DNA of 32,000 nucleotides, taken from NCBI GenBank assembly GCA_024407725.1, contig JAKSVZ010000006.1, positions 12,860 through 44,859 on the forward strand, read 5' to 3'. The position numbers and the translations under genes were made by a program. The notes under the pieces are model-generated. The model saw only the letters and a list, made by a program, of their open reading frames with translations. It had not been told where the DNA came from and made no database searches. Source of the stretch: Opitutales bacterium (lineage in GTDB: Bacteria; Verrucomicrobiota; Verrucomicrobiia; Opitutales; UBA9783). Shown piece after piece: positions 1-32,000 of the stretch. Positions within the stretch are counted from its first letter, which is position 1. Each line of letters opens with the position of its first letter.

Positions 1-513
1 ATCAATGGTGGTTTGCCCTGCTTCCAATTGCATATCCGCTACTGCTTGCATCACTTTTAGTAGCTTTGCCTTGCACTCTTTTGGATTATTCCCCAAATGC
101 TTGCTGCTAACATCGATGCTATCAAATAAGTTTTTGAAGTTTTCTTTACACGATTCATCGAATGCATTAAAAATGGTTTGCAGCGTTTCAGCTAAATCAT
201 CAATCGATCCTTCGTGCGCTTGCTTCAACACATTCTTAAATAGATGTTCCGCAGGAATAAAATATCCCTGAACTTCCATAATGCGTTGACGCGTTTCTTC
301 ATCCACCGCCTGGGTTCCCTGAGACCAACCTTCCAGCGCCCTATCATGCTCTATGTAATACGTTAAACGTTCTGAAAGATACCGGTAAAAAAGCATCCCT
401 AACACATCCTGCTTGAAATCCCAACCATCAACACTACACCGCCAGTCATTTGCGATAGACCAAATAGTACGGTATAATTCTTCCCGTTCTGATTCGCGAT
501 TTGTATTCGTCAT
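1..513 (-). CDS. hsdM: Type I restriction-modification methyltransferase subunit M, N-terminal 171 codons; the gene runs off the window at position 1
   Basis: Manual translation of the minus strand. The frame is open from ATG (513-511) to position 1 with no stop; it is absent from the ORF track because it is truncated by the window edge. Product begins MTNTNRESEREELYRTIWSIANDWRCSVDGWDFKQDVLGMLFYRYLSERL. This matches the HsdM N-terminal domain signature of EcoR124I-type enzymes (IWxIANDxRGSVDGWDFKQYVLGxLFYRFISE), recalled from memory. The plus-strand ORF 5..271 is its antisense shadow. Confidence 0.8.
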   Translation of the reverse strand, partial: MTNTNRESEREELYRTIWSIANDWRCSVDGWDFKQDVLGMLFYRYLSERLTYYIEHDRALEGWSQGTQAVDEETRQRIMEVQGYFIPAEHLFKNVLKQAHEGSIDDLAETLQTIFNAFDESCKENFKNLFDSIDVSSKHLGNNPKECKAKLLKVMQAVADMQLEAGQTTID

Positions 514-522
514 AACAGCGTT

Positions 523-550
523 ATATTACAAATATAAAAGCCGTTGTCGA
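523..550 (-). promoter_or_regulatory. Candidate sigma70-type promoter for hsdM (TCGACA-N16-TAATAT on the minus strand)
   Basis: Read directly from the sequence. The minus-strand -35 TCGACA is plus-strand tgtcga at 545-550. The -10 TAATAT is plus-strand atatta at 523-528, and the spacer is 16 nt. The -10 lies only 9 nt upstream of the hsdM ATG, so the leader would be very short. Motif match only. Confidence 0.3.
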
Positions 551-567
551 TTCATTTAAAGCTATTT

Positions 568-1479
568 TTACGCGCGCGTATGATAACGGTCGTAGGTTTC
601 GCGCAACTGCGTTGGGTTGAGGTGCGTATAAATTTGCGTGGTAGAAATATTGCTATGCCCCAGCATCGCCTGAATACTGCGTAAATCCGCGCCATTACAC
701 AGCAAATGCGTTGCAAAGGTATGGCGCAACTCATGGGGTTTGACGGAATGACCTAAGCCGACCGCCTGCCCATAAGCTTTGAGATAGCACCAAAGGGTTT
801 TGCGGGAAATGGGCGTACCGCGTTGGGTCAAAAACACAAAATTACCGCTTTTGGGGCGCAACAATTTCGGGCGTCCATGAACCAAATAATACTGCAAATG
901 CTCTTTCGCAACTGACCCCAACGGTACCCAACGCTCCTTGCTGCCTTTACCGTAAATTTTGAGCGCATCCTCCTCAAGGAACAGCGCCTGCAAGGTTAAT
1001 CCGCAGACCTCCGAAATACGCAACCCACAGCCGTACATCAAGGAAATCATGGCGCGATTGCGCATCCCTTGAGGGCTTACCAAACTCATGCTTTTCTGCA
1101 AGGCTTCCACCTCATTGACTGACAAGGTTTGCGGCAAAGGACGCGTGCATTTAGGAGCAACCGCCTGAGCCATTGGATTCGCTTTTAATTGCCCATTTTT
1201 AGACAAAAAGTTAAAAAAACGCCGCAAACAGGCCAATTTTCGTGCGCGCGAGGTTGGACTCATCGACAGTAACGCTTGCTGCCATTGGTCAATATGCTCT
1301 GGGGTGATACGCTCTACCGAAACGCCTGCGGTTAGCTCACAAAACTGCTGCAAATCATAACGGTAGGAAGCTTGTGTGTTGGCCGACAAACCACATTCAA
1401 TCGCTAAATAACCCAAGAAGGATTCGATTAATGCGCTCCATTGATCCTTACCAACGCATCGCTTTCGTTCCGTCACCAT
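568..1479 (-). CDS. xerD: Site-specific tyrosine recombinase, XerD-like
   Basis: 303-aa ORF. The C-terminal catalytic region is HELRHTFATHLLCNGADLRSIQAMLGHSNISTTQIYTHL...YDRYHTRA and includes the R..HxxR..Y tyrosine-recombinase motifs. IYGKGSKERWVPLG and YLVHGRPKLL parallel E. coli XerD (VIGKGNKERLVPLG, YLEHGRPWLL). An N-terminal SAM-like domain is present (LSANTQASYRYDL). Confidence 0.8.
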   Translation of the reverse strand: MVTERKRCVGKDQWSALIESFLGYLAIECGLSANTQASYRYDLQQFCELTAGVSVERITPEHIDQWQQALLSMSPTSRARKLACLRRFFNFLSKNGQLKANPMAQAVAPKCTRPLPQTLSVNEVEALQKSMSLVSPQGMRNRAMISLMYGCGLRISEVCGLTLQALFLEEDALKIYGKGSKERWVPLGSVAKEHLQYYLVHGRPKLLRPKSGNFVFLTQRGTPISRKTLWCYLKAYGQAVGLGHSVKPHELRHTFATHLLCNGADLRSIQAMLGHSNISTTQIYTHLNPTQLRETYDRYHTRA

Positions 1480-1485
1480 CGTACG

Positions 1486-2796
1486 TTAAGCAGAATGAGA
1501 CGTCGTATACGCCAAGGTTTCGCCTTCGGTTCGCGCAATAATCACCGTTCCACAGGTATCATTAAAGACATTAACCAGCGTACGGAACATATCCAATAAG
1601 CGTTCGACCACCCAAATCACCCCGATGGATTCGATTGGTAAGCCAACCGAGCTGACAATCATGGTAATCGCGATTAGGGCAGACGCCGGAATTCCTGCAA
1701 CCCCAACAGACGTTAATAACGCCATCAGCACCACAATCCATTGATCGAGCACCCCGAAAGGAATCCCCTGAGTCACTTGGTACAACTGGGCAATGAATAG
1801 CACCACCACGCATTCATACAACGCCGTACCGCACATATTGATGGTAATTCCCAAAGGCAAAGTAAAGCGTGCGATACGCGGCGATACCTTCGATACGGTT
1901 TCCACTTTATCTAAAGCTAAAGGCAAAACGGCTGCTGATGAGGAGGTTGAAAACGCCATCAACATAACCGGAAACATGGCCTTATAATGCGCCCAAGGCT
2001 TTATTTTGCCGACAAAGCGCAACAAAAGATACAAAACACCGAACATATACAGGGCAAACCCAAGCAACACGGTAATAACAAAATACAACAGAGGGCGGAT
2101 AACCCCGATACCGGTATGCAGCAAGATGGGAGTCACCAACCCAAACACCCCAATAGGTGAAAATGCAATAACAATGCGGGTAATATCGCGCAAAACATGC
2201 TGGATTCCTTCCCAAAACACCAATTGCGGTTTCCGTAAGTCCTCAGGTAAACGTCCGACAAAGAAACCAAACAGCAACGCAAAGGTAATGATACCCAAAA
2301 TTTGGGTATTATCCGAAGCCGCATGAATCACGTTGGAAGGGATAATGCGCAAAAAGAAGTCCGATATACGGGAAGAATCCATGTGCGCCAATTGAATAAA
2401 CTGCTGAGGCAACACATTGGCTTGCCCTAGGATTTTAGCCGCCAAATCCTTTTCAACGCACCCTGGGCGCAACCCATTGACCAAGCACAATCCAATCAAA
2501 ACAGCCGAAAAACAGCTTAAAAAATAGAACAAAAAGGTTTTTAATCCCAAGCGTTTAAATTCGGATTTCGATCCGAACCCCATCATGCCACAGATAAGGG
2601 AAACCGCAATCAATGGCACAACGAGCATTTTGAGCCCGTTCATAAAAACTTTTCCGATGAGCTCACATACCTGCACAAAATCTTGCGTTAGGGGCATATT
2701 CTGCCAGCCACAGCAACGCAAAACGCAGACCACGATAATACTGACACAAAGCGCCAGAATTACGCCAAATTGACTGAGCCATTTTTTCACATCCAT
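1486..2796 (-). CDS. Dicarboxylate/amino acid:cation (Na+/H+) symporter, DAACS family (GltP/GltT-like)
   Basis: 436-aa polytopic membrane ORF. Family-typical segments include KMLVVPLIAVSLICGM, LGLKTFLFYFLSCFSAVLIGL, SSSAAVLPL and NMCGTALYE. Confidence 0.8.
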   Translation of the reverse strand: MDVKKWLSQFGVILALCVSIIVVCVLRCCGWQNMPLTQDFVQVCELIGKVFMNGLKMLVVPLIAVSLICGMMGFGSKSEFKRLGLKTFLFYFLSCFSAVLIGLCLVNGLRPGCVEKDLAAKILGQANVLPQQFIQLAHMDSSRISDFFLRIIPSNVIHAASDNTQILGIITFALLFGFFVGRLPEDLRKPQLVFWEGIQHVLRDITRIVIAFSPIGVFGLVTPILLHTGIGVIRPLLYFVITVLLGFALYMFGVLYLLLRFVGKIKPWAHYKAMFPVMLMAFSTSSSAAVLPLALDKVETVSKVSPRIARFTLPLGITINMCGTALYECVVVLFIAQLYQVTQGIPFGVLDQWIVVLMALLTSVGVAGIPASALIAITMIVSSVGLPIESIGVIWVVERLLDMFRTLVNVFNDTCGTVIIARTEGETLAYTTSHSA

Positions 2797-2838
2797 CTTT
2801 TACTCTTTTTCTCAACAAACAACAAGCTTTTACCCCCG

Positions 2839-3969
2839 TTACACGCATAGCTCGTAAGAGCAGTCCGATAACCGTTCGCAGCCCGTAGGGGTTACCACCA
2901 CATCATCTTCAATACGAACCCCTCCGATAGTTTGGAAGTACAAACCCGGTTCAACCGTAATCACCATACCCGCTTCCAACGTAATCGCTTGCGCACCTAC
3001 GGATGGGTATTCATGAAGCCCTAATCCTAGCCCATGACCTACGCTATGAATAAACCCTTCACAACCTTGGGCTGTTTGCTTCAACCCAAACCCAGCACGC
3101 TCAAAAAAATCCAGTGCAAAATGCATCAAATCCGATGTTAATACCCCTGAGTGTATACGCTCAATCAACGCCTGCTGACAATCCCGTACGCATTGATACA
3201 TCCGCATCTGTTCAGGATTTGCATGTCCTTTCACAAGCGTTCGGGTCATATCCCCATAATAACCGGATTGCTTTAAATAAGGAAAACAATCGAGCACAAT
3301 CAATTGACCTTCGTACAAAGACCCTTCGCCCCTATGATGCGGCTGCGCAGCTTGTTCGCCCCCTGCTACAATCGTATCCTCTGCACACGCGCCGTGATTA
3401 AAACCATACTGTTCCATCAACATCCGCAGCCGTTCAGACGTTAACACAGAACCTTCGTACTCCAGTTGATGATTGCGAACCGTACTTTGATGCACAATAC
3501 TTTTGGCGTACTCCAAAATATCCGCTGTAACCTTACACGCCTTACGGATTTCATCAATTTCCGAAGCACTTTTAATCGCCCGCGTGGTTTCAAACGCAGC
3601 AGCATCAAATCCCAAAGGCACCGTTTGATAACACTGAGCGTACACCGTTGCCGGAAAATCATTCGGAACCACAAAGCGATCAATCGCATACTGTTGCTGC
3701 AGATACCGGAAAAAGGCAGACCATGGTGTCCCCTGCGGATAGGCTAATGCAGAACGTTTTTGCACATCAGACCTCAAAAAAACTTCGTCAAACGTACTGC
3801 TTGCCTTGCATCGGCCATATTCCAATTCCGATACAAATGCCAACTTTTGCTCGCCCACTTTTAACGCAAAAAATGGATCCGGTGCATCAAAATGACCCCA
3901 ATAAAGTAAGTTTTTATCCTGCTGAGGAGTGTTATAAATAACGTAGGCAATACGATCACCCATAAACAT
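2839..3969 (-). CDS. Xaa-Pro aminopeptidase / M24B metallopeptidase (PepP/PepQ-like)
   Basis: 376-aa ORF carrying the M24 pita-bread metal-binding motifs: VLDCFPYLKQSGYYGDMTRT, HSVGHGLGLGLHEYP, MVITVEPGLY and GGVRIEDDVVVT. An alternative ATG lies at 3963. Confidence 0.8.
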   Translation of the reverse strand: MFMGDRIAYVIYNTPQQDKNLLYWGHFDAPDPFFALKVGEQKLAFVSELEYGRCKASSTFDEVFLRSDVQKRSALAYPQGTPWSAFFRYLQQQYAIDRFVVPNDFPATVYAQCYQTVPLGFDAAAFETTRAIKSASEIDEIRKACKVTADILEYAKSIVHQSTVRNHQLEYEGSVLTSERLRMLMEQYGFNHGACAEDTIVAGGEQAAQPHHRGEGSLYEGQLIVLDCFPYLKQSGYYGDMTRTLVKGHANPEQMRMYQCVRDCQQALIERIHSGVLTSDLMHFALDFFERAGFGLKQTAQGCEGFIHSVGHGLGLGLHEYPSVGAQAITLEAGMVITVEPGLYFQTIGGVRIEDDVVVTPTGCERLSDCSYELCV

Positions 3970-5002
3970 CCATTTGGTAACGGCTTTCGCGTCGCAAATC
4001 CTTTAAGTAAATTTGAGCTTCTGCTAACGACAAGCGTTCTTCCTGCTGAATAATACTCAATAACGTGCTTTCAACATCCTTTGCCATTCCCCGAGCATCA
4101 CCGCAGATATAAAAATACGCCCCCCGACGGAACCAATCCCATAGCTCCTTAGCATGTTCCATCATACGGTGTTGAACGTACACCTTATGTTCTTGGTCGC
4201 GCGAAAACGCTAAATCCAAACGGGTTAAAATCCCATCCGCCTGCAACGATTCCAAAAAATCCTTTAAGATAAAATCATTCGCCTGATGCCGGCCGCCAAA
4301 GAACAACCAATTGGGACCCGATGCACCGACTGCCTTACGATACTCCAGAAAGGCTTTAAAGGGAGCAATACCGGTTCCTGGACCCACCATAATCACCGGC
4401 CGCGAATCATCCTTTGGCAGCCGAAACTTAGAAGCAATGATATGCAAAGGCACTTCATCACCCACCTGAATCCGTTTACACAAAAATCCACTGGAAAGCC
4501 CCTCGCAGATACCGCCTTCAACCGTTCGGTAGGTAACCAAGGTAACCACCAAATCCAAGCTATCAGGAGCTAACTTTTGCGCCGATGCAATGGAATAAGC
4601 ACGTGGACGCATCGGCAATAAATAACGGCCTAAATTGGTCACAATCGACTGCTGTTGATACCAAGCTAAGCATCCCCAAAAATCATCCTTCAATTCGGAG
4701 GGCGCCTGTTCCCAAACACTGGCTTTAAAACGCAGCTCATAATGCTCCGACAAAGCTTCTTCTAAGCTCCATTGTGCTCCATTAGAGCCTGTAACCTGCT
4801 CTTTTCCAGTAGCTTTTAAAACCGATAACGCTCGCTGCACCCACTTAGGGTCGTTTTTGGCATGCACAAAGACCACATCGCCCGGTTCAAATGTATAGCC
4901 CTTGGGGCATGAAAACCGTATGCAATAAATCGGTTTTTCCGTTGATCCTTGAGACAAAAGGCTACGGTTCAATACGCGCGCTGTAAAAACATTCGATAGC
5001 AT
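3956..5002 (-). CDS. FAD/NAD(P)H-binding ferredoxin-reductase-type flavoprotein, CysJ / cytochrome-P450-reductase C-terminal-like, with no flavodoxin domain
   Basis: 348-aa ORF with RPRAYSIASA (the RxYS FAD motif), MVGPGTGIAPFKAFL (NADPH-binding), FYICGDARGMAKDV and a C-terminal YQMDVYG. These are hallmarks of the CysJ/CPR FNR-like module. Confidence 0.75.
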   Translation of the reverse strand: MLSNVFTARVLNRSLLSQGSTEKPIYCIRFSCPKGYTFEPGDVVFVHAKNDPKWVQRALSVLKATGKEQVTGSNGAQWSLEEALSEHYELRFKASVWEQAPSELKDDFWGCLAWYQQQSIVTNLGRYLLPMRPRAYSIASAQKLAPDSLDLVVTLVTYRTVEGGICEGLSSGFLCKRIQVGDEVPLHIIASKFRLPKDDSRPVIMVGPGTGIAPFKAFLEYRKAVGASGPNWLFFGGRHQANDFILKDFLESLQADGILTRLDLAFSRDQEHKVYVQHRMMEHAKELWDWFRRGAYFYICGDARGMAKDVESTLLSIIQQEERLSLAEAQIYLKDLRRESRYQMDVYG

Positions 5003-5114
5003 AGCCTTTTAATCGTTTACCCTCTAACCTGAAAAGGAAAAATTCGATGGTATTTTAACATATCCTCCCTATCGACACCAAGCGAAATTGCATCAAGTAG
5101 CGACCGATGCGCTG

Positions 5115-7208
5115 TTACCAAGAACTCAAATTCAAGCCAAACAACAGCTGCCACTTATACAATTTATCCCACTTACATTCCGTGCTAAACCACCAAAGAT
5201 GCGAAATAATCGTTTTCCACATAAACGATTGCGATACAAAACCCAATTTCTTGAAGGTAAGAACCGTATTAGCCAACAATTGGTTTCGGGAATTAAGGTA
5301 ATAGGTTCCGCCAAAGGAACATTGGTGCTCAATACCCCCTGTATTCCTCAAGTAAATATGACCGATGCGAAATTCCCACAAATCGCTTTCCTTGAACGTT
5401 ACCCCCGTATTAGCCCATTTTAAGCGCTTATTGCCTAAATCGAAGTACAAACTTTGATCAAAGGATAAAAAGTCGGCAGGCCGCCATTCAACCTTCGTGC
5501 AGGTACCCCCCAAATGATGCTGTTGCTGCCCATTGACCCAATTGCGCTTCATCAGTACATCTTGGTAAATATGCGCCGATAACCATTCGCGTTCATTGCC
5601 ATCCCAGCCAAAGGCATATAAGAAATTCTCCAATCCGAAACGCATTAAATGCATATCGTTCATATCATCGATATCCCGCCGGTTCAACAGATCGATTTCG
5701 CTCAACGAACACGTATTTTCGCCCCCATCTACCTCACGATCGATAGCAGGAACAAACGCATGCCCTTGATGCCCATGCGGCATATAGCGGTATTGAATGA
5801 CCGGCTGAATTAAATGACGGAAGTCGTAAATATTCCAATACTTGTTTTTGTAGGCGTAATCCCCATAAGCATGAAAACGCACATCCGCTCCTAATTGCCC
5901 TAAATAACGCGTGTAGGTACTCTTATTATCCGGATTGTTTAAGCCAGCATAAGAAATCATACGCCCACTCGCCAATGGAGTAATCGTGCATGCCTTAGAA
6001 ACAGACATCGGCAGCGATAAACCATAATACAGATCGCCGCGTTTAAGGGTACGACGGGTCTTATCGCCCGACCGGCGTTCGCGAACATGCGATACCCCGC
6101 CGCCAAATTGATGATGAAGCGGACTATCCCCAATCGGCACCGGTAAGTACTCAAAACGGGCTTCCGGCAAACGTTCTTGAACGGTATGAAAGCGGTTCAA
6201 TTGGTGCCGCGTAACCACATTAGCCACAAATTCATCGCCGCGATAAACCGCTTCGGCAAAATTATCCGCCTGTTGGCGCATTCCATCATTCTCATTGGGA
6301 CGCACATCGCGAATTACCTCTTTATCGCGCATCCACTCAACCTGAGCGCTTATATCCACTCGGTCTTCAACGTGCCCTTGATGCCGCCATTCAAACCAAT
6401 GACGTTTACTTTTGACATTCGGTTGATTCCGATAGCTTTTGTCATTCAATCCAGCCGCTCGAACCCCACCGTTTCCATAAGGCGTATCATAACGAAGCAA
6501 ACCACCCACTAATGGTCCGCGTTTGTGATAATAATCGAGCATGATTCCCGGACGAATCCGCCCATAATTCAACACCAAATCATTGCGTATATGCCGGTTG
6601 CTGCTCAACACCTCTGCTTCGGTACTCCACGTATAATCCTTCTGTTCGCTAGACCGATCCTTAAGATGATAGGTAGGTAAATACCACACCGGAATCTTAC
6701 CAATTTTGACCGTTGCTTTTTTCAAAATCGCATCGTGCGGATGCACTTCTACTTCTTTGGCATGAATGTGAACCCCTGCCAAATCCCGTTGCGCTCCACG
6801 AACATCGATTTCAACATCTTTTGCATACGCGCAATCCCGAGTTCCATGCATCGAAGACCCACGCACTCCATGGCCAAATGCAGCCATGCGAAACGAATCC
6901 ACCGCAAAGGTTTTATCATTCACATAATAGAACCCCGAATTACTGGCAATACGCCCTAAGGCATGCGTCAGGCGCACCCTTCCGTCTGCCAATCCCTTAG
7001 CGTTTTCCGTTACATAACAAATGCGATCAGCTTGTAAACGTGCATCATCGCTTAACAATTCTGCATTACCTTCGGCAATCGACGTACGGGTTTTATGGTC
7101 ATACACAACCGGTTGATCGGACGATAAAGCCAGAGCTGACAAAATACCAACCGGAGCCATTATCCCTCCGATTAACAATAACAACTTAGGCTGTTGCAAT
7201 GGAACCAT
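5115..7208 (-). CDS. lptD: LPS-assembly outer-membrane protein LptD (OstA/Imp)-like
   Basis: 697-aa ORF with an N-terminal signal/anchor (LLLLIGGIMAPVGILSALA). An OstA-like N-terminal pattern follows (AEGNAELLSDDARLQADRICY...ADGRVRLT). The rest is a long Tyr/Gly/Asn/Arg-rich beta-barrel-like region with an aromatic C-terminus (LNLSSW). Assignment is by motif recognition only. Confidence 0.6.
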   Translation of the reverse strand: MVPLQQPKLLLLIGGIMAPVGILSALALSSDQPVVYDHKTRTSIAEGNAELLSDDARLQADRICYVTENAKGLADGRVRLTHALGRIASNSGFYYVNDKTFAVDSFRMAAFGHGVRGSSMHGTRDCAYAKDVEIDVRGAQRDLAGVHIHAKEVEVHPHDAILKKATVKIGKIPVWYLPTYHLKDRSSEQKDYTWSTEAEVLSSNRHIRNDLVLNYGRIRPGIMLDYYHKRGPLVGGLLRYDTPYGNGGVRAAGLNDKSYRNQPNVKSKRHWFEWRHQGHVEDRVDISAQVEWMRDKEVIRDVRPNENDGMRQQADNFAEAVYRGDEFVANVVTRHQLNRFHTVQERLPEARFEYLPVPIGDSPLHHQFGGGVSHVRERRSGDKTRRTLKRGDLYYGLSLPMSVSKACTITPLASGRMISYAGLNNPDNKSTYTRYLGQLGADVRFHAYGDYAYKNKYWNIYDFRHLIQPVIQYRYMPHGHQGHAFVPAIDREVDGGENTCSLSEIDLLNRRDIDDMNDMHLMRFGLENFLYAFGWDGNEREWLSAHIYQDVLMKRNWVNGQQQHHLGGTCTKVEWRPADFLSFDQSLYFDLGNKRLKWANTGVTFKESDLWEFRIGHIYLRNTGGIEHQCSFGGTYYLNSRNQLLANTVLTFKKLGFVSQSFMWKTIISHLWWFSTECKWDKLYKWQLLFGLNLSSW

Positions 7209-7217
7209 TTACACCTT

Positions 7218-7276
7218 AAAAAAACGTAACGATGACCATTTGCCAAACTTTATTACTCGGTCATCCTCCCTTTTTT
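7218..7276. terminator. Possible bidirectional terminator-like hairpin between the transporter gene and lptD
   Basis: Stem gatgacc (7231-7237) pairs with ggtcatc (7259-7265), with a 21-nt loop. It is flanked by A7 (7218-7224) and T6 (7271-7276). The loop is long and the U-tracts are offset 5-6 nt from the stem, so this is weak. Confidence 0.25.
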
Positions 7277-7285
7277 GTTAACATT

Positions 7286-8791
7286 TTAGGACAATTCTCG
7301 ATTTCTTTGGATTTGGCGATTCAACCGGAACACCGAAATAACCCACACGGTCGCACAGGTCAAAAACACCACAAACGCATAGATCGCAATGCTTTCGTAG
7401 GTTGCTTTAACACCCGATAAGGCACTTACCAAGGACAACAGAATAACCTGCAAGCCCGAACCAAAAGATTTTCCAAAGCGATAACCAAATACATCGGCAA
7501 TTGCCTTACCCTTTACCTTGAGCTCATCATCCAAGGGGATAAACGCCATCTCTTTGCTCATATCGAAAAAGGACATTTTAAATCCTTTATCAAGCACCAA
7601 CGTTATCAATCCAACATACACAATGGTCGTTTGAATCCCTGCCATCATTCCCACGCTCCCCGATAAGAACTGTTCACCCAAGAACGACAGAAATAAGCAA
7701 ACTCCTCCCACTAACACAACCATAGGAGTTAGCATAGCCCCTACTCCCCATTGGAATCGCCGGAATATGTAGCCGGTAATGAGCACCACAACCATCGAAA
7801 GTACACCGTATATAAACGTGTACGCGCTCATAAAGGTATTGTAATCGTTGATGTTGGGATAAATAACCTTAACCGCATGCTTCCAGAAATTCTCCAAGAT
7901 GTTATCGCAGACGCTGTAACAGAACACCAAGAAAATGAGCAAGCGAACATAATGCGAACGCACAACCACCTTTAAACTGTTCCAAAGACTACTTTTCTTT
8001 TTGTCTTTTACGTGAAATCCGGGCAATTCCGGCTTATTATAAAAGCGTTTGTCGGTCAAAACATGCCGATAAATCCAATGATAAATACACATCGACAAAA
8101 CGCTGGTTACCGTCACCGATCCAATCAACCAATAAAGCGTTATTTGCCAAGGATCCGCACAGGACACCTTTTCGCGGATATTTGAAGCGATAAAACCAAC
8201 CCCTCCTGAAATCGTTACCGCTCCCTGCCCCAACAACAACAAAACCCCATAAATACGCTTTGCTTCCTGCAACTCCGTAATTTGGTTCATAAATTGCCAA
8301 AACGAAAGCGACAAAATAAACGTACTCCACAGCTCTGCAAAGATAAAGAACAGCGCATAAGGCCAAACCCCAATAATCGCAAACGCCAACCCACACGATG
8401 GGAATTGCGCTTGAAGCTGAGCAATGCTATCCGCCGATGGACACACATAATGCTTGAGGGGGTACAAAACCAATACAAATACGACGAAAAAGCTAACAAA
8501 CGACCCCAAAGTAGCATAGTATAAATGCTCGTTCTTCAAGCGATCGCTGATCTTGGTATACGCCAGCATGAATAAAATCGCTGCCGGCGGCACCAAAAAT
8601 AATTTGATAAAGGCAATTGCTTCCGCCCCCACAGCCGTTACCACCAAAGAATCCTTGATGTTTTTGAGGCAATAATGGTTAAAAAGCGAAAAGAATAAAA
8701 TACAGGCTAAAGGAACGATTTTTTTGAGCTCATAAGCATGTACAGGAAAAAAGATTCCCCTAAGCTTTGAAAACTGACCGGTCTCCTCCAC
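7286..8791 (-). CDS. Nucleotide transport protein, ATP/ADP translocase (TLC/NTT) family
   Basis: 501-aa, roughly 12-TM ORF. The N-terminus FSKLRGIFFPVHAYELKKIVPLACILFFSLFNHYCLKNIKDSLVVT is colinear with chlamydial/rickettsial Npt/Tlc N-termini (KLRSFLWPIHxHELKKVLPM...ILRDTKDTLIVT), recalled from memory. The start is GTG at 8791, with no upstream in-frame ATG. Confidence 0.85.
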   Translation of the reverse strand: MEETGQFSKLRGIFFPVHAYELKKIVPLACILFFSLFNHYCLKNIKDSLVVTAVGAEAIAFIKLFLVPPAAILFMLAYTKISDRLKNEHLYYATLGSFVSFFVVFVLVLYPLKHYVCPSADSIAQLQAQFPSCGLAFAIIGVWPYALFFIFAELWSTFILSLSFWQFMNQITELQEAKRIYGVLLLLGQGAVTISGGVGFIASNIREKVSCADPWQITLYWLIGSVTVTSVLSMCIYHWIYRHVLTDKRFYNKPELPGFHVKDKKKSSLWNSLKVVVRSHYVRLLIFLVFCYSVCDNILENFWKHAVKVIYPNINDYNTFMSAYTFIYGVLSMVVVLITGYIFRRFQWGVGAMLTPMVVLVGGVCLFLSFLGEQFLSGSVGMMAGIQTTIVYVGLITLVLDKGFKMSFFDMSKEMAFIPLDDELKVKGKAIADVFGYRFGKSFGSGLQVILLSLVSALSGVKATYESIAIYAFVVFLTCATVWVISVFRLNRQIQRNRELS

Positions 8792-8943
8792 GAGATTTAT
8801 TATTAAGAACTATATTAAGTAGTAAAAATAATACCTCCGTCAATATATTTAACAATCGATGCTTCCCTATTGTTGGAGCATGGTTCTCGATAAATATACT
8901 ACGCGCAACCCGCTTGAATACTTAAGAAAACCACACAAAAAGC

Positions 8944-8972
8944 TTGCCAAACCGCTTAGATTCGCTTATTAT
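8944..8972 (+). promoter_or_regulatory. Sigma70-like promoter box TTGCCA-N17-TATTAT, preceded by AAAAAGC
   Basis: Read directly: TTGCCA at 8944-8949, TATTAT at 8967-8972. It shares the extended box AAAGCTTG(C/T)CA with the sites at 9291 and 9708. No convincing ORF lies downstream. Confidence 0.3.
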
Positions 8973-9293
8973 AAAATATGTAAGCAGAAAATCATGTTCG
9001 TTTCAGAAAATCTTCATATTCGTTTCAGAAAGTTTTATTGATTTCTCTCTAGAATCTTACGGTATGCATTGCAACCAAATGAAGAAAATAGACACACTTT
9101 ATAGGGATTTTGGATCTAATGTTACTCTGTACAAAACGATACAACCTAACTAAAATCCACCCCCAAAAATCTAATTGCTATCTTCAAAATGGGATTACAT
9201 TAATTATAATATACAAATATTTTTGAGTCAAACAAATTTGATACCAACGCTTAAACAACACCCTTATATAGCCCAACTTACAAATAATAAAGC

Positions 9294-9321
9294 TTGCCAT
9301 GGAAACAAATATAGGTATAAT
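9294..9321 (+). promoter_or_regulatory. Strong sigma70-like promoter box TTGCCA-N16-TATAAT
   Basis: Read directly: TTGCCA at 9294-9299, a consensus TATAAT at 9316-9321, preceded by ATAAAGC. It fires into ORF-less AT-rich DNA; only a 22-codon ORF starts at 9326. Confidence 0.35.
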
Positions 9322-9493
9322 ATTTATGTCTATTACAGGCAATTTGTTTAAATATACCTCATCCCAAAAAGACGAAAATAGAAGAACCATCTAATGTAAT
9401 AAAATCTATACACCCTATAAGGTCTTGCTATCGCGTTTCAATAGATAAAACCAAAAACTTTGCCAACCAGATTCAGGATCTTCTTCTAAAAGA

Positions 9494-9554
9494 AATTTAA
9501 CCCAAAAAGCCTAGGACGTCAAGCCAATTCTGGTAGAGAAGCCGGATTTTACAC
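9494..9554 (+). repeat. Copy A of a ~61-nt diverged direct repeat (perfect 16-nt core GTCAAGCCAATTCTGG at 9518-9533)
   Basis: Aligned by eye to 9956-10016. The shared pattern is AATT.A..CAAAAA.CC.AGGA(C/T)GTCAAGCCAATTCTGG.(A/C)GA.AAG(C/A)CGG..TTTT. Confidence 0.6.
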
Positions 9555-9710
9555 AAAAATTCTTCTTATATCCATACTACACCTATAAAATGCCCTTTAA
9601 CCTAAAAGGGCAATGCGCGTTAACAACCGTTAAAGCTCTTTCACTATCGGTACTGCATTTTGCCAGCCCGATCTCTGCCACTCATTCAATCGATTAGCTA
9701 AATAAAAAGC

Positions 9711-9738
9711 TTGTCAATTTAAACGGTATATGGATAAT
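9711..9738 (+). promoter_or_regulatory. Sigma70-like promoter box TTGTCA-N16-GATAAT, preceded by AAAAAGC
   Basis: Read directly: TTGTCA at 9711-9716, GATAAT at 9733-9738. This is the third member of the AAAGCTTG(C/T)CA box series in this spacer. Confidence 0.3.
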
Positions 9739-9955
9739 AAAAATGTTATTTTGGAAAATTTATTTTTAAATGATAAACAAGCCGTGCAAAGCATTTATCT
9801 TAAAAGTCGTTTTCTTCTAGATAATTGAAGTAGATACAAGGATAATCTAATAGTACGTGATAGATGCACAATATATGGATTTATCATCTCGCTTCAGATT
9901 CCAGTAAGTTGAAAAAGCGCATTTTTCAAATCCTTCAATAACAAAGAGCAGGCAT

Positions 9956-10016
9956 AATTAATCAAAAACCCCAGAGGATGTCAAGCCAATTCTGGAGCGA
10001 TAAGACGGTGTTTTCC
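9956..10016 (+). repeat. Copy B of the ~61-nt diverged direct repeat (core at 9980-9995)
   Basis: Same 16-nt perfect core, 462 nt downstream of copy A. It is immediately followed by, and overlaps, a hairpin ggtgttt-N7-aaacacc at 10007-10027. Confidence 0.6.
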
Positions 10017-10048
10017 TTGTAAACACCCAGCCACCATTCAACTTTATT

Positions 10049-11040
10049 TCAGCTTAAATCCCGAACAGCAGCACGTGACAAGCGGTCATTAATCGCTTTC
10101 CCTATACCGGAATCTGGCGCCTTTTCCATCCAAATAGATTGCCACTGTTGGTTATCCAAGCGTTGCAAGCAATCAAACAATGAGGCAGCCACTTCCGACA
10201 AATCCCTCTTGGGACTCAAAACAAACTCATTGGACGCCAAAGGACGGCACGGTGGATATAAAAACACATGCGCAGCACCCACTTCAAAAGTCTTTTGGAG
10301 CTCAATCGGCGCCTGAAATTGCTCTAAATGGCGCACTAAATACAGCAGGGTTTTCGGGCTATAATGGCGTTTATAAAGTCCTGGAGACAAATGCACTCCA
10401 TTAACGGGTACGGACGAAAGCGTTTGGATAGGACGCTCCAAAAACGCCTCCAATGCCTCTTGGGTGATGGGTCCTTGGCGCAACAAAGTAGGTTGTTCTT
10501 CCGATACCAAAGAAAGAATGGTTGATTCCAACCCAAAGGAACACGGACCTCCATCGAGTATGTAGGCCACTACATCCCCCATTCCTTGCGCAACATGCTG
10601 AGCCGATGTAGGGCTAACCTGCTGAAAACGGTTAGCGCTCGGGGCCACCAAGGGTTCTCCCATTAACTCAATAACTGCTCGAAATAAAGAACCTGATGGG
10701 CAACGCACCGCCACTGACGGTTGACCTGCCGTTACGCAAGCTGGCACACAGGCTTTTTTTTTAACACCAAGGTCAATGGACCGGGCCAAAAATGCTTTAC
10801 CAAACGCAACACCAAAGGGGTAACCTCAGCCACCAACCGTAACTGTTCCACGCCTAATACGTGAACAATCAATGGATTTTCTTGAGGACGCTGCTTGAGC
10901 GTATAAATTTTCTTAATCGTATCAACCGCAGATAAAGGGGCGGCTAACCCATAAACGGTTTCGGTTGGCAATGCTACCGGTTCTCCTTTGGACAACCACG
11001 CAGCTGCTTCTTTAGGACTTACCCCAACCTGCGCCCGCAT
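10049..11040 (-). pseudogene. tsaC: L-threonylcarbamoyladenylate synthase Sua5/TsaC(YwlC)-type, reading frame broken at an A9 run
   Basis: Two adjacent ORFs in different frames together make one Sua5. The 102-aa N-terminal part (11040-10732) contains ALPTETVYGLAA, KQRPQENPLIVHV and FWPGPLTLVLKKK. The C-terminal part (through 10049) contains VTAGQPSVAVRCP, PLVAPSANRF and the Sua5 C-terminal domain (GIGKAINDRLSRAA). The frames switch inside T9 on the plus strand (10754-10762), which is A9 in the gene sense. A7 or A10 would restore LVLKK(K)ACVPACVTAG. Confidence 0.7.
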
Positions 11041-11047
11041 AAAAGGA

Positions 11048-11260
11048 TTACAGCAACGCTAACATATTACGAGCCCGTTTGATGAGCTTCGTAACATAAC
11101 GCTGTTCCATAGCGCTTAAACGCGTAATACGACGCGGCAAAATTCTACCTGATTCCGTCGTGTATCGCTTGAGCTGTTCCACATCCAACCACGTTAATTC
11201 CCATACGTTAACGCGTTCTTTTTTACTTTCAGTATTTTCTTCTTTACTCACAGTACTCAT
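11048..11260 (-). CDS. rpsR: 30S ribosomal protein bS18
   Basis: 70-aa ORF with the S18 signature: LKRYTTESGRILPRRITRLSAMEQRYVTKLIKRARNMLALL. Confidence 0.85.
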   Translation of the reverse strand: MSTVSKEENTESKKERVNVWELTWLDVEQLKRYTTESGRILPRRITRLSAMEQRYVTKLIKRARNMLALL

Positions 11261-11471
11261 AGCTCTTAACAGAAAACCATTACAAATGATGCAGGTATCG
11301 TAAAGCTTTTATTTTGAAAACCGCAAGCGAAAAATAAAATGCTGCCTTTCATCCACCCTATCCATTCTCCCACCCCACTCCGCTGAACGCTTTTCTTAAG
11401 CTCATCTGGGCTTACTTGGGGAAAGTTTGACAAATAGCGTCTGATTTTATTGAGTAAGGGCAATAGTTTTT

Positions 11472-12740
11472 ATGAAAGACGATCTGTTGCCCATTTTTGA
11501 ATACATGGAACGCGAAAAAGGTATTAGCCGCGAAGACATGATCGCTGCGATTGTTAATGCCATTAAAAAAGCTGCCCTGAAAGACAATCAGGATGCGAAA
11601 GAAATTCGTGTAGACATCGATCCAAAAACCGGAGTTTTACAAGCCTATGCTCAGTATAAAGTCGTAGATTCGGTTCTTAACGACAACATCGAAATACATA
11701 TCAGTAAGGCTTTGAAGAAACACCCAAAAGCCAAACTGGGGGACATTATAGAAGAACCGCTTAAATTAGAATCGTTGGGACGTATTGCAGCGCAAACGGT
11801 TCGTCAAATGATCAACCAAAGCGTTCGTCGTTTTGAAAAAGAGCATATTTACGAACAATTCCAAGATCGGGTAGGCACTATCATCCAAGGGGTGATGCGC
11901 TACAGCGAACATGGGAATTTAATCATCGATTTCGGAAAAGCAGAAGGAACCTTGTTTCATAAACAGGCTATTTGGTCCGATAAATTCCAACCCGGCGATC
12001 CCGTTGATTGCTTATTACAAAGCATCAAGGAAACCCCTCATGGTCCTGAATTGGTATTATCCCGTACCGCACCAGCCTTTGTTATTAAATTATTAGAGCG
12101 CGAAATCCCAGAACTCGTTTCGGCAGATGGACGCCCTGCACGTATTCAAATCAAAGCCATTGTAAGAGACCCTGGGTATAGAACCAAAATTTGCGTTACA
12201 TCGCCCGATTCTAGCATTGATCCCGTTGGTGCGTGCATCGGATCGCACGGCTCACGCATTAAATGCGTTCTTAAAGCATTAGGGGAACAGGAAAAGATCG
12301 ACATTATCCGTTATTCGGATGACCTGCGTACCTTTATTAATGAAATTACACGGCCAGCAGTTCCCCAATCCCTATCGATTGATGATGCCGCGCACACAAT
12401 CCAATTTCAATTACCTGAAAAAGACTTCGCTATTTTCGTAGGTAAAAGCGGACGCAATCTAAAGTTAGCAAGTCAATTGCTCGGATACGAAATCAAAGTA
12501 GAGCACGCGGATAGCATCAACCTAAGCTTTGAAGATAAAAAGATTCAAGCGATGCAAACATTGATCCAATTTACAGGTATATCAGATGCAGCCGCCGCTA
12601 AATTGGTAGACATAGGTATCAATAGCCCAGAAGTACTGAGTAGCTTAACCGCCGATGATTTTAAGGCTGCCGAACTCAACATGGAGGATTACGATAAGAT
12701 CATCAATAAACTTCAAGCTCAAGGGAAGCAAAGCAACTAG
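11472..12740 (+). CDS. nusA: Transcription termination/antitermination factor NusA
   Basis: 422-aa ORF. The NusA N-terminal domain is present (LLPIFEYMEREKGISREDMIAAIVNAIKKA), followed by an S1 domain and two KH domains (DPVGACIGSHGSRIKCVLKAL; AIFVGKSGRNLKLASQLLG). It lies directly upstream of infB. Confidence 0.95.
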   Translation: MKDDLLPIFEYMEREKGISREDMIAAIVNAIKKAALKDNQDAKEIRVDIDPKTGVLQAYAQYKVVDSVLNDNIEIHISKALKKHPKAKLGDIIEEPLKLESLGRIAAQTVRQMINQSVRRFEKEHIYEQFQDRVGTIIQGVMRYSEHGNLIIDFGKAEGTLFHKQAIWSDKFQPGDPVDCLLQSIKETPHGPELVLSRTAPAFVIKLLEREIPELVSADGRPARIQIKAIVRDPGYRTKICVTSPDSSIDPVGACIGSHGSRIKCVLKALGEQEKIDIIRYSDDLRTFINEITRPAVPQSLSIDDAAHTIQFQLPEKDFAIFVGKSGRNLKLASQLLGYEIKVEHADSINLSFEDKKIQAMQTLIQFTGISDAAAAKLVDIGINSPEVLSSLTADDFKAAELNMEDYDKIINKLQAQGKQSN

Positions 12741-12760
12741 TAAGTAATTAAAAACGCGCC

Positions 12761-14935
12761 ATGACCGTTAGCATTTATCAATTAGCTCATCAACTGCATA
12801 AGGATATTAAAAGTGTCCGCTTATTGATTAAACAGCACGGTATTGCACTACCAGATACGGCTTCTACCCTATCGGATACCGACGCAAATGCGTTATTGAA
12901 GAAGGTACAAAGCAATACTCAATCAGCTCCTGTTGCTTCTCCTGCGCTCAAAAAACCTTTAATGGGGAGCGCTCCTGTACGCATTGCCTCCCCTAAAAAC
13001 CTAGGGGGTTCTCAATCCATAACCGCCTTAAATGCGTTTAAGAAAAGCTTTGCGCCGGCTGCACCCATCGCTGCTCGCCCCGCACCCATAACTGCTCCAA
13101 AAGCTGTTACAAAGCCCGAAAACACACCAAGCGCAGCAGGTTCGGTTACAAAGGATGCTGTCAAAACAGACCAAAATCGGGTCATAAAGCCCCCAATTAC
13201 CTTAACCGAGCTGGCCAACCTATTAGGGGTTAAGCCCTTTACCCTCATTAGGGATTTAATGGATCAAAAGATTTTTGCATCCATGGGGCAGGTTTTGGAC
13301 GAAAATGGCTTAAAAGTACTAGCAGATAAGTATAACTTTACGGTTGAAACCAAACGCCGTTCTCAGGAACGCAAAGTTCAACCAGCTCCTGTTAAACCCA
13401 AAGTTGAACCGTCCGAGCACTTAGAGCCACGCCCACCGATTGTGTGCATTTTAGGCCACGTCGACCACGGGAAAACTACCCTGTTAGATACATTGCGTAA
13501 AGCCAATGTGGCCGCCAAAGAAGCGGGTGGAATCACCCAACACATTGGAGCTTATCAAGTAGAGGTAGAAGGGAAAAAGATTACCTTCCTCGATACTCCG
13601 GGACATGCCGTATTTTCAAACATCCGCCAACGCGGAGCAACCGTAACCGACATCATCATTTTGGTTGTTGCGGCTGATGATGGCTTTATGCCTCAAACCA
13701 AAGAATCCCTGCAATTGGCGCAAAAAGAAAACGTACCTGTGGTGGTTGCCATCAACAAAATGGATGTTAAGGGCGCCAACATTGATCGCATTAAACAACA
13801 GATGCAAGCAAACGGGATTGCCCCCGAAGAATGGGGAGGCGATACGCTATGCACTGAAATTTCGGCTCTCAAAGGAACCAACCTTGATAAATTACTCCAG
13901 TTGGTGTTATTGCAGGCTGAAATGATGGAGTTAAAAGCCAATCCTAAAGGAACACCGGAAGGCGTGGTAGTTGAATCCCGCATGGAAGAAGGTCAAGGGA
14001 TTGTAACAACCGCCATTATTACCAGCGGAACGTTAAAGGCAGGAGATGCGCTTGTTAGCGGCGCTCATGTCTGCAAAGTTCGCTGTTTGTTGGATGAACA
14101 TGGCAAGCGCATGGCTCAAGCTACACCGGCAACACCCGTTCAAATTACGGGATGGGTCACCATGCCTTCTGCAGGCTGTACCTTCCGAGGCTCTAAAAAC
14201 GAAAAAGAAGCCCGTAAGGAAGCAGAAGCATGCGAGCGCGAACTGAAACAGAACCAAAGCAACAATGTTCATAAAATTTCCAGCGTTGAGGATTTGATGG
14301 CTGCTATGGAAACCCAGCAGCAAAAAACTCTGAAAATCCTGCTTCGTTCCGACGTCCATGGTAGTTTAGAGGCGCTAGAAGCCTGCCTAAAGAGCATTCA
14401 TAGCGATAAGGTGGCGCTCAATATTATCGATACGCGCGTCGGACAAATTACGCTCAACGATATTCAAACCGCCCATGCGGGTAAAGCGATTATCGTTGGA
14501 TTCAACACTAAACCAGCGAATGGCGTGCAAGCCGCAGCTAAGCAAAAGGGTGTGCGCATGATTCAGCATAACATTATCTACGAACTCATTGAGCAGGTAA
14601 GAAATGCCATGCGTGAATTGCTGGATCCTGAATGGAGCGAAACCAAGCTTGGTTCAGCCGAAATCCGTAAGGTTATTACTTTATCTAAAGGTACGGTTGC
14701 CGGATGTATGGTGGTATCGGGACAAATCGTTCGCGATGCGTTTGTCCGCTTGATTCGCAAAGGAAAAATCATTACCGAAACCAAAGCTTATACCCTCAAA
14801 CACTTCAAGGATTATGTGGCAGAAGTAAAATCCGGAAACGAATGTGGAATTGGATTGGAAGACGCTGCATCCGATTGCCAAGAGGGTGATTTGATTGAAT
14901 GCTACAAGAAGGTTTCAAGTTTGCCGGAATTATGA
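12761..14935 (+). CDS. infB: Translation initiation factor IF-2
   Basis: 724-aa ORF with the GTPase motifs [17 protein letters not shown] and NKMD, plus IF-2 domains II-IV. The N-terminal region is Ala/Pro-rich and variable. Confidence 0.95.
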
Positions 14936-15330
14936 CCAATTTGCGCATCATTCGGGTGAATGAGTTACTCAAACGCGTTATTGGCGATTATTTGCTTAAG
15001 CATTACGCATCGGAAGCCATGAGTATCACTATTACACACGTGACCGCTGCGGATAACTTAAAAGTCGCTGATGTCTATTTTTCCGTCTATCAAATAGAGC
15101 AGAAAGAACAAGCACTTAAGTTGCTCATCAAACTCCGCAAAAACATACAGGACGCTATTGGGAAAGAAGTACGGATGAAACAAACCCCACGGCTTTCGTT
15201 CGTATGGGATAAGGAGCTGCAAAAAGCTCACCGTACCTTTGCCTTGTTACAAGAAGTTGACCAGTCATTGCCCGAAAGCGCTCCCACAAGTTTTGGAAGT
15301 ACCCTACCCCCTCCTAATGAACTCCGCTAA
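14932..15330 (+). CDS. rbfA: Ribosome-binding factor A
   Basis: RbfA-like sequence [21 protein letters not shown]...ITITHVTAADNLKVADVYFSV...PRLSFVWD. I prefer the ATG at 14932, which overlaps the infB stop in an ATGA junction. The track ORF begins at an in-frame ATG at 14899. Confidence 0.85.
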   Translation: MTNLRIIRVNELLKRVIGDYLLKHYASEAMSITITHVTAADNLKVADVYFSVYQIEQKEQALKLLIKLRKNIQDAIGKEVRMKQTPRLSFVWDKELQKAHRTFALLQEVDQSLPESAPTSFGSTLPPPNELR

Positions 15331-16762
15331 CGATTCTTTTTTTGATACCCCTTCCGCATTTCAAACGGCTTTCAAGGAGCTCAATCCTTCTATTAATGAC
15401 CTTTTGAAGTGCTTAAATCCTGACCAACAGCAGCATTTTTGGTCTTCGGCGCAACAAGTACCCTTAAACGAATGGAAGCGCTTAATCAACACACTAAGCG
15501 AAACCGCTGAGGAATTAGATGGAACGCATTGGGTTGAGCCAACCAGCTTGCATCCTGACACCCTAGCTGCTCAGGGATATGACCCCCAAAGCACGTTACA
15601 AGCAGGAATCGGTTGCTTCAGTAAGGGAACCGTTGCATTTTTAACCGTTGCCGGTGGATTGGGCTCACGCTTAGGATTTAACGGCCCCAAAGGGTTGGTT
15701 CCCGTAACCCCCCTACAGCATAAACCGCTTTATCAGGTTTTTTCCGAAAAGCTACAAGCGCTTCAACGCCGCTACCAACGTCCTTTCCATTGGTTTATTA
15801 TGACCAGTGAAGAAACCGATGCCGCTACGCAAAACGCCTTTGCTGAACAAGCGTGGTACGACCCGCATTATATTCACTTTTTCAAACAAGGCAGCATTCC
15901 TGCGTTTTTGAAGGATGGTCAGTGCGCTTTAAAAGAAGATGGCAGCATTTGTTTTCTACCCAATGGACATGGTGGGTTGTTTAAAGCCTTAGAACACGCT
16001 GGGTACATCGAGCTTTTCAAGTCCTTAGGAATTACATCGATTTATTATTTTCAAGTAGATAATCCCCTGATTCATTTGGACGACCCCCTGTTTTTAGGCA
16101 CTCACTGCTTATCCCAATCCTCTTTTTCAACCAAAGTCGTGGTTAAAACCGACCCACAAGAACGCGTAGGATTGTTGGTGCAGGACTACGGTCAATTGCG
16201 GCTGATTGAGTACAATCAATTTCCCGAAGCCTTATCGCAAGAAGTGACCGCAACAGGCGCGCTTCGTTACCGCTTTGGAAACACCGGAATCCATCTCATT
16301 ACAACCGATTTTATTCAAAAATGCGCGCAATTGGCACTTCCTTACCATGTGTGTCGGAAAAAAATACCTGTTTGGGATCCTCAATCTCAAACGACCTACA
16401 CAACCGAAGGTTATAAGTTAGAACAGTTCATTTTTGATGTATTACCGGTCGCTACCCGCCCGCTTTTATGGGAAGTAGACCGCAAAGATGAATTTAGTCC
16501 GGTTAAAAATGCTGTTGGTAAGGATACGCTCGAAACCTGTCAGCGCGACCAAATCAATCGCTGGCATCGGTGGCTTCAAGCAGTTGGGGAACCGCTCGAA
16601 TTAAGCGCTAGCGACAGCGAGCCTTCAACAAATCTGCCGACGCCCCTCATGGAAATTGGCGCGTTATTTGCTGATAATCAAGTAGATTTCATTCAAGCTT
16701 GGAAACGGCTGAATCCGAAACCTAAAACCTTACAGGGATTGTATTTGCATGACGCATCTTAA
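15317..16762 (+). CDS. UDP-sugar / UDP-N-acetylhexosamine pyrophosphorylase, eukaryote-type UDPGP (UAP1/USP-like) family
   Basis: Contains the UDPGP-family nucleotide-binding loop LTVAGGLGSRLGFNGPKG, then PNGHGG and YFQVDNPL. I prefer the start at ATG 15317 (MNSANDS...), a 14-nt overlap with the rbfA end. The track ORF starts at 15239, inside rbfA. Confidence 0.75.
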   Translation: MNSANDSFFDTPSAFQTAFKELNPSINDLLKCLNPDQQQHFWSSAQQVPLNEWKRLINTLSETAEELDGTHWVEPTSLHPDTLAAQGYDPQSTLQAGIGCFSKGTVAFLTVAGGLGSRLGFNGPKGLVPVTPLQHKPLYQVFSEKLQALQRRYQRPFHWFIMTSEETDAATQNAFAEQAWYDPHYIHFFKQGSIPAFLKDGQCALKEDGSICFLPNGHGGLFKALEHAGYIELFKSLGITSIYYFQVDNPLIHLDDPLFLGTHCLSQSSFSTKVVVKTDPQERVGLLVQDYGQLRLIEYNQFPEALSQEVTATGALRYRFGNTGIHLITTDFIQKCAQLALPYHVCRKKIPVWDPQSQTTYTTEGYKLEQFIFDVLPVATRPLLWEVDRKDEFSPVKNAVGKDTLETCQRDQINRWHRWLQAVGEPLELSASDSEPSTNLPTPLMEIGALFADNQVDFIQAWKRLNPKPKTLQGLYLHDAS

Positions 16763-18704
16763 TGTAACCGCTTCTGTCGAAGAAGCACTTCATAACCACC
16801 AACTCTCCTCATCGGCCGCTCAATTTATTTGCCAATTTCTCGCTATGCCTGACTTGCCCAATTGGGCATCAGATAGCTTGCATGAGCTCATTGAACAGCA
16901 GCAATGGCATGAGTTAAACGAACGCTTTTTCAAAATCATTGCGTTTGGAACGGCTGGAATGCGCGGACGCACCATTGGTTCGGTCACTACAAGCGCAGAA
17001 AAATCAGGCAATTCCTACCAGCATGCAGCCGTTGGGACTTACTGCATCAACGATTTCAACGTTATACGGGCGACCCTTGGACTATTTGCTTACTGCAAAC
17101 AGCACTTTAGCGATTATCCGCGCCCCCCATCCTTGGTTATTTCTTACGATTCACGCTATTTTTCAAAACACTTTTGTGAACTCACCGCATCAACTTGGTT
17201 AAAATCAGGCGGAATCGTTTATATTTTTAATGGCCCACGATCAACGCCCCAATTAAGTTTTTCGGTACGTTATCTAAGAGCCACAGCGGGCGTTATGATT
17301 ACCGCTAGCCACAATCCCTTTTACGATAACGGCTATAAGGTGTATTTGGAGGACGGCGCGCAAATCAATGGTTCCTGTGCCGATGGCATTATCAAGTCAA
17401 TCGAGCAAGTATCTTACGAAGCCACTCCTCCATTTTTAACACCCTCTATCGATGGCTGTTTCTATGTCCCCGAAAGCGTTGAACAAGCGTATCGCGAAAC
17501 CTGCAAAAGCGTCCTATTAGACACCCAATTGTTGGCGGACAAAAGCTGCGCTCCCAAGGTGGTTTATACGCCCTTGCACGGCACTGGCTCGGTTTGCATC
17601 ATGCCCCTCATGAAAGAGCTAAGCGGGTCATTTCAAATCGTTGAATCGCAAAAAGAATTCAACGGCGCATTCCCTAACCTTACCACGCTTGACCCAAGCA
17701 ACCCAAGCGCATTGGCCGTTGCGTTGGAGGAAGCCAAAAAAAGCCAAGCGGATGGTATTATTGCAACCGATCCGGACGGGGATCGCATGGCAATGATGCT
17801 GAAGGATGCGCAAGGGCAATGGCAACTGTTAAGCGGCAATACCATTGCAGTGCTATTGACTGAATACCGTTTAACCACGCTCATGAAATTAGGGCGTATT
17901 CCTCCCAAAGGCGCCAAGCTTGCGATTATCAAATCCTTTGTAACCACCCCCCTACTCGATGCTATTGCAAACACCAATGGAATCCGTTGCATCAATACCC
18001 ACACGGGCTTTAAGTGGATTGGGGGTAAATTGCTCCGTTATGAGCAGCAATGGTTGCAGCATGAACTGGCTACGCAAGGTATTCAGGTGGATTATATGCG
18101 ATGCACGCCGGAAGCTCGATTTAACAACTTACTGCGCCACTCAACTGCTCTCCTGTTGTCAGCCGAAGAAAGCAGTGGATTTTTGGCCAATGATGCGGTA
18201 CGGGATAAGGATGGCAATGCAGCTACCTTAATGGCTTACGAACTGATTGCGTTCTTCAAGCGCGAAGGTATCGCCTTTTCCGATTACCTCAATACTATTT
18301 ATCGAAAATACGGTTATTTCAAAGAGGCGCTGTTAAGCCACACGTTTGAAGGATCAGAGGGTATGGCAAGCATTCAAGCGTTGATGCGCTCTTATCGGCA
18401 ACAACCTCCGGCTACCATTGCACAACAGGCGGTTAAAGAAAGTATTGATTATCTCAACGAGCACAATGCAAACGATGAAGATGGCGAACGGGTTCCCAAA
18501 GCCGACTTTATCCGATTCCGCCTAGCCAATAACTTTGAAGTAGCTGTGCGCCCCAGCGGAACTGAACCAAAAATCAAATGGTATCTGTTCGGGACAGCTC
18601 CGGTTAACAATGGGGATGTAAGCGCTGCCCAACAAAGCGTTAAGGAGCAACTTGAGGCGATTAAAACCGCAATCGAACAAAACATCCAAAGGCGTTTGGG
18701 ATAA
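16749..18704 (+). CDS. Alpha-D-phosphohexomutase (phosphoglucomutase/phosphomannomutase, PgcA/PGM2-like)
   Basis: 651-aa ORF with FGTAGMRG, the active-site Ser loop TASHNPFYDNGYKVY, the metal loop ATDPDGDRMAM, the sugar loop SAEESSGF and the phosphate loop RPSGTEPKIK. Confidence 0.85.
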   Translation: MTHLNVTASVEEALHNHQLSSSAAQFICQFLAMPDLPNWASDSLHELIEQQQWHELNERFFKIIAFGTAGMRGRTIGSVTTSAEKSGNSYQHAAVGTYCINDFNVIRATLGLFAYCKQHFSDYPRPPSLVISYDSRYFSKHFCELTASTWLKSGGIVYIFNGPRSTPQLSFSVRYLRATAGVMITASHNPFYDNGYKVYLEDGAQINGSCADGIIKSIEQVSYEATPPFLTPSIDGCFYVPESVEQAYRETCKSVLLDTQLLADKSCAPKVVYTPLHGTGSVCIMPLMKELSGSFQIVESQKEFNGAFPNLTTLDPSNPSALAVALEEAKKSQADGIIATDPDGDRMAMMLKDAQGQWQLLSGNTIAVLLTEYRLTTLMKLGRIPPKGAKLAIIKSFVTTPLLDAIANTNGIRCINTHTGFKWIGGKLLRYEQQWLQHELATQGIQVDYMRCTPEARFNNLLRHSTALLLSAEESSGFLANDAVRDKDGNAATLMAYELIAFFKREGIAFSDYLNTIYRKYGYFKEALLSHTFEGSEGMASIQALMRSYRQQPPATIAQQAVKESIDYLNEHNANDEDGERVPKADFIRFRLANNFEVAVRPSGTEPKIKWYLFGTAPVNNGDVSAAQQSVKEQLEAIKTAIEQNIQRRLG

Positions 18705-18762
18705 TGGCATCTTTTGAGCTTACCACTGAAGTAACTACACAAATCGTTAGCTGTTGAACTCT

Positions 18763-20313
18763 ATGAATTGGGATGCGTTTCAAAAACAGTTTATACCCCT
18801 ACCTAACTTAGACATGGCTTTGGATACCAGCCGAGTTAAGTTTACAAACGACTTTCTGCAATCCTTTCAGCCTAAAATCACGAAAGCACTGGAAGACATG
18901 GAAGGTCTTGAAGCAGGTGCCATCGCTAATCCCGATGAACATCGGCAGGTAGGCCATTATTGGTTACGCAACTTCTCACTGGCGCCAACAACCAGTATTT
19001 ACGACGAATTGAAGCACAATTGGGAACAACTGCACACGTTTATCCATTCGGTGCTTCAGGATAAGCCTTTTACCCATTTACTGTGCATCGGAATTGGAGG
19101 ATCGGCGCTCGGTCCCCAATTGCTCATTGACGCCCTAGAGCCAAAAAACAAAGGATTATCGGCTGTATTTATCGACAATACCGATCCCGATGGCATTCAA
19201 CGCACCTTAAATCGCCTGCAGGAGCATTTAGACAAAACCCTCGTGTTGGTGACCTCAAAATCGGGAAGCACAGCTGAGCCCCGTAACGCCCTCATGGAGG
19301 TACAAGCACGGTTCCGTTCCCTTCACCTTGATTTCGCTCATCAAGCCATTGCCATCACCTGCCCCGACAGCCAATTAGACAAAACCGCGCAAAAAGAGCA
19401 GTGGTTGGCACGTTTTCCGCTATGGGATTGGGTTGGTGGAAGAACCAGCTGGTGCAGCAACGTTGGCTTATTACCAGCAGGATTGTGCGGAATTGATATC
19501 GATGAGCTCGTGGAAGGCGCCGCTGAAATGGATCGCCTTACCCGTTCGGATTCTGCAACACACAACCCAGCACTGTTGTTAGCCTTAGCTTGGTACGTTT
19601 GTTCCGGTGGTCATGGGCAACGTAATATGGTGGTACTGCCTTACAAAGACGCATTGGTTCTGTTCCCGCGTTACTTGCAGCAATTGATTATGGAATCGCT
19701 AGGCAAGCGCTTAACCGTAGATGGTCAGGAGGTCAACCAAGGGCTAACGGTTTATGGCAATAAAGGCTCGACCGACCAACATGCGTACATTCAACAATTG
19801 CGGGATGGCTTACGGGATGCCTTTGTAACGTTTATTGAGGTTCAACGCCCCTATCACCCCAGCAAGGTTTTGGTGGAAAAAACGTTTACTAGCAACGATT
19901 TTCTAGAAGGATTTTTGCTCGGAACCCGCGATGCCTTAACGGAAGTACATTGCCCATCCATCACCCTCACGCTCCAACAATTGGATGCTAAAAGCTTAGG
20001 CGCACTCATTGCCTTATTCGAGCGAGCGGTTGGTTTTTATGCCAATTTTATCCACATCAACGCTTACCATCAACCGGGTGTGGAAGCTGGGAAAAAAGCA
20101 GCGCGCGTTTATTTAGAGCAACAACAGGCTATTTTAACGTATTTACAAAAACATCCCACGGTTTCATTTACCGCCGAACAATTGGCACATGAGCTTCAAT
20201 TGGATGACCGAACTGAAGATGTGTTTAAGCTCCTAGAATACCTAGCGGCCAACAAACACATCCGGTGCGAACGTCATCCCTTGATTGCGCAAAACCAATA
20301 CTCAACCCTTTAA
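18763..20313 (+). CDS. pgi: Glucose-6-phosphate isomerase
   Basis: PGI/SIS-family motifs are present: IGIGGSALGPQ, VTSKSGSTAEP, GGRTSWCSNVGLLP, QQLIMESLGK and STDQHAYIQQLRDG. The ATG is at 18763; an in-frame TTG at 18754 is the track start. Confidence 0.9.
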   Translation: MNWDAFQKQFIPLPNLDMALDTSRVKFTNDFLQSFQPKITKALEDMEGLEAGAIANPDEHRQVGHYWLRNFSLAPTTSIYDELKHNWEQLHTFIHSVLQDKPFTHLLCIGIGGSALGPQLLIDALEPKNKGLSAVFIDNTDPDGIQRTLNRLQEHLDKTLVLVTSKSGSTAEPRNALMEVQARFRSLHLDFAHQAIAITCPDSQLDKTAQKEQWLARFPLWDWVGGRTSWCSNVGLLPAGLCGIDIDELVEGAAEMDRLTRSDSATHNPALLLALAWYVCSGGHGQRNMVVLPYKDALVLFPRYLQQLIMESLGKRLTVDGQEVNQGLTVYGNKGSTDQHAYIQQLRDGLRDAFVTFIEVQRPYHPSKVLVEKTFTSNDFLEGFLLGTRDALTEVHCPSITLTLQQLDAKSLGALIALFERAVGFYANFIHINAYHQPGVEAGKKAARVYLEQQQAILTYLQKHPTVSFTAEQLAHELQLDDRTEDVFKLLEYLAANKHIRCERHPLIAQNQYSTL

Positions 20314-20359
20314 TTTACTTGTCTTTAACGCACCTTATCCTCATGATAACTTCCATTGC

Positions 20360-20515
20360 ATGAAACGTTTTTTGTGTAACATTTTGTTTATTTTGAGCTT
20401 ATTCTGCTTGGGAGGATGCAAAAAAACCGATTGTCCGACCGACTTAAGTGATTCCAAAATTCCTTGGGGTAGGCCAACATCTTGGGAAACCGACAAAATA
20501 GAATTTAAGTATTAA
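20360..20515 (+). CDS. Small putative lipoprotein (51 aa)
   Basis: MKRFLCNILFILSLFCLGGCKK... is a signal peptide plus lipobox L-G-G-C. Its stop overlaps the xth start (TAATG at 20513-20517). There is no homology I can recognise, so this is a prediction from signal features only. Confidence 0.45.
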   Translation: MKRFLCNILFILSLFCLGGCKKTDCPTDLSDSKIPWGRPTSWETDKIEFKY

Positions 20516-21300
20516 TGGCTTCCATTCGACTCATTACTTGGAATGTTAATGGGTTGCGCGCCATTTTAAGAAAAAACTTTTACGATTTTGTCAAAGCCTA
20601 TCGTCCAGATGTTCTATGCCTGCAAGAAACTCGGGTAGATGCTCAACAATGTCCTCACTTAGATGGCTTTGAGCATCAATTCTTCAACCACAGCGAAAGC
20701 AAAAAAGGATACTCAGGTACCGCCATTCTTTCTACCATCGCCCCTATTAACGTCCGCTGTTTGGATGCGGATTTGGAACATCCGGAAGGGCGTATCTTGG
20801 TAGCAGAATTTCCTCAGTTTTTCTTGGTAAACACCTACGTTCCCAATTCCCAGAACTTCCTGCAACGGCTTTCCTACCGCGTGCAGGTATGGGACAAAGC
20901 TTTGCGGACGTTAGCCTGTCAGTTGGATAAACAAAAACCGGTTGTACTTTGCGGAGACTTTAACGTCGCTCATGAACCGATTGATTTAGCCAATCCTAAC
21001 CAAAATCATTTTAATGCCGGCTTTACCGATGAAGAACGGCAATCGTTCTCTGAACATCTGGCAGCAGGGTTTGCAGACGTTTTTCGCCAGCAACACCCCA
21101 ATGTTCCTAAGCAATACACATGGTGGTCTTATCGGATGCGGGCACGCGAACGCAACATCGGTTGGCGTATTGATTACTTTTTAGCTTCTCAACGCCTCCT
21201 GCCAGCCATTACCGACTGCACCCTGTTAACCGAAGTCATGGGCTCTGATCATGCACCGGTAAGCTTGACCTTGGATCTATCCAAAATTCAACAAGGCTAA
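20515..21300 (+). CDS. xth: Exodeoxyribonuclease III (AP endonuclease, EEP family)
   Basis: 261-aa ORF with LITWNVNGLRA, DVLCLQETRV, CGDFNVAHEPIDL, WWSYRMRARERNIGWRIDY and SDHAPV. Confidence 0.9.
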   Translation: MASIRLITWNVNGLRAILRKNFYDFVKAYRPDVLCLQETRVDAQQCPHLDGFEHQFFNHSESKKGYSGTAILSTIAPINVRCLDADLEHPEGRILVAEFPQFFLVNTYVPNSQNFLQRLSYRVQVWDKALRTLACQLDKQKPVVLCGDFNVAHEPIDLANPNQNHFNAGFTDEERQSFSEHLAAGFADVFRQQHPNVPKQYTWWSYRMRARERNIGWRIDYFLASQRLLPAITDCTLLTEVMGSDHAPVSLTLDLSKIQQG

Positions 21301-21415
21301 CGTCTCCAGCGCTTCTAACATCCGTTGTATCGATGGATACGCTCCTCATCCTGCGAGTCTGAAGGATAAAAATCTTGCAGCTACACCCTGCTTTTTAGTA
21401 TCTTATAAAGACGTC

Positions 21416-21491
<76 letters not shown>

Positions 21492-21502
21492 ATTCATTTC
21501 AT

Positions 21503-22303
21503 ATGGGAATATGCCGCATAGTGTATTTTGGGGATATCATGGGAGCTACCGGACGCCGTTACCTACAAGCCCAATTGCCTTCCATTAAGCAACAGTATCA
21601 ACCCGATTTTATCTTTGCAAACGCCGAAAACGCGACCAATGGCTTTGGACTCACAAAGGCCATTGCAGAAGAACTGTACGCCTTTGGTATTCAAGGGTTT
21701 TCTCTAGGTAATCATACGTGGGATCAAAAATCCTTTTGGGGCGAAATCGACAGCATTCCTTATGTTTGCAGACCCGCTAATCTCCCCCCAGCATGCCCTG
21801 GGCGTACCCACTTAGTGTTTAACTGGAACGGTGAATCGATCGCAATCATCAACCTCCTAGGTCGCGCCTGCATCAATATGTCGCTGGATTGCCCCTTCCG
21901 TACCGCCCAACACTTGGTCGAATCCTTAAAATCCCAAGGGATTCATAACATTCTTATCGATTTTCACGCCGAAACCACTTCTGAAAAATGCGCCATGGGT
22001 TGGTTTGGCTCCACCTTAGGAGTGTGCGCGGTAATGGGTACCCATACCCATATTCAAACAGCCGACGAACGTATCTTGAACAACCAAACAGCTTTTATCT
22101 GCGATTTGGGCATGTGCGGCGCTGCCAATAGTATTCTTGGGGCAAAAAAAGACCCCATTATCGATAAATTTATCAACGGAAAACCTTGCCGCTACGAAGC
22201 AGCGGATGGTCCTGCTAAAATCAATGGAGCCTTGATTTGTATCGATTGTACCACCCATAAGGCTTTATCCATCGAACGTATCGCCTTAATGGAACCATGC
22301 TAA
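21503..22303 (+). CDS. ymdB: YmdB-like metallophosphoesterase (TIGR00282 family, 2',3'-cyclic-nucleotide phosphodiesterase-like)
   Basis: Sequence features: RIVYFGDIMGATGRRYL, DFIFANAENATNGFGLT, LGNHTWD, IDFHAETTSEK and GTHTHIQTADERIL. I moved the start to ATG 21503, because the track start at 21458 lies inside the tRNA gene. Confidence 0.8.
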   Translation: MGICRIVYFGDIMGATGRRYLQAQLPSIKQQYQPDFIFANAENATNGFGLTKAIAEELYAFGIQGFSLGNHTWDQKSFWGEIDSIPYVCRPANLPPACPGRTHLVFNWNGESIAIINLLGRACINMSLDCPFRTAQHLVESLKSQGIHNILIDFHAETTSEKCAMGWFGSTLGVCAVMGTHTHIQTADERILNNQTAFICDLGMCGAANSILGAKKDPIIDKFINGKPCRYEAADGPAKINGALICIDCTTHKALSIERIALMEPC

Positions 22304-22340
22304 CCTCATCCTTTTAGCGCCAGAAGCGGCGTATCTTCTA

Positions 22341-22356
22341 CCCCCCCCCAAAAAAA
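22341..22356. repeat. Homopolymer pair C9 (22341-22349) and A7 (22350-22356) in the upstream region of OMP paralog 1
   Basis: Read directly. It sits immediately 5' of AAGCTTGCAA, the same box as the promoter-like sites at 8941, 9291 and 9708, and about 90 nt upstream of the ATG at 22442. Confidence 0.9.
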
Positions 22357-22385
22357 GCTTGCAATTTCAGGAAAACGCCCAAAAT

Positions 22386-22445
22386 CTTATAAGGAAACGC
22401 CTTATAAGGAAACGCCTTATAAGGAAACGCCTTATAAGGAAATGA
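22386..22445 (+). repeat. 15-bp tandem repeat x4, unit CTTATAAGGAAA(C/T)G(C/A), ending on the start codon of OMP paralog 1
   Basis: Three perfect units of CTTATAAGGAAACGC at 22386-22430, then CTTATAAGGAAATGA at 22431-22445, whose ATG (22442) is the gene start. Each unit carries the 8-bp palindrome CTTATAAG and a GGA/SD-like AAGGAA. Confidence 0.95.
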
Positions 22446-23404
22446 CTAAAAGAGTAAGCCTATTATTAGCTCTAAGCATTGCTTTAGGAATCCACACCCC
22501 CTGTTATGGTTTGTACGTCATGGTACGGTCGGGGTTCGGAGAGTTAAAAGCCGACAAACAAATCGGTACTTTTCGTCAAACCAATGGTACATTGCCAACG
22601 TGGCATGAAGCAGCTGTAGGTGCTAATGATAACAATTTGCACTTTGACGATTTTCCATCTTCGTCTTTAGTTCGCAGTAGCAACTGTACTAGTGGTAAAT
22701 TGGAATATAAGAATCATCATAACCTATCGGTTGCTTTGGGTGGACGCTTCGATGTTTTTGATATCGGCGCCTTAGGAATTGAACTCGAAATCCTAGGCGG
22801 TTATGCCAATTTCAAAAATAAAACGCGGGATTTCGTTGACTGTAGAAAAGAGTTCAATCAGCCTCAGAACCTAGATTGGAATGACTTGCTCGTAATGAGG
22901 CGTCCAGATTTCCTCATGATTAAGTATCAAAAAATCGGTGTCATGAATCTCGCACAAATCAGACCGATGTACCTATCAAATCAACGGATTGCAGGAGTAC
23001 AGGCCAATTTCTATTGGGAACAGTATATCTTGGATTGGTTATCCGCTGGAATCGGCGGCGGTATCGGGGGCGCTTATATTGCCACCAAGATGAAAACCTA
23101 TGAAACTTGGAGAAGGTTATGGATTTATCGAGATAGACGCGTGCCCCCTGGCAATCACTACTGTTGGGATGCTGTATTCGGTCTTGATTGGAAACAGCGC
23201 ACAAAGTATGCTCATAACCTAGCTCTGTTGTACAATCTTACCCTGTTTGTACGCGCTGAAAAGTTCGAGACACTCTTTGAAGTCGGATTTAGACATATCG
23301 GATTGCATGAGGTGAATGATAACAAAATCTATGGGCATTCAATCAAAAACCTCGCTAACCTTCATTCCGACCAAATCTATTTGGGCGTAGGAAGAACGTT
23401 CTAA
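22442..23404 (+). CDS. Putative beta-barrel outer-membrane protein, paralog 1 of a variable OMP family
   Basis: 320-aa ORF with a signal peptide (MTKRVSLLLALSIALGIHTPCYG). Alternating amphipathic segments are present, along with Gly-rich strands (GIGGGIGGAY) and the canonical OMP C-terminus ...IYLGVGRTF with a terminal Phe. It is a paralog of 31043..31996. No named family could be assigned from memory. Confidence 0.6.
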   Translation: MTKRVSLLLALSIALGIHTPCYGLYVMVRSGFGELKADKQIGTFRQTNGTLPTWHEAAVGANDNNLHFDDFPSSSLVRSSNCTSGKLEYKNHHNLSVALGGRFDVFDIGALGIELEILGGYANFKNKTRDFVDCRKEFNQPQNLDWNDLLVMRRPDFLMIKYQKIGVMNLAQIRPMYLSNQRIAGVQANFYWEQYILDWLSAGIGGGIGGAYIATKMKTYETWRRLWIYRDRRVPPGNHYCWDAVFGLDWKQRTKYAHNLALLYNLTLFVRAEKFETLFEVGFRHIGLHEVNDNKIYGHSIKNLANLHSDQIYLGVGRTF

Positions 23405-23413
23405 GGACGTTTT

Positions 23414-24562
23414 TTATTGTAATTGCGAGAGGATATAATCCGCTCCAGCGCGTGCTGATTGATTTGGATGATACACATGGCGCTGGCGTAAGGATTGGAG
23501 GGTTTGTTTCCAATCATCCGCGTGGTTGATTAAATCCTGCAAAACCGGTACTAGCTGAGGAATAGCATTGAGGGTAATGGGGATGCCAATGGAGCGTCGT
23601 AGTTGCAACTCAATCGGTTCCAATTCCAAAGCGCGCCAGTTGGGATTAAATTCCTTAGGAGGCGTTTCGATAAAGATTACTGGGCGTTCAGTGCCAAAAG
23701 CGTATTCGAATGCAATTCCTGAGCGGTCGGTAATACACACTGCGGCTTCGTACACATTATCTTCCGTCAACAGGTGATCTTCCCAAATAAAATGAGGCAG
23801 AGCTTGTACCTTCTGTTTAATTTGTTGCGCGCGATCAGGACAGCGTTTTAAAAACTCCGGATGTGGGCGAACAACAACGCGATAATCCGTGTTTTTCAAA
23901 GCATCGATGAGGGCATCAATTCCCTGTTCCATTAAATTCCCTGGACCCCAAGTAGGAGCAACCAACACGGTTGTTTGATTGGGAAATTTCGGGGTGTAAT
24001 GTTGAAACTTTTGGTACACAACATCGATACGCGGATAACCCACCGGTAGCAATTGTTTTGCGGGCAAGGCATACACCTGTTCCCGCTTCTTGATTTCTTC
24101 AGTATGATGAGGGCCTACGCAAAAAATGGCATCATAAGCATCAAAAGCGGTTTCGTTGTATTGCAAATGAGTACTGGAAAAAGCGTGAAATAGATAGACG
24201 TAGGATTTTACTTTCTTGGATTTCCGAAACGCGCGTACCTGCGTACTGTTTAAATCGGGTGCAGTCCAAACAAAACACGTTGCATCGATGCGATCCATAA
24301 CCGATTTCAAACAAAGGTCAAAATAGAAGGGATGTAAGCGCTCGTGGTGATGCGTTAAAATCGGATCCTTTGGGTCATTGGTAAGGTAACTGAACTGGAT
24401 GGATGGATTTTTGAGCAGCTCGGTAATAAATGGCTCAAACGTTTGATAATAGATAGCGCTTTCGGAAAAAAACACCAATTGGCGGCAAGGTGCGAAGTCT
24501 TTGCTAAAAAAACGATTGTATGCCTTAAATTCTCCCCATAGACTTAGGATGTGTTGGAACAT
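23414..24562 (-). CDS. TagB/TagF-like CDP-alcohol (glycerophospho)transferase family protein
   Basis: Roughly 382 aa. The pattern resembles the Glyphos_transf family: YVYLFHAFSSTHLQY...YDAIFCVGPHHTEEI, TVLVAPTWGPG (compare ILYAPTWR), VVVRPHPE, and CITDRSGIAFEYAFGTERPVIF (compare ITDYSSxxFDFxxLxKPIIF). I prefer the ATG at 24562; the track start is TTG 24571. Motif recognition only. Confidence 0.5.
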   Translation of the reverse strand: MFQHILSLWGEFKAYNRFFSKDFAPCRQLVFFSESAIYYQTFEPFITELLKNPSIQFSYLTNDPKDPILTHHHERLHPFYFDLCLKSVMDRIDATCFVWTAPDLNSTQVRAFRKSKKVKSYVYLFHAFSSTHLQYNETAFDAYDAIFCVGPHHTEEIKKREQVYALPAKQLLPVGYPRIDVVYQKFQHYTPKFPNQTTVLVAPTWGPGNLMEQGIDALIDALKNTDYRVVVRPHPEFLKRCPDRAQQIKQKVQALPHFIWEDHLLTEDNVYEAAVCITDRSGIAFEYAFGTERPVIFIETPPKEFNPNWRALELEPIELQLRRSIGIPITLNAIPQLVPVLQDLINHADDWKQTLQSLRQRHVYHPNQSARAGADYILSQLQ

Positions 24563-27538
24563 AATTATCAATGTATTATCTTGGGAGCAGGGCGGTCAAA
24601 ACAATTAACCCAAAACCCCGCGCTGGTTAATATTGATCAGGATCAATGTACGTTGGATTGGTTGCTTAAAACCGTAGGGGCTAATGCTTCCAGCAGTATT
24701 TTTGTCGGCGGTTATACCTTTGATGCGATTGCACAACATTATCCGCAGTTGCGTTTCGTTTGTAATGCTCAATGGGCGAAAACTGGCTGTGAAACCTCGC
24801 TGTATCTATCTCAATTTGACCCAAAATTGCCTGCATTTATATGCTATGGGGATATCTTGGTGCGCACTGCATTGGTTGAATCGGTTCTGAAAGCAGCCGA
24901 AGCGGGTGATAACGATGGGGTTATTGCCTTAGATTCCCATACACAGCTATTGGACACCAAAGAAAACTATGAATGCTTCGAAGGAAGCTTAAAAGGGCAA
25001 CGCGGGCAGTATCCCTTTGTTGGATGTGTGTATTTAAAGCCAAAAGCATTGGAATTTTTGCAGAAAAACCAATGTTTTAGCAACAATGGTAAGGCTTACC
25101 GTTTGTCCGACTTGCTGCGTTTTTGCCAAAATAGCTTGCGATTGGCTTGCGTGGATGCGCATGGATTGTGGGCTGAAATCTTACGCCCCATCGATATTAC
25201 CAAGTTTATCCTCACCACAAAATCCGAAACACTCCAAACCTTGCAGCGTCATATTACCCAAGCACGGATGTTGGATCAGGTCCATTTTTCGGTTAAGGAG
25301 TGGCGTGAGCAACCTTCTAGCCTCGTTTCATCTATCCTGCAAAAATTCCAACGGCAACCGTTGGTGGTGCGCAGTAGCTCATTACAGGAAGATAACTTTA
25401 CGCAGGCCAATGCGGGTAAATTCGAAAGTATTTTAAACGTTCAACCGGAAGATGCCGCTATTAAAGCAGCCGTTGATACCGTTATTCAATCCTATGGAAC
25501 GCCGAAGGATGCGGATCAGGTGTTGGTTCAACCCATGCTGCCGAACGTTAAATTGAGCGGGGTTGTTTTTACCCGTAGCCTGCAGCATAGTGCCCCTTAC
25601 TACATTGTGAATTATGATGTGGCAAGCACCGAATCCGTGACCAGTGGTCAAAGTACGCAGGATGTTATCTTTTATCATTGGAAACATGCACCCATTCCGC
25701 CTCATGCGCCTGATTTTTATCCGCGCTTGCAGGCAGCAATTCAAGAAATTGAGCGCCTAACCCAATGGGATGCGTTGGATATTGAGTTCGCGGTTACTCA
25801 GCAAAACGAACTGTATTTGTTCCAAGTACGGCCTTTGGTTGCGCGCCACCTGCAGGAAATTAGCGACGAACAGCTTCAGCAGTGCTTGGATGAGGCTGCA
25901 GATCGCTTCGATTCATTACAAATCCCTCAGGAAGCTATTGCGGGGCAACATACGATTTTCGGGGTTATGCCGGATTGGAACCCAGCTGAAATGATTGGAA
26001 CGAAACCAAATGCGTTAGCGGCTTCCCTCTATCGTACGCTGATCACAGACTCCATTTGGGCGCAACAAAGGGCGGAATTTGGCTATAAAGACGTACGTCC
26101 TTATCCCTTGATGGTAAGCTTTGCGGGTCACCCGTATATTGATGTGCGCGCCAGTATCCATTCGTTTATCCCCAAGTCCGTTCCTACCGAAACAACCGGC
26201 AAGTTGGTCACATTTTTCGTTAACCGTTTAAAACAGCATCCTGAATGGCATGATAAGTTGGAATTTAAGGTGATGCCGACGTGCGACACCTGCGATTTTG
26301 ATGAACGTTGGCACGCGTTGTTAACCCAAGAAGCAGGGTTGTCGGTAGCCGAATATCAACAGTATCGCTCGGCTTTGCACAAAATAACCCATGCTGCTTT
26401 GATTCAATGTGAATCCTACTATCAAGCCATTAAGGCGATAGAAGAGCGTTTTGCACGTATTAAAGCGTCCAAGCAAGCGGATAGCGATAAAATTTACACC
26501 TTGGTTGAAACAGCCAAAGTGGGTACGCTCAACTTTTCCCATTTAGCCCGATGCGGCTTTATTGCGCGTTCTTTGCTGCAGGCCTATGAAGCGCAAGGGA
26601 TTATCACCAAGGAAGAAAGTCAGTCGCTTGTTGACGCTATTCAAACGATTGCGGGACAATTTTTTAAGGATACACAGGCTGCGATTGCGGGTAAAGGTTC
26701 TAAGCAAGCCTGTTTGGATACCTATGGGCATTTGCGCCCCGGAACCTACGATATTACATCGCCAACCTACCGTTCTGATCCTGAAAAATACTTGTTTGTA
26801 AAGAGCACAGTGGAATTGAGTCAGCGTTCCAAAGCAACCTTTAGTTATACCCAGTTGGAATCCGCTTTACAAAAGGACTGGGGAATTTCACTTACCGCAT
26901 TTCGGCAATTTTTACAGTGTGCAATTGCCGGCCGCGAATATTCAAAGTTCATCTTTACGCGCTACAGCTCGCATATTTTGGATTTAATTCAAGCAATCGG
27001 TGCTCGCTATGGGTTTTCAGCGAAAGAATTAGAGCATGTACCTATTACGGTTTTTATGCAACTGCGCGGGGGGATTGATGCGTCAAAAACCTTGAAAGCT
27101 TTACTGCAGGCAACCATCGAACAAGGCGCGTTGGATTACTGTTTCGCTCAGGCCATAGAATTGCCTCCGTTGATTACCAACAAGAGCGATTTTTATGCCT
27201 TTTTTGTGCCTAAATCCCTGCCGAATTTCATTGGAAATCAAAAGGCCGAAGCACCCCTGATTTACCTCAAGAATTCTGATCAGGCGGATGGTGCAGCTTT
27301 GCGCGATAAGATTGTTTTGATTGAAAAAGCGGATCCTGGGTTCGACTGGATTCTCAATTATGCGATTGCTGGGTTGATTACCGCTTATGGAGGTCCCAAT
27401 TCCCATATGGCCATCCGTTCGGCAGAATGTCACTTGCCGGCAGCAATTGGAATTGGAGAAGCGTTGTTTGACTCGCTCAAAACAGCTCAGTTGGTTCACT
27501 TAGATTGCGCCAATCACACGTTAAAACGCATCCGATAA
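24551..27538 (+). CDS. Fusion protein: N-terminal nucleotidyltransferase domain plus a PEP-utilizing-enzyme-type kinase (ATP-grasp PPDK_N-like domain and C-terminal phosphohistidine swivel domain); Cj1418 / rifampin-phosphotransferase-like architecture
   Basis: 995-aa ORF.
- Residues ~1-220: CIILGAGRSKQL (a GxGxR NTP loop) and ICYGDIL, paralogous to the ITYGDII of the downstream 28184 gene.
- Residues ~225-460: TTKSETLQTLQ, PLVVRSSSLQEDNFTQANAGKFESILNV (compare PpsA/PPDK VAVRSSATAEDLPxASFAGQ) and LDIEFAV...LYLFQVRP.
- C-terminus: VLIEKADPGFDWILNYAIAGLITAYGGPNSHMAIRSAECHLPAAIG, the PEP-utilizers mobile domain with the catalytic His.
- No PEP/pyruvate-binding TIM-barrel domain is present.
- Start is GTG 24551 or TTG 24554. 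Confidence 0.7.
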   Translation: MLEHNYQCIILGAGRSKQLTQNPALVNIDQDQCTLDWLLKTVGANASSSIFVGGYTFDAIAQHYPQLRFVCNAQWAKTGCETSLYLSQFDPKLPAFICYGDILVRTALVESVLKAAEAGDNDGVIALDSHTQLLDTKENYECFEGSLKGQRGQYPFVGCVYLKPKALEFLQKNQCFSNNGKAYRLSDLLRFCQNSLRLACVDAHGLWAEILRPIDITKFILTTKSETLQTLQRHITQARMLDQVHFSVKEWREQPSSLVSSILQKFQRQPLVVRSSSLQEDNFTQANAGKFESILNVQPEDAAIKAAVDTVIQSYGTPKDADQVLVQPMLPNVKLSGVVFTRSLQHSAPYYIVNYDVASTESVTSGQSTQDVIFYHWKHAPIPPHAPDFYPRLQAAIQEIERLTQWDALDIEFAVTQQNELYLFQVRPLVARHLQEISDEQLQQCLDEAADRFDSLQIPQEAIAGQHTIFGVMPDWNPAEMIGTKPNALAASLYRTLITDSIWAQQRAEFGYKDVRPYPLMVSFAGHPYIDVRASIHSFIPKSVPTETTGKLVTFFVNRLKQHPEWHDKLEFKVMPTCDTCDFDERWHALLTQEAGLSVAEYQQYRSALHKITHAALIQCESYYQAIKAIEERFARIKASKQADSDKIYTLVETAKVGTLNFSHLARCGFIARSLLQAYEAQGIITKEESQSLVDAIQTIAGQFFKDTQAAIAGKGSKQACLDTYGHLRPGTYDITSPTYRSDPEKYLFVKSTVELSQRSKATFSYTQLESALQKDWGISLTAFRQFLQCAIAGREYSKFIFTRYSSHILDLIQAIGARYGFSAKELEHVPITVFMQLRGGIDASKTLKALLQATIEQGALDYCFAQAIELPPLITNKSDFYAFFVPKSLPNFIGNQKAEAPLIYLKNSDQADGAALRDKIVLIEKADPGFDWILNYAIAGLITAYGGPNSHMAIRSAECHLPAAIGIGEALFDSLKTAQLVHLDCANHTLKRIR

Positions 27539-27543
27539 CGATT

Positions 27544-28197
27544 ATGAATCAAGCAGCAAACGCCTCATCACACGACCTAAAATGGTTGAAAATCGGGCTA
27601 TCTCAGCGCACCATTCAGGCAGCGGAAGCTCAGGGAGTGGTTAGTCCATCCGATGAGCTGCATGATGAATTGAGTCAGCAATGGACTACCTTGTTAAACG
27701 CACGCCATTTATTGACCCTGCCTATTCCCAACCAAGTTCCGTTGCAACCGTGGCTATCGGCGGTGAATTTAGACGGAATTTTGTTGAGTGGAGGCAATGA
27801 CCACGCTACGCGTAGTACCTGCGAAACCGCTTGTATCGAATACAGTATGCAGCATCGCTTACCCCTCATGGGCATTTGCCATGGTTTCCAATGCATCGCA
27901 CGTTATTTCGGAGCCCAATTGATTCCCATTCAAGGGCATGTTGGATGTACGCATCCGGTTCAAATTCATGACAATCCGTATATCCCAGCCGGTACCCAAA
28001 TCGTTAATTCCTTCCATACGCTAACGATAGCAACGCTTCCGGATGGGTTTAAGCCGCTTGCAACCGATCTTGATGGCCATTTGGAGGCAATTTATCACGC
28101 AACGCTACCGATAGTCGCTTTTATATGGCATCCGGAACGTCCTCCGTTTGATGCCAAGTGGAACGCTTGGGCTTATTCTTTTTATGCAAAACACTAA
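27544..28197 (+). CDS. Class-I glutamine amidotransferase-like / peptidase C26 gamma-glutamyl hydrolase family protein (Cj1417-like)
   Basis: LKIGLSQRT at the N-terminus, DGILLSGGND, the nucleophile elbow LMGICHGFQ and WHPER (a Cys-His triad context). The ATG at 27544 is 5 nt after the upstream stop; the track start at 27505 overlaps the upstream gene. Confidence 0.75.
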   Translation: MNQAANASSHDLKWLKIGLSQRTIQAAEAQGVVSPSDELHDELSQQWTTLLNARHLLTLPIPNQVPLQPWLSAVNLDGILLSGGNDHATRSTCETACIEYSMQHRLPLMGICHGFQCIARYFGAQLIPIQGHVGCTHPVQIHDNPYIPAGTQIVNSFHTLTIATLPDGFKPLATDLDGHLEAIYHATLPIVAFIWHPERPPFDAKWNAWAYSFYAKH

Positions 28198-28915
28198 GGT
28201 TTTTATTTTGTGTGCTGGCGAAGGTAAACGCTTACGTCCGTATACTGAGCATCAACCCAAATGCATGGTTCCTTACCAAGGGAAGCCGCTTGTGGAGTAT
28301 CAATTGGATTTGTTTGCTCAACAGGGGTTTCGGGATATTGTTCTCATCGGTGGCTATCAATATACGCTATTGCCAAAACAAGCCACGGTGGTGGTTAATC
28401 CCGATTATGCGAAAACCAATATGGTTTATAGCCTGTTTTGCGCTCAGGAACAGATGGATGAATCTTGCGATTGGCTCATTACCTACGGGGATATCATTTA
28501 TCATGCGTCGGTATTGCAAGCGATGCTTAACGCCAAGGAATCCATTGCGGTTGCAACCGATGTTGATTGGCAGCGTTATTGGGAACGGCGTATGGAAGAT
28601 CCGTTGAAGGATGCGGAAACTTTTCGCTGGGATACGCAGACCCACCGCATTGCTGAAATCGGTAAAAAACCAAAAACCTTGGCGGATATCCAAGGCCAGT
28701 ACATTGGGTTTATTAAGGTAGCTGCGCAACATACCAAAACCTTTAAGCAAGCCTATCAGCAGTTTTTAAGCGTTCACTCCAAAACCGCTTACATGACGGA
28801 TTTTTTGCAGTTTTTAATCGACCAAAACATTCCGCTGTATGGCGTACCCATTCATAATCATTGGGCTGAATTTGATACGGTTCAGGATCTATCGCTAACA
28901 TTGGATTGGCTATGA
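28184..28915 (+). CDS. LicC-like nucleotidyltransferase (putative cytidylyltransferase for a phospho-alcohol or phospho-amide; Cj1416-like)
   Basis: KVFILCAGEGKRLRPYTEHQPKCMVPYQGKPLVEYQLDLFAQQGFRDIVLIGGY closely parallels the LicC N-terminus ([53 protein letters not shown], from memory), followed by YGDII. The ATG at 28184 gives a 14-nt overlap with the upstream gene. Confidence 0.75.
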   Translation: MQNTKVFILCAGEGKRLRPYTEHQPKCMVPYQGKPLVEYQLDLFAQQGFRDIVLIGGYQYTLLPKQATVVVNPDYAKTNMVYSLFCAQEQMDESCDWLITYGDIIYHASVLQAMLNAKESIAVATDVDWQRYWERRMEDPLKDAETFRWDTQTHRIAEIGKKPKTLADIQGQYIGFIKVAAQHTKTFKQAYQQFLSVHSKTAYMTDFLQFLIDQNIPLYGVPIHNHWAEFDTVQDLSLTLDWL

Positions 28916-28922
28916 TCCACGT

Positions 28923-28951
28923 TTGATTCCGCGCTGTAATTTCCTTATAAT
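28923..28951 (+). promoter_or_regulatory. Candidate sigma70-type promoter for glgB (TTGATT-N17-TATAAT)
   Basis: Read directly: TTGATT at 28923-28928 and a consensus TATAAT at 28946-28951, which is 19 nt upstream of ATG 28971. An AGAGG SD-like element lies between them. The -10 overlaps a 12-nt copy of the OMP repeat motif. Confidence 0.35.
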
Positions 28952-28970
28952 AAGCTTAATAGAGGCGTAC

Positions 28971-31046
28971 ATGAGGAACATTACTAAGAAAGCAACAACC
29001 GTCCATGGTAAAACAGCGAAGAAAACTTTAAAGCCGTCCGCTAAAAAACCCTGCATCCGTAGTAAATCCACCAAGCAGGTAAGTGCTGCCAAATTAACTT
29101 CTGTTATCGATTGCCATACTGCTTGGAAATTAGCCAATCAGGCTGATTTGCTCGCCTTCCAACAAGGGCACTGCAATCGCATTTATAACGTACTTGGTTC
29201 TCATCCCGCCACTGAAGAAGGGAAAGCAGGCTATCACTTTGCGGTATGGGCGCCGAATGCAAAATCTGTGTCTGTTGTAGGGGATTTTAATCAATGGGAT
29301 GCGAAGAAAAATCCCATGTACCTACACAATCTTTTTGGGGTATGGGAAGTATTTGTTCCTGATGTTCAAGTAGGACAAAAATACAAATATGCCGTTGTCG
29401 GATATAACCAACAATTGCAGTTGAAAGCCGATCCGTACGGTAATTGGGGCGAACATACCGATTCACACGCGTCCATCCTATGCCCCGCCTTAAACCGATA
29501 CGTGTGGAACGACAATGCGTGGATGCAAAAGCGCGCTAAACATAATTGCCAAGAACAGCCTTTGTCGATCTATGAGCTGCACATTGATTCTTGGCGCCAC
29601 AATGCAAAAGGCAATCCGCTCACTTATCGAGAATTGGCTCAGCAACTCGTTCTGTATTTAAAAGCAACAGAATTTACGCATGTTGAATTGATGCCGATCA
29701 TGGAGCACCCCTTTACCGATTCTTGGGGCTATCAAATCACTGGGTTTTATGCACCCACCTCGCGTTATGGGACACCAGAAGACTTTCAGTATTTAATCGA
29801 TACGCTGCATCAAGCCAATATTGGCGTCATTCTTGATTGGGTACCGGGTCACTTCCCAACCGACGATTTTGGTTTAGCGCGCTTCGATGGTACCGCTTTG
29901 TATGAACATGCCGATCCGCGCCAAGGCATCCATCCTGATTGGGGAACCTACATCTTTAATTATGGACGCAACGAGGTACGTAATTTCCTCATCAGCAACG
30001 CTCTGTTTTGGATTGAGCAATTCCATATCGATGGCCTACGTTTGGATGCGGTTGCTTCCATGCTTTACTTGGATTATTCTCGAAAACCTAATGCGTGGAT
30101 TCCCAACCAATACGGCGGTAAGGAGAATATCGAAGCGATTAATTTCTTACGCGAATTCAACAACATTATCCATTCGTCCTATCCAGGTATTTTATCAATC
30201 GCTGAAGAATCAACTTCCTTTGGGCGCGTTTCCCAACCAACTCAATCGTACGGCTTGGGCTTCGATTTCAAATGGAATATGGGTTGGATGCACGATGTCT
30301 CCAATTACTGCAAATTAGACCCGATTTTCCGCAAATATCATCACAACAAAATGACCTTTGCTATGCTCTATCAGCGCTCAGAGCATTTCATCAACGTCTT
30401 TTCACACGATGAAGTGGTGTACGGTAAGGCTTCGATGGTACAGAAAATGGGTTCGCCGTATTTAAGCGATAAACTGAGTACCTTGCGCGCTCTTTATACC
30501 TTTATGTGGGGATGGCCGGGCAAAAAAACGCTCTTTATGGGCAATGAATTCGCTCAGCTCGATGAATGGGATTTCCACAAAGCTTTGTCTTGGGAGTTAT
30601 TGGAAAAACCAGAACATCAAGGAATGTTGCGCTTAATCTTCGATTTAAATCACCTCTACCGCACGCTGCGTTTTTGGCACGAAGGAGATATGTACGAAGG
30701 TAGTTTTTCTTGGATCAACCCAGAAGATTGCGATAACAGTGTATTTTCATTTATACGCAAAAGCGCTTCCTCAACCCATACGCTCTTGTTTATCTCGAAC
30801 TTTACTCCCATTGAGCACGCGAATTACGAATGCGGGGTTCCTTTTGCCGGTACTTGGAATGAACTGCTTAACTCCGATAGTACATCCTACGGCGGACTTA
30901 ATCGTGGAAATTTAGGCTCTGTAACTGCTGTCAAGCAGGAACGCGACCTACAACCCTGCACAATTAGTTTATATCTACCTCCGCTGAGCACTATTATCTT
31001 AGAGTTTAAACGTACTCATACAAAAGCATGCGATAAAAGCGCTTAG
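28971..31046 (+). CDS. glgB: 1,4-alpha-glucan branching enzyme GlgB (GH13)
   Basis: Sequence features: YHFAVWAPNAKSVSVVGDFNQWD, THVELMPIMEHPFTDSWGYQITGFYAP, DWVPGHFP, GLRLDAVASMLY, AEESTSF, FSHDEVV. I prefer the ATG at 28971; the track start is TTG 28923. There is a ~55-aa Lys/Thr/Ser-rich N-terminal extension, unless an internal TTG is the true start. Confidence 0.9.
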   Translation: MRNITKKATTVHGKTAKKTLKPSAKKPCIRSKSTKQVSAAKLTSVIDCHTAWKLANQADLLAFQQGHCNRIYNVLGSHPATEEGKAGYHFAVWAPNAKSVSVVGDFNQWDAKKNPMYLHNLFGVWEVFVPDVQVGQKYKYAVVGYNQQLQLKADPYGNWGEHTDSHASILCPALNRYVWNDNAWMQKRAKHNCQEQPLSIYELHIDSWRHNAKGNPLTYRELAQQLVLYLKATEFTHVELMPIMEHPFTDSWGYQITGFYAPTSRYGTPEDFQYLIDTLHQANIGVILDWVPGHFPTDDFGLARFDGTALYEHADPRQGIHPDWGTYIFNYGRNEVRNFLISNALFWIEQFHIDGLRLDAVASMLYLDYSRKPNAWIPNQYGGKENIEAINFLREFNNIIHSSYPGILSIAEESTSFGRVSQPTQSYGLGFDFKWNMGWMHDVSNYCKLDPIFRKYHHNKMTFAMLYQRSEHFINVFSHDEVVYGKASMVQKMGSPYLSDKLSTLRALYTFMWGWPGKKTLFMGNEFAQLDEWDFHKALSWELLEKPEHQGMLRLIFDLNHLYRTLRFWHEGDMYEGSFSWINPEDCDNSVFSFIRKSASSTHTLLFISNFTPIEHANYECGVPFAGTWNELLNSDSTSYGGLNRGNLGSVTAVKQERDLQPCTISLYLPPLSTIILEFKRTHTKACDKSA

Positions 31047-31996
31047 AACGTTCTTCCTACGCCCAAATAGATTTGATCGGAATGCATATTCGCCAACTTC
31101 GGAATTTCATACCCGTAGCATTTAGCACCAAACATCTGATGCAAGCCGATATGGCGATAGCCGACCTCAAATAACGTTTCAAATTTTTCTGCGCGTACAA
31201 ACAGCGTAAAGTTATAGAGTAACGAGCCGGTATGGACGTACTTACGACGTTGGATGAATTCCCCTGCATGTCCCCAATAATACTGTCCTTGTGGTATTCC
31301 ATCTTCCCACTCCAAATATTGATAGTATTCCCGAGTGGTAAATTTGGTACAGACATAAGCGCCGCCAATCCCCCCCCCGATACCAACGGATAGGTAATCA
31401 AGTAGATAGTGTTCCCAATAGATATTGAACTGAGCACCTGCAATCCGTTGGTTCTTAAGCCACATGAAAGTCATGTTACGGCTAATTTCTTCTGCTGCGA
31501 TATTCAAGGTACGGTCTCGCATTAAGATAAGATCAGGAGTCTCAACGATGTATGTATCTATCGTTGATAGCTTAGTTGTACGCTTTGAGGGGGTATAAGC
31601 ACCTAGGATTTCTACTTCCAATCCCAATGCGCCAATATCAAATACATCAATTCGTCCGCCCAACGCCACCGATAGGTTTTTATGATCCTTGTATTTGAAT
31701 TGACCAGAAGTACAGTCGGTATTTCGACTCAAAATGCTAGCACCATCAGTACCCAGATGTAGTACGGGAGGATTAAACACGTCTCCGTCTTCAAACCACG
31801 TCATTTCTCCGTTTTTTTTCTCGAACTTTCCGACATCATCGGCTTTTAACTCTCCAAACCCCGATCGTACCATGACGTACAGACCATAACAAGGGGTGTG
31901 GATTCCTAAAGCAATGCTTAGGGCTAATAATAAACTTATTCTTTTAGTCATTTCCTTATAAGTCATTTCCTTATAAGTCATTTCCTTATAAGTCAT
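31043..31996 (-). CDS. Putative beta-barrel outer-membrane protein, paralog 2, with an N-terminal (MTYKE)n repeat encoded by a 15-bp tandem repeat
   Basis: 317-aa ORF reaching the window edge. After (MTYKE)x3, the sequence MTKRISLLLALSIALGIHTPCYGLYVMVRSGFGELKAD is 37/38 identical to paralog 1, and the C-terminus is the same (...HSDQIYLGVGRTF). The signal-peptide-proximal ATG is at 31951. Further in-frame ATGs lie at 31966, 31981 and 31996, and the repeat may continue beyond 32000. Confidence 0.6.
   Translation of the reverse strand: MTYKEMTYKEMTYKEMTKRISLLLALSIALGIHTPCYGLYVMVRSGFGELKADDVGKFEKKNGEMTWFEDGDVFNPPVLHLGTDGASILSRNTDCTSGQFKYKDHKNLSVALGGRIDVFDIGALGLEVEILGAYTPSKRTTKLSTIDTYIVETPDLILMRDRTLNIAAEEISRNMTFMWLKNQRIAGAQFNIYWEHYLLDYLSVGIGGGIGGAYVCTKFTTREYYQYLEWEDGIPQGQYYWGHAGEFIQRRKYVHTGSLLYNFTLFVRAEKFETLFEVGYRHIGLHQMFGAKCYGYEIPKLANMHSDQIYLGVGRTF
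31370..31378. repeat. G9 homopolymer (C9 on the plus strand) inside the coding sequence of OMP paralog 2
   Basis: Read directly. The gene-sense sequence ATC GGG GGG GGG ATT encodes the IGGGI of GIGGGIGGAY. Paralog 1 encodes the same peptide with an interrupted sequence (ATC GGC GGC GGT ATC). Confidence 0.9.
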
Positions 31997-32000
31997 TTCC
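31948..32000 (-). repeat. 15-bp tandem repeat (at least 3.5 units visible, truncated by the window end), gene-sense unit CTTATAAGGAAATGA
   Basis: Plus-strand units TCATTTCCTTATAAG at 31948-31962, 31963-31977 and 31978-31992, plus a partial unit at 31993-32000. Every unit contains an in-frame ATG. Confidence 0.95.

Follow-up and report, generated by a model that had tools for sequence, protein, structure and literature searches.

We found that a 60-bp array running into the start codon of a gene for a predicted outer-membrane protein is a copy-number-polymorphic minisatellite. The array lies in a 32,000-nucleotide stretch of DNA from an Opitutales bacterium (hereafter the window), upstream of the first of two paralogous genes, paralog 1 and paralog 2. 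Relatives that have a single unit (L006, L027) identify the repeat as a duplicated 15-bp segment that ends in the start codon. We regard this descriptive part as solid. We also propose that the leader minisatellite tunes expression without altering the mature protein, and we put the chance that this functional part is right at about even.

The array before paralog 1 consists of four head-to-tail 15-bp units, the last of which bears the ATG. This had been the original prediction, and both the sequence and Tandem Repeats Finder agree with it (22386-22442, period 15, 3.8 copies, 100% matches, score 114). The arrays and the two genes are laid out in the window as follows:

22386..22445, + strand: array of four 15-bp units (three copies of CTTATAAGGAAACGC and one of CTTATAAGGAAATGA), with the start codon within the last unit
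22386-22400, 22401-22415 and 22416-22430: the three units CTTATAAGGAAACGC; 22431-22445: the unit CTTATAAGGAAATGA
22400-22409, 22415-22424 and 22430-22439, no strand: three perfect 10-bp palindromes, CCTTATAAGG, at the unit junctions
22442..23404, + strand: paralog 1 CDS, 320 aa, with a signal peptide at ~22442-22510, a predicted beta-barrel and the C-terminus ...GVGRTF
31043..31951, - strand: paralog 2 CDS, counted from the family-conserved ATG (31951)
31948..32000, - strand: paralog 2 array, at least 3.7 units, all CTTATAAGGAAATGA, with an in-frame ATG in each unit (MTYKE repeats)

The last unit of the first array provides the ATG at 22442-22444, which opens the ORF at 22442-23404. The repeated sequence is nearly confined to the two arrays. 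The 12-mer CTTATAAGGAAA, with up to one mismatch allowed, has eight matches in the window compared to 0.23 expected, a number reached by none of 100 shuffles, and seven of the eight matches fall inside the arrays. Each unit had been described as containing an 8-bp palindrome. This is correct for the first unit of the paralog 1 array, which has only CTTATAAG (22386-22393), but the internal junctions carry the 10-bp version.

The upstream units are in frame with paralog 1, as noted previously, and the frame reads SYKE TPYKE TPYKE TPYKE M. No ATG, GTG or TTG is present in this frame between the paralog 1 ATG and the stop codon at 22301 that terminates the preceding gene, so the upstream units of paralog 1 cannot be translated. 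A translated repeat in paralog 1 was rejected for this reason. The units of paralog 2 differ from those of paralog 1 solely in having ATGA in place of ACGC, again as predicted, and the open frame of paralog 2 runs upstream through its array to 31996 and beyond. The database protein for paralog 2 (P0009) begins mid-codon at the contig edge. Because the end of the contig and window cuts this array, its copy number is bounded only from below, at 3.7 units or more.

Each unit has one AAGGA sequence; relative to the paralog 1 ATG, these are located at -6, -21, -36 and -51. The gap between the nearest AAGGA and the ATG is 1 nt, and that for the next box is 16 nt. Spacing between the Shine-Dalgarno sequence and the ATG is 4-7 nt at groES, groEL and rpsB (sister genome). 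The last unit is therefore a poorly placed Shine-Dalgarno sequence, its 1-nt gap being far below that range. The Shine-Dalgarno element previously proposed for each unit is thus present as a motif, but is weak as a ribosome-binding sequence this close to the ATG.

The array is one part of a larger 5' cassette shared by 15 related genes. The order of the parts is a C tract, an A tract, GCTTGCAA, a spacer of 18-21 nt, the array, the ATG and a near-identical signal peptide. A tandem repeat is thereby located between a promoter-like box and the ATG of a predicted surface-protein gene. Upstream of the paralog 1 array the parts are:

22318..22340, + strand: segment like the sequence 3' of tRNA-Ser(GGA) in tRNA-adjacent cassette copies
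22341..22356, + strand: C9 tract and then an A7 tract that adjoins the box
22357..22364, + strand: GCTTGCAA box with a -35-like TTGCAA, identical in 14 of the 15 related cassettes
22365..22385, + strand: 21-nt spacer, variable except for its ...AAAaCCCCa.AAT-like 3' part

The distance from the box to the first unit is 21 nt in most loci, 20 nt in two and 18 nt in one. The last 15 bp before the CDS are invariant in all loci of the 15-bp type, and 11 or more of the 21 spacer positions vary. Tract lengths range from C6 to C10 (the C tract is absent in some relatives) and from A5 to A9, and the C and A homopolymers could be a second variable element in the cassette.

A real tRNA-Ser is found upstream of the cassette in L002 and L019. 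Comparison of the copies suggests that the cassette spread from a tRNA-adjacent master copy. Remnants resembling the 3' end and trailer of tRNA-Ser(GGA) are present at 22318-22340 in the window, 490-527 in L002, 9895-9925 in L019 and 2290-2320 in L021. Nothing matching the cassette turned up in phage or plasmid collections, which leaves a mobile-element origin unsupported.

Copy number was compared across the 15 related loci, several of which have arrays that end at contig ends. The earlier suggestion of a copy-number-variable element was borne out: one, two, three, four, five and six units were all seen, and in two cases orthologous loci have different numbers (2 vs 4 and 4 vs 2). The distribution is:

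1 unit: L006
2 units: L012/L013 and L029
3 units: L018
4 units: paralog 1 of the window, L005 and L014
5 units: L002
6 units: two genes in L015, one of them also in L016

Internal units have the ACGC or ACAC form, and ATGA is kept only in paralog 2. A sister lineage has a 16-bp unit, CTTTATAAGGAAATAA, present once in L027 and twice in L019/L020. The MAG MJ218 (L003) has four copies of ACTTCTTACATAGGT followed by ACTTCTTATATGAGA, and the ATG is found only in the last copy.

The two orthologous pairs differ in character. L012/L013 and L014 are the same locus and have a divergent upstream gene in common. They have two and four units, respectively, a difference of exactly 30 bp, and identity between them is 95-100% over the flank and the first ~620 nt of the gene. 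L005 (four units) and L029 (two units) are also the same locus, with flanks that are 92-98% identical. These two differ as well in the lengths of the C and A tracts, in the spacer and in the variable regions of the gene. Because these parts differ along with the array, the L005/L029 difference is best described as exchange of the whole cassette. Some differences in copy number may have arisen in this way and not by local slippage.

At the window's own locus the gene order is PGI, an exonuclease-family gene, tRNA-Met, YmdB and the outer-membrane protein gene. L021 has at least 4.3 units at this locus, and the sister lineage has a single 16-bp unit there. Each of the contigs with an identical YmdB protein breaks no more than 150 nt past the YmdB gene. 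Their tracts are C6-C10 and A7-A9, with lengths that differ even among these contigs. The tRNA-Met (21416-21491) overlaps the start of the mechanically called YmdB ORF (TTG at 21458). The real YmdB start is at ~21503, because the database protein has 266 aa.

Three loci had the same copy number in two independent samples (L015 and L016, L012 and L013, L019 and L020). On this scale the tract is thus not hypermutable, although it is polymorphic. With units of 15 or 16 bp in one to six copies, it falls outside the short unit (1-9 nt) and many copies that define a contingency tract, and slippage of a 15-bp unit in six or fewer copies is expected to be slower than at classical tracts of 1-7 nt.

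Contigs of many independent assemblies end in the cassette or array (the window end at 32000, L003, L004 and L021-L026). The family is systematically fragmented in MAGs because the multi-copy cassette is longer than the assembly k-mer. Contig breaks at the arrays are explained equally well by the multi-copy cassette and by change of array length within a population.

The origin of the repeat can be read from the loci with one unit. At L006 the single unit reads ...AAT CTTATAAGGAAATGA CTAAAAG. Since the one-unit state is CTTATAAGGAAATGA or its 16-bp equivalent, the first duplication copied the ATG, and the ACGC and ACAC forms are therefore derived. Loss of the ATG in these forms is due to a T-to-C change, and an A-to-C change in the last position makes the palindrome at the junction 10 bp long instead of 8 bp. 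The array had previously been suggested to be a relic of an ATG-containing form. This is plausible, as one-unit loci carry the ATG form and it is still seen in paralog 2.

Different samples have different alleles of the barrel gene at one and the same genomic locus. In L014, the last third of the gene matches other paralogs at 90-98%, L005 and L029 have common flanks but different variable regions, and P0203 combines the upstream flank of L012 with another allele. These observations point to recombination or gene conversion between paralogs. In our model, units would be gained and lost by slippage between perfect repeats combined with exchange of cassettes between paralogs.

The proteins encoded downstream of the cassette belong to a family of predicted outer-membrane beta-barrels. 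The DNA sequences of paralog 1 and paralog 2 are 85-95% identical over the first ~120 nt of the gene and 37-50% identical in the variable parts. A protein search found 60 clusters, nearly all unnamed, with many members per MAG and from few MAGs (labelled Opitutales, Opitutae or Verrucomicrobia). In all members, the signal peptide is nearly the same (MTKR[VI]SLL..ALSIALGIHTPCYG), blocks of conserved strands occur along with variable stretches, and the C-terminus is ...GRTF or ...GRSF/GRKF. The AlphaFold model (pLDDT 83, pTM 0.77) has an N-terminal helix followed by 14 strands. The top Foldseek matches in the PDB were all outer-membrane barrels (OmpA, NspA, Ail, OmpX, OpcA and FadL), with modest TM-scores. 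A signal peptide, an all-beta barrel model and a C-terminal aromatic residue are thus all present.

No known family was recognized by sequence. There was no relevant Pfam match at E <= 1 for any of 20 members, and neither paralog matched a Pfam family. A sequence search of the PDB gave no match for the paralogs, and there was no significant sequence-profile match to known barrel families (OmpA, OmpX/Ail, Opa and OMP_b-brl). The label of outer-membrane protein given in the original prediction is consequently supported by architecture (the model, the fold matches and the ends of the protein) but not by membership in a known family. A scan of JGI metagenomes with the protein alignment found no relative, the DNA pattern TATAAGGAAATGACTAAAAG gave just two chance matches, both in unrelated genes, and a scan of GTDB genomes found one genome only, UBA3869.

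To place the array relative to transcription, we considered the sequences upstream of it. A scan for sigma-70 promoters found no canonical promoter in the window or in L018. TATAAG had been proposed as a working -10 element. We rejected this, as TATAAG is 21-23 nt from the conserved TTGCAA. Sigma-54-like and sigma-32-like readings of GCTTGCAA...CCCCAGAAT, made by eye, fit too poorly to claim. A resemblance of CCTTATAAGG to the CArG box (it fits CC(A/T)6GG) was set aside because it has no basis in bacteria.

Strong conservation upstream of the array is limited to the A tract together with GCTTGCAA. The rpsB gene of the sister genome has a similar upstream layout, GCTTGCAT...AAAAT. In L018, a terminator-like hairpin and T run directly precede the cassette and end ~90 nt from the ATG, and transcription of that gene would therefore start inside the cassette. 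The distance from the box to the first unit is near-constant and the length of the array is variable, which argues that any -10 element is located no further downstream than the first unit, and that the extra units are located downstream of the -10 region and the transcription start, that is, in the mRNA leader.

The RNA of the window's array is predicted to fold into a nested rod (-25.8 kcal/mol, z = -5.2), and the predicted rod grows by ~15 kcal/mol for every two units. By our own reading of a single case, the 16-bp unit is not a palindrome in DNA and its RNA is fully self-complementary through G-U pairs. Predicted accessibility of the start region shifts little with copy number (0.16-0.46), and when one to eight units were folded, the effect of odd versus even numbers of units on accessibility of the start site was small. 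Because accessibility shifts so little, an effect through stability of the 5' rod or length of the leader is as likely as an effect on translation. A search of Rfam gave only sub-threshold chance matches (mir-515, 22.5 bits vs a threshold of 68; mmgR, 18.8 vs 41).

We propose that copy number would set the length of the leader, from a few nt with one unit to ~80 nt with six, and would also determine how many AAGGAA boxes the leader has and how large its self-complementary 5' rod is. Stability of the mRNA, initiation of translation, or both, would be shifted for each paralog separately. The array would then act as a graded rheostat and not as an ON/OFF switch that works by frameshift. With a period of 15, and with everything before the signal-peptide cleavage site removed (also in paralog 2), there is no frameshift and the mature protein is unchanged. 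A more elaborate version is that each barrel gene has its own two-part dial, made up of the C and A homopolymers and the 15-nt RNA rod, that is set independently and heritably at the level of mRNA stability or translation; we think this version rather unlikely. To our knowledge, a leader-RNA rheostat built from duplicated start-codon segments has not been described before.

Several other explanations might account for the array. It might be a neutral by-product, in which a leader and start segment that is prone to slippage expands, arrays spread by gene conversion, and copy number has no selected effect. The unit is flanked by microhomology (CTTATAAG and CTAAAAG) and contains palindromic hairpins, identity of the units within each array suggests that they were duplicated recently, and the cassette has been homogenised across paralogs and exchanged between loci. 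Genes with one unit exist, and the small predicted effect of copy number on start-site accessibility is what such a by-product would show. However, arrays with different units and periods are found in three lineages, where they arose or were retained, and most of the paralogs seen have more than one unit. In addition, the upstream ATGs are gone in all arrays seen but one, which suggests selection on an array that was kept. On balance, we consider neutrality a serious rival, if less probable than tuning of expression. Errors of assembly, in which a repeated cassette was put together wrongly so as to create the array or its copy number, would fit with the many contig breaks in or near the cassette that are listed above. 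Arrays of 30-90 bp are nonetheless shorter than the reads and shorter than the k of 127-141 used in related assemblies, independent assemblers and samples gave the same array structure, and copy numbers were identical in three independent sample pairs. We therefore consider an artefact very improbable.

The array might also be a set of binding sites, in DNA or in RNA. A dimeric DNA-binding regulator could read CCTTATAAGG every 15 bp and repress or activate the whole family. Such an operator array would account for perfect palindromes of 8-10 bp that are regularly spaced and overlap the initiation region, for a symmetry that is intact in the window and in most close relatives, and for a motif that is kept directly before the ATG in all close relatives and is absent elsewhere in the 32-kb window. 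It accounts less well for the broken DNA symmetry in CTAATAAGG (L024), CTTTATAAGG (L019/L027) and the MJ218 unit (L003), for the ATGA units of paralog 2, which carry just the 8-bp version, and for genes with one unit. Furthermore, a spacing of 15 bp puts successive sites on opposite faces of the helix, and no candidate regulator adjoins the genes in the window. We judge an operator array to be improbable, and sites that act in the RNA to be less probable still. For the latter, the AAGGAA/GGA boxes would bind a CsrA-like protein or serve as tandem standby sites for ribosomes, as might be expected from the regular AAGGA in each unit (-6, -21, -36, -51) and from the use of Shine-Dalgarno sequences at highly expressed genes in this lineage. 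But the GGA sequences are in stems of the predicted fold and not in hairpin loops, gaps of 1 and 16 nt between box and ATG are poor for Shine-Dalgarno function, and there is no CsrA gene within the 32-kb window.

Our preferred reading, a leader minisatellite that may tune expression, resembles several known systems in part. The Opa proteins of Neisseria are 8-stranded barrels with a CTCTT repeat in the region encoding the signal peptide, and this 5-bp unit switches the reading frame ON or OFF. Like the Opa genes, the genes described here are predicted to encode multi-copy small barrels with conserved ends and hypervariable loops, recombine between copies, and have a tandem repeat at the 5' end; the fold search also retrieved NspA and OpcA, which are related barrels. 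Unlike in Opa, the period is 15 (or 16 in the sister lineage, where the repeat precedes the ATG), so that no frameshift is possible, and there is no sequence similarity. The ompA mRNA of E. coli has a 5'-terminal stem-loop that prolongs the life of the mRNA. If the array is transcribed from the first unit, as the predicted start would have it, then it too would place a stable 5' hairpin on the mRNA of an outer-membrane protein. The ompA stem-loop is a single fixed structure, whereas the array is a repeat of variable length.

Other comparable repeats lie upstream of the coding sequence. In Mycoplasma gallisepticum, each vlhA promoter has a (GAA)n repeat ~40 nt upstream of the transcription start, and only genes with 12 copies are ON (PMC6258824). 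The likeness is in a large variable surface family with a promoter cassette for each gene and a repeat length that differs among paralogs and among orthologs of different strains. In contrast to the 3-bp vlhA repeat, the unit here is 15 bp and palindromic, is located between the promoter-like box and the ATG, and includes a copied start codon; vlhA proteins are lipoproteins and those described here are predicted beta-barrels. Graded mRNA levels are associated with a 4-bp repeat, AGAT(n), upstream of the Moraxella catarrhalis uspA2 ORF (PMC7302503) and with 7-bp repeats upstream of the Haemophilus influenzae hmw1A and hmw2A ORFs (PMC2424069). These are likewise heteropolymeric tandem repeats upstream of a surface-protein ORF. 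They are present in 10-30 copies and their effect on expression was measured, whereas the array described here has one to six copies and a proposed effect, and it abuts and includes the start codon. Common to the vlhA, uspA2, hmwA and Opa genes and those described here is a variable 5' repeat on surface-protein genes that differs in length between strains. The array is set apart by its unit length (15/16 bp), low copy number, origin from the start codon, palindromic character and lack of a frameshift.

The window also contains genes that bear on the lifestyle of the organism. A TLC ATP/ADP transporter is encoded at 7286-8791 (- strand; E 2.4e-137), and in L018 a TLC gene (8319-9851) adjoins another paralog. 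LptD is also encoded in the window. Possession of a transporter of this kind is considered a hallmark of obligate intracellular life (10.1101/2025.07.29.667580). The TLC gene is a hint that this uncultured Opitutales lineage may live as an energy parasite and depend on a host. Judging from sample names, the habitat is probably the gut, likely the rumen; a preprint on symbionts of rumen ciliates does not mention the lineage. Two further genes in the window are worth noting. A Sua5/TsaC-type gene (10049-11040, - strand) is split into two overlapping ORFs, of which 10732-11040 encodes the N-terminal part and 10049-10789 the remainder; the split could be due to a frameshift, a pseudogene or a sequencing error. 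An ORF of 995 aa (24551-27538, + strand) combines a MobA-like nucleotidyl-transferase with PPDK N-terminal and PEP-utilising mobile domains in an unusual fusion, and adjoins a glycerophosphotransferase-like gene.

Our analysis brings to light an unannotated, many-copy, recombining family of predicted outer-membrane proteins. Known cases of repeat-based surface variation are mainly from human and animal pathogens, and we know of no previous description in Verrucomicrobiota. If copy number sets expression, then repeat-based surface variation would extend to this phylum. It would do so with a longer, palindromic unit derived from the start codon, and with a mechanism in the leader RNA that spares the protein. 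The presence of an ATP/ADP transporter would fit with life in close contact with host cells.

Follow-up and report, generated by a model that had tools for sequence, protein, structure and literature searches.

The question raised by a compact four-gene locus in a gut Opitutales bacterium is whether the decoration of glycans with phosphoramidate extends beyond Campylobacter and, if so, how the group reaches the sugar. The literature treats O-methyl phosphoramidate (MeOPN) as essentially Campylobacter-only. The chemistry of the Campylobacter phosphoramidate pathway is established (Taylor & Raushel 2017-2019, summarised in PMC6429109), and the final transfer of the phosphoramidate group to sugars is unsolved even there (PMC12409886). 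The locus lies in a stretch of 32 kb that was analysed as a whole (hereafter the window), and all positions given are those of the window. A sequence-only reading had assigned this DNA to the Chlamydiota; however, the exact kinase sequence is deposited at NCBI as MCQ2955948.1, from a metagenome-assembled genome (MAG) labelled Opitutales bacterium (Verrucomicrobiota), and the former assignment is hence abandoned.

Organization of the Locus

Three of the genes are tightly packed on the plus strand. The kinase gene (24551-27538, 995 aa) begins with a GTG at 24551 that is preceded by AGGA, and its stop at 27538 is followed after 5 nt by the ATG (27544) of a hydrolase gene (27544..28197, 217 aa), which in turn overlaps by 14 nt, from the ATG at 28184 to the hydrolase stop at 28197, with a nucleotidyltransferase (NTase) gene (28184..28915, 243 aa). 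The fourth gene, encoding a TagF-like protein, is divergent (23414..24562, minus strand, 382 aa from the ATG at 24562), so that its start and the kinase GTG form a 12-nt head-to-head overlap; a TTG at 24571, which opens the longest ORF, is an alternative start. Both the gap and the overlap can be read directly in the sequence, and the four ORFs were found where the sequence-only reading had placed them, with the domains, spacing and catalytic motifs that it had described. The arrangement is not due to chance, because the same four genes are contiguous in a relative at 94% identity, in relatives at 55-60% identity, in Pseudomonas, in Vibrio and in many other genomes. The location next to glgB and outer membrane protein (OMP) genes, which had been singled out as unusual, turned out upon comparison with the loci of relatives to be specific to the Opitutales lineage here, rather than a trait of the system.

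The Kinase and Its N-Terminal Domain

The kinase core (25193..27538, plus strand) matches the NCBIfam model NF004508/PRK05849 with 849.3 bits (cutoff 501); the match runs from aa 215 to 993 and takes in positions 5-787 of the 789 in the profile. Cj1418 itself is presumably a member of PRK05849. In Pfam, the protein matches PPDK_N (aa 227-375) and the PEP-utilizers swivel domain (aa 919-988), and no match to a PEP/pyruvate barrel was obtained in this search. The core can be divided into an ATP-grasp domain (~aa 225-470), a helical substrate domain (~480-870), which is all-helical in the AlphaFold model, and a phosphohistidine swivel domain (~880-995), hence Pfam and the AF2 model both bear out the description of a PEP-utilizing-type kinase that has ATP-grasp and swivel domains and lacks the barrel. 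The catalytic His952 (nt 27404-27406) and the surrounding GG-NSHMAIR-E motif do not vary in 16 kinase sequences at 39-60% identity, and full-length homologs that are 40% identical carry the JGI label 'glutamine kinase'. Judged by its sequence, the 995-aa protein is a putative L-glutamine kinase of the Cj1418 type (EC 2.7.3.13).

Two other identities were considered and rejected, which leaves the grouping with Cj1418-type enzymes as it had been proposed. For PpsA/PPDK, the NCBIfam PpsA models reach at most 63 bits and the fold points elsewhere, as the best structural match of the AF2 model, in keeping with the superposition suggested earlier, is rifampin phosphotransferase (5HV1/5FBS, with Foldseek E values as low as 3e-20). 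For an antibiotic phosphotransferase, the rifamycin phosphotransferase model gives 18.7 bits (cutoff 999), a negligible sequence similarity. Rifampin phosphotransferase (RPH-Lm; 5HV1, 5FBS) thus shares with the kinase the three-domain layout of ATP-grasp, substrate domain and swivel histidine without a PEP/pyruvate barrel, but its substrate domain is unlike that of the kinase, and it acts in the context of antibiotic resistance rather than glycan modification.

The kinase core is preceded by an NTase-like domain (24551..25192, plus strand, aa 1-214), of which aa 8-128 match Pfam NTP_transf_3 weakly (26.4 bits, just below the cutoff of 27). Alignment of 54 such N-terminal domains with 67 stand-alone NTases using hhalign gave a probability of 100% (E 1.6e-38, 203 columns), and the fold resembles that of the cytidylyltransferases 2XME and 6PD1. 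Five residues are deleted from the N-terminal domain at the G-x-G-x-R-L loop, and the signature Arg and Lys are not conserved. By this sequence evidence, the domain and the stand-alone NTase are paralogs, of which the former is degenerate and has lost the signature loop. An extra NTase domain is therefore fused to the kinase, as the sequence-only reading had it, but it is probably not a second catalyst.

The Hydrolase and the Stand-Alone Nucleotidyltransferase

The hydrolase, encoded on the plus strand, scores 75 bits with Pfam GATase and 56 bits with Peptidase_C26, and has an intact Cys-His-Glu triad, with Cys112 in GICHGFQ (nt 27877-27879) and the histidine in WHPER (nt 28126-28140); each of these motifs recurs in at least 90% of the 64 family members compared, and the enzyme is of the GATase1/peptidase-C26 kind that had been recognized from its Cys and His. 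Among NCBIfam models, NF045546, the Cj1417 family, ranks highest (95.7 bits), followed by GMP synthase A (53.6) and PuuD (17.4), so that a PuuD-type polyamine hydrolase was rejected as an identity. With NF045546, 250 bits are required for an equivalog, and the score falls short of this cutoff; the models rank alike for the hydrolases from five other loci, which score 106-188 bits with NF045546, and the cutoff was reached by no non-Campylobacter member tested, including those from full Cj1415-1420-like loci. As the model is narrow, we class the protein as Cj1417-like rather than as an equivalog, that is, as a putative class-I amidotransferase-fold gamma-glutamyl-CDP-amidate hydrolase of the Cj1417 type.

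The stand-alone NTase, also on the plus strand, matches Pfam NTP_transf_3 with 63 bits, and its closest solved structure in the PDB is LicC (1JYK, E 9e-16). In contrast to the N-terminal domain of the kinase, its signature LCAGEGKRLRPYTEHQPKCMV is intact (nt 28208-28270), and at least 80% of the family keep the G-x-G-x-R...P-K pattern. Its NCBIfam matches did not include a model for Cj1416. This LicC-like enzyme shares a BLAST cluster of 69 loci, at 34-45% identity, with the NTases of loci that also encode APS-kinase-like enzymes and methyltransferases, i.e., full Cj1415-1420-like sets, which supports the earlier placement of such an enzyme beside the kinase and hydrolase and, at the level of sequence, marks it as a putative phosphoglutamine cytidylyltransferase and Cj1416 counterpart.

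The TagF-Like Enzyme

The divergent gene had been described as TagB/TagF-like, and Pfam, Foldseek and motif comparison agree that its product is a true TagF-fold enzyme. The protein matches Glyphos_transf (PF04464) with 39.4 bits (cutoff 22.1), and its AF2 model (pLDDT 94.4) finds TagF (3L7I-M, E ~1e-12, TM ~0.6) as the top fold in the PDB, with the TagF-like capsule polymerases 8QOY and 8A0C/M also among the best. When a profile of 35 homologs was aligned to TarL (8VA1), the motifs APTW, RPHP and TDRSGIAFEYAF agreed, the alignment spanning APTW, RPHP and TDRS..EYA with an invariant His236. In RefSeq, genes of this kind bear the name 'CDP-glycerol glycerophosphotransferase family protein'.

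With the wall teichoic acid and capsule polymerases (TagD/TagF, TarL, Cps3D/Cps1B), the enzyme has in common the GT-B-like fold of TagF, the PTW, HP and (T/S)D-S...EY motifs, and the combination of cytidylyltransferase and CDP-X phosphotransferase. In contrast to these polymerases, it is much smaller, its homologs forming a uniform family of ~380 aa with one domain, its host is diderm, and a synthase for CDP-glycerol or CDP-ribitol is lacking: among the ORFs of at least 120 aa in the 32-kb window, there is no CTP_transf_like, IspD, TagD-, TarI- or TarJ-type gene, and the activation genes beside the TagF-like gene are the Cj1416-1418-like trio. The Opitutales enzyme probably transfers once and does not polymerize.

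Phylogenetic Distribution and Two Architectures

Relatives of the kinase are encoded in at least 583 species genomes. A total of 79 loci, spread over many phyla, were retrieved, and the order kinase, hydrolase, NTase is kept in most of 80 loci from more than 10 phyla. Most of the kinases retrieved have the fused architecture with the N-terminal NTase-like domain, and they are 36-39% identical to the plain, Campylobacter-type kinases. Neighbourhoods were counted in 37 fused and 11 plain loci. The hydrolase gene lies directly 3' of the kinase gene in 35 of the 37 fused loci and the NTase gene is adjacent in 34.

The two types differ in what accompanies this trio. A TagF-like gene is found beside it in 21/37 fused loci, across unrelated phyla and in varying orientations, compared to 2/11 plain loci, whereas an APS-kinase gene is present in 4/37 fused and 6/11 plain loci; these are raw counts that ignore kinship. 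No APS-kinase gene occurs within 6 kb in 33 of the 37 fused loci, and an MT5-type methyltransferase is encoded in 8/11 plain but 0/37 fused loci. An APS-kinase-like gene and methyltransferases are thus usual at plain loci and usually lacking at fused ones. A different methyltransferase, MT8, is encoded beside the TagF-like gene in seven of the 37 fused loci, but not at the Opitutales locus; in the relatives at 55-60% identity, which have their copies in polysaccharide clusters, an extra methyltransferase gene adjoins the TagF-like gene, and this arrangement is seen in L003, L005, L006, L008, and L037. As the sequence-only reading had noted, a Cj1415-type kinase was not found in the 32-kb window, nor was a methyltransferase, and in the relative at 94% identity neither a Cj1415-type APS-kinase nor a methyltransferase is encoded within 10 kb on either side.

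The partition is not strict. A TagF-like gene and an APS-kinase gene occur together in four loci (L033, L045, L056, and L057), so a 3'-phosphorylated donor may be acceptable to the TagF-like enzymes of some lineages. In ~43% of the fused loci no TagF-like gene is detectable, and sulfotransferase-like, sulfatase-like or uncharacterised proteins are the candidates instead. The transferase slot of plain loci is occupied by family c32, sulfotransferase-domain proteins or, occasionally, TagF-like proteins; c32 has no Pfam match and is not TagF-like (hhalign probability 0.6%). The copy on a Vibrio alfacsensis plasmid adjoins five glycosyltransferase genes.

A Proposed Mechanism and Related Systems

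From these sequence comparisons, we lean towards the view that the four genes constitute a compact module that would decorate a glycan with phosphoramidate via cytidine diphosphoramidate and TagF-like transfer. The stand-alone LicC-like enzyme would convert phosphoglutamine and CTP to CDP-L-glutamine, from which the Cys-His-Glu hydrolase would remove glutamate to yield cytidine diphosphoramidate (CDP-NH2). The TagF-like enzyme, the proposed phosphoramidate transferase, would then move the terminal phosphoramidate of CDP-NH2 onto a hydroxyl of a cell-envelope glycan with release of CMP, using its donor as TagF uses CDP-glycerol and FtaD uses CDP-N-methylthreonine; 3'-phosphorylation, the Cj1415 step, would not be required. 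The degenerate N-terminal domain would be non-catalytic and may dock the active NTase or bind a cytidine nucleotide, by which labile N-phosphoglutamine could be passed on directly. Given no methylation in this organism, the phosphoramidate produced would be bare, with no methyl group, and the acceptor is most likely lipopolysaccharide (LPS) or another envelope glycan. A CDP-activated phospho-amide donor installed by the TagF-like enzyme had been suggested before, and this suggestion stands up to each of its refuting conditions that could be computed.

The MeOPN capsule pathway of C. jejuni (Cj1415-Cj1422) shares the three core families (Cj1418-, Cj1417-, and Cj1416-type) in identical order, as had been pointed out, and cytidine diphosphoramidate is the presumed intermediate in both. 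In contrast to the Opitutales window, C. jejuni has the APS-kinase-like Cj1415 and the methyltransferases Cj1419/Cj1420, whereas here a degenerate NTase-like domain is added to the kinase, a TagF-fold protein of ~380 aa takes the place of the transferase, and the predicted product is an unmethylated phosphoramidate from a donor that is not 3'-phosphorylated.

A precedent is FtaD, a TagF-like enzyme that in vitro moves a substituted phosphate onto GlcNAc from a donor of the CDP-amino-acid kind (bioRxiv 10.64898/2026.02.12.704994). The FtaABCD system (CD0241-0244) of the C. difficile flagellin Type A glycan, and the related b-type system of P. aeruginosa, follow a common logic with the module: a cytidylyltransferase makes a CDP-amino-acid-derived donor, a TagF-like enzyme puts the substituted phosphate on a sugar hydroxyl with release of CMP, and the CDP-donor may be a substrate for a small methyltransferase. 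However, the transfer there draws on CDP-(N-methyl)threonine, a donor that has a P-O bond, and targets flagellin O-GlcNAc, and neither a PEP-utilizer-type kinase nor an amidotransferase-like hydrolase takes part. A four-gene Cj1418/1417/1416-like cluster was also noted from structure prediction in the Cobalt Borg (bioRxiv 10.1101/2024.11.05.622173), a further case of kinase, hydrolase and two NTase-type proteins outside Campylobacter. This Borg is an archaeal extrachromosomal element, the fusion partner of its second NTase is a PEP mutase rather than the kinase, and a TagF-like partner is not described.

Alternative Explanations

The methyltransferase genes beside the TagF-like gene in close relatives (L003, L005, L006, L008, and L037) and the four loci that pair a TagF-like gene with an APS-kinase gene would also fit a full Campylobacter-style MeOPN pathway, in which a Cj1415-like/CysC-like kinase and methyltransferases encoded outside the window provide a 3'-phosphorylated, O-methylated donor, and the TagF-like or another transferase installs O-methyl phosphoramidate. 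The analysis covers 32 kb of a MAG contig of 44.9 kb, and such parts could lie elsewhere. We nevertheless consider this unlikely in view of the rarity of APS-kinase genes near fused kinases, the lack of MT5-type methyltransferases in all 37 fused loci and of both kinds of genes within 10 kb in the relative at 94% identity, and the plain CDP-linked donors taken by the TagF-family enzymes characterised so far. The substrate of the kinase could alternatively be another amide, an amine or an alcohol, with the module making a different CDP-activated phospho-donor. The PEP-utilizer/RPH superfamily phosphorylates very diverse substrates, and the fused lineage has diverged, as the extra N-terminal domain and the mere 36-39% identity to plain-type kinases show. 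However, the full-length match to NF004508 lies far above the cutoff, and a Cj1417-like glutamine-amide hydrolase strictly co-occurs with the kinase, which is sensible only with a gamma-glutamyl amide as carrier, hence a different substrate seems improbable.

CDP-L-glutamine would arise from the kinase and NTase steps, and FtaD is a TagF-like enzyme that moves phospho-amino acids from CDP-amino acids, so that the TagF-like enzyme might use CDP-L-glutamine itself and install phospho-glutamine, leaving the hydrolase to act later on the glycan-bound glutamine or to regulate the donor pool. We give this little credence: the hydrolase is almost never missing and is translationally coupled between kinase and NTase (35/37 loci; here with a gap of 5 nt and an overlap of 14 nt), among curated families it is closest to the CDP-Gln hydrolase, and it is a small, cytoplasmic-type enzyme whose start, MNQAANASSHD, does not look like a signal peptide. 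Lastly, the adjacency could be incidental and the TagF-like enzyme an ordinary CDP-glycerol/CDP-ribitol phosphotransferase unrelated to the trio, as its RefSeq family label would have it, but we regard this as highly improbable, considering that such genes adjoin the trio in more than half of the fused loci (21/37), in unrelated phyla and different orientations, that their products form a uniform ~380-aa family, and that the window lacks a TagD-, TarI- or TarJ-type gene.

Implications

Returning to transfer from CDP-NH2, the chemistry of the TagF family, with a CDP-X donor and release of CMP, suggests a testable transfer step for the fused loci, and since culturable, tractable carriers exist (Pseudomonas chlororaphis and the Vibrio alfacsensis plasmid), the hypothesis is directly testable. 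In a wider reading, which we put forward as possible while placing it short of an even chance, the decoration of glycans through P-N bonds may be widespread and proceed by two routes, namely the Campylobacter route and one in which a TagF-fold enzyme uses CDP-NH2 directly (a new activity, CDP-amidate:glycan phosphoramidotransferase), with a kinase to which an inactive copy of the partner cytidylyltransferase has become attached, possibly as a docking or channelling domain. With the same reserve, the teichoic-acid-like route with a small TagF-fold enzyme may be previously unrecognised. For the Campylobacter route, the APS-kinase-like step and the sulfotransferase-fold neighbours of some plain loci tentatively hint at a PAPS-like logic. 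If true, the finding would bring an enzyme activity and a class of surface epitopes that are both new, the latter relevant to phage and immune recognition, and the right annotation for thousands of genes that are labelled 'PEP-utilizing enzyme' or 'gamma-glutamyl-GABA hydrolase family', as well as for those of the 'phosphocholine cytidylyltransferase family' and the 'CDP-glycerol glycerophosphotransferase family'.

Gene Organization and Family Assignment

All four open reading frames (ORFs) proposed in the sequence-only reading were recovered by ORF calling in the window. The plus-strand trio starts with a 995-aa kinase (24551-27538), in which Pfam identifies PPDK_N (aa 227-375) and a PEP-utilizers swivel domain (aa 919-988), a just sub-threshold NTP_transf_3 match at aa 8-128 and, as that reading had said, no PEP/pyruvate-barrel domain. 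A class-I GATase/Peptidase_C26 hydrolase (27544-28197, +; Pfam) and a stand-alone nucleotidyltransferase (NTase; 28184-28915, +; NTP_transf_3/NTP_transferase) follow, the closest solved structure to the latter being LicC (1JYK). Read directly from the DNA, a gap of 5 nt separates the hydrolase ATG (27544) from the kinase stop (27538), and the NTase gene (ATG 28184) overlaps the hydrolase gene (stop 28197) by 14 nt, both as described. The divergent TagF-like gene (23414-24562, -) has an ATG start, its longest ORF extending to a TTG at 24571, and matches Glyphos_transf (PF04464) with 39.4 bits (gathering score 22.1). Its ATG at 24562 overlaps head-to-head by 12 nt with the kinase GTG at 24551, which is preceded by AGGA, so that each promoter must sit inside the other gene; the two start codons also overlap in L003, a 60% Opitutales relative. 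A promoter and terminator scan of the window gave fewer sites than shuffled sequence. The catalytic motifs are intact in the kinase (GGPNSHMAIR, with His952 at nt 27404-27406), the NTase (LCAGEGKRLRPYTEHQPKCMV) and the TagF-like protein (APTWG, RPHPE and ITDRSGIAFEYAF), as well as in the hydrolase, where GICHGFQ (Cys112) and WHPER are present as claimed.

The kinase matches the NCBIfam model NF004508 (PRK05849), which we take to be the family of the Campylobacter L-glutamine kinase Cj1418, with 849 bits (cutoff 501) over aa 215-993, covering nearly all of the 789-position profile. PpsA models reach at most 63 bits and the rifamycin phosphotransferase model 18.7 bits, so that by sequence the kinase part groups with the Cj1418 type and not with PpsA, PPDK or antibiotic phosphotransferases. 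Independently of NCBIfam, JGI names full-length kinase homologs at 40% identity 'glutamine kinase'. For the hydrolase, the top family is NF045546 (gamma-glutamyl-CDP-amidate hydrolase, the activity of Cj1417) with 95.7 bits, under the equivalog cutoff of 250, followed by GMP synthase subunit A (53.6 bits) and PuuD (17.4 bits), which argues against a PuuD-type enzyme. The model is a narrow one, because every non-Campylobacter hydrolase tested scored below 250 (106-188 bits), including those from loci with a full Campylobacter-like gene set. PF27448 (Pfam) is present on some homologs. Homology and conserved synteny thus support the proposed likeness to Cj1418-Cj1417-Cj1416.

Structure Models and the Additional N-Terminal Domain

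A sequence search found no solved structure for these families. The AlphaFold model of the full-length kinase (pLDDT 80) comprises an alpha/beta N-terminal domain, an ATP-grasp domain, a long helical domain and the swivel domain. Among PDB entries, this model is closest to structures of rifampin phosphotransferase (E down to 3e-20, with about 900 columns aligned); for the N-terminal domain, the matching folds are those of the cytidylyltransferases 2XME and 6PD1. The TagF-like model (pLDDT 94) is closest to TagF (3L7I-M, E about 1e-12) and the TagF-like capsule polymerases 8QOY and 8A0C/M, with generic GT-B enzymes ranking below them, and a 35-sequence TagF-like profile aligns with TarL (8VA1) through the PTW, HP and (T/S)D-S...EY motifs.

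In a profile-profile comparison, 54 N-terminal kinase domains matched 67 stand-alone NTases with 100% probability (E 1.6e-38, 203 columns), and the domain is therefore a paralog of the partner NTase. At least 80% of the stand-alone sequences retain iILAAG.G.RLrP.T...PKCmV; the N-terminal domain lacks five residues precisely at the G-x-G-x-R-L loop and conserves neither the Arg nor the Lys of this signature. From these alignments we infer that it is non-catalytic and may serve for docking of the active NTase or for nucleotide binding.

Distribution and Genomic Context

The block of TagF-like, kinase, hydrolase and NTase genes also occurs in a 94% relative, in a 60% Opitutales MAG next to a methyltransferase and KdsA, in a 55% relative within a large polysaccharide cluster, and in Pseudomonas chlororaphis (CP027744, about 37.7-43.3 kb), with the four genes all pointing the same way. 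In one scan of 185,579 species genomes by kinase alignment, relatives were found in at least 583 species, and the best 79 loci span Verrucomicrobiota, Alpha-, Beta- and Gammaproteobacteria, Bdellovibrionota, Chloroflexota, Bacteroidota, Cyanobacteria, Spirochaetota, Acidobacteriota, Firmicutes and one Helicobacteraceae MAG; no Campylobacter locus is among the 80 best-scoring loci. When the ORFs of all retrieved loci were called and clustered, kinase (82 loci), hydrolase (66) and NTase (69) each formed one cluster, almost always in this order. The 9.5-kb contig MT837632.1, recorded without annotation as 'Bacteriophage sp.' and derived from human faeces, also encodes a kinase homolog of the plain type (673-3006), which is 32% identical over 78% of the query.

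A functional link to glgB as a general feature was rejected. The gene lies near the module only in the window lineage and one 60% relative (a 5-locus cluster) and is directly preceded by a promoter-like site, hence it was not treated as part of the module.

No pathway-level annotation of the fused module exists. On a Vibrio alfacsensis plasmid, RefSeq names its products PEP-utilizing enzyme, gamma-glutamyl-GABA hydrolase family, phosphocholine cytidylyltransferase family and CDP-glycerol glycerophosphotransferase family. There (pYa108, L085, 6114-8519; module genes VA249_RS23590-23605), cysD and cysN (sulfate adenylyltransferase) lie immediately upstream and divergent, and five adjoining glycosyltransferases and an XrtA/PEP-CTERM-system amidotransferase lie downstream. 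This looks like a plasmid-borne exopolysaccharide locus in a culturable host. Many proteobacterial fused loci carry the four genes within a larger conserved set (P. chlororaphis CP027744, L004, 7846-18931; L017, L021, L024, L030, L035, L043 and L081) of a membrane sulfatase-family protein of about 700-950 aa, a YidC/Oxa1-like protein, an 80-aa ORF and a formyltransferase-N-like protein. This larger set may mean that one step takes place in the periplasm or at the membrane in these bacteria. JGI labels TagF-like proteins 'YidC/Oxa1 family membrane protein insertase'.

Fused and Plain Architectures

Kinases with the additional domain (fused) are about 1000 aa long, whereas plain kinases, as in Campylobacter, have about 780 aa and align from window residue 215 on. 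Neighbors within 6 kb were counted in loci flanked on either side by at least 5 kb, after removal of fragmentary loci (37 fused, 11 plain). The hydrolase is found in 35/37 and the stand-alone NTase in 34/37 fused loci. By Fisher tests that ignore phylogeny, TagF-like genes are more frequent beside fused (21/37) than plain kinases (2/11; p 0.039), while APS-kinase-like genes (PF01583, NF004041; 4/37 versus 6/11, p 0.005) and MT5-type methyltransferases (0/37 versus 8/11, p 4e-7) are associated with plain kinases; the family identities of the APS-kinase and methyltransferase were confirmed by further checks. The Campylobacter gene set is reproduced in the plain locus L057 (TagF-like, kinase, two methyltransferases, hydrolase, NTase, APS-kinase) and on Azospirillum lipoferum plasmid p6 (APS-kinase, methyltransferase, kinase, hydrolase, NTase, sulfotransferase-domain proteins). 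It follows that the stand-alone NTase of the window is the putative counterpart of the cytidylyltransferase Cj1416 and, given the rarity of APS-kinase in fused loci, that a window lacking the APS-kinase-like Cj1415 is typical of the fused architecture.

Sulfotransferase-domain proteins lie beside the trio, often with an APS-kinase-like gene, in L074 (8558-9844), L012 (14494-15423) and A. lipoferum 4B p6 (L086; 14040-15134 and 17625-18272), which suggests PAPS-type (sulfotransferase-fold) transferases as the enzymes that take up the 3'-phospho-CDP-amidate donor in the Campylobacter-type route. In this sample, sulfotransferase-like neighbors and APS-kinase are not significantly associated (Fisher p = 1.0), and a dichotomy of PAPS-like and CDP-like transfer, backed by the individual loci L074 and Azospirillum p6, is tentative. 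The unannotated family c32, which occupies the transferase slot of plain loci, was rejected as a remote TagF relative (hhalign probability 0.6%) and weakly resembles sulfotransferases (64% over 34 columns).

Source Organism and Other Features of the Window

The kinase is identical in sequence to NCBI MCQ2955948.1 ('PEP-utilizing enzyme'), encoded on a 44.9-kb contig of a MAG labelled Opitutales bacterium, and the closest named relatives among the matches listed are MAGs of Opitutales and Puniceicoccales recovered from the rumen and from human and termite guts; the Chlamydiota origin assumed earlier is therefore wrong. That label was probably prompted by a TLC ATP/ADP transporter (7286-8791, -; PF03219, 459 bits). 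Such transporters are a hallmark of energy-parasitic or intracellular bacteria and unusual in Verrucomicrobiota, and this one suggests a host-associated lifestyle, perhaps with a protist host. LptD in the window, together with LpxI and KdsA in relatives, indicates that the organism makes LPS.

Between the transporter and Sua5 lies an AT-rich stretch of about 1.25 kb (8800-10050, GC about 0.33) with no ORF of at least 70 aa and no Rfam match, containing a 22-nt x 2.3 tandem repeat (8985-9031). The Sua5/TsaC gene (10049-11040, -) appears split into overlapping frames, the N-terminal YrdC part (10732-11040) and the rest with Sua5_C (10049-10789), through a frameshift that marks either a pseudogene or an assembly error. 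The TTG start called for a YmdB-like ORF (21458) falls within a tRNA gene (21416-21488, +; Rfam 75.5 bits), and the real start of this ORF must therefore be further downstream. Module and glgB are flanked by paralogous signal-peptide proteins without Pfam match (22442-23404, +; 31043-31996, -), a pair also present in the 94% relative. The two genes form inverted repeats of considerable length (162 nt at 91% and 209 nt at 72%), and the 5' end of each carries a perfect tandem repeat (15 nt x 3.7-3.8; 22386-22442 and 31946-32000), which in the second gene is in frame and encodes MTYKE x3; they could be variable surface proteins or a recombination/inversion cassette.

Proposed Chemistry and Alternatives

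Enzymes of the TagF family take the substituted phosphate from a CDP-X donor and pass it to a hydroxyl, with release of CMP. In C. difficile, the TagF-like FtaD uses CDP-N-methylthreonine as donor and GlcNAc as acceptor (2026 preprint, bioRxiv 10.64898/2026.02.12.704994). In Campylobacter, Gln and ATP yield N-phospho-Gln, which with CTP gives CDP-Gln, and hydrolysis then gives cytidine diphosphoramidate (CDP-NH2; PMC6429109). By the same chemistry, the trio would make CDP-NH2, and most economically the TagF-like enzyme would use it directly, placing an unmethylated phosphoramidate on a putative envelope-glycan acceptor.

Were Cj1415 and methyltransferase genes encoded elsewhere in the genome, the product could follow the Campylobacter route; the fused loci have few APS-kinase-like and no MT5-type neighbors, and we consider this unlikely. 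CDP-Gln itself could be the donor, FtaD taking a CDP-linked amino acid, yet the hydrolase accompanies the kinase in 35 of 37 fused loci, and this is less likely still. A kinase substrate other than glutamine is improbable to the same degree, the kinase falling into the Cj1418-type family. That the TagF-like gene stands beside the trio by coincidence is highly improbable, with such genes in more than half of the fused loci counted.

As of 2025, the transfer step had not been settled even in C. jejuni (PMC12409886). Xanthomonas campestris 8004 and Shewanella MR-4 are reported to carry an unmethylated phosphoramide on their LPS; the module as its source was not supported, no named Xanthomonas or Shewanella protein being among the 120 best matches of a search seeded with a Lysobacterales kinase. 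In the literature searched, a Cj1418/1417/1416-type pathway outside Campylobacter is not described, with the sole exception of a Borg element, for which a similar cluster with two NTases is mentioned in passing (bioRxiv 10.1101/2024.11.05.622173). The sequence comparisons support a fused, TagF-partnered candidate phosphoramidate module without Cj1415, widespread yet uncharacterised, which would represent a new variation on a known pathway.

Follow-up and report, generated by a model that had tools for sequence, protein, structure and literature searches.

A putative copy-variable 15-bp leader repeat retaining in-frame start codons before a predicted outer-membrane beta-barrel gene of an Opitutales bacterium

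The 32,000-nucleotide stretch of Opitutales DNA analyzed here (the window) ends inside a 15-bp tandem repeat that runs into the start of a gene and carries an ATG in every unit. This arrangement raises the question of whether the repeat encodes a variable-length (MTYKE)n prefix ahead of a signal peptide, as was originally predicted from the sequence, or is instead a leader element that influences how much of the protein is made. The gene at the window edge (paralog 2) has a relative elsewhere in the window (paralog 1) that is preceded by an array of its own. The features on which the analysis is based are as follows.

31946..32000, minus strand: 15-bp tandem array with an ATG in each unit, 3.7 perfect copies of gene-sense CTTATAAGGAAATGA, running into the contig and window end
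31043..31951, minus strand: coding sequence of paralog 2 (MJ218_02040) from the proximal, family-conserved ATG, 302 aa (NCBI, annotated as partial)
31883..31951, minus strand: probable signal peptide of paralog 2, MTKRISLLLALSIALGIHTPCYG (structure model, with a predicted cleavage site)
28923..31046, plus strand: glgB, convergent with paralog 2 with a 4-base overlap, used as the anchor to find the related locus L020
22442..23404, plus strand: coding sequence of paralog 1 (MJ218_02010), 320 aa (NCBI)
22386..22445, plus strand: array of paralog 1, made up of three ATG-less CTTATAAGGAAACGC units and a terminal unit, CTTATAAGGAAATGA, with the start codon (Tandem Repeats Finder and sequence)
22341..22385, plus strand: conserved promoter-like module before paralog 1 (sequence and locus comparison)

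The paralog 2 array was reported by Tandem Repeats Finder as 55 nt with a period of 15, 3.7 copies, 100% matches and a score of 110. Its minus-strand read is GGAAATGACTTATAAGGAAATGACTTATAAGGAAATGACTTATAAGGAAATGACTAAAAGAATAAG, which in gene sense is laid out as GGAAATGA-(CTTATAAGGAAATGA)x3-CTAAAAGAATAAG and translates to (E)MTYKE-MTYKE-MTYKE-MTKRISLLLAL. The four in-frame ATGs that had been claimed for these units were found at 31996, 31981, 31966 and 31951, in one common frame with no stop codon, and every one of them has an identical context from at least -11 to +6. Likewise, the two-base difference between the units of paralog 2 and paralog 1 (ATGA versus ACGC) was located exactly where the original prediction had placed it. 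Preservation of the frame was also borne out, as the unit is 15 bp in all arrays; copy changes therefore never shift the frame, and a frameshift on/off switch of the Neisseria opa type was not found in any of these arrays. Within the window, 7 copies of the core CTTATAAG were counted against 0.44 expected by chance, and all of them fall inside the two arrays.

The NCBI record for the paralog 2 protein (P0001, 'MAG: hypothetical protein MJ218_02040, partial [Opitutales bacterium]') is 318 aa in length, starts EMTYKE and is placed on a contig of 44,859 bp, and the corresponding CDS record begins within the repeat. Base 32000 is thus the contig end; the paralog 2 array is therefore cut by the assembly and its visible length is a lower bound. 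The visible units are identical to each other and to the terminal unit. This perfect identity fits a recent expansion, and the array appears to have arisen by recent duplication of the terminal unit, which bears the start.

The start codon of paralog 1 is the ATG at 22442, inside the terminal CTTATAAGGAAATGA, and the array before it, which Tandem Repeats Finder placed at 22386-22442, contains the 10-bp palindrome CCTTATAAGG. Of the two substitutions that set ACGC-type units apart from ATGA units, one abolishes the ATG, and with the second the palindrome grows from 8 to 10 bp. The module directly upstream consists, in order, of C9 (22341-22349), A7 (22350-22356), GC, TTGCAA (22359-22364), 15 nt and CAAAAT (22380-22385). 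All close relatives share one such upstream module, composed of a tRNA-Ser 3'-end remnant, a polyC tract of 5-9, a polyA tract of 6-9 and GCTTGCAA. The distance from TTGCAA to the first unit was 21 nt in 10 of 13 independent complete loci and 20, 20 and 18 nt in the other three, and the stretch before the first unit usually ends in CA(A/G/C)AAT, 15 nt after TTGCAA. By comparison of the tabulated loci, the module-to-first-unit distance was found to be independent of copy number. Thus, expansion of the array moves the ATG farther from the module.

A simple sigma-70 scan called no canonical promoter, the module included, and the best candidate for a -10 element, CAnAAT with a spacer of 15 nt, is missing from L018. 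An internal sigma-70 promoter in the array was rejected, as no TTGACA-like hexamer lies 16-18 nt upstream of TATAAG and the scan was empty; an ECF-type promoter (GGAAAC ... CGC) was rejected based on its spacing of only 14 nt. AAGGA is doubtful as a normal Shine-Dalgarno sequence, being 1 nt from the ATG, with little such signal at other genes of the window. The promoter of paralog 2, for which the upstream region is missing from the contig, is assumed to be as in the related loci.

Paralogs 1 and 2 share 55% identity, with the first 38 residues and the C-termini almost alike and the middles divergent. At least 15 paralogs with MJ218_ tags were found in a single Opitutales MAG, and about 45 further homologues were recovered from ENA, JGI and Logan metagenomes; PRJEB21624 or 'STEW18', which appear in the record names of some of these homologues, are presumably a cow-rumen data set. 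A scan of the genome collection with the family alignment returned only one species, UBA3869. A Pfam search of paralog 2 gave no match at E<=0.01, and no description of the protein family or of the 15-bp repeat was found in a literature search.

An AlphaFold model of paralog 2, generated with the family alignment, had a mean pLDDT of 89.9 and consisted of an N-terminal helix (residues 2-14), a low-confidence stretch, and long antiparallel strands arranged as a barrel from residue 24. Comparison by Foldseek gave weak matches (TMq <=0.39) that included Legionella porin III, OmpA, Ail, NspA, OpcA and others. The signal peptide probably corresponds to MTKR...CYG, and the C-terminus (...GVGRTF) has Phe as its last residue; a C-terminal aromatic residue is typical of outer-membrane barrels. 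Signal peptide, all-beta barrel and aromatic C-terminus are thus all found in the paralog 2 model, and the family is predicted to be an undescribed family of outer-membrane beta-barrel proteins, an assignment to fold class and not to a named family given the empty Pfam search and the weak Foldseek matches. The array abuts the start codon of this predicted outer-membrane beta-barrel gene and has in this respect the position expected of a contingency locus, a tract at an envelope gene.

The leader regions of 13 independent related loci with complete upstream DNA were tabulated by script. The same 15-bp unit was present in these loci at 1-6 copies between the module and the start codon. Counts per locus, which include the terminal (ATG) unit, are given below.

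L004: 1 unit
L024, first gene: 1 unit
L018: 1 unit
L019: 1 unit
L020: 2 units
L021: 3 units
L022 = L023: 3 units
L024, second gene: 3 units
Window, paralog 1: 4 units
L003: 4 units
L017: 5 units
L015 = L016: 6 units

Copy number was found to differ between genomes at positionally equivalent loci. Downstream of tsf, 1 unit is present in L004 (UBA3869) compared to 6 in L015/L016 (two ENA samples). Downstream of ymdB, there are 4 units in the window, 2 in L020 (the glgB of which is 95% identical to that of the window), 1 in L024 and 1 in L018/L019. L003 and L017 were dropped as positional counterparts, as the tRNA-Ser is intact in L017 and only a remnant in L003. Independent samples of the same strain had identical arrays (L015=L016, L022=L023), and this agreement argues that the counts are not assembly noise. 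The length polymorphism on which the original prediction had depended was therefore detected at the family level (1 versus 6, and 4 versus 2 versus 1 units), in comparisons between genomes at the tsf and ymdB loci.

The presence of an ATG in the upstream units proved to be peculiar to paralog 2. All 21 whole upstream units of the 8 independent complete arrays are without an ATG; their spacers are CGC, CAC or AGC and nothing else, and all 21 keep the final C that completes the 10-bp palindrome CCTTATAAGG. The TGA spacer was detected only in the paralog 2 array among all arrays compared, and the truncated L002 array has a CGC spacer and no ATG. A divergent 15-bp array in the same MAG, that of P0005, is built of four copies of ACTTCTTACATAGGT followed by ACTTCTTATATGAGA; its upstream copies have ATA where the terminal copy has ATG, and it has no palindrome comparable to CCTTATAAGG. 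At 10 of the 13 independent complete loci, the frame of the canonical ATG contains no further ATG, GTG or TTG back to the preceding stop codon. At the protein level, the approximately 45 homologues begin directly with MTKR or MKKL, and an MTYKE prefix was found in no other protein of the databases searched. The search with an MTYKE-prefixed query gave only two ordinary N-terminal fragments, a weak negative because the short query brought few candidates. A scan of JGI metagenomes for two adjacent units returned five sequences, all of which were unrelated. Taken together, the ATG-less upstream units, the missing in-frame upstream starts, the starts of the homologues and the lack of another MTYKE protein indicate that, in this family, the array is essentially a repeat of the non-coding leader, with paralog 2, a single truncated instance of the ATG-bearing form, as the only known exception. 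Thus, coding for (MTYKE)n was not upheld as the primary nature of the repeat.

The two types of array also were compared for folding. As single strands, the paralog 1 and paralog 2 arrays fold at -14.6 and -4.5 kcal/mol, respectively, in both cases far beyond shuffled sequences (z about -7 to -8). RNA folding gave nested hairpins of approximately -15 kcal/mol per unit pair for the ACGC type and approximately -10 kcal/mol for the ATGA type. The modeled probability that the start region is unpaired was 0.29-0.32 for the ACGC type at all copy numbers and about 0.38 for the ATGA type with at least 2 units. An odd/even-copy hairpin switch that hides and exposes the start was rejected based on this nearly flat response of modeled accessibility to copy number, and the folding model alone therefore predicts no rheostat. 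An Rfam search of 21300-32000 at E<=1 returned nothing but the tRNA-Met at 21416.

We favor, with moderate confidence, the explanation that the 55-bp array of paralog 2 is the start-retaining form of a copy-variable 15-bp leader repeat that precedes most genes of the family and gives graded and unstable expression of the paralogs. The unit can be viewed as a duplicated initiation cassette, made up of the ATG with the 11 bases that precede it and the single base that follows. In the single-unit state (L004), CTTATAAGGAAATGA is flanked by CT on both sides (aatCTtataaggaaatgaCTaaaag), so that one slippage or microhomology event could make a second ATG-bearing unit; slipped-strand or microhomology-mediated duplication at CT...CT may in this way create an array and then expand or contract it. 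Each added unit would extend the presumed 5' leader by 15 nt downstream of the fixed promoter-like module. In the common form of the array, the upstream units would have lost the ATG and gained the 10-bp palindrome, and as a consequence neighboring units are expected to pair into stable hairpins. The mRNA of paralog 2 would, by contrast to this form, present at least 4 equivalent in-frame initiation sites and only weak hairpins; given the identical contexts, initiation at the upstream ATGs should be roughly as efficient as at the authentic start, provided that the array is transcribed. Further copies would thus add hairpins in the common form and initiation sites in the paralog 2 form.

The result would be a heritable but unstable level of expression set separately for each paralog, the 'volume control' of a contingency locus, which would depend on the length and structure of the leader and, for paralog 2, on the number of initiation sites as well. 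The repeat probably tunes the amount of protein rather than adding a functional peptide. Products from the different paralog 2 ATGs would differ only in a longer, net-neutral n-region, and any (MTYKE)n that is made would sit in the cleaved signal peptide and be absent from the mature protein. The original suggestion of a rheostat rather than an on/off switch is retained in part: graded control is consistent with a unit length divisible by three, whereas the effect on expression is one that we infer.

The contrary view, that the upstream ATGs of paralog 2 are there to provide a variable (MTYKE)n prefix whose length tunes Sec targeting or export, we consider unlikely. It would account for the four in-frame ATGs uninterrupted by a stop and for the match of each ATG context to that of the authentic start, and the prefix is net neutral (one K, one E), which would keep the +2 charge of MTKR. 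The homologues, however, have no such prefix, the 21 upstream units of the 8 arrays are without an ATG, P0005 has ATA where its terminal unit has ATG, an in-frame upstream start is missing at most arrays, and the prefix would be removed along with the signal peptide. As 2 of the 3 reading frames of the unit are open anyway, the open frame is weak evidence. A somewhat different objection to leader control is that the array may have no effect at all, a sequence prone to hairpins and microhomology slipping in replication such that copy number drifts without consequence for expression. The palindromic units that fold as single strands, the nearly unchanged modeled accessibility of the start, and the perfect identity of the paralog 2 units, which suggests a recent origin, all suit such a by-product, and we regard it as possible although doubtful. 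It leaves unexplained why many paralogs and species have arrays at this same position, why the spacing between module and first unit is conserved, and why the CGC, CAC and AGC spacers all keep the palindrome-extending final C and all lack an ATG, a pattern that looks constrained; furthermore, such repeats alter the expression of other surface-protein genes (PMC12721329, PMC4081817).

Both the palindrome and the position of the repeat could also be read as a set of operators, in which a dimeric DNA- or RNA-binding regulator recognizes CCTTATAAGG, present once per 15 bp and overlapping the start region, and the number of copies sets the strength of repression; the paralog 2 units, with an 8-bp palindrome only, would then be weaker sites. 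The palindrome has no mismatches and is kept in the CGC, CAC and AGC variants, the core CTTATAAG is confined to the arrays of the window, and the arrays are near the likely transcription start. Against these points, a candidate regulator is lacking, the P0005 array keeps the same 15-bp period with no comparable palindrome, and hairpin formation explains the palindrome equally well, which together make operators quite unlikely. That the ATG-type array is an artefact of a mis-joined or chimeric contig end appears extremely improbable. The array does lie at the very end of its contig, and other family genes are frequently in this position (P0005, L002, L005 and L006). Moreover, the contig stops after exactly 55 nt of periodic sequence, and 55 is a common largest k-mer size in assembly. 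Such a stop of a de Bruijn assembly (k=55) within a repeat would, however, imply a long or heterogeneous array and not a false one; the array passes without a break into the unique coding sequence of paralog 2, and the TGA spacer is in no other array and thus was not borrowed from a paralog.

The proposed leader-repeat control is related to, and distinct from, several known systems of surface-gene variation. In Neisseria opa genes, CTCTT repeats within the signal-peptide coding region mediate frameshift on/off switching. The opa genes resemble the Opitutales family as a multigene set of small outer-membrane beta-barrels with conserved ends, variable loops and an individual 5' signal-peptide-associated repeat; they differ in that the 5-bp repeat is inside the coding sequence and shifts the frame, which the mostly non-coding 15-bp repeat cannot do. 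Haemophilus influenzae lic1A has CAAT repeats with alternative ATGs and more than two expression levels. It shares with paralog 2 a 5' repeat tract with several possible start codons, but copy changes in lic1A move ATGs in and out of frame, while the ATGs of paralog 2 are inside the units and always in frame. The number of AGAT repeats in the 5'-UTR of Moraxella catarrhalis uspA2 and of GAA repeats at Mycoplasma gallisepticum vlhA sets the level or choice of expression. These repeats, too, precede surface-protein genes (for vlhA, a large gene family) and differ in unit size, position and organism group and in having no start codons in the repeats.

The closest analogue is the H. influenzae hmw system, in which (ATCTTTC)n is transcribed in the 5'-UTR, forms a hairpin and is subject to RNase III processing, with the level of HMW1A inverse to repeat length (PMC12721329). 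The 7-bp 5'-UTR repeat of hmw1A and hmw2A reportedly gives graded rather than on/off expression by copy number (PMC12721329, PMC8262952). Like the Opitutales array, the hmw repeat lies between promoter and start, precedes surface-protein paralogs and varies in copies. By contrast, the 7-bp hmw unit includes neither a ribosome-binding site nor an ATG, and the hmw repeats form their hairpin with a separate G-rich arm, whereas the Opitutales unit is a 15-bp self-complementary copy of the initiation cassette that in paralog 2 includes the ATG. In Helicobacter pylori, a poly-T tract beside the -35 element of sabA provides stepwise, rheostat-like tuning of the adhesin (PMC4081817). The polyC and polyA tracts just 5' of GCTTGCAA vary between loci of the Opitutales family and have a similar position; the sabA tract, however, is a homopolymer upstream of the promoter, while the 15-bp repeat is downstream. 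The Opitutales repeat is set apart from all of these systems by the combination of a 15-bp frame-keeping unit, an apparent copy of the initiation cassette, self-complementarity and, in one locus, start codons.

On a broader scale, the array might belong to a system of surface variation with several layers, an idea that we offer tentatively and consider improbable. The uncultured Opitutales lineage in question is possibly associated with a host or with protists; one family-bearing contig carries an ATP/ADP translocase. Such a system would comprise at least 15 beta-barrel paralogs, each with a portable promoter module (tRNA-Ser remnant, variable polyC/polyA and TTGCAA) and a variable-length, hairpin-forming 15-bp repeat per gene. 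Recombination between the conserved 5' modules of the paralogs could swap gene bodies among expression contexts, and ATG-retaining arrays such as that of paralog 2 could amplify translation through their tandem starts, in opposition to the ATG-less hairpin arrays. The arrangement of L020 corresponds to that of the window with the segment between paralogs 1 and 2 inverted.

To our knowledge, repeat-driven control of surface genes is well documented in a few pathogens but has hardly been described in Verrucomicrobiota or in commensals of the gut or rumen. The ATG-less hairpin form and the ATG-bearing form are a natural pair for the study of leader repeats, tandem starts, translation and export. 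The analysis also flags a large, unannotated predicted outer-membrane family at genome rearrangement breakpoints, one that affects the assembly quality of MAGs, as contigs break at family genes, and that bears on how uncultured host-associated bacteria may vary their surface.

Genes of the family, which encode predicted outer-membrane beta-barrel proteins, were found to occupy synteny breakpoints when positions 21458-24571 of the window were compared to related loci L015/L016 and L022/L023 (each pair one strain in two samples), L018/L019 and L024. Across this set, the genes on either side of family members occur in six combinations.

Neighbours of family genes (upstream / downstream)
ymdB / glgB block
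ymdB / inverted glgB block
ymdB / fmt block
rarA-like / fmt block
tsf / ECF-sigma block
ymdB / ECF-sigma block

The inverted paralogs 1 and 2 were compared to related locus L020, in which the gene order is ymdB, family gene and a convergent glgB.

Regions compared
22442-31951, window, from paralog 1 to paralog 2
5032-6120, L020 (JGI Ga0139362_1018724)

The upstream flank of the L020 family gene resembles that of paralog 1 (93% identity), while its 3' end and downstream flank resemble those of paralog 2 (86-95%). The L020 arrangement results when the ~9.5 kb of window DNA separating the 5' ends of paralogs 1 and 2 is flipped, which suggests recombination between the paralog 5' modules that would swap gene bodies between promoters and arrays.

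The promoter module, located 5' of the 15-bp array, contains a 3'-end remnant of tRNA-Ser(GGA) (…CTCTCCGCCATAGAAGCGGCAT…).

tRNA-Ser(GGA) sequences
22304-22339, window, 3' remnant
411-500, L017, intact tRNA
about 2340-2385, L003, 3' remnant
about 9908-9945, L018, 3' remnant

The tRNA is intact in L017 and present only as a remnant in the other loci, even those adjoining ymdB. A copy adjoining tRNA-Ser thus appears to be the source from which the module spread.

Immediately 5' of GCTTGCAA, a polyC tract (5-9) and a polyA tract (6-9) were detected that vary in length among loci (window, L003, L004, L015, L017-L021 and L024). These tracts represent a second potential slippage site, adjoining the -35-like element. 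A further homopolymer lies within the coding sequence of paralog 2, where nine consecutive C (G in gene sense) encode part of the conserved glycine-rich motif of the family, GIGGGIGGAY; slippage could also occur at this run.

Homopolymer tracts and motif-coding regions of the window
22341-22356, polyC/polyA tracts, C9 and A7
31370-31378, minus-strand gene (paralog 2), run of nine C in the GIGGGIGGAY-coding region
23050-23070, GIGGGIGGAY-coding region

A second type of 15-bp array was found upstream of P0005, a family member of the same MAG, and is likewise truncated by a contig end.

Array upstream of P0005
1-75, L014, ACTTCTTACATAGGT x4 (P0005, MJ218_03920, same MAG as the window)

A strong palindrome is absent from this array (L014 1-75). 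The P0005 gene has ACA in place of the canonical ATG, and a new ATG is present 6 nt upstream (MRTTKK…). Separately, the pattern scan revealed about eight imperfect CGCTTATAAGGAA-type units at about 1650-1790 of L008 (JGI Ga0224511_10167774); this array looks iteron-like and is unrelated to the family.

Two features of neighbouring genes were also observed.

Neighbouring genes
8319-9851, L021, PF03219 (TLC) ATP/ADP translocase gene
21416-21491, window, tRNA-Met (CAT)
21458-22303, window, ymdB ORF as mechanically listed, TTG start at 21458

The translocase gene of L021, a related rumen contig, is immediately upstream of a family member, a hint that the lineage may be energy-parasitic or intracellular. 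The 5' end of the listed ymdB ORF is overlapped by tRNA-Met, and ymdB probably begins instead at the ATG located 15 codons downstream of the TTG.
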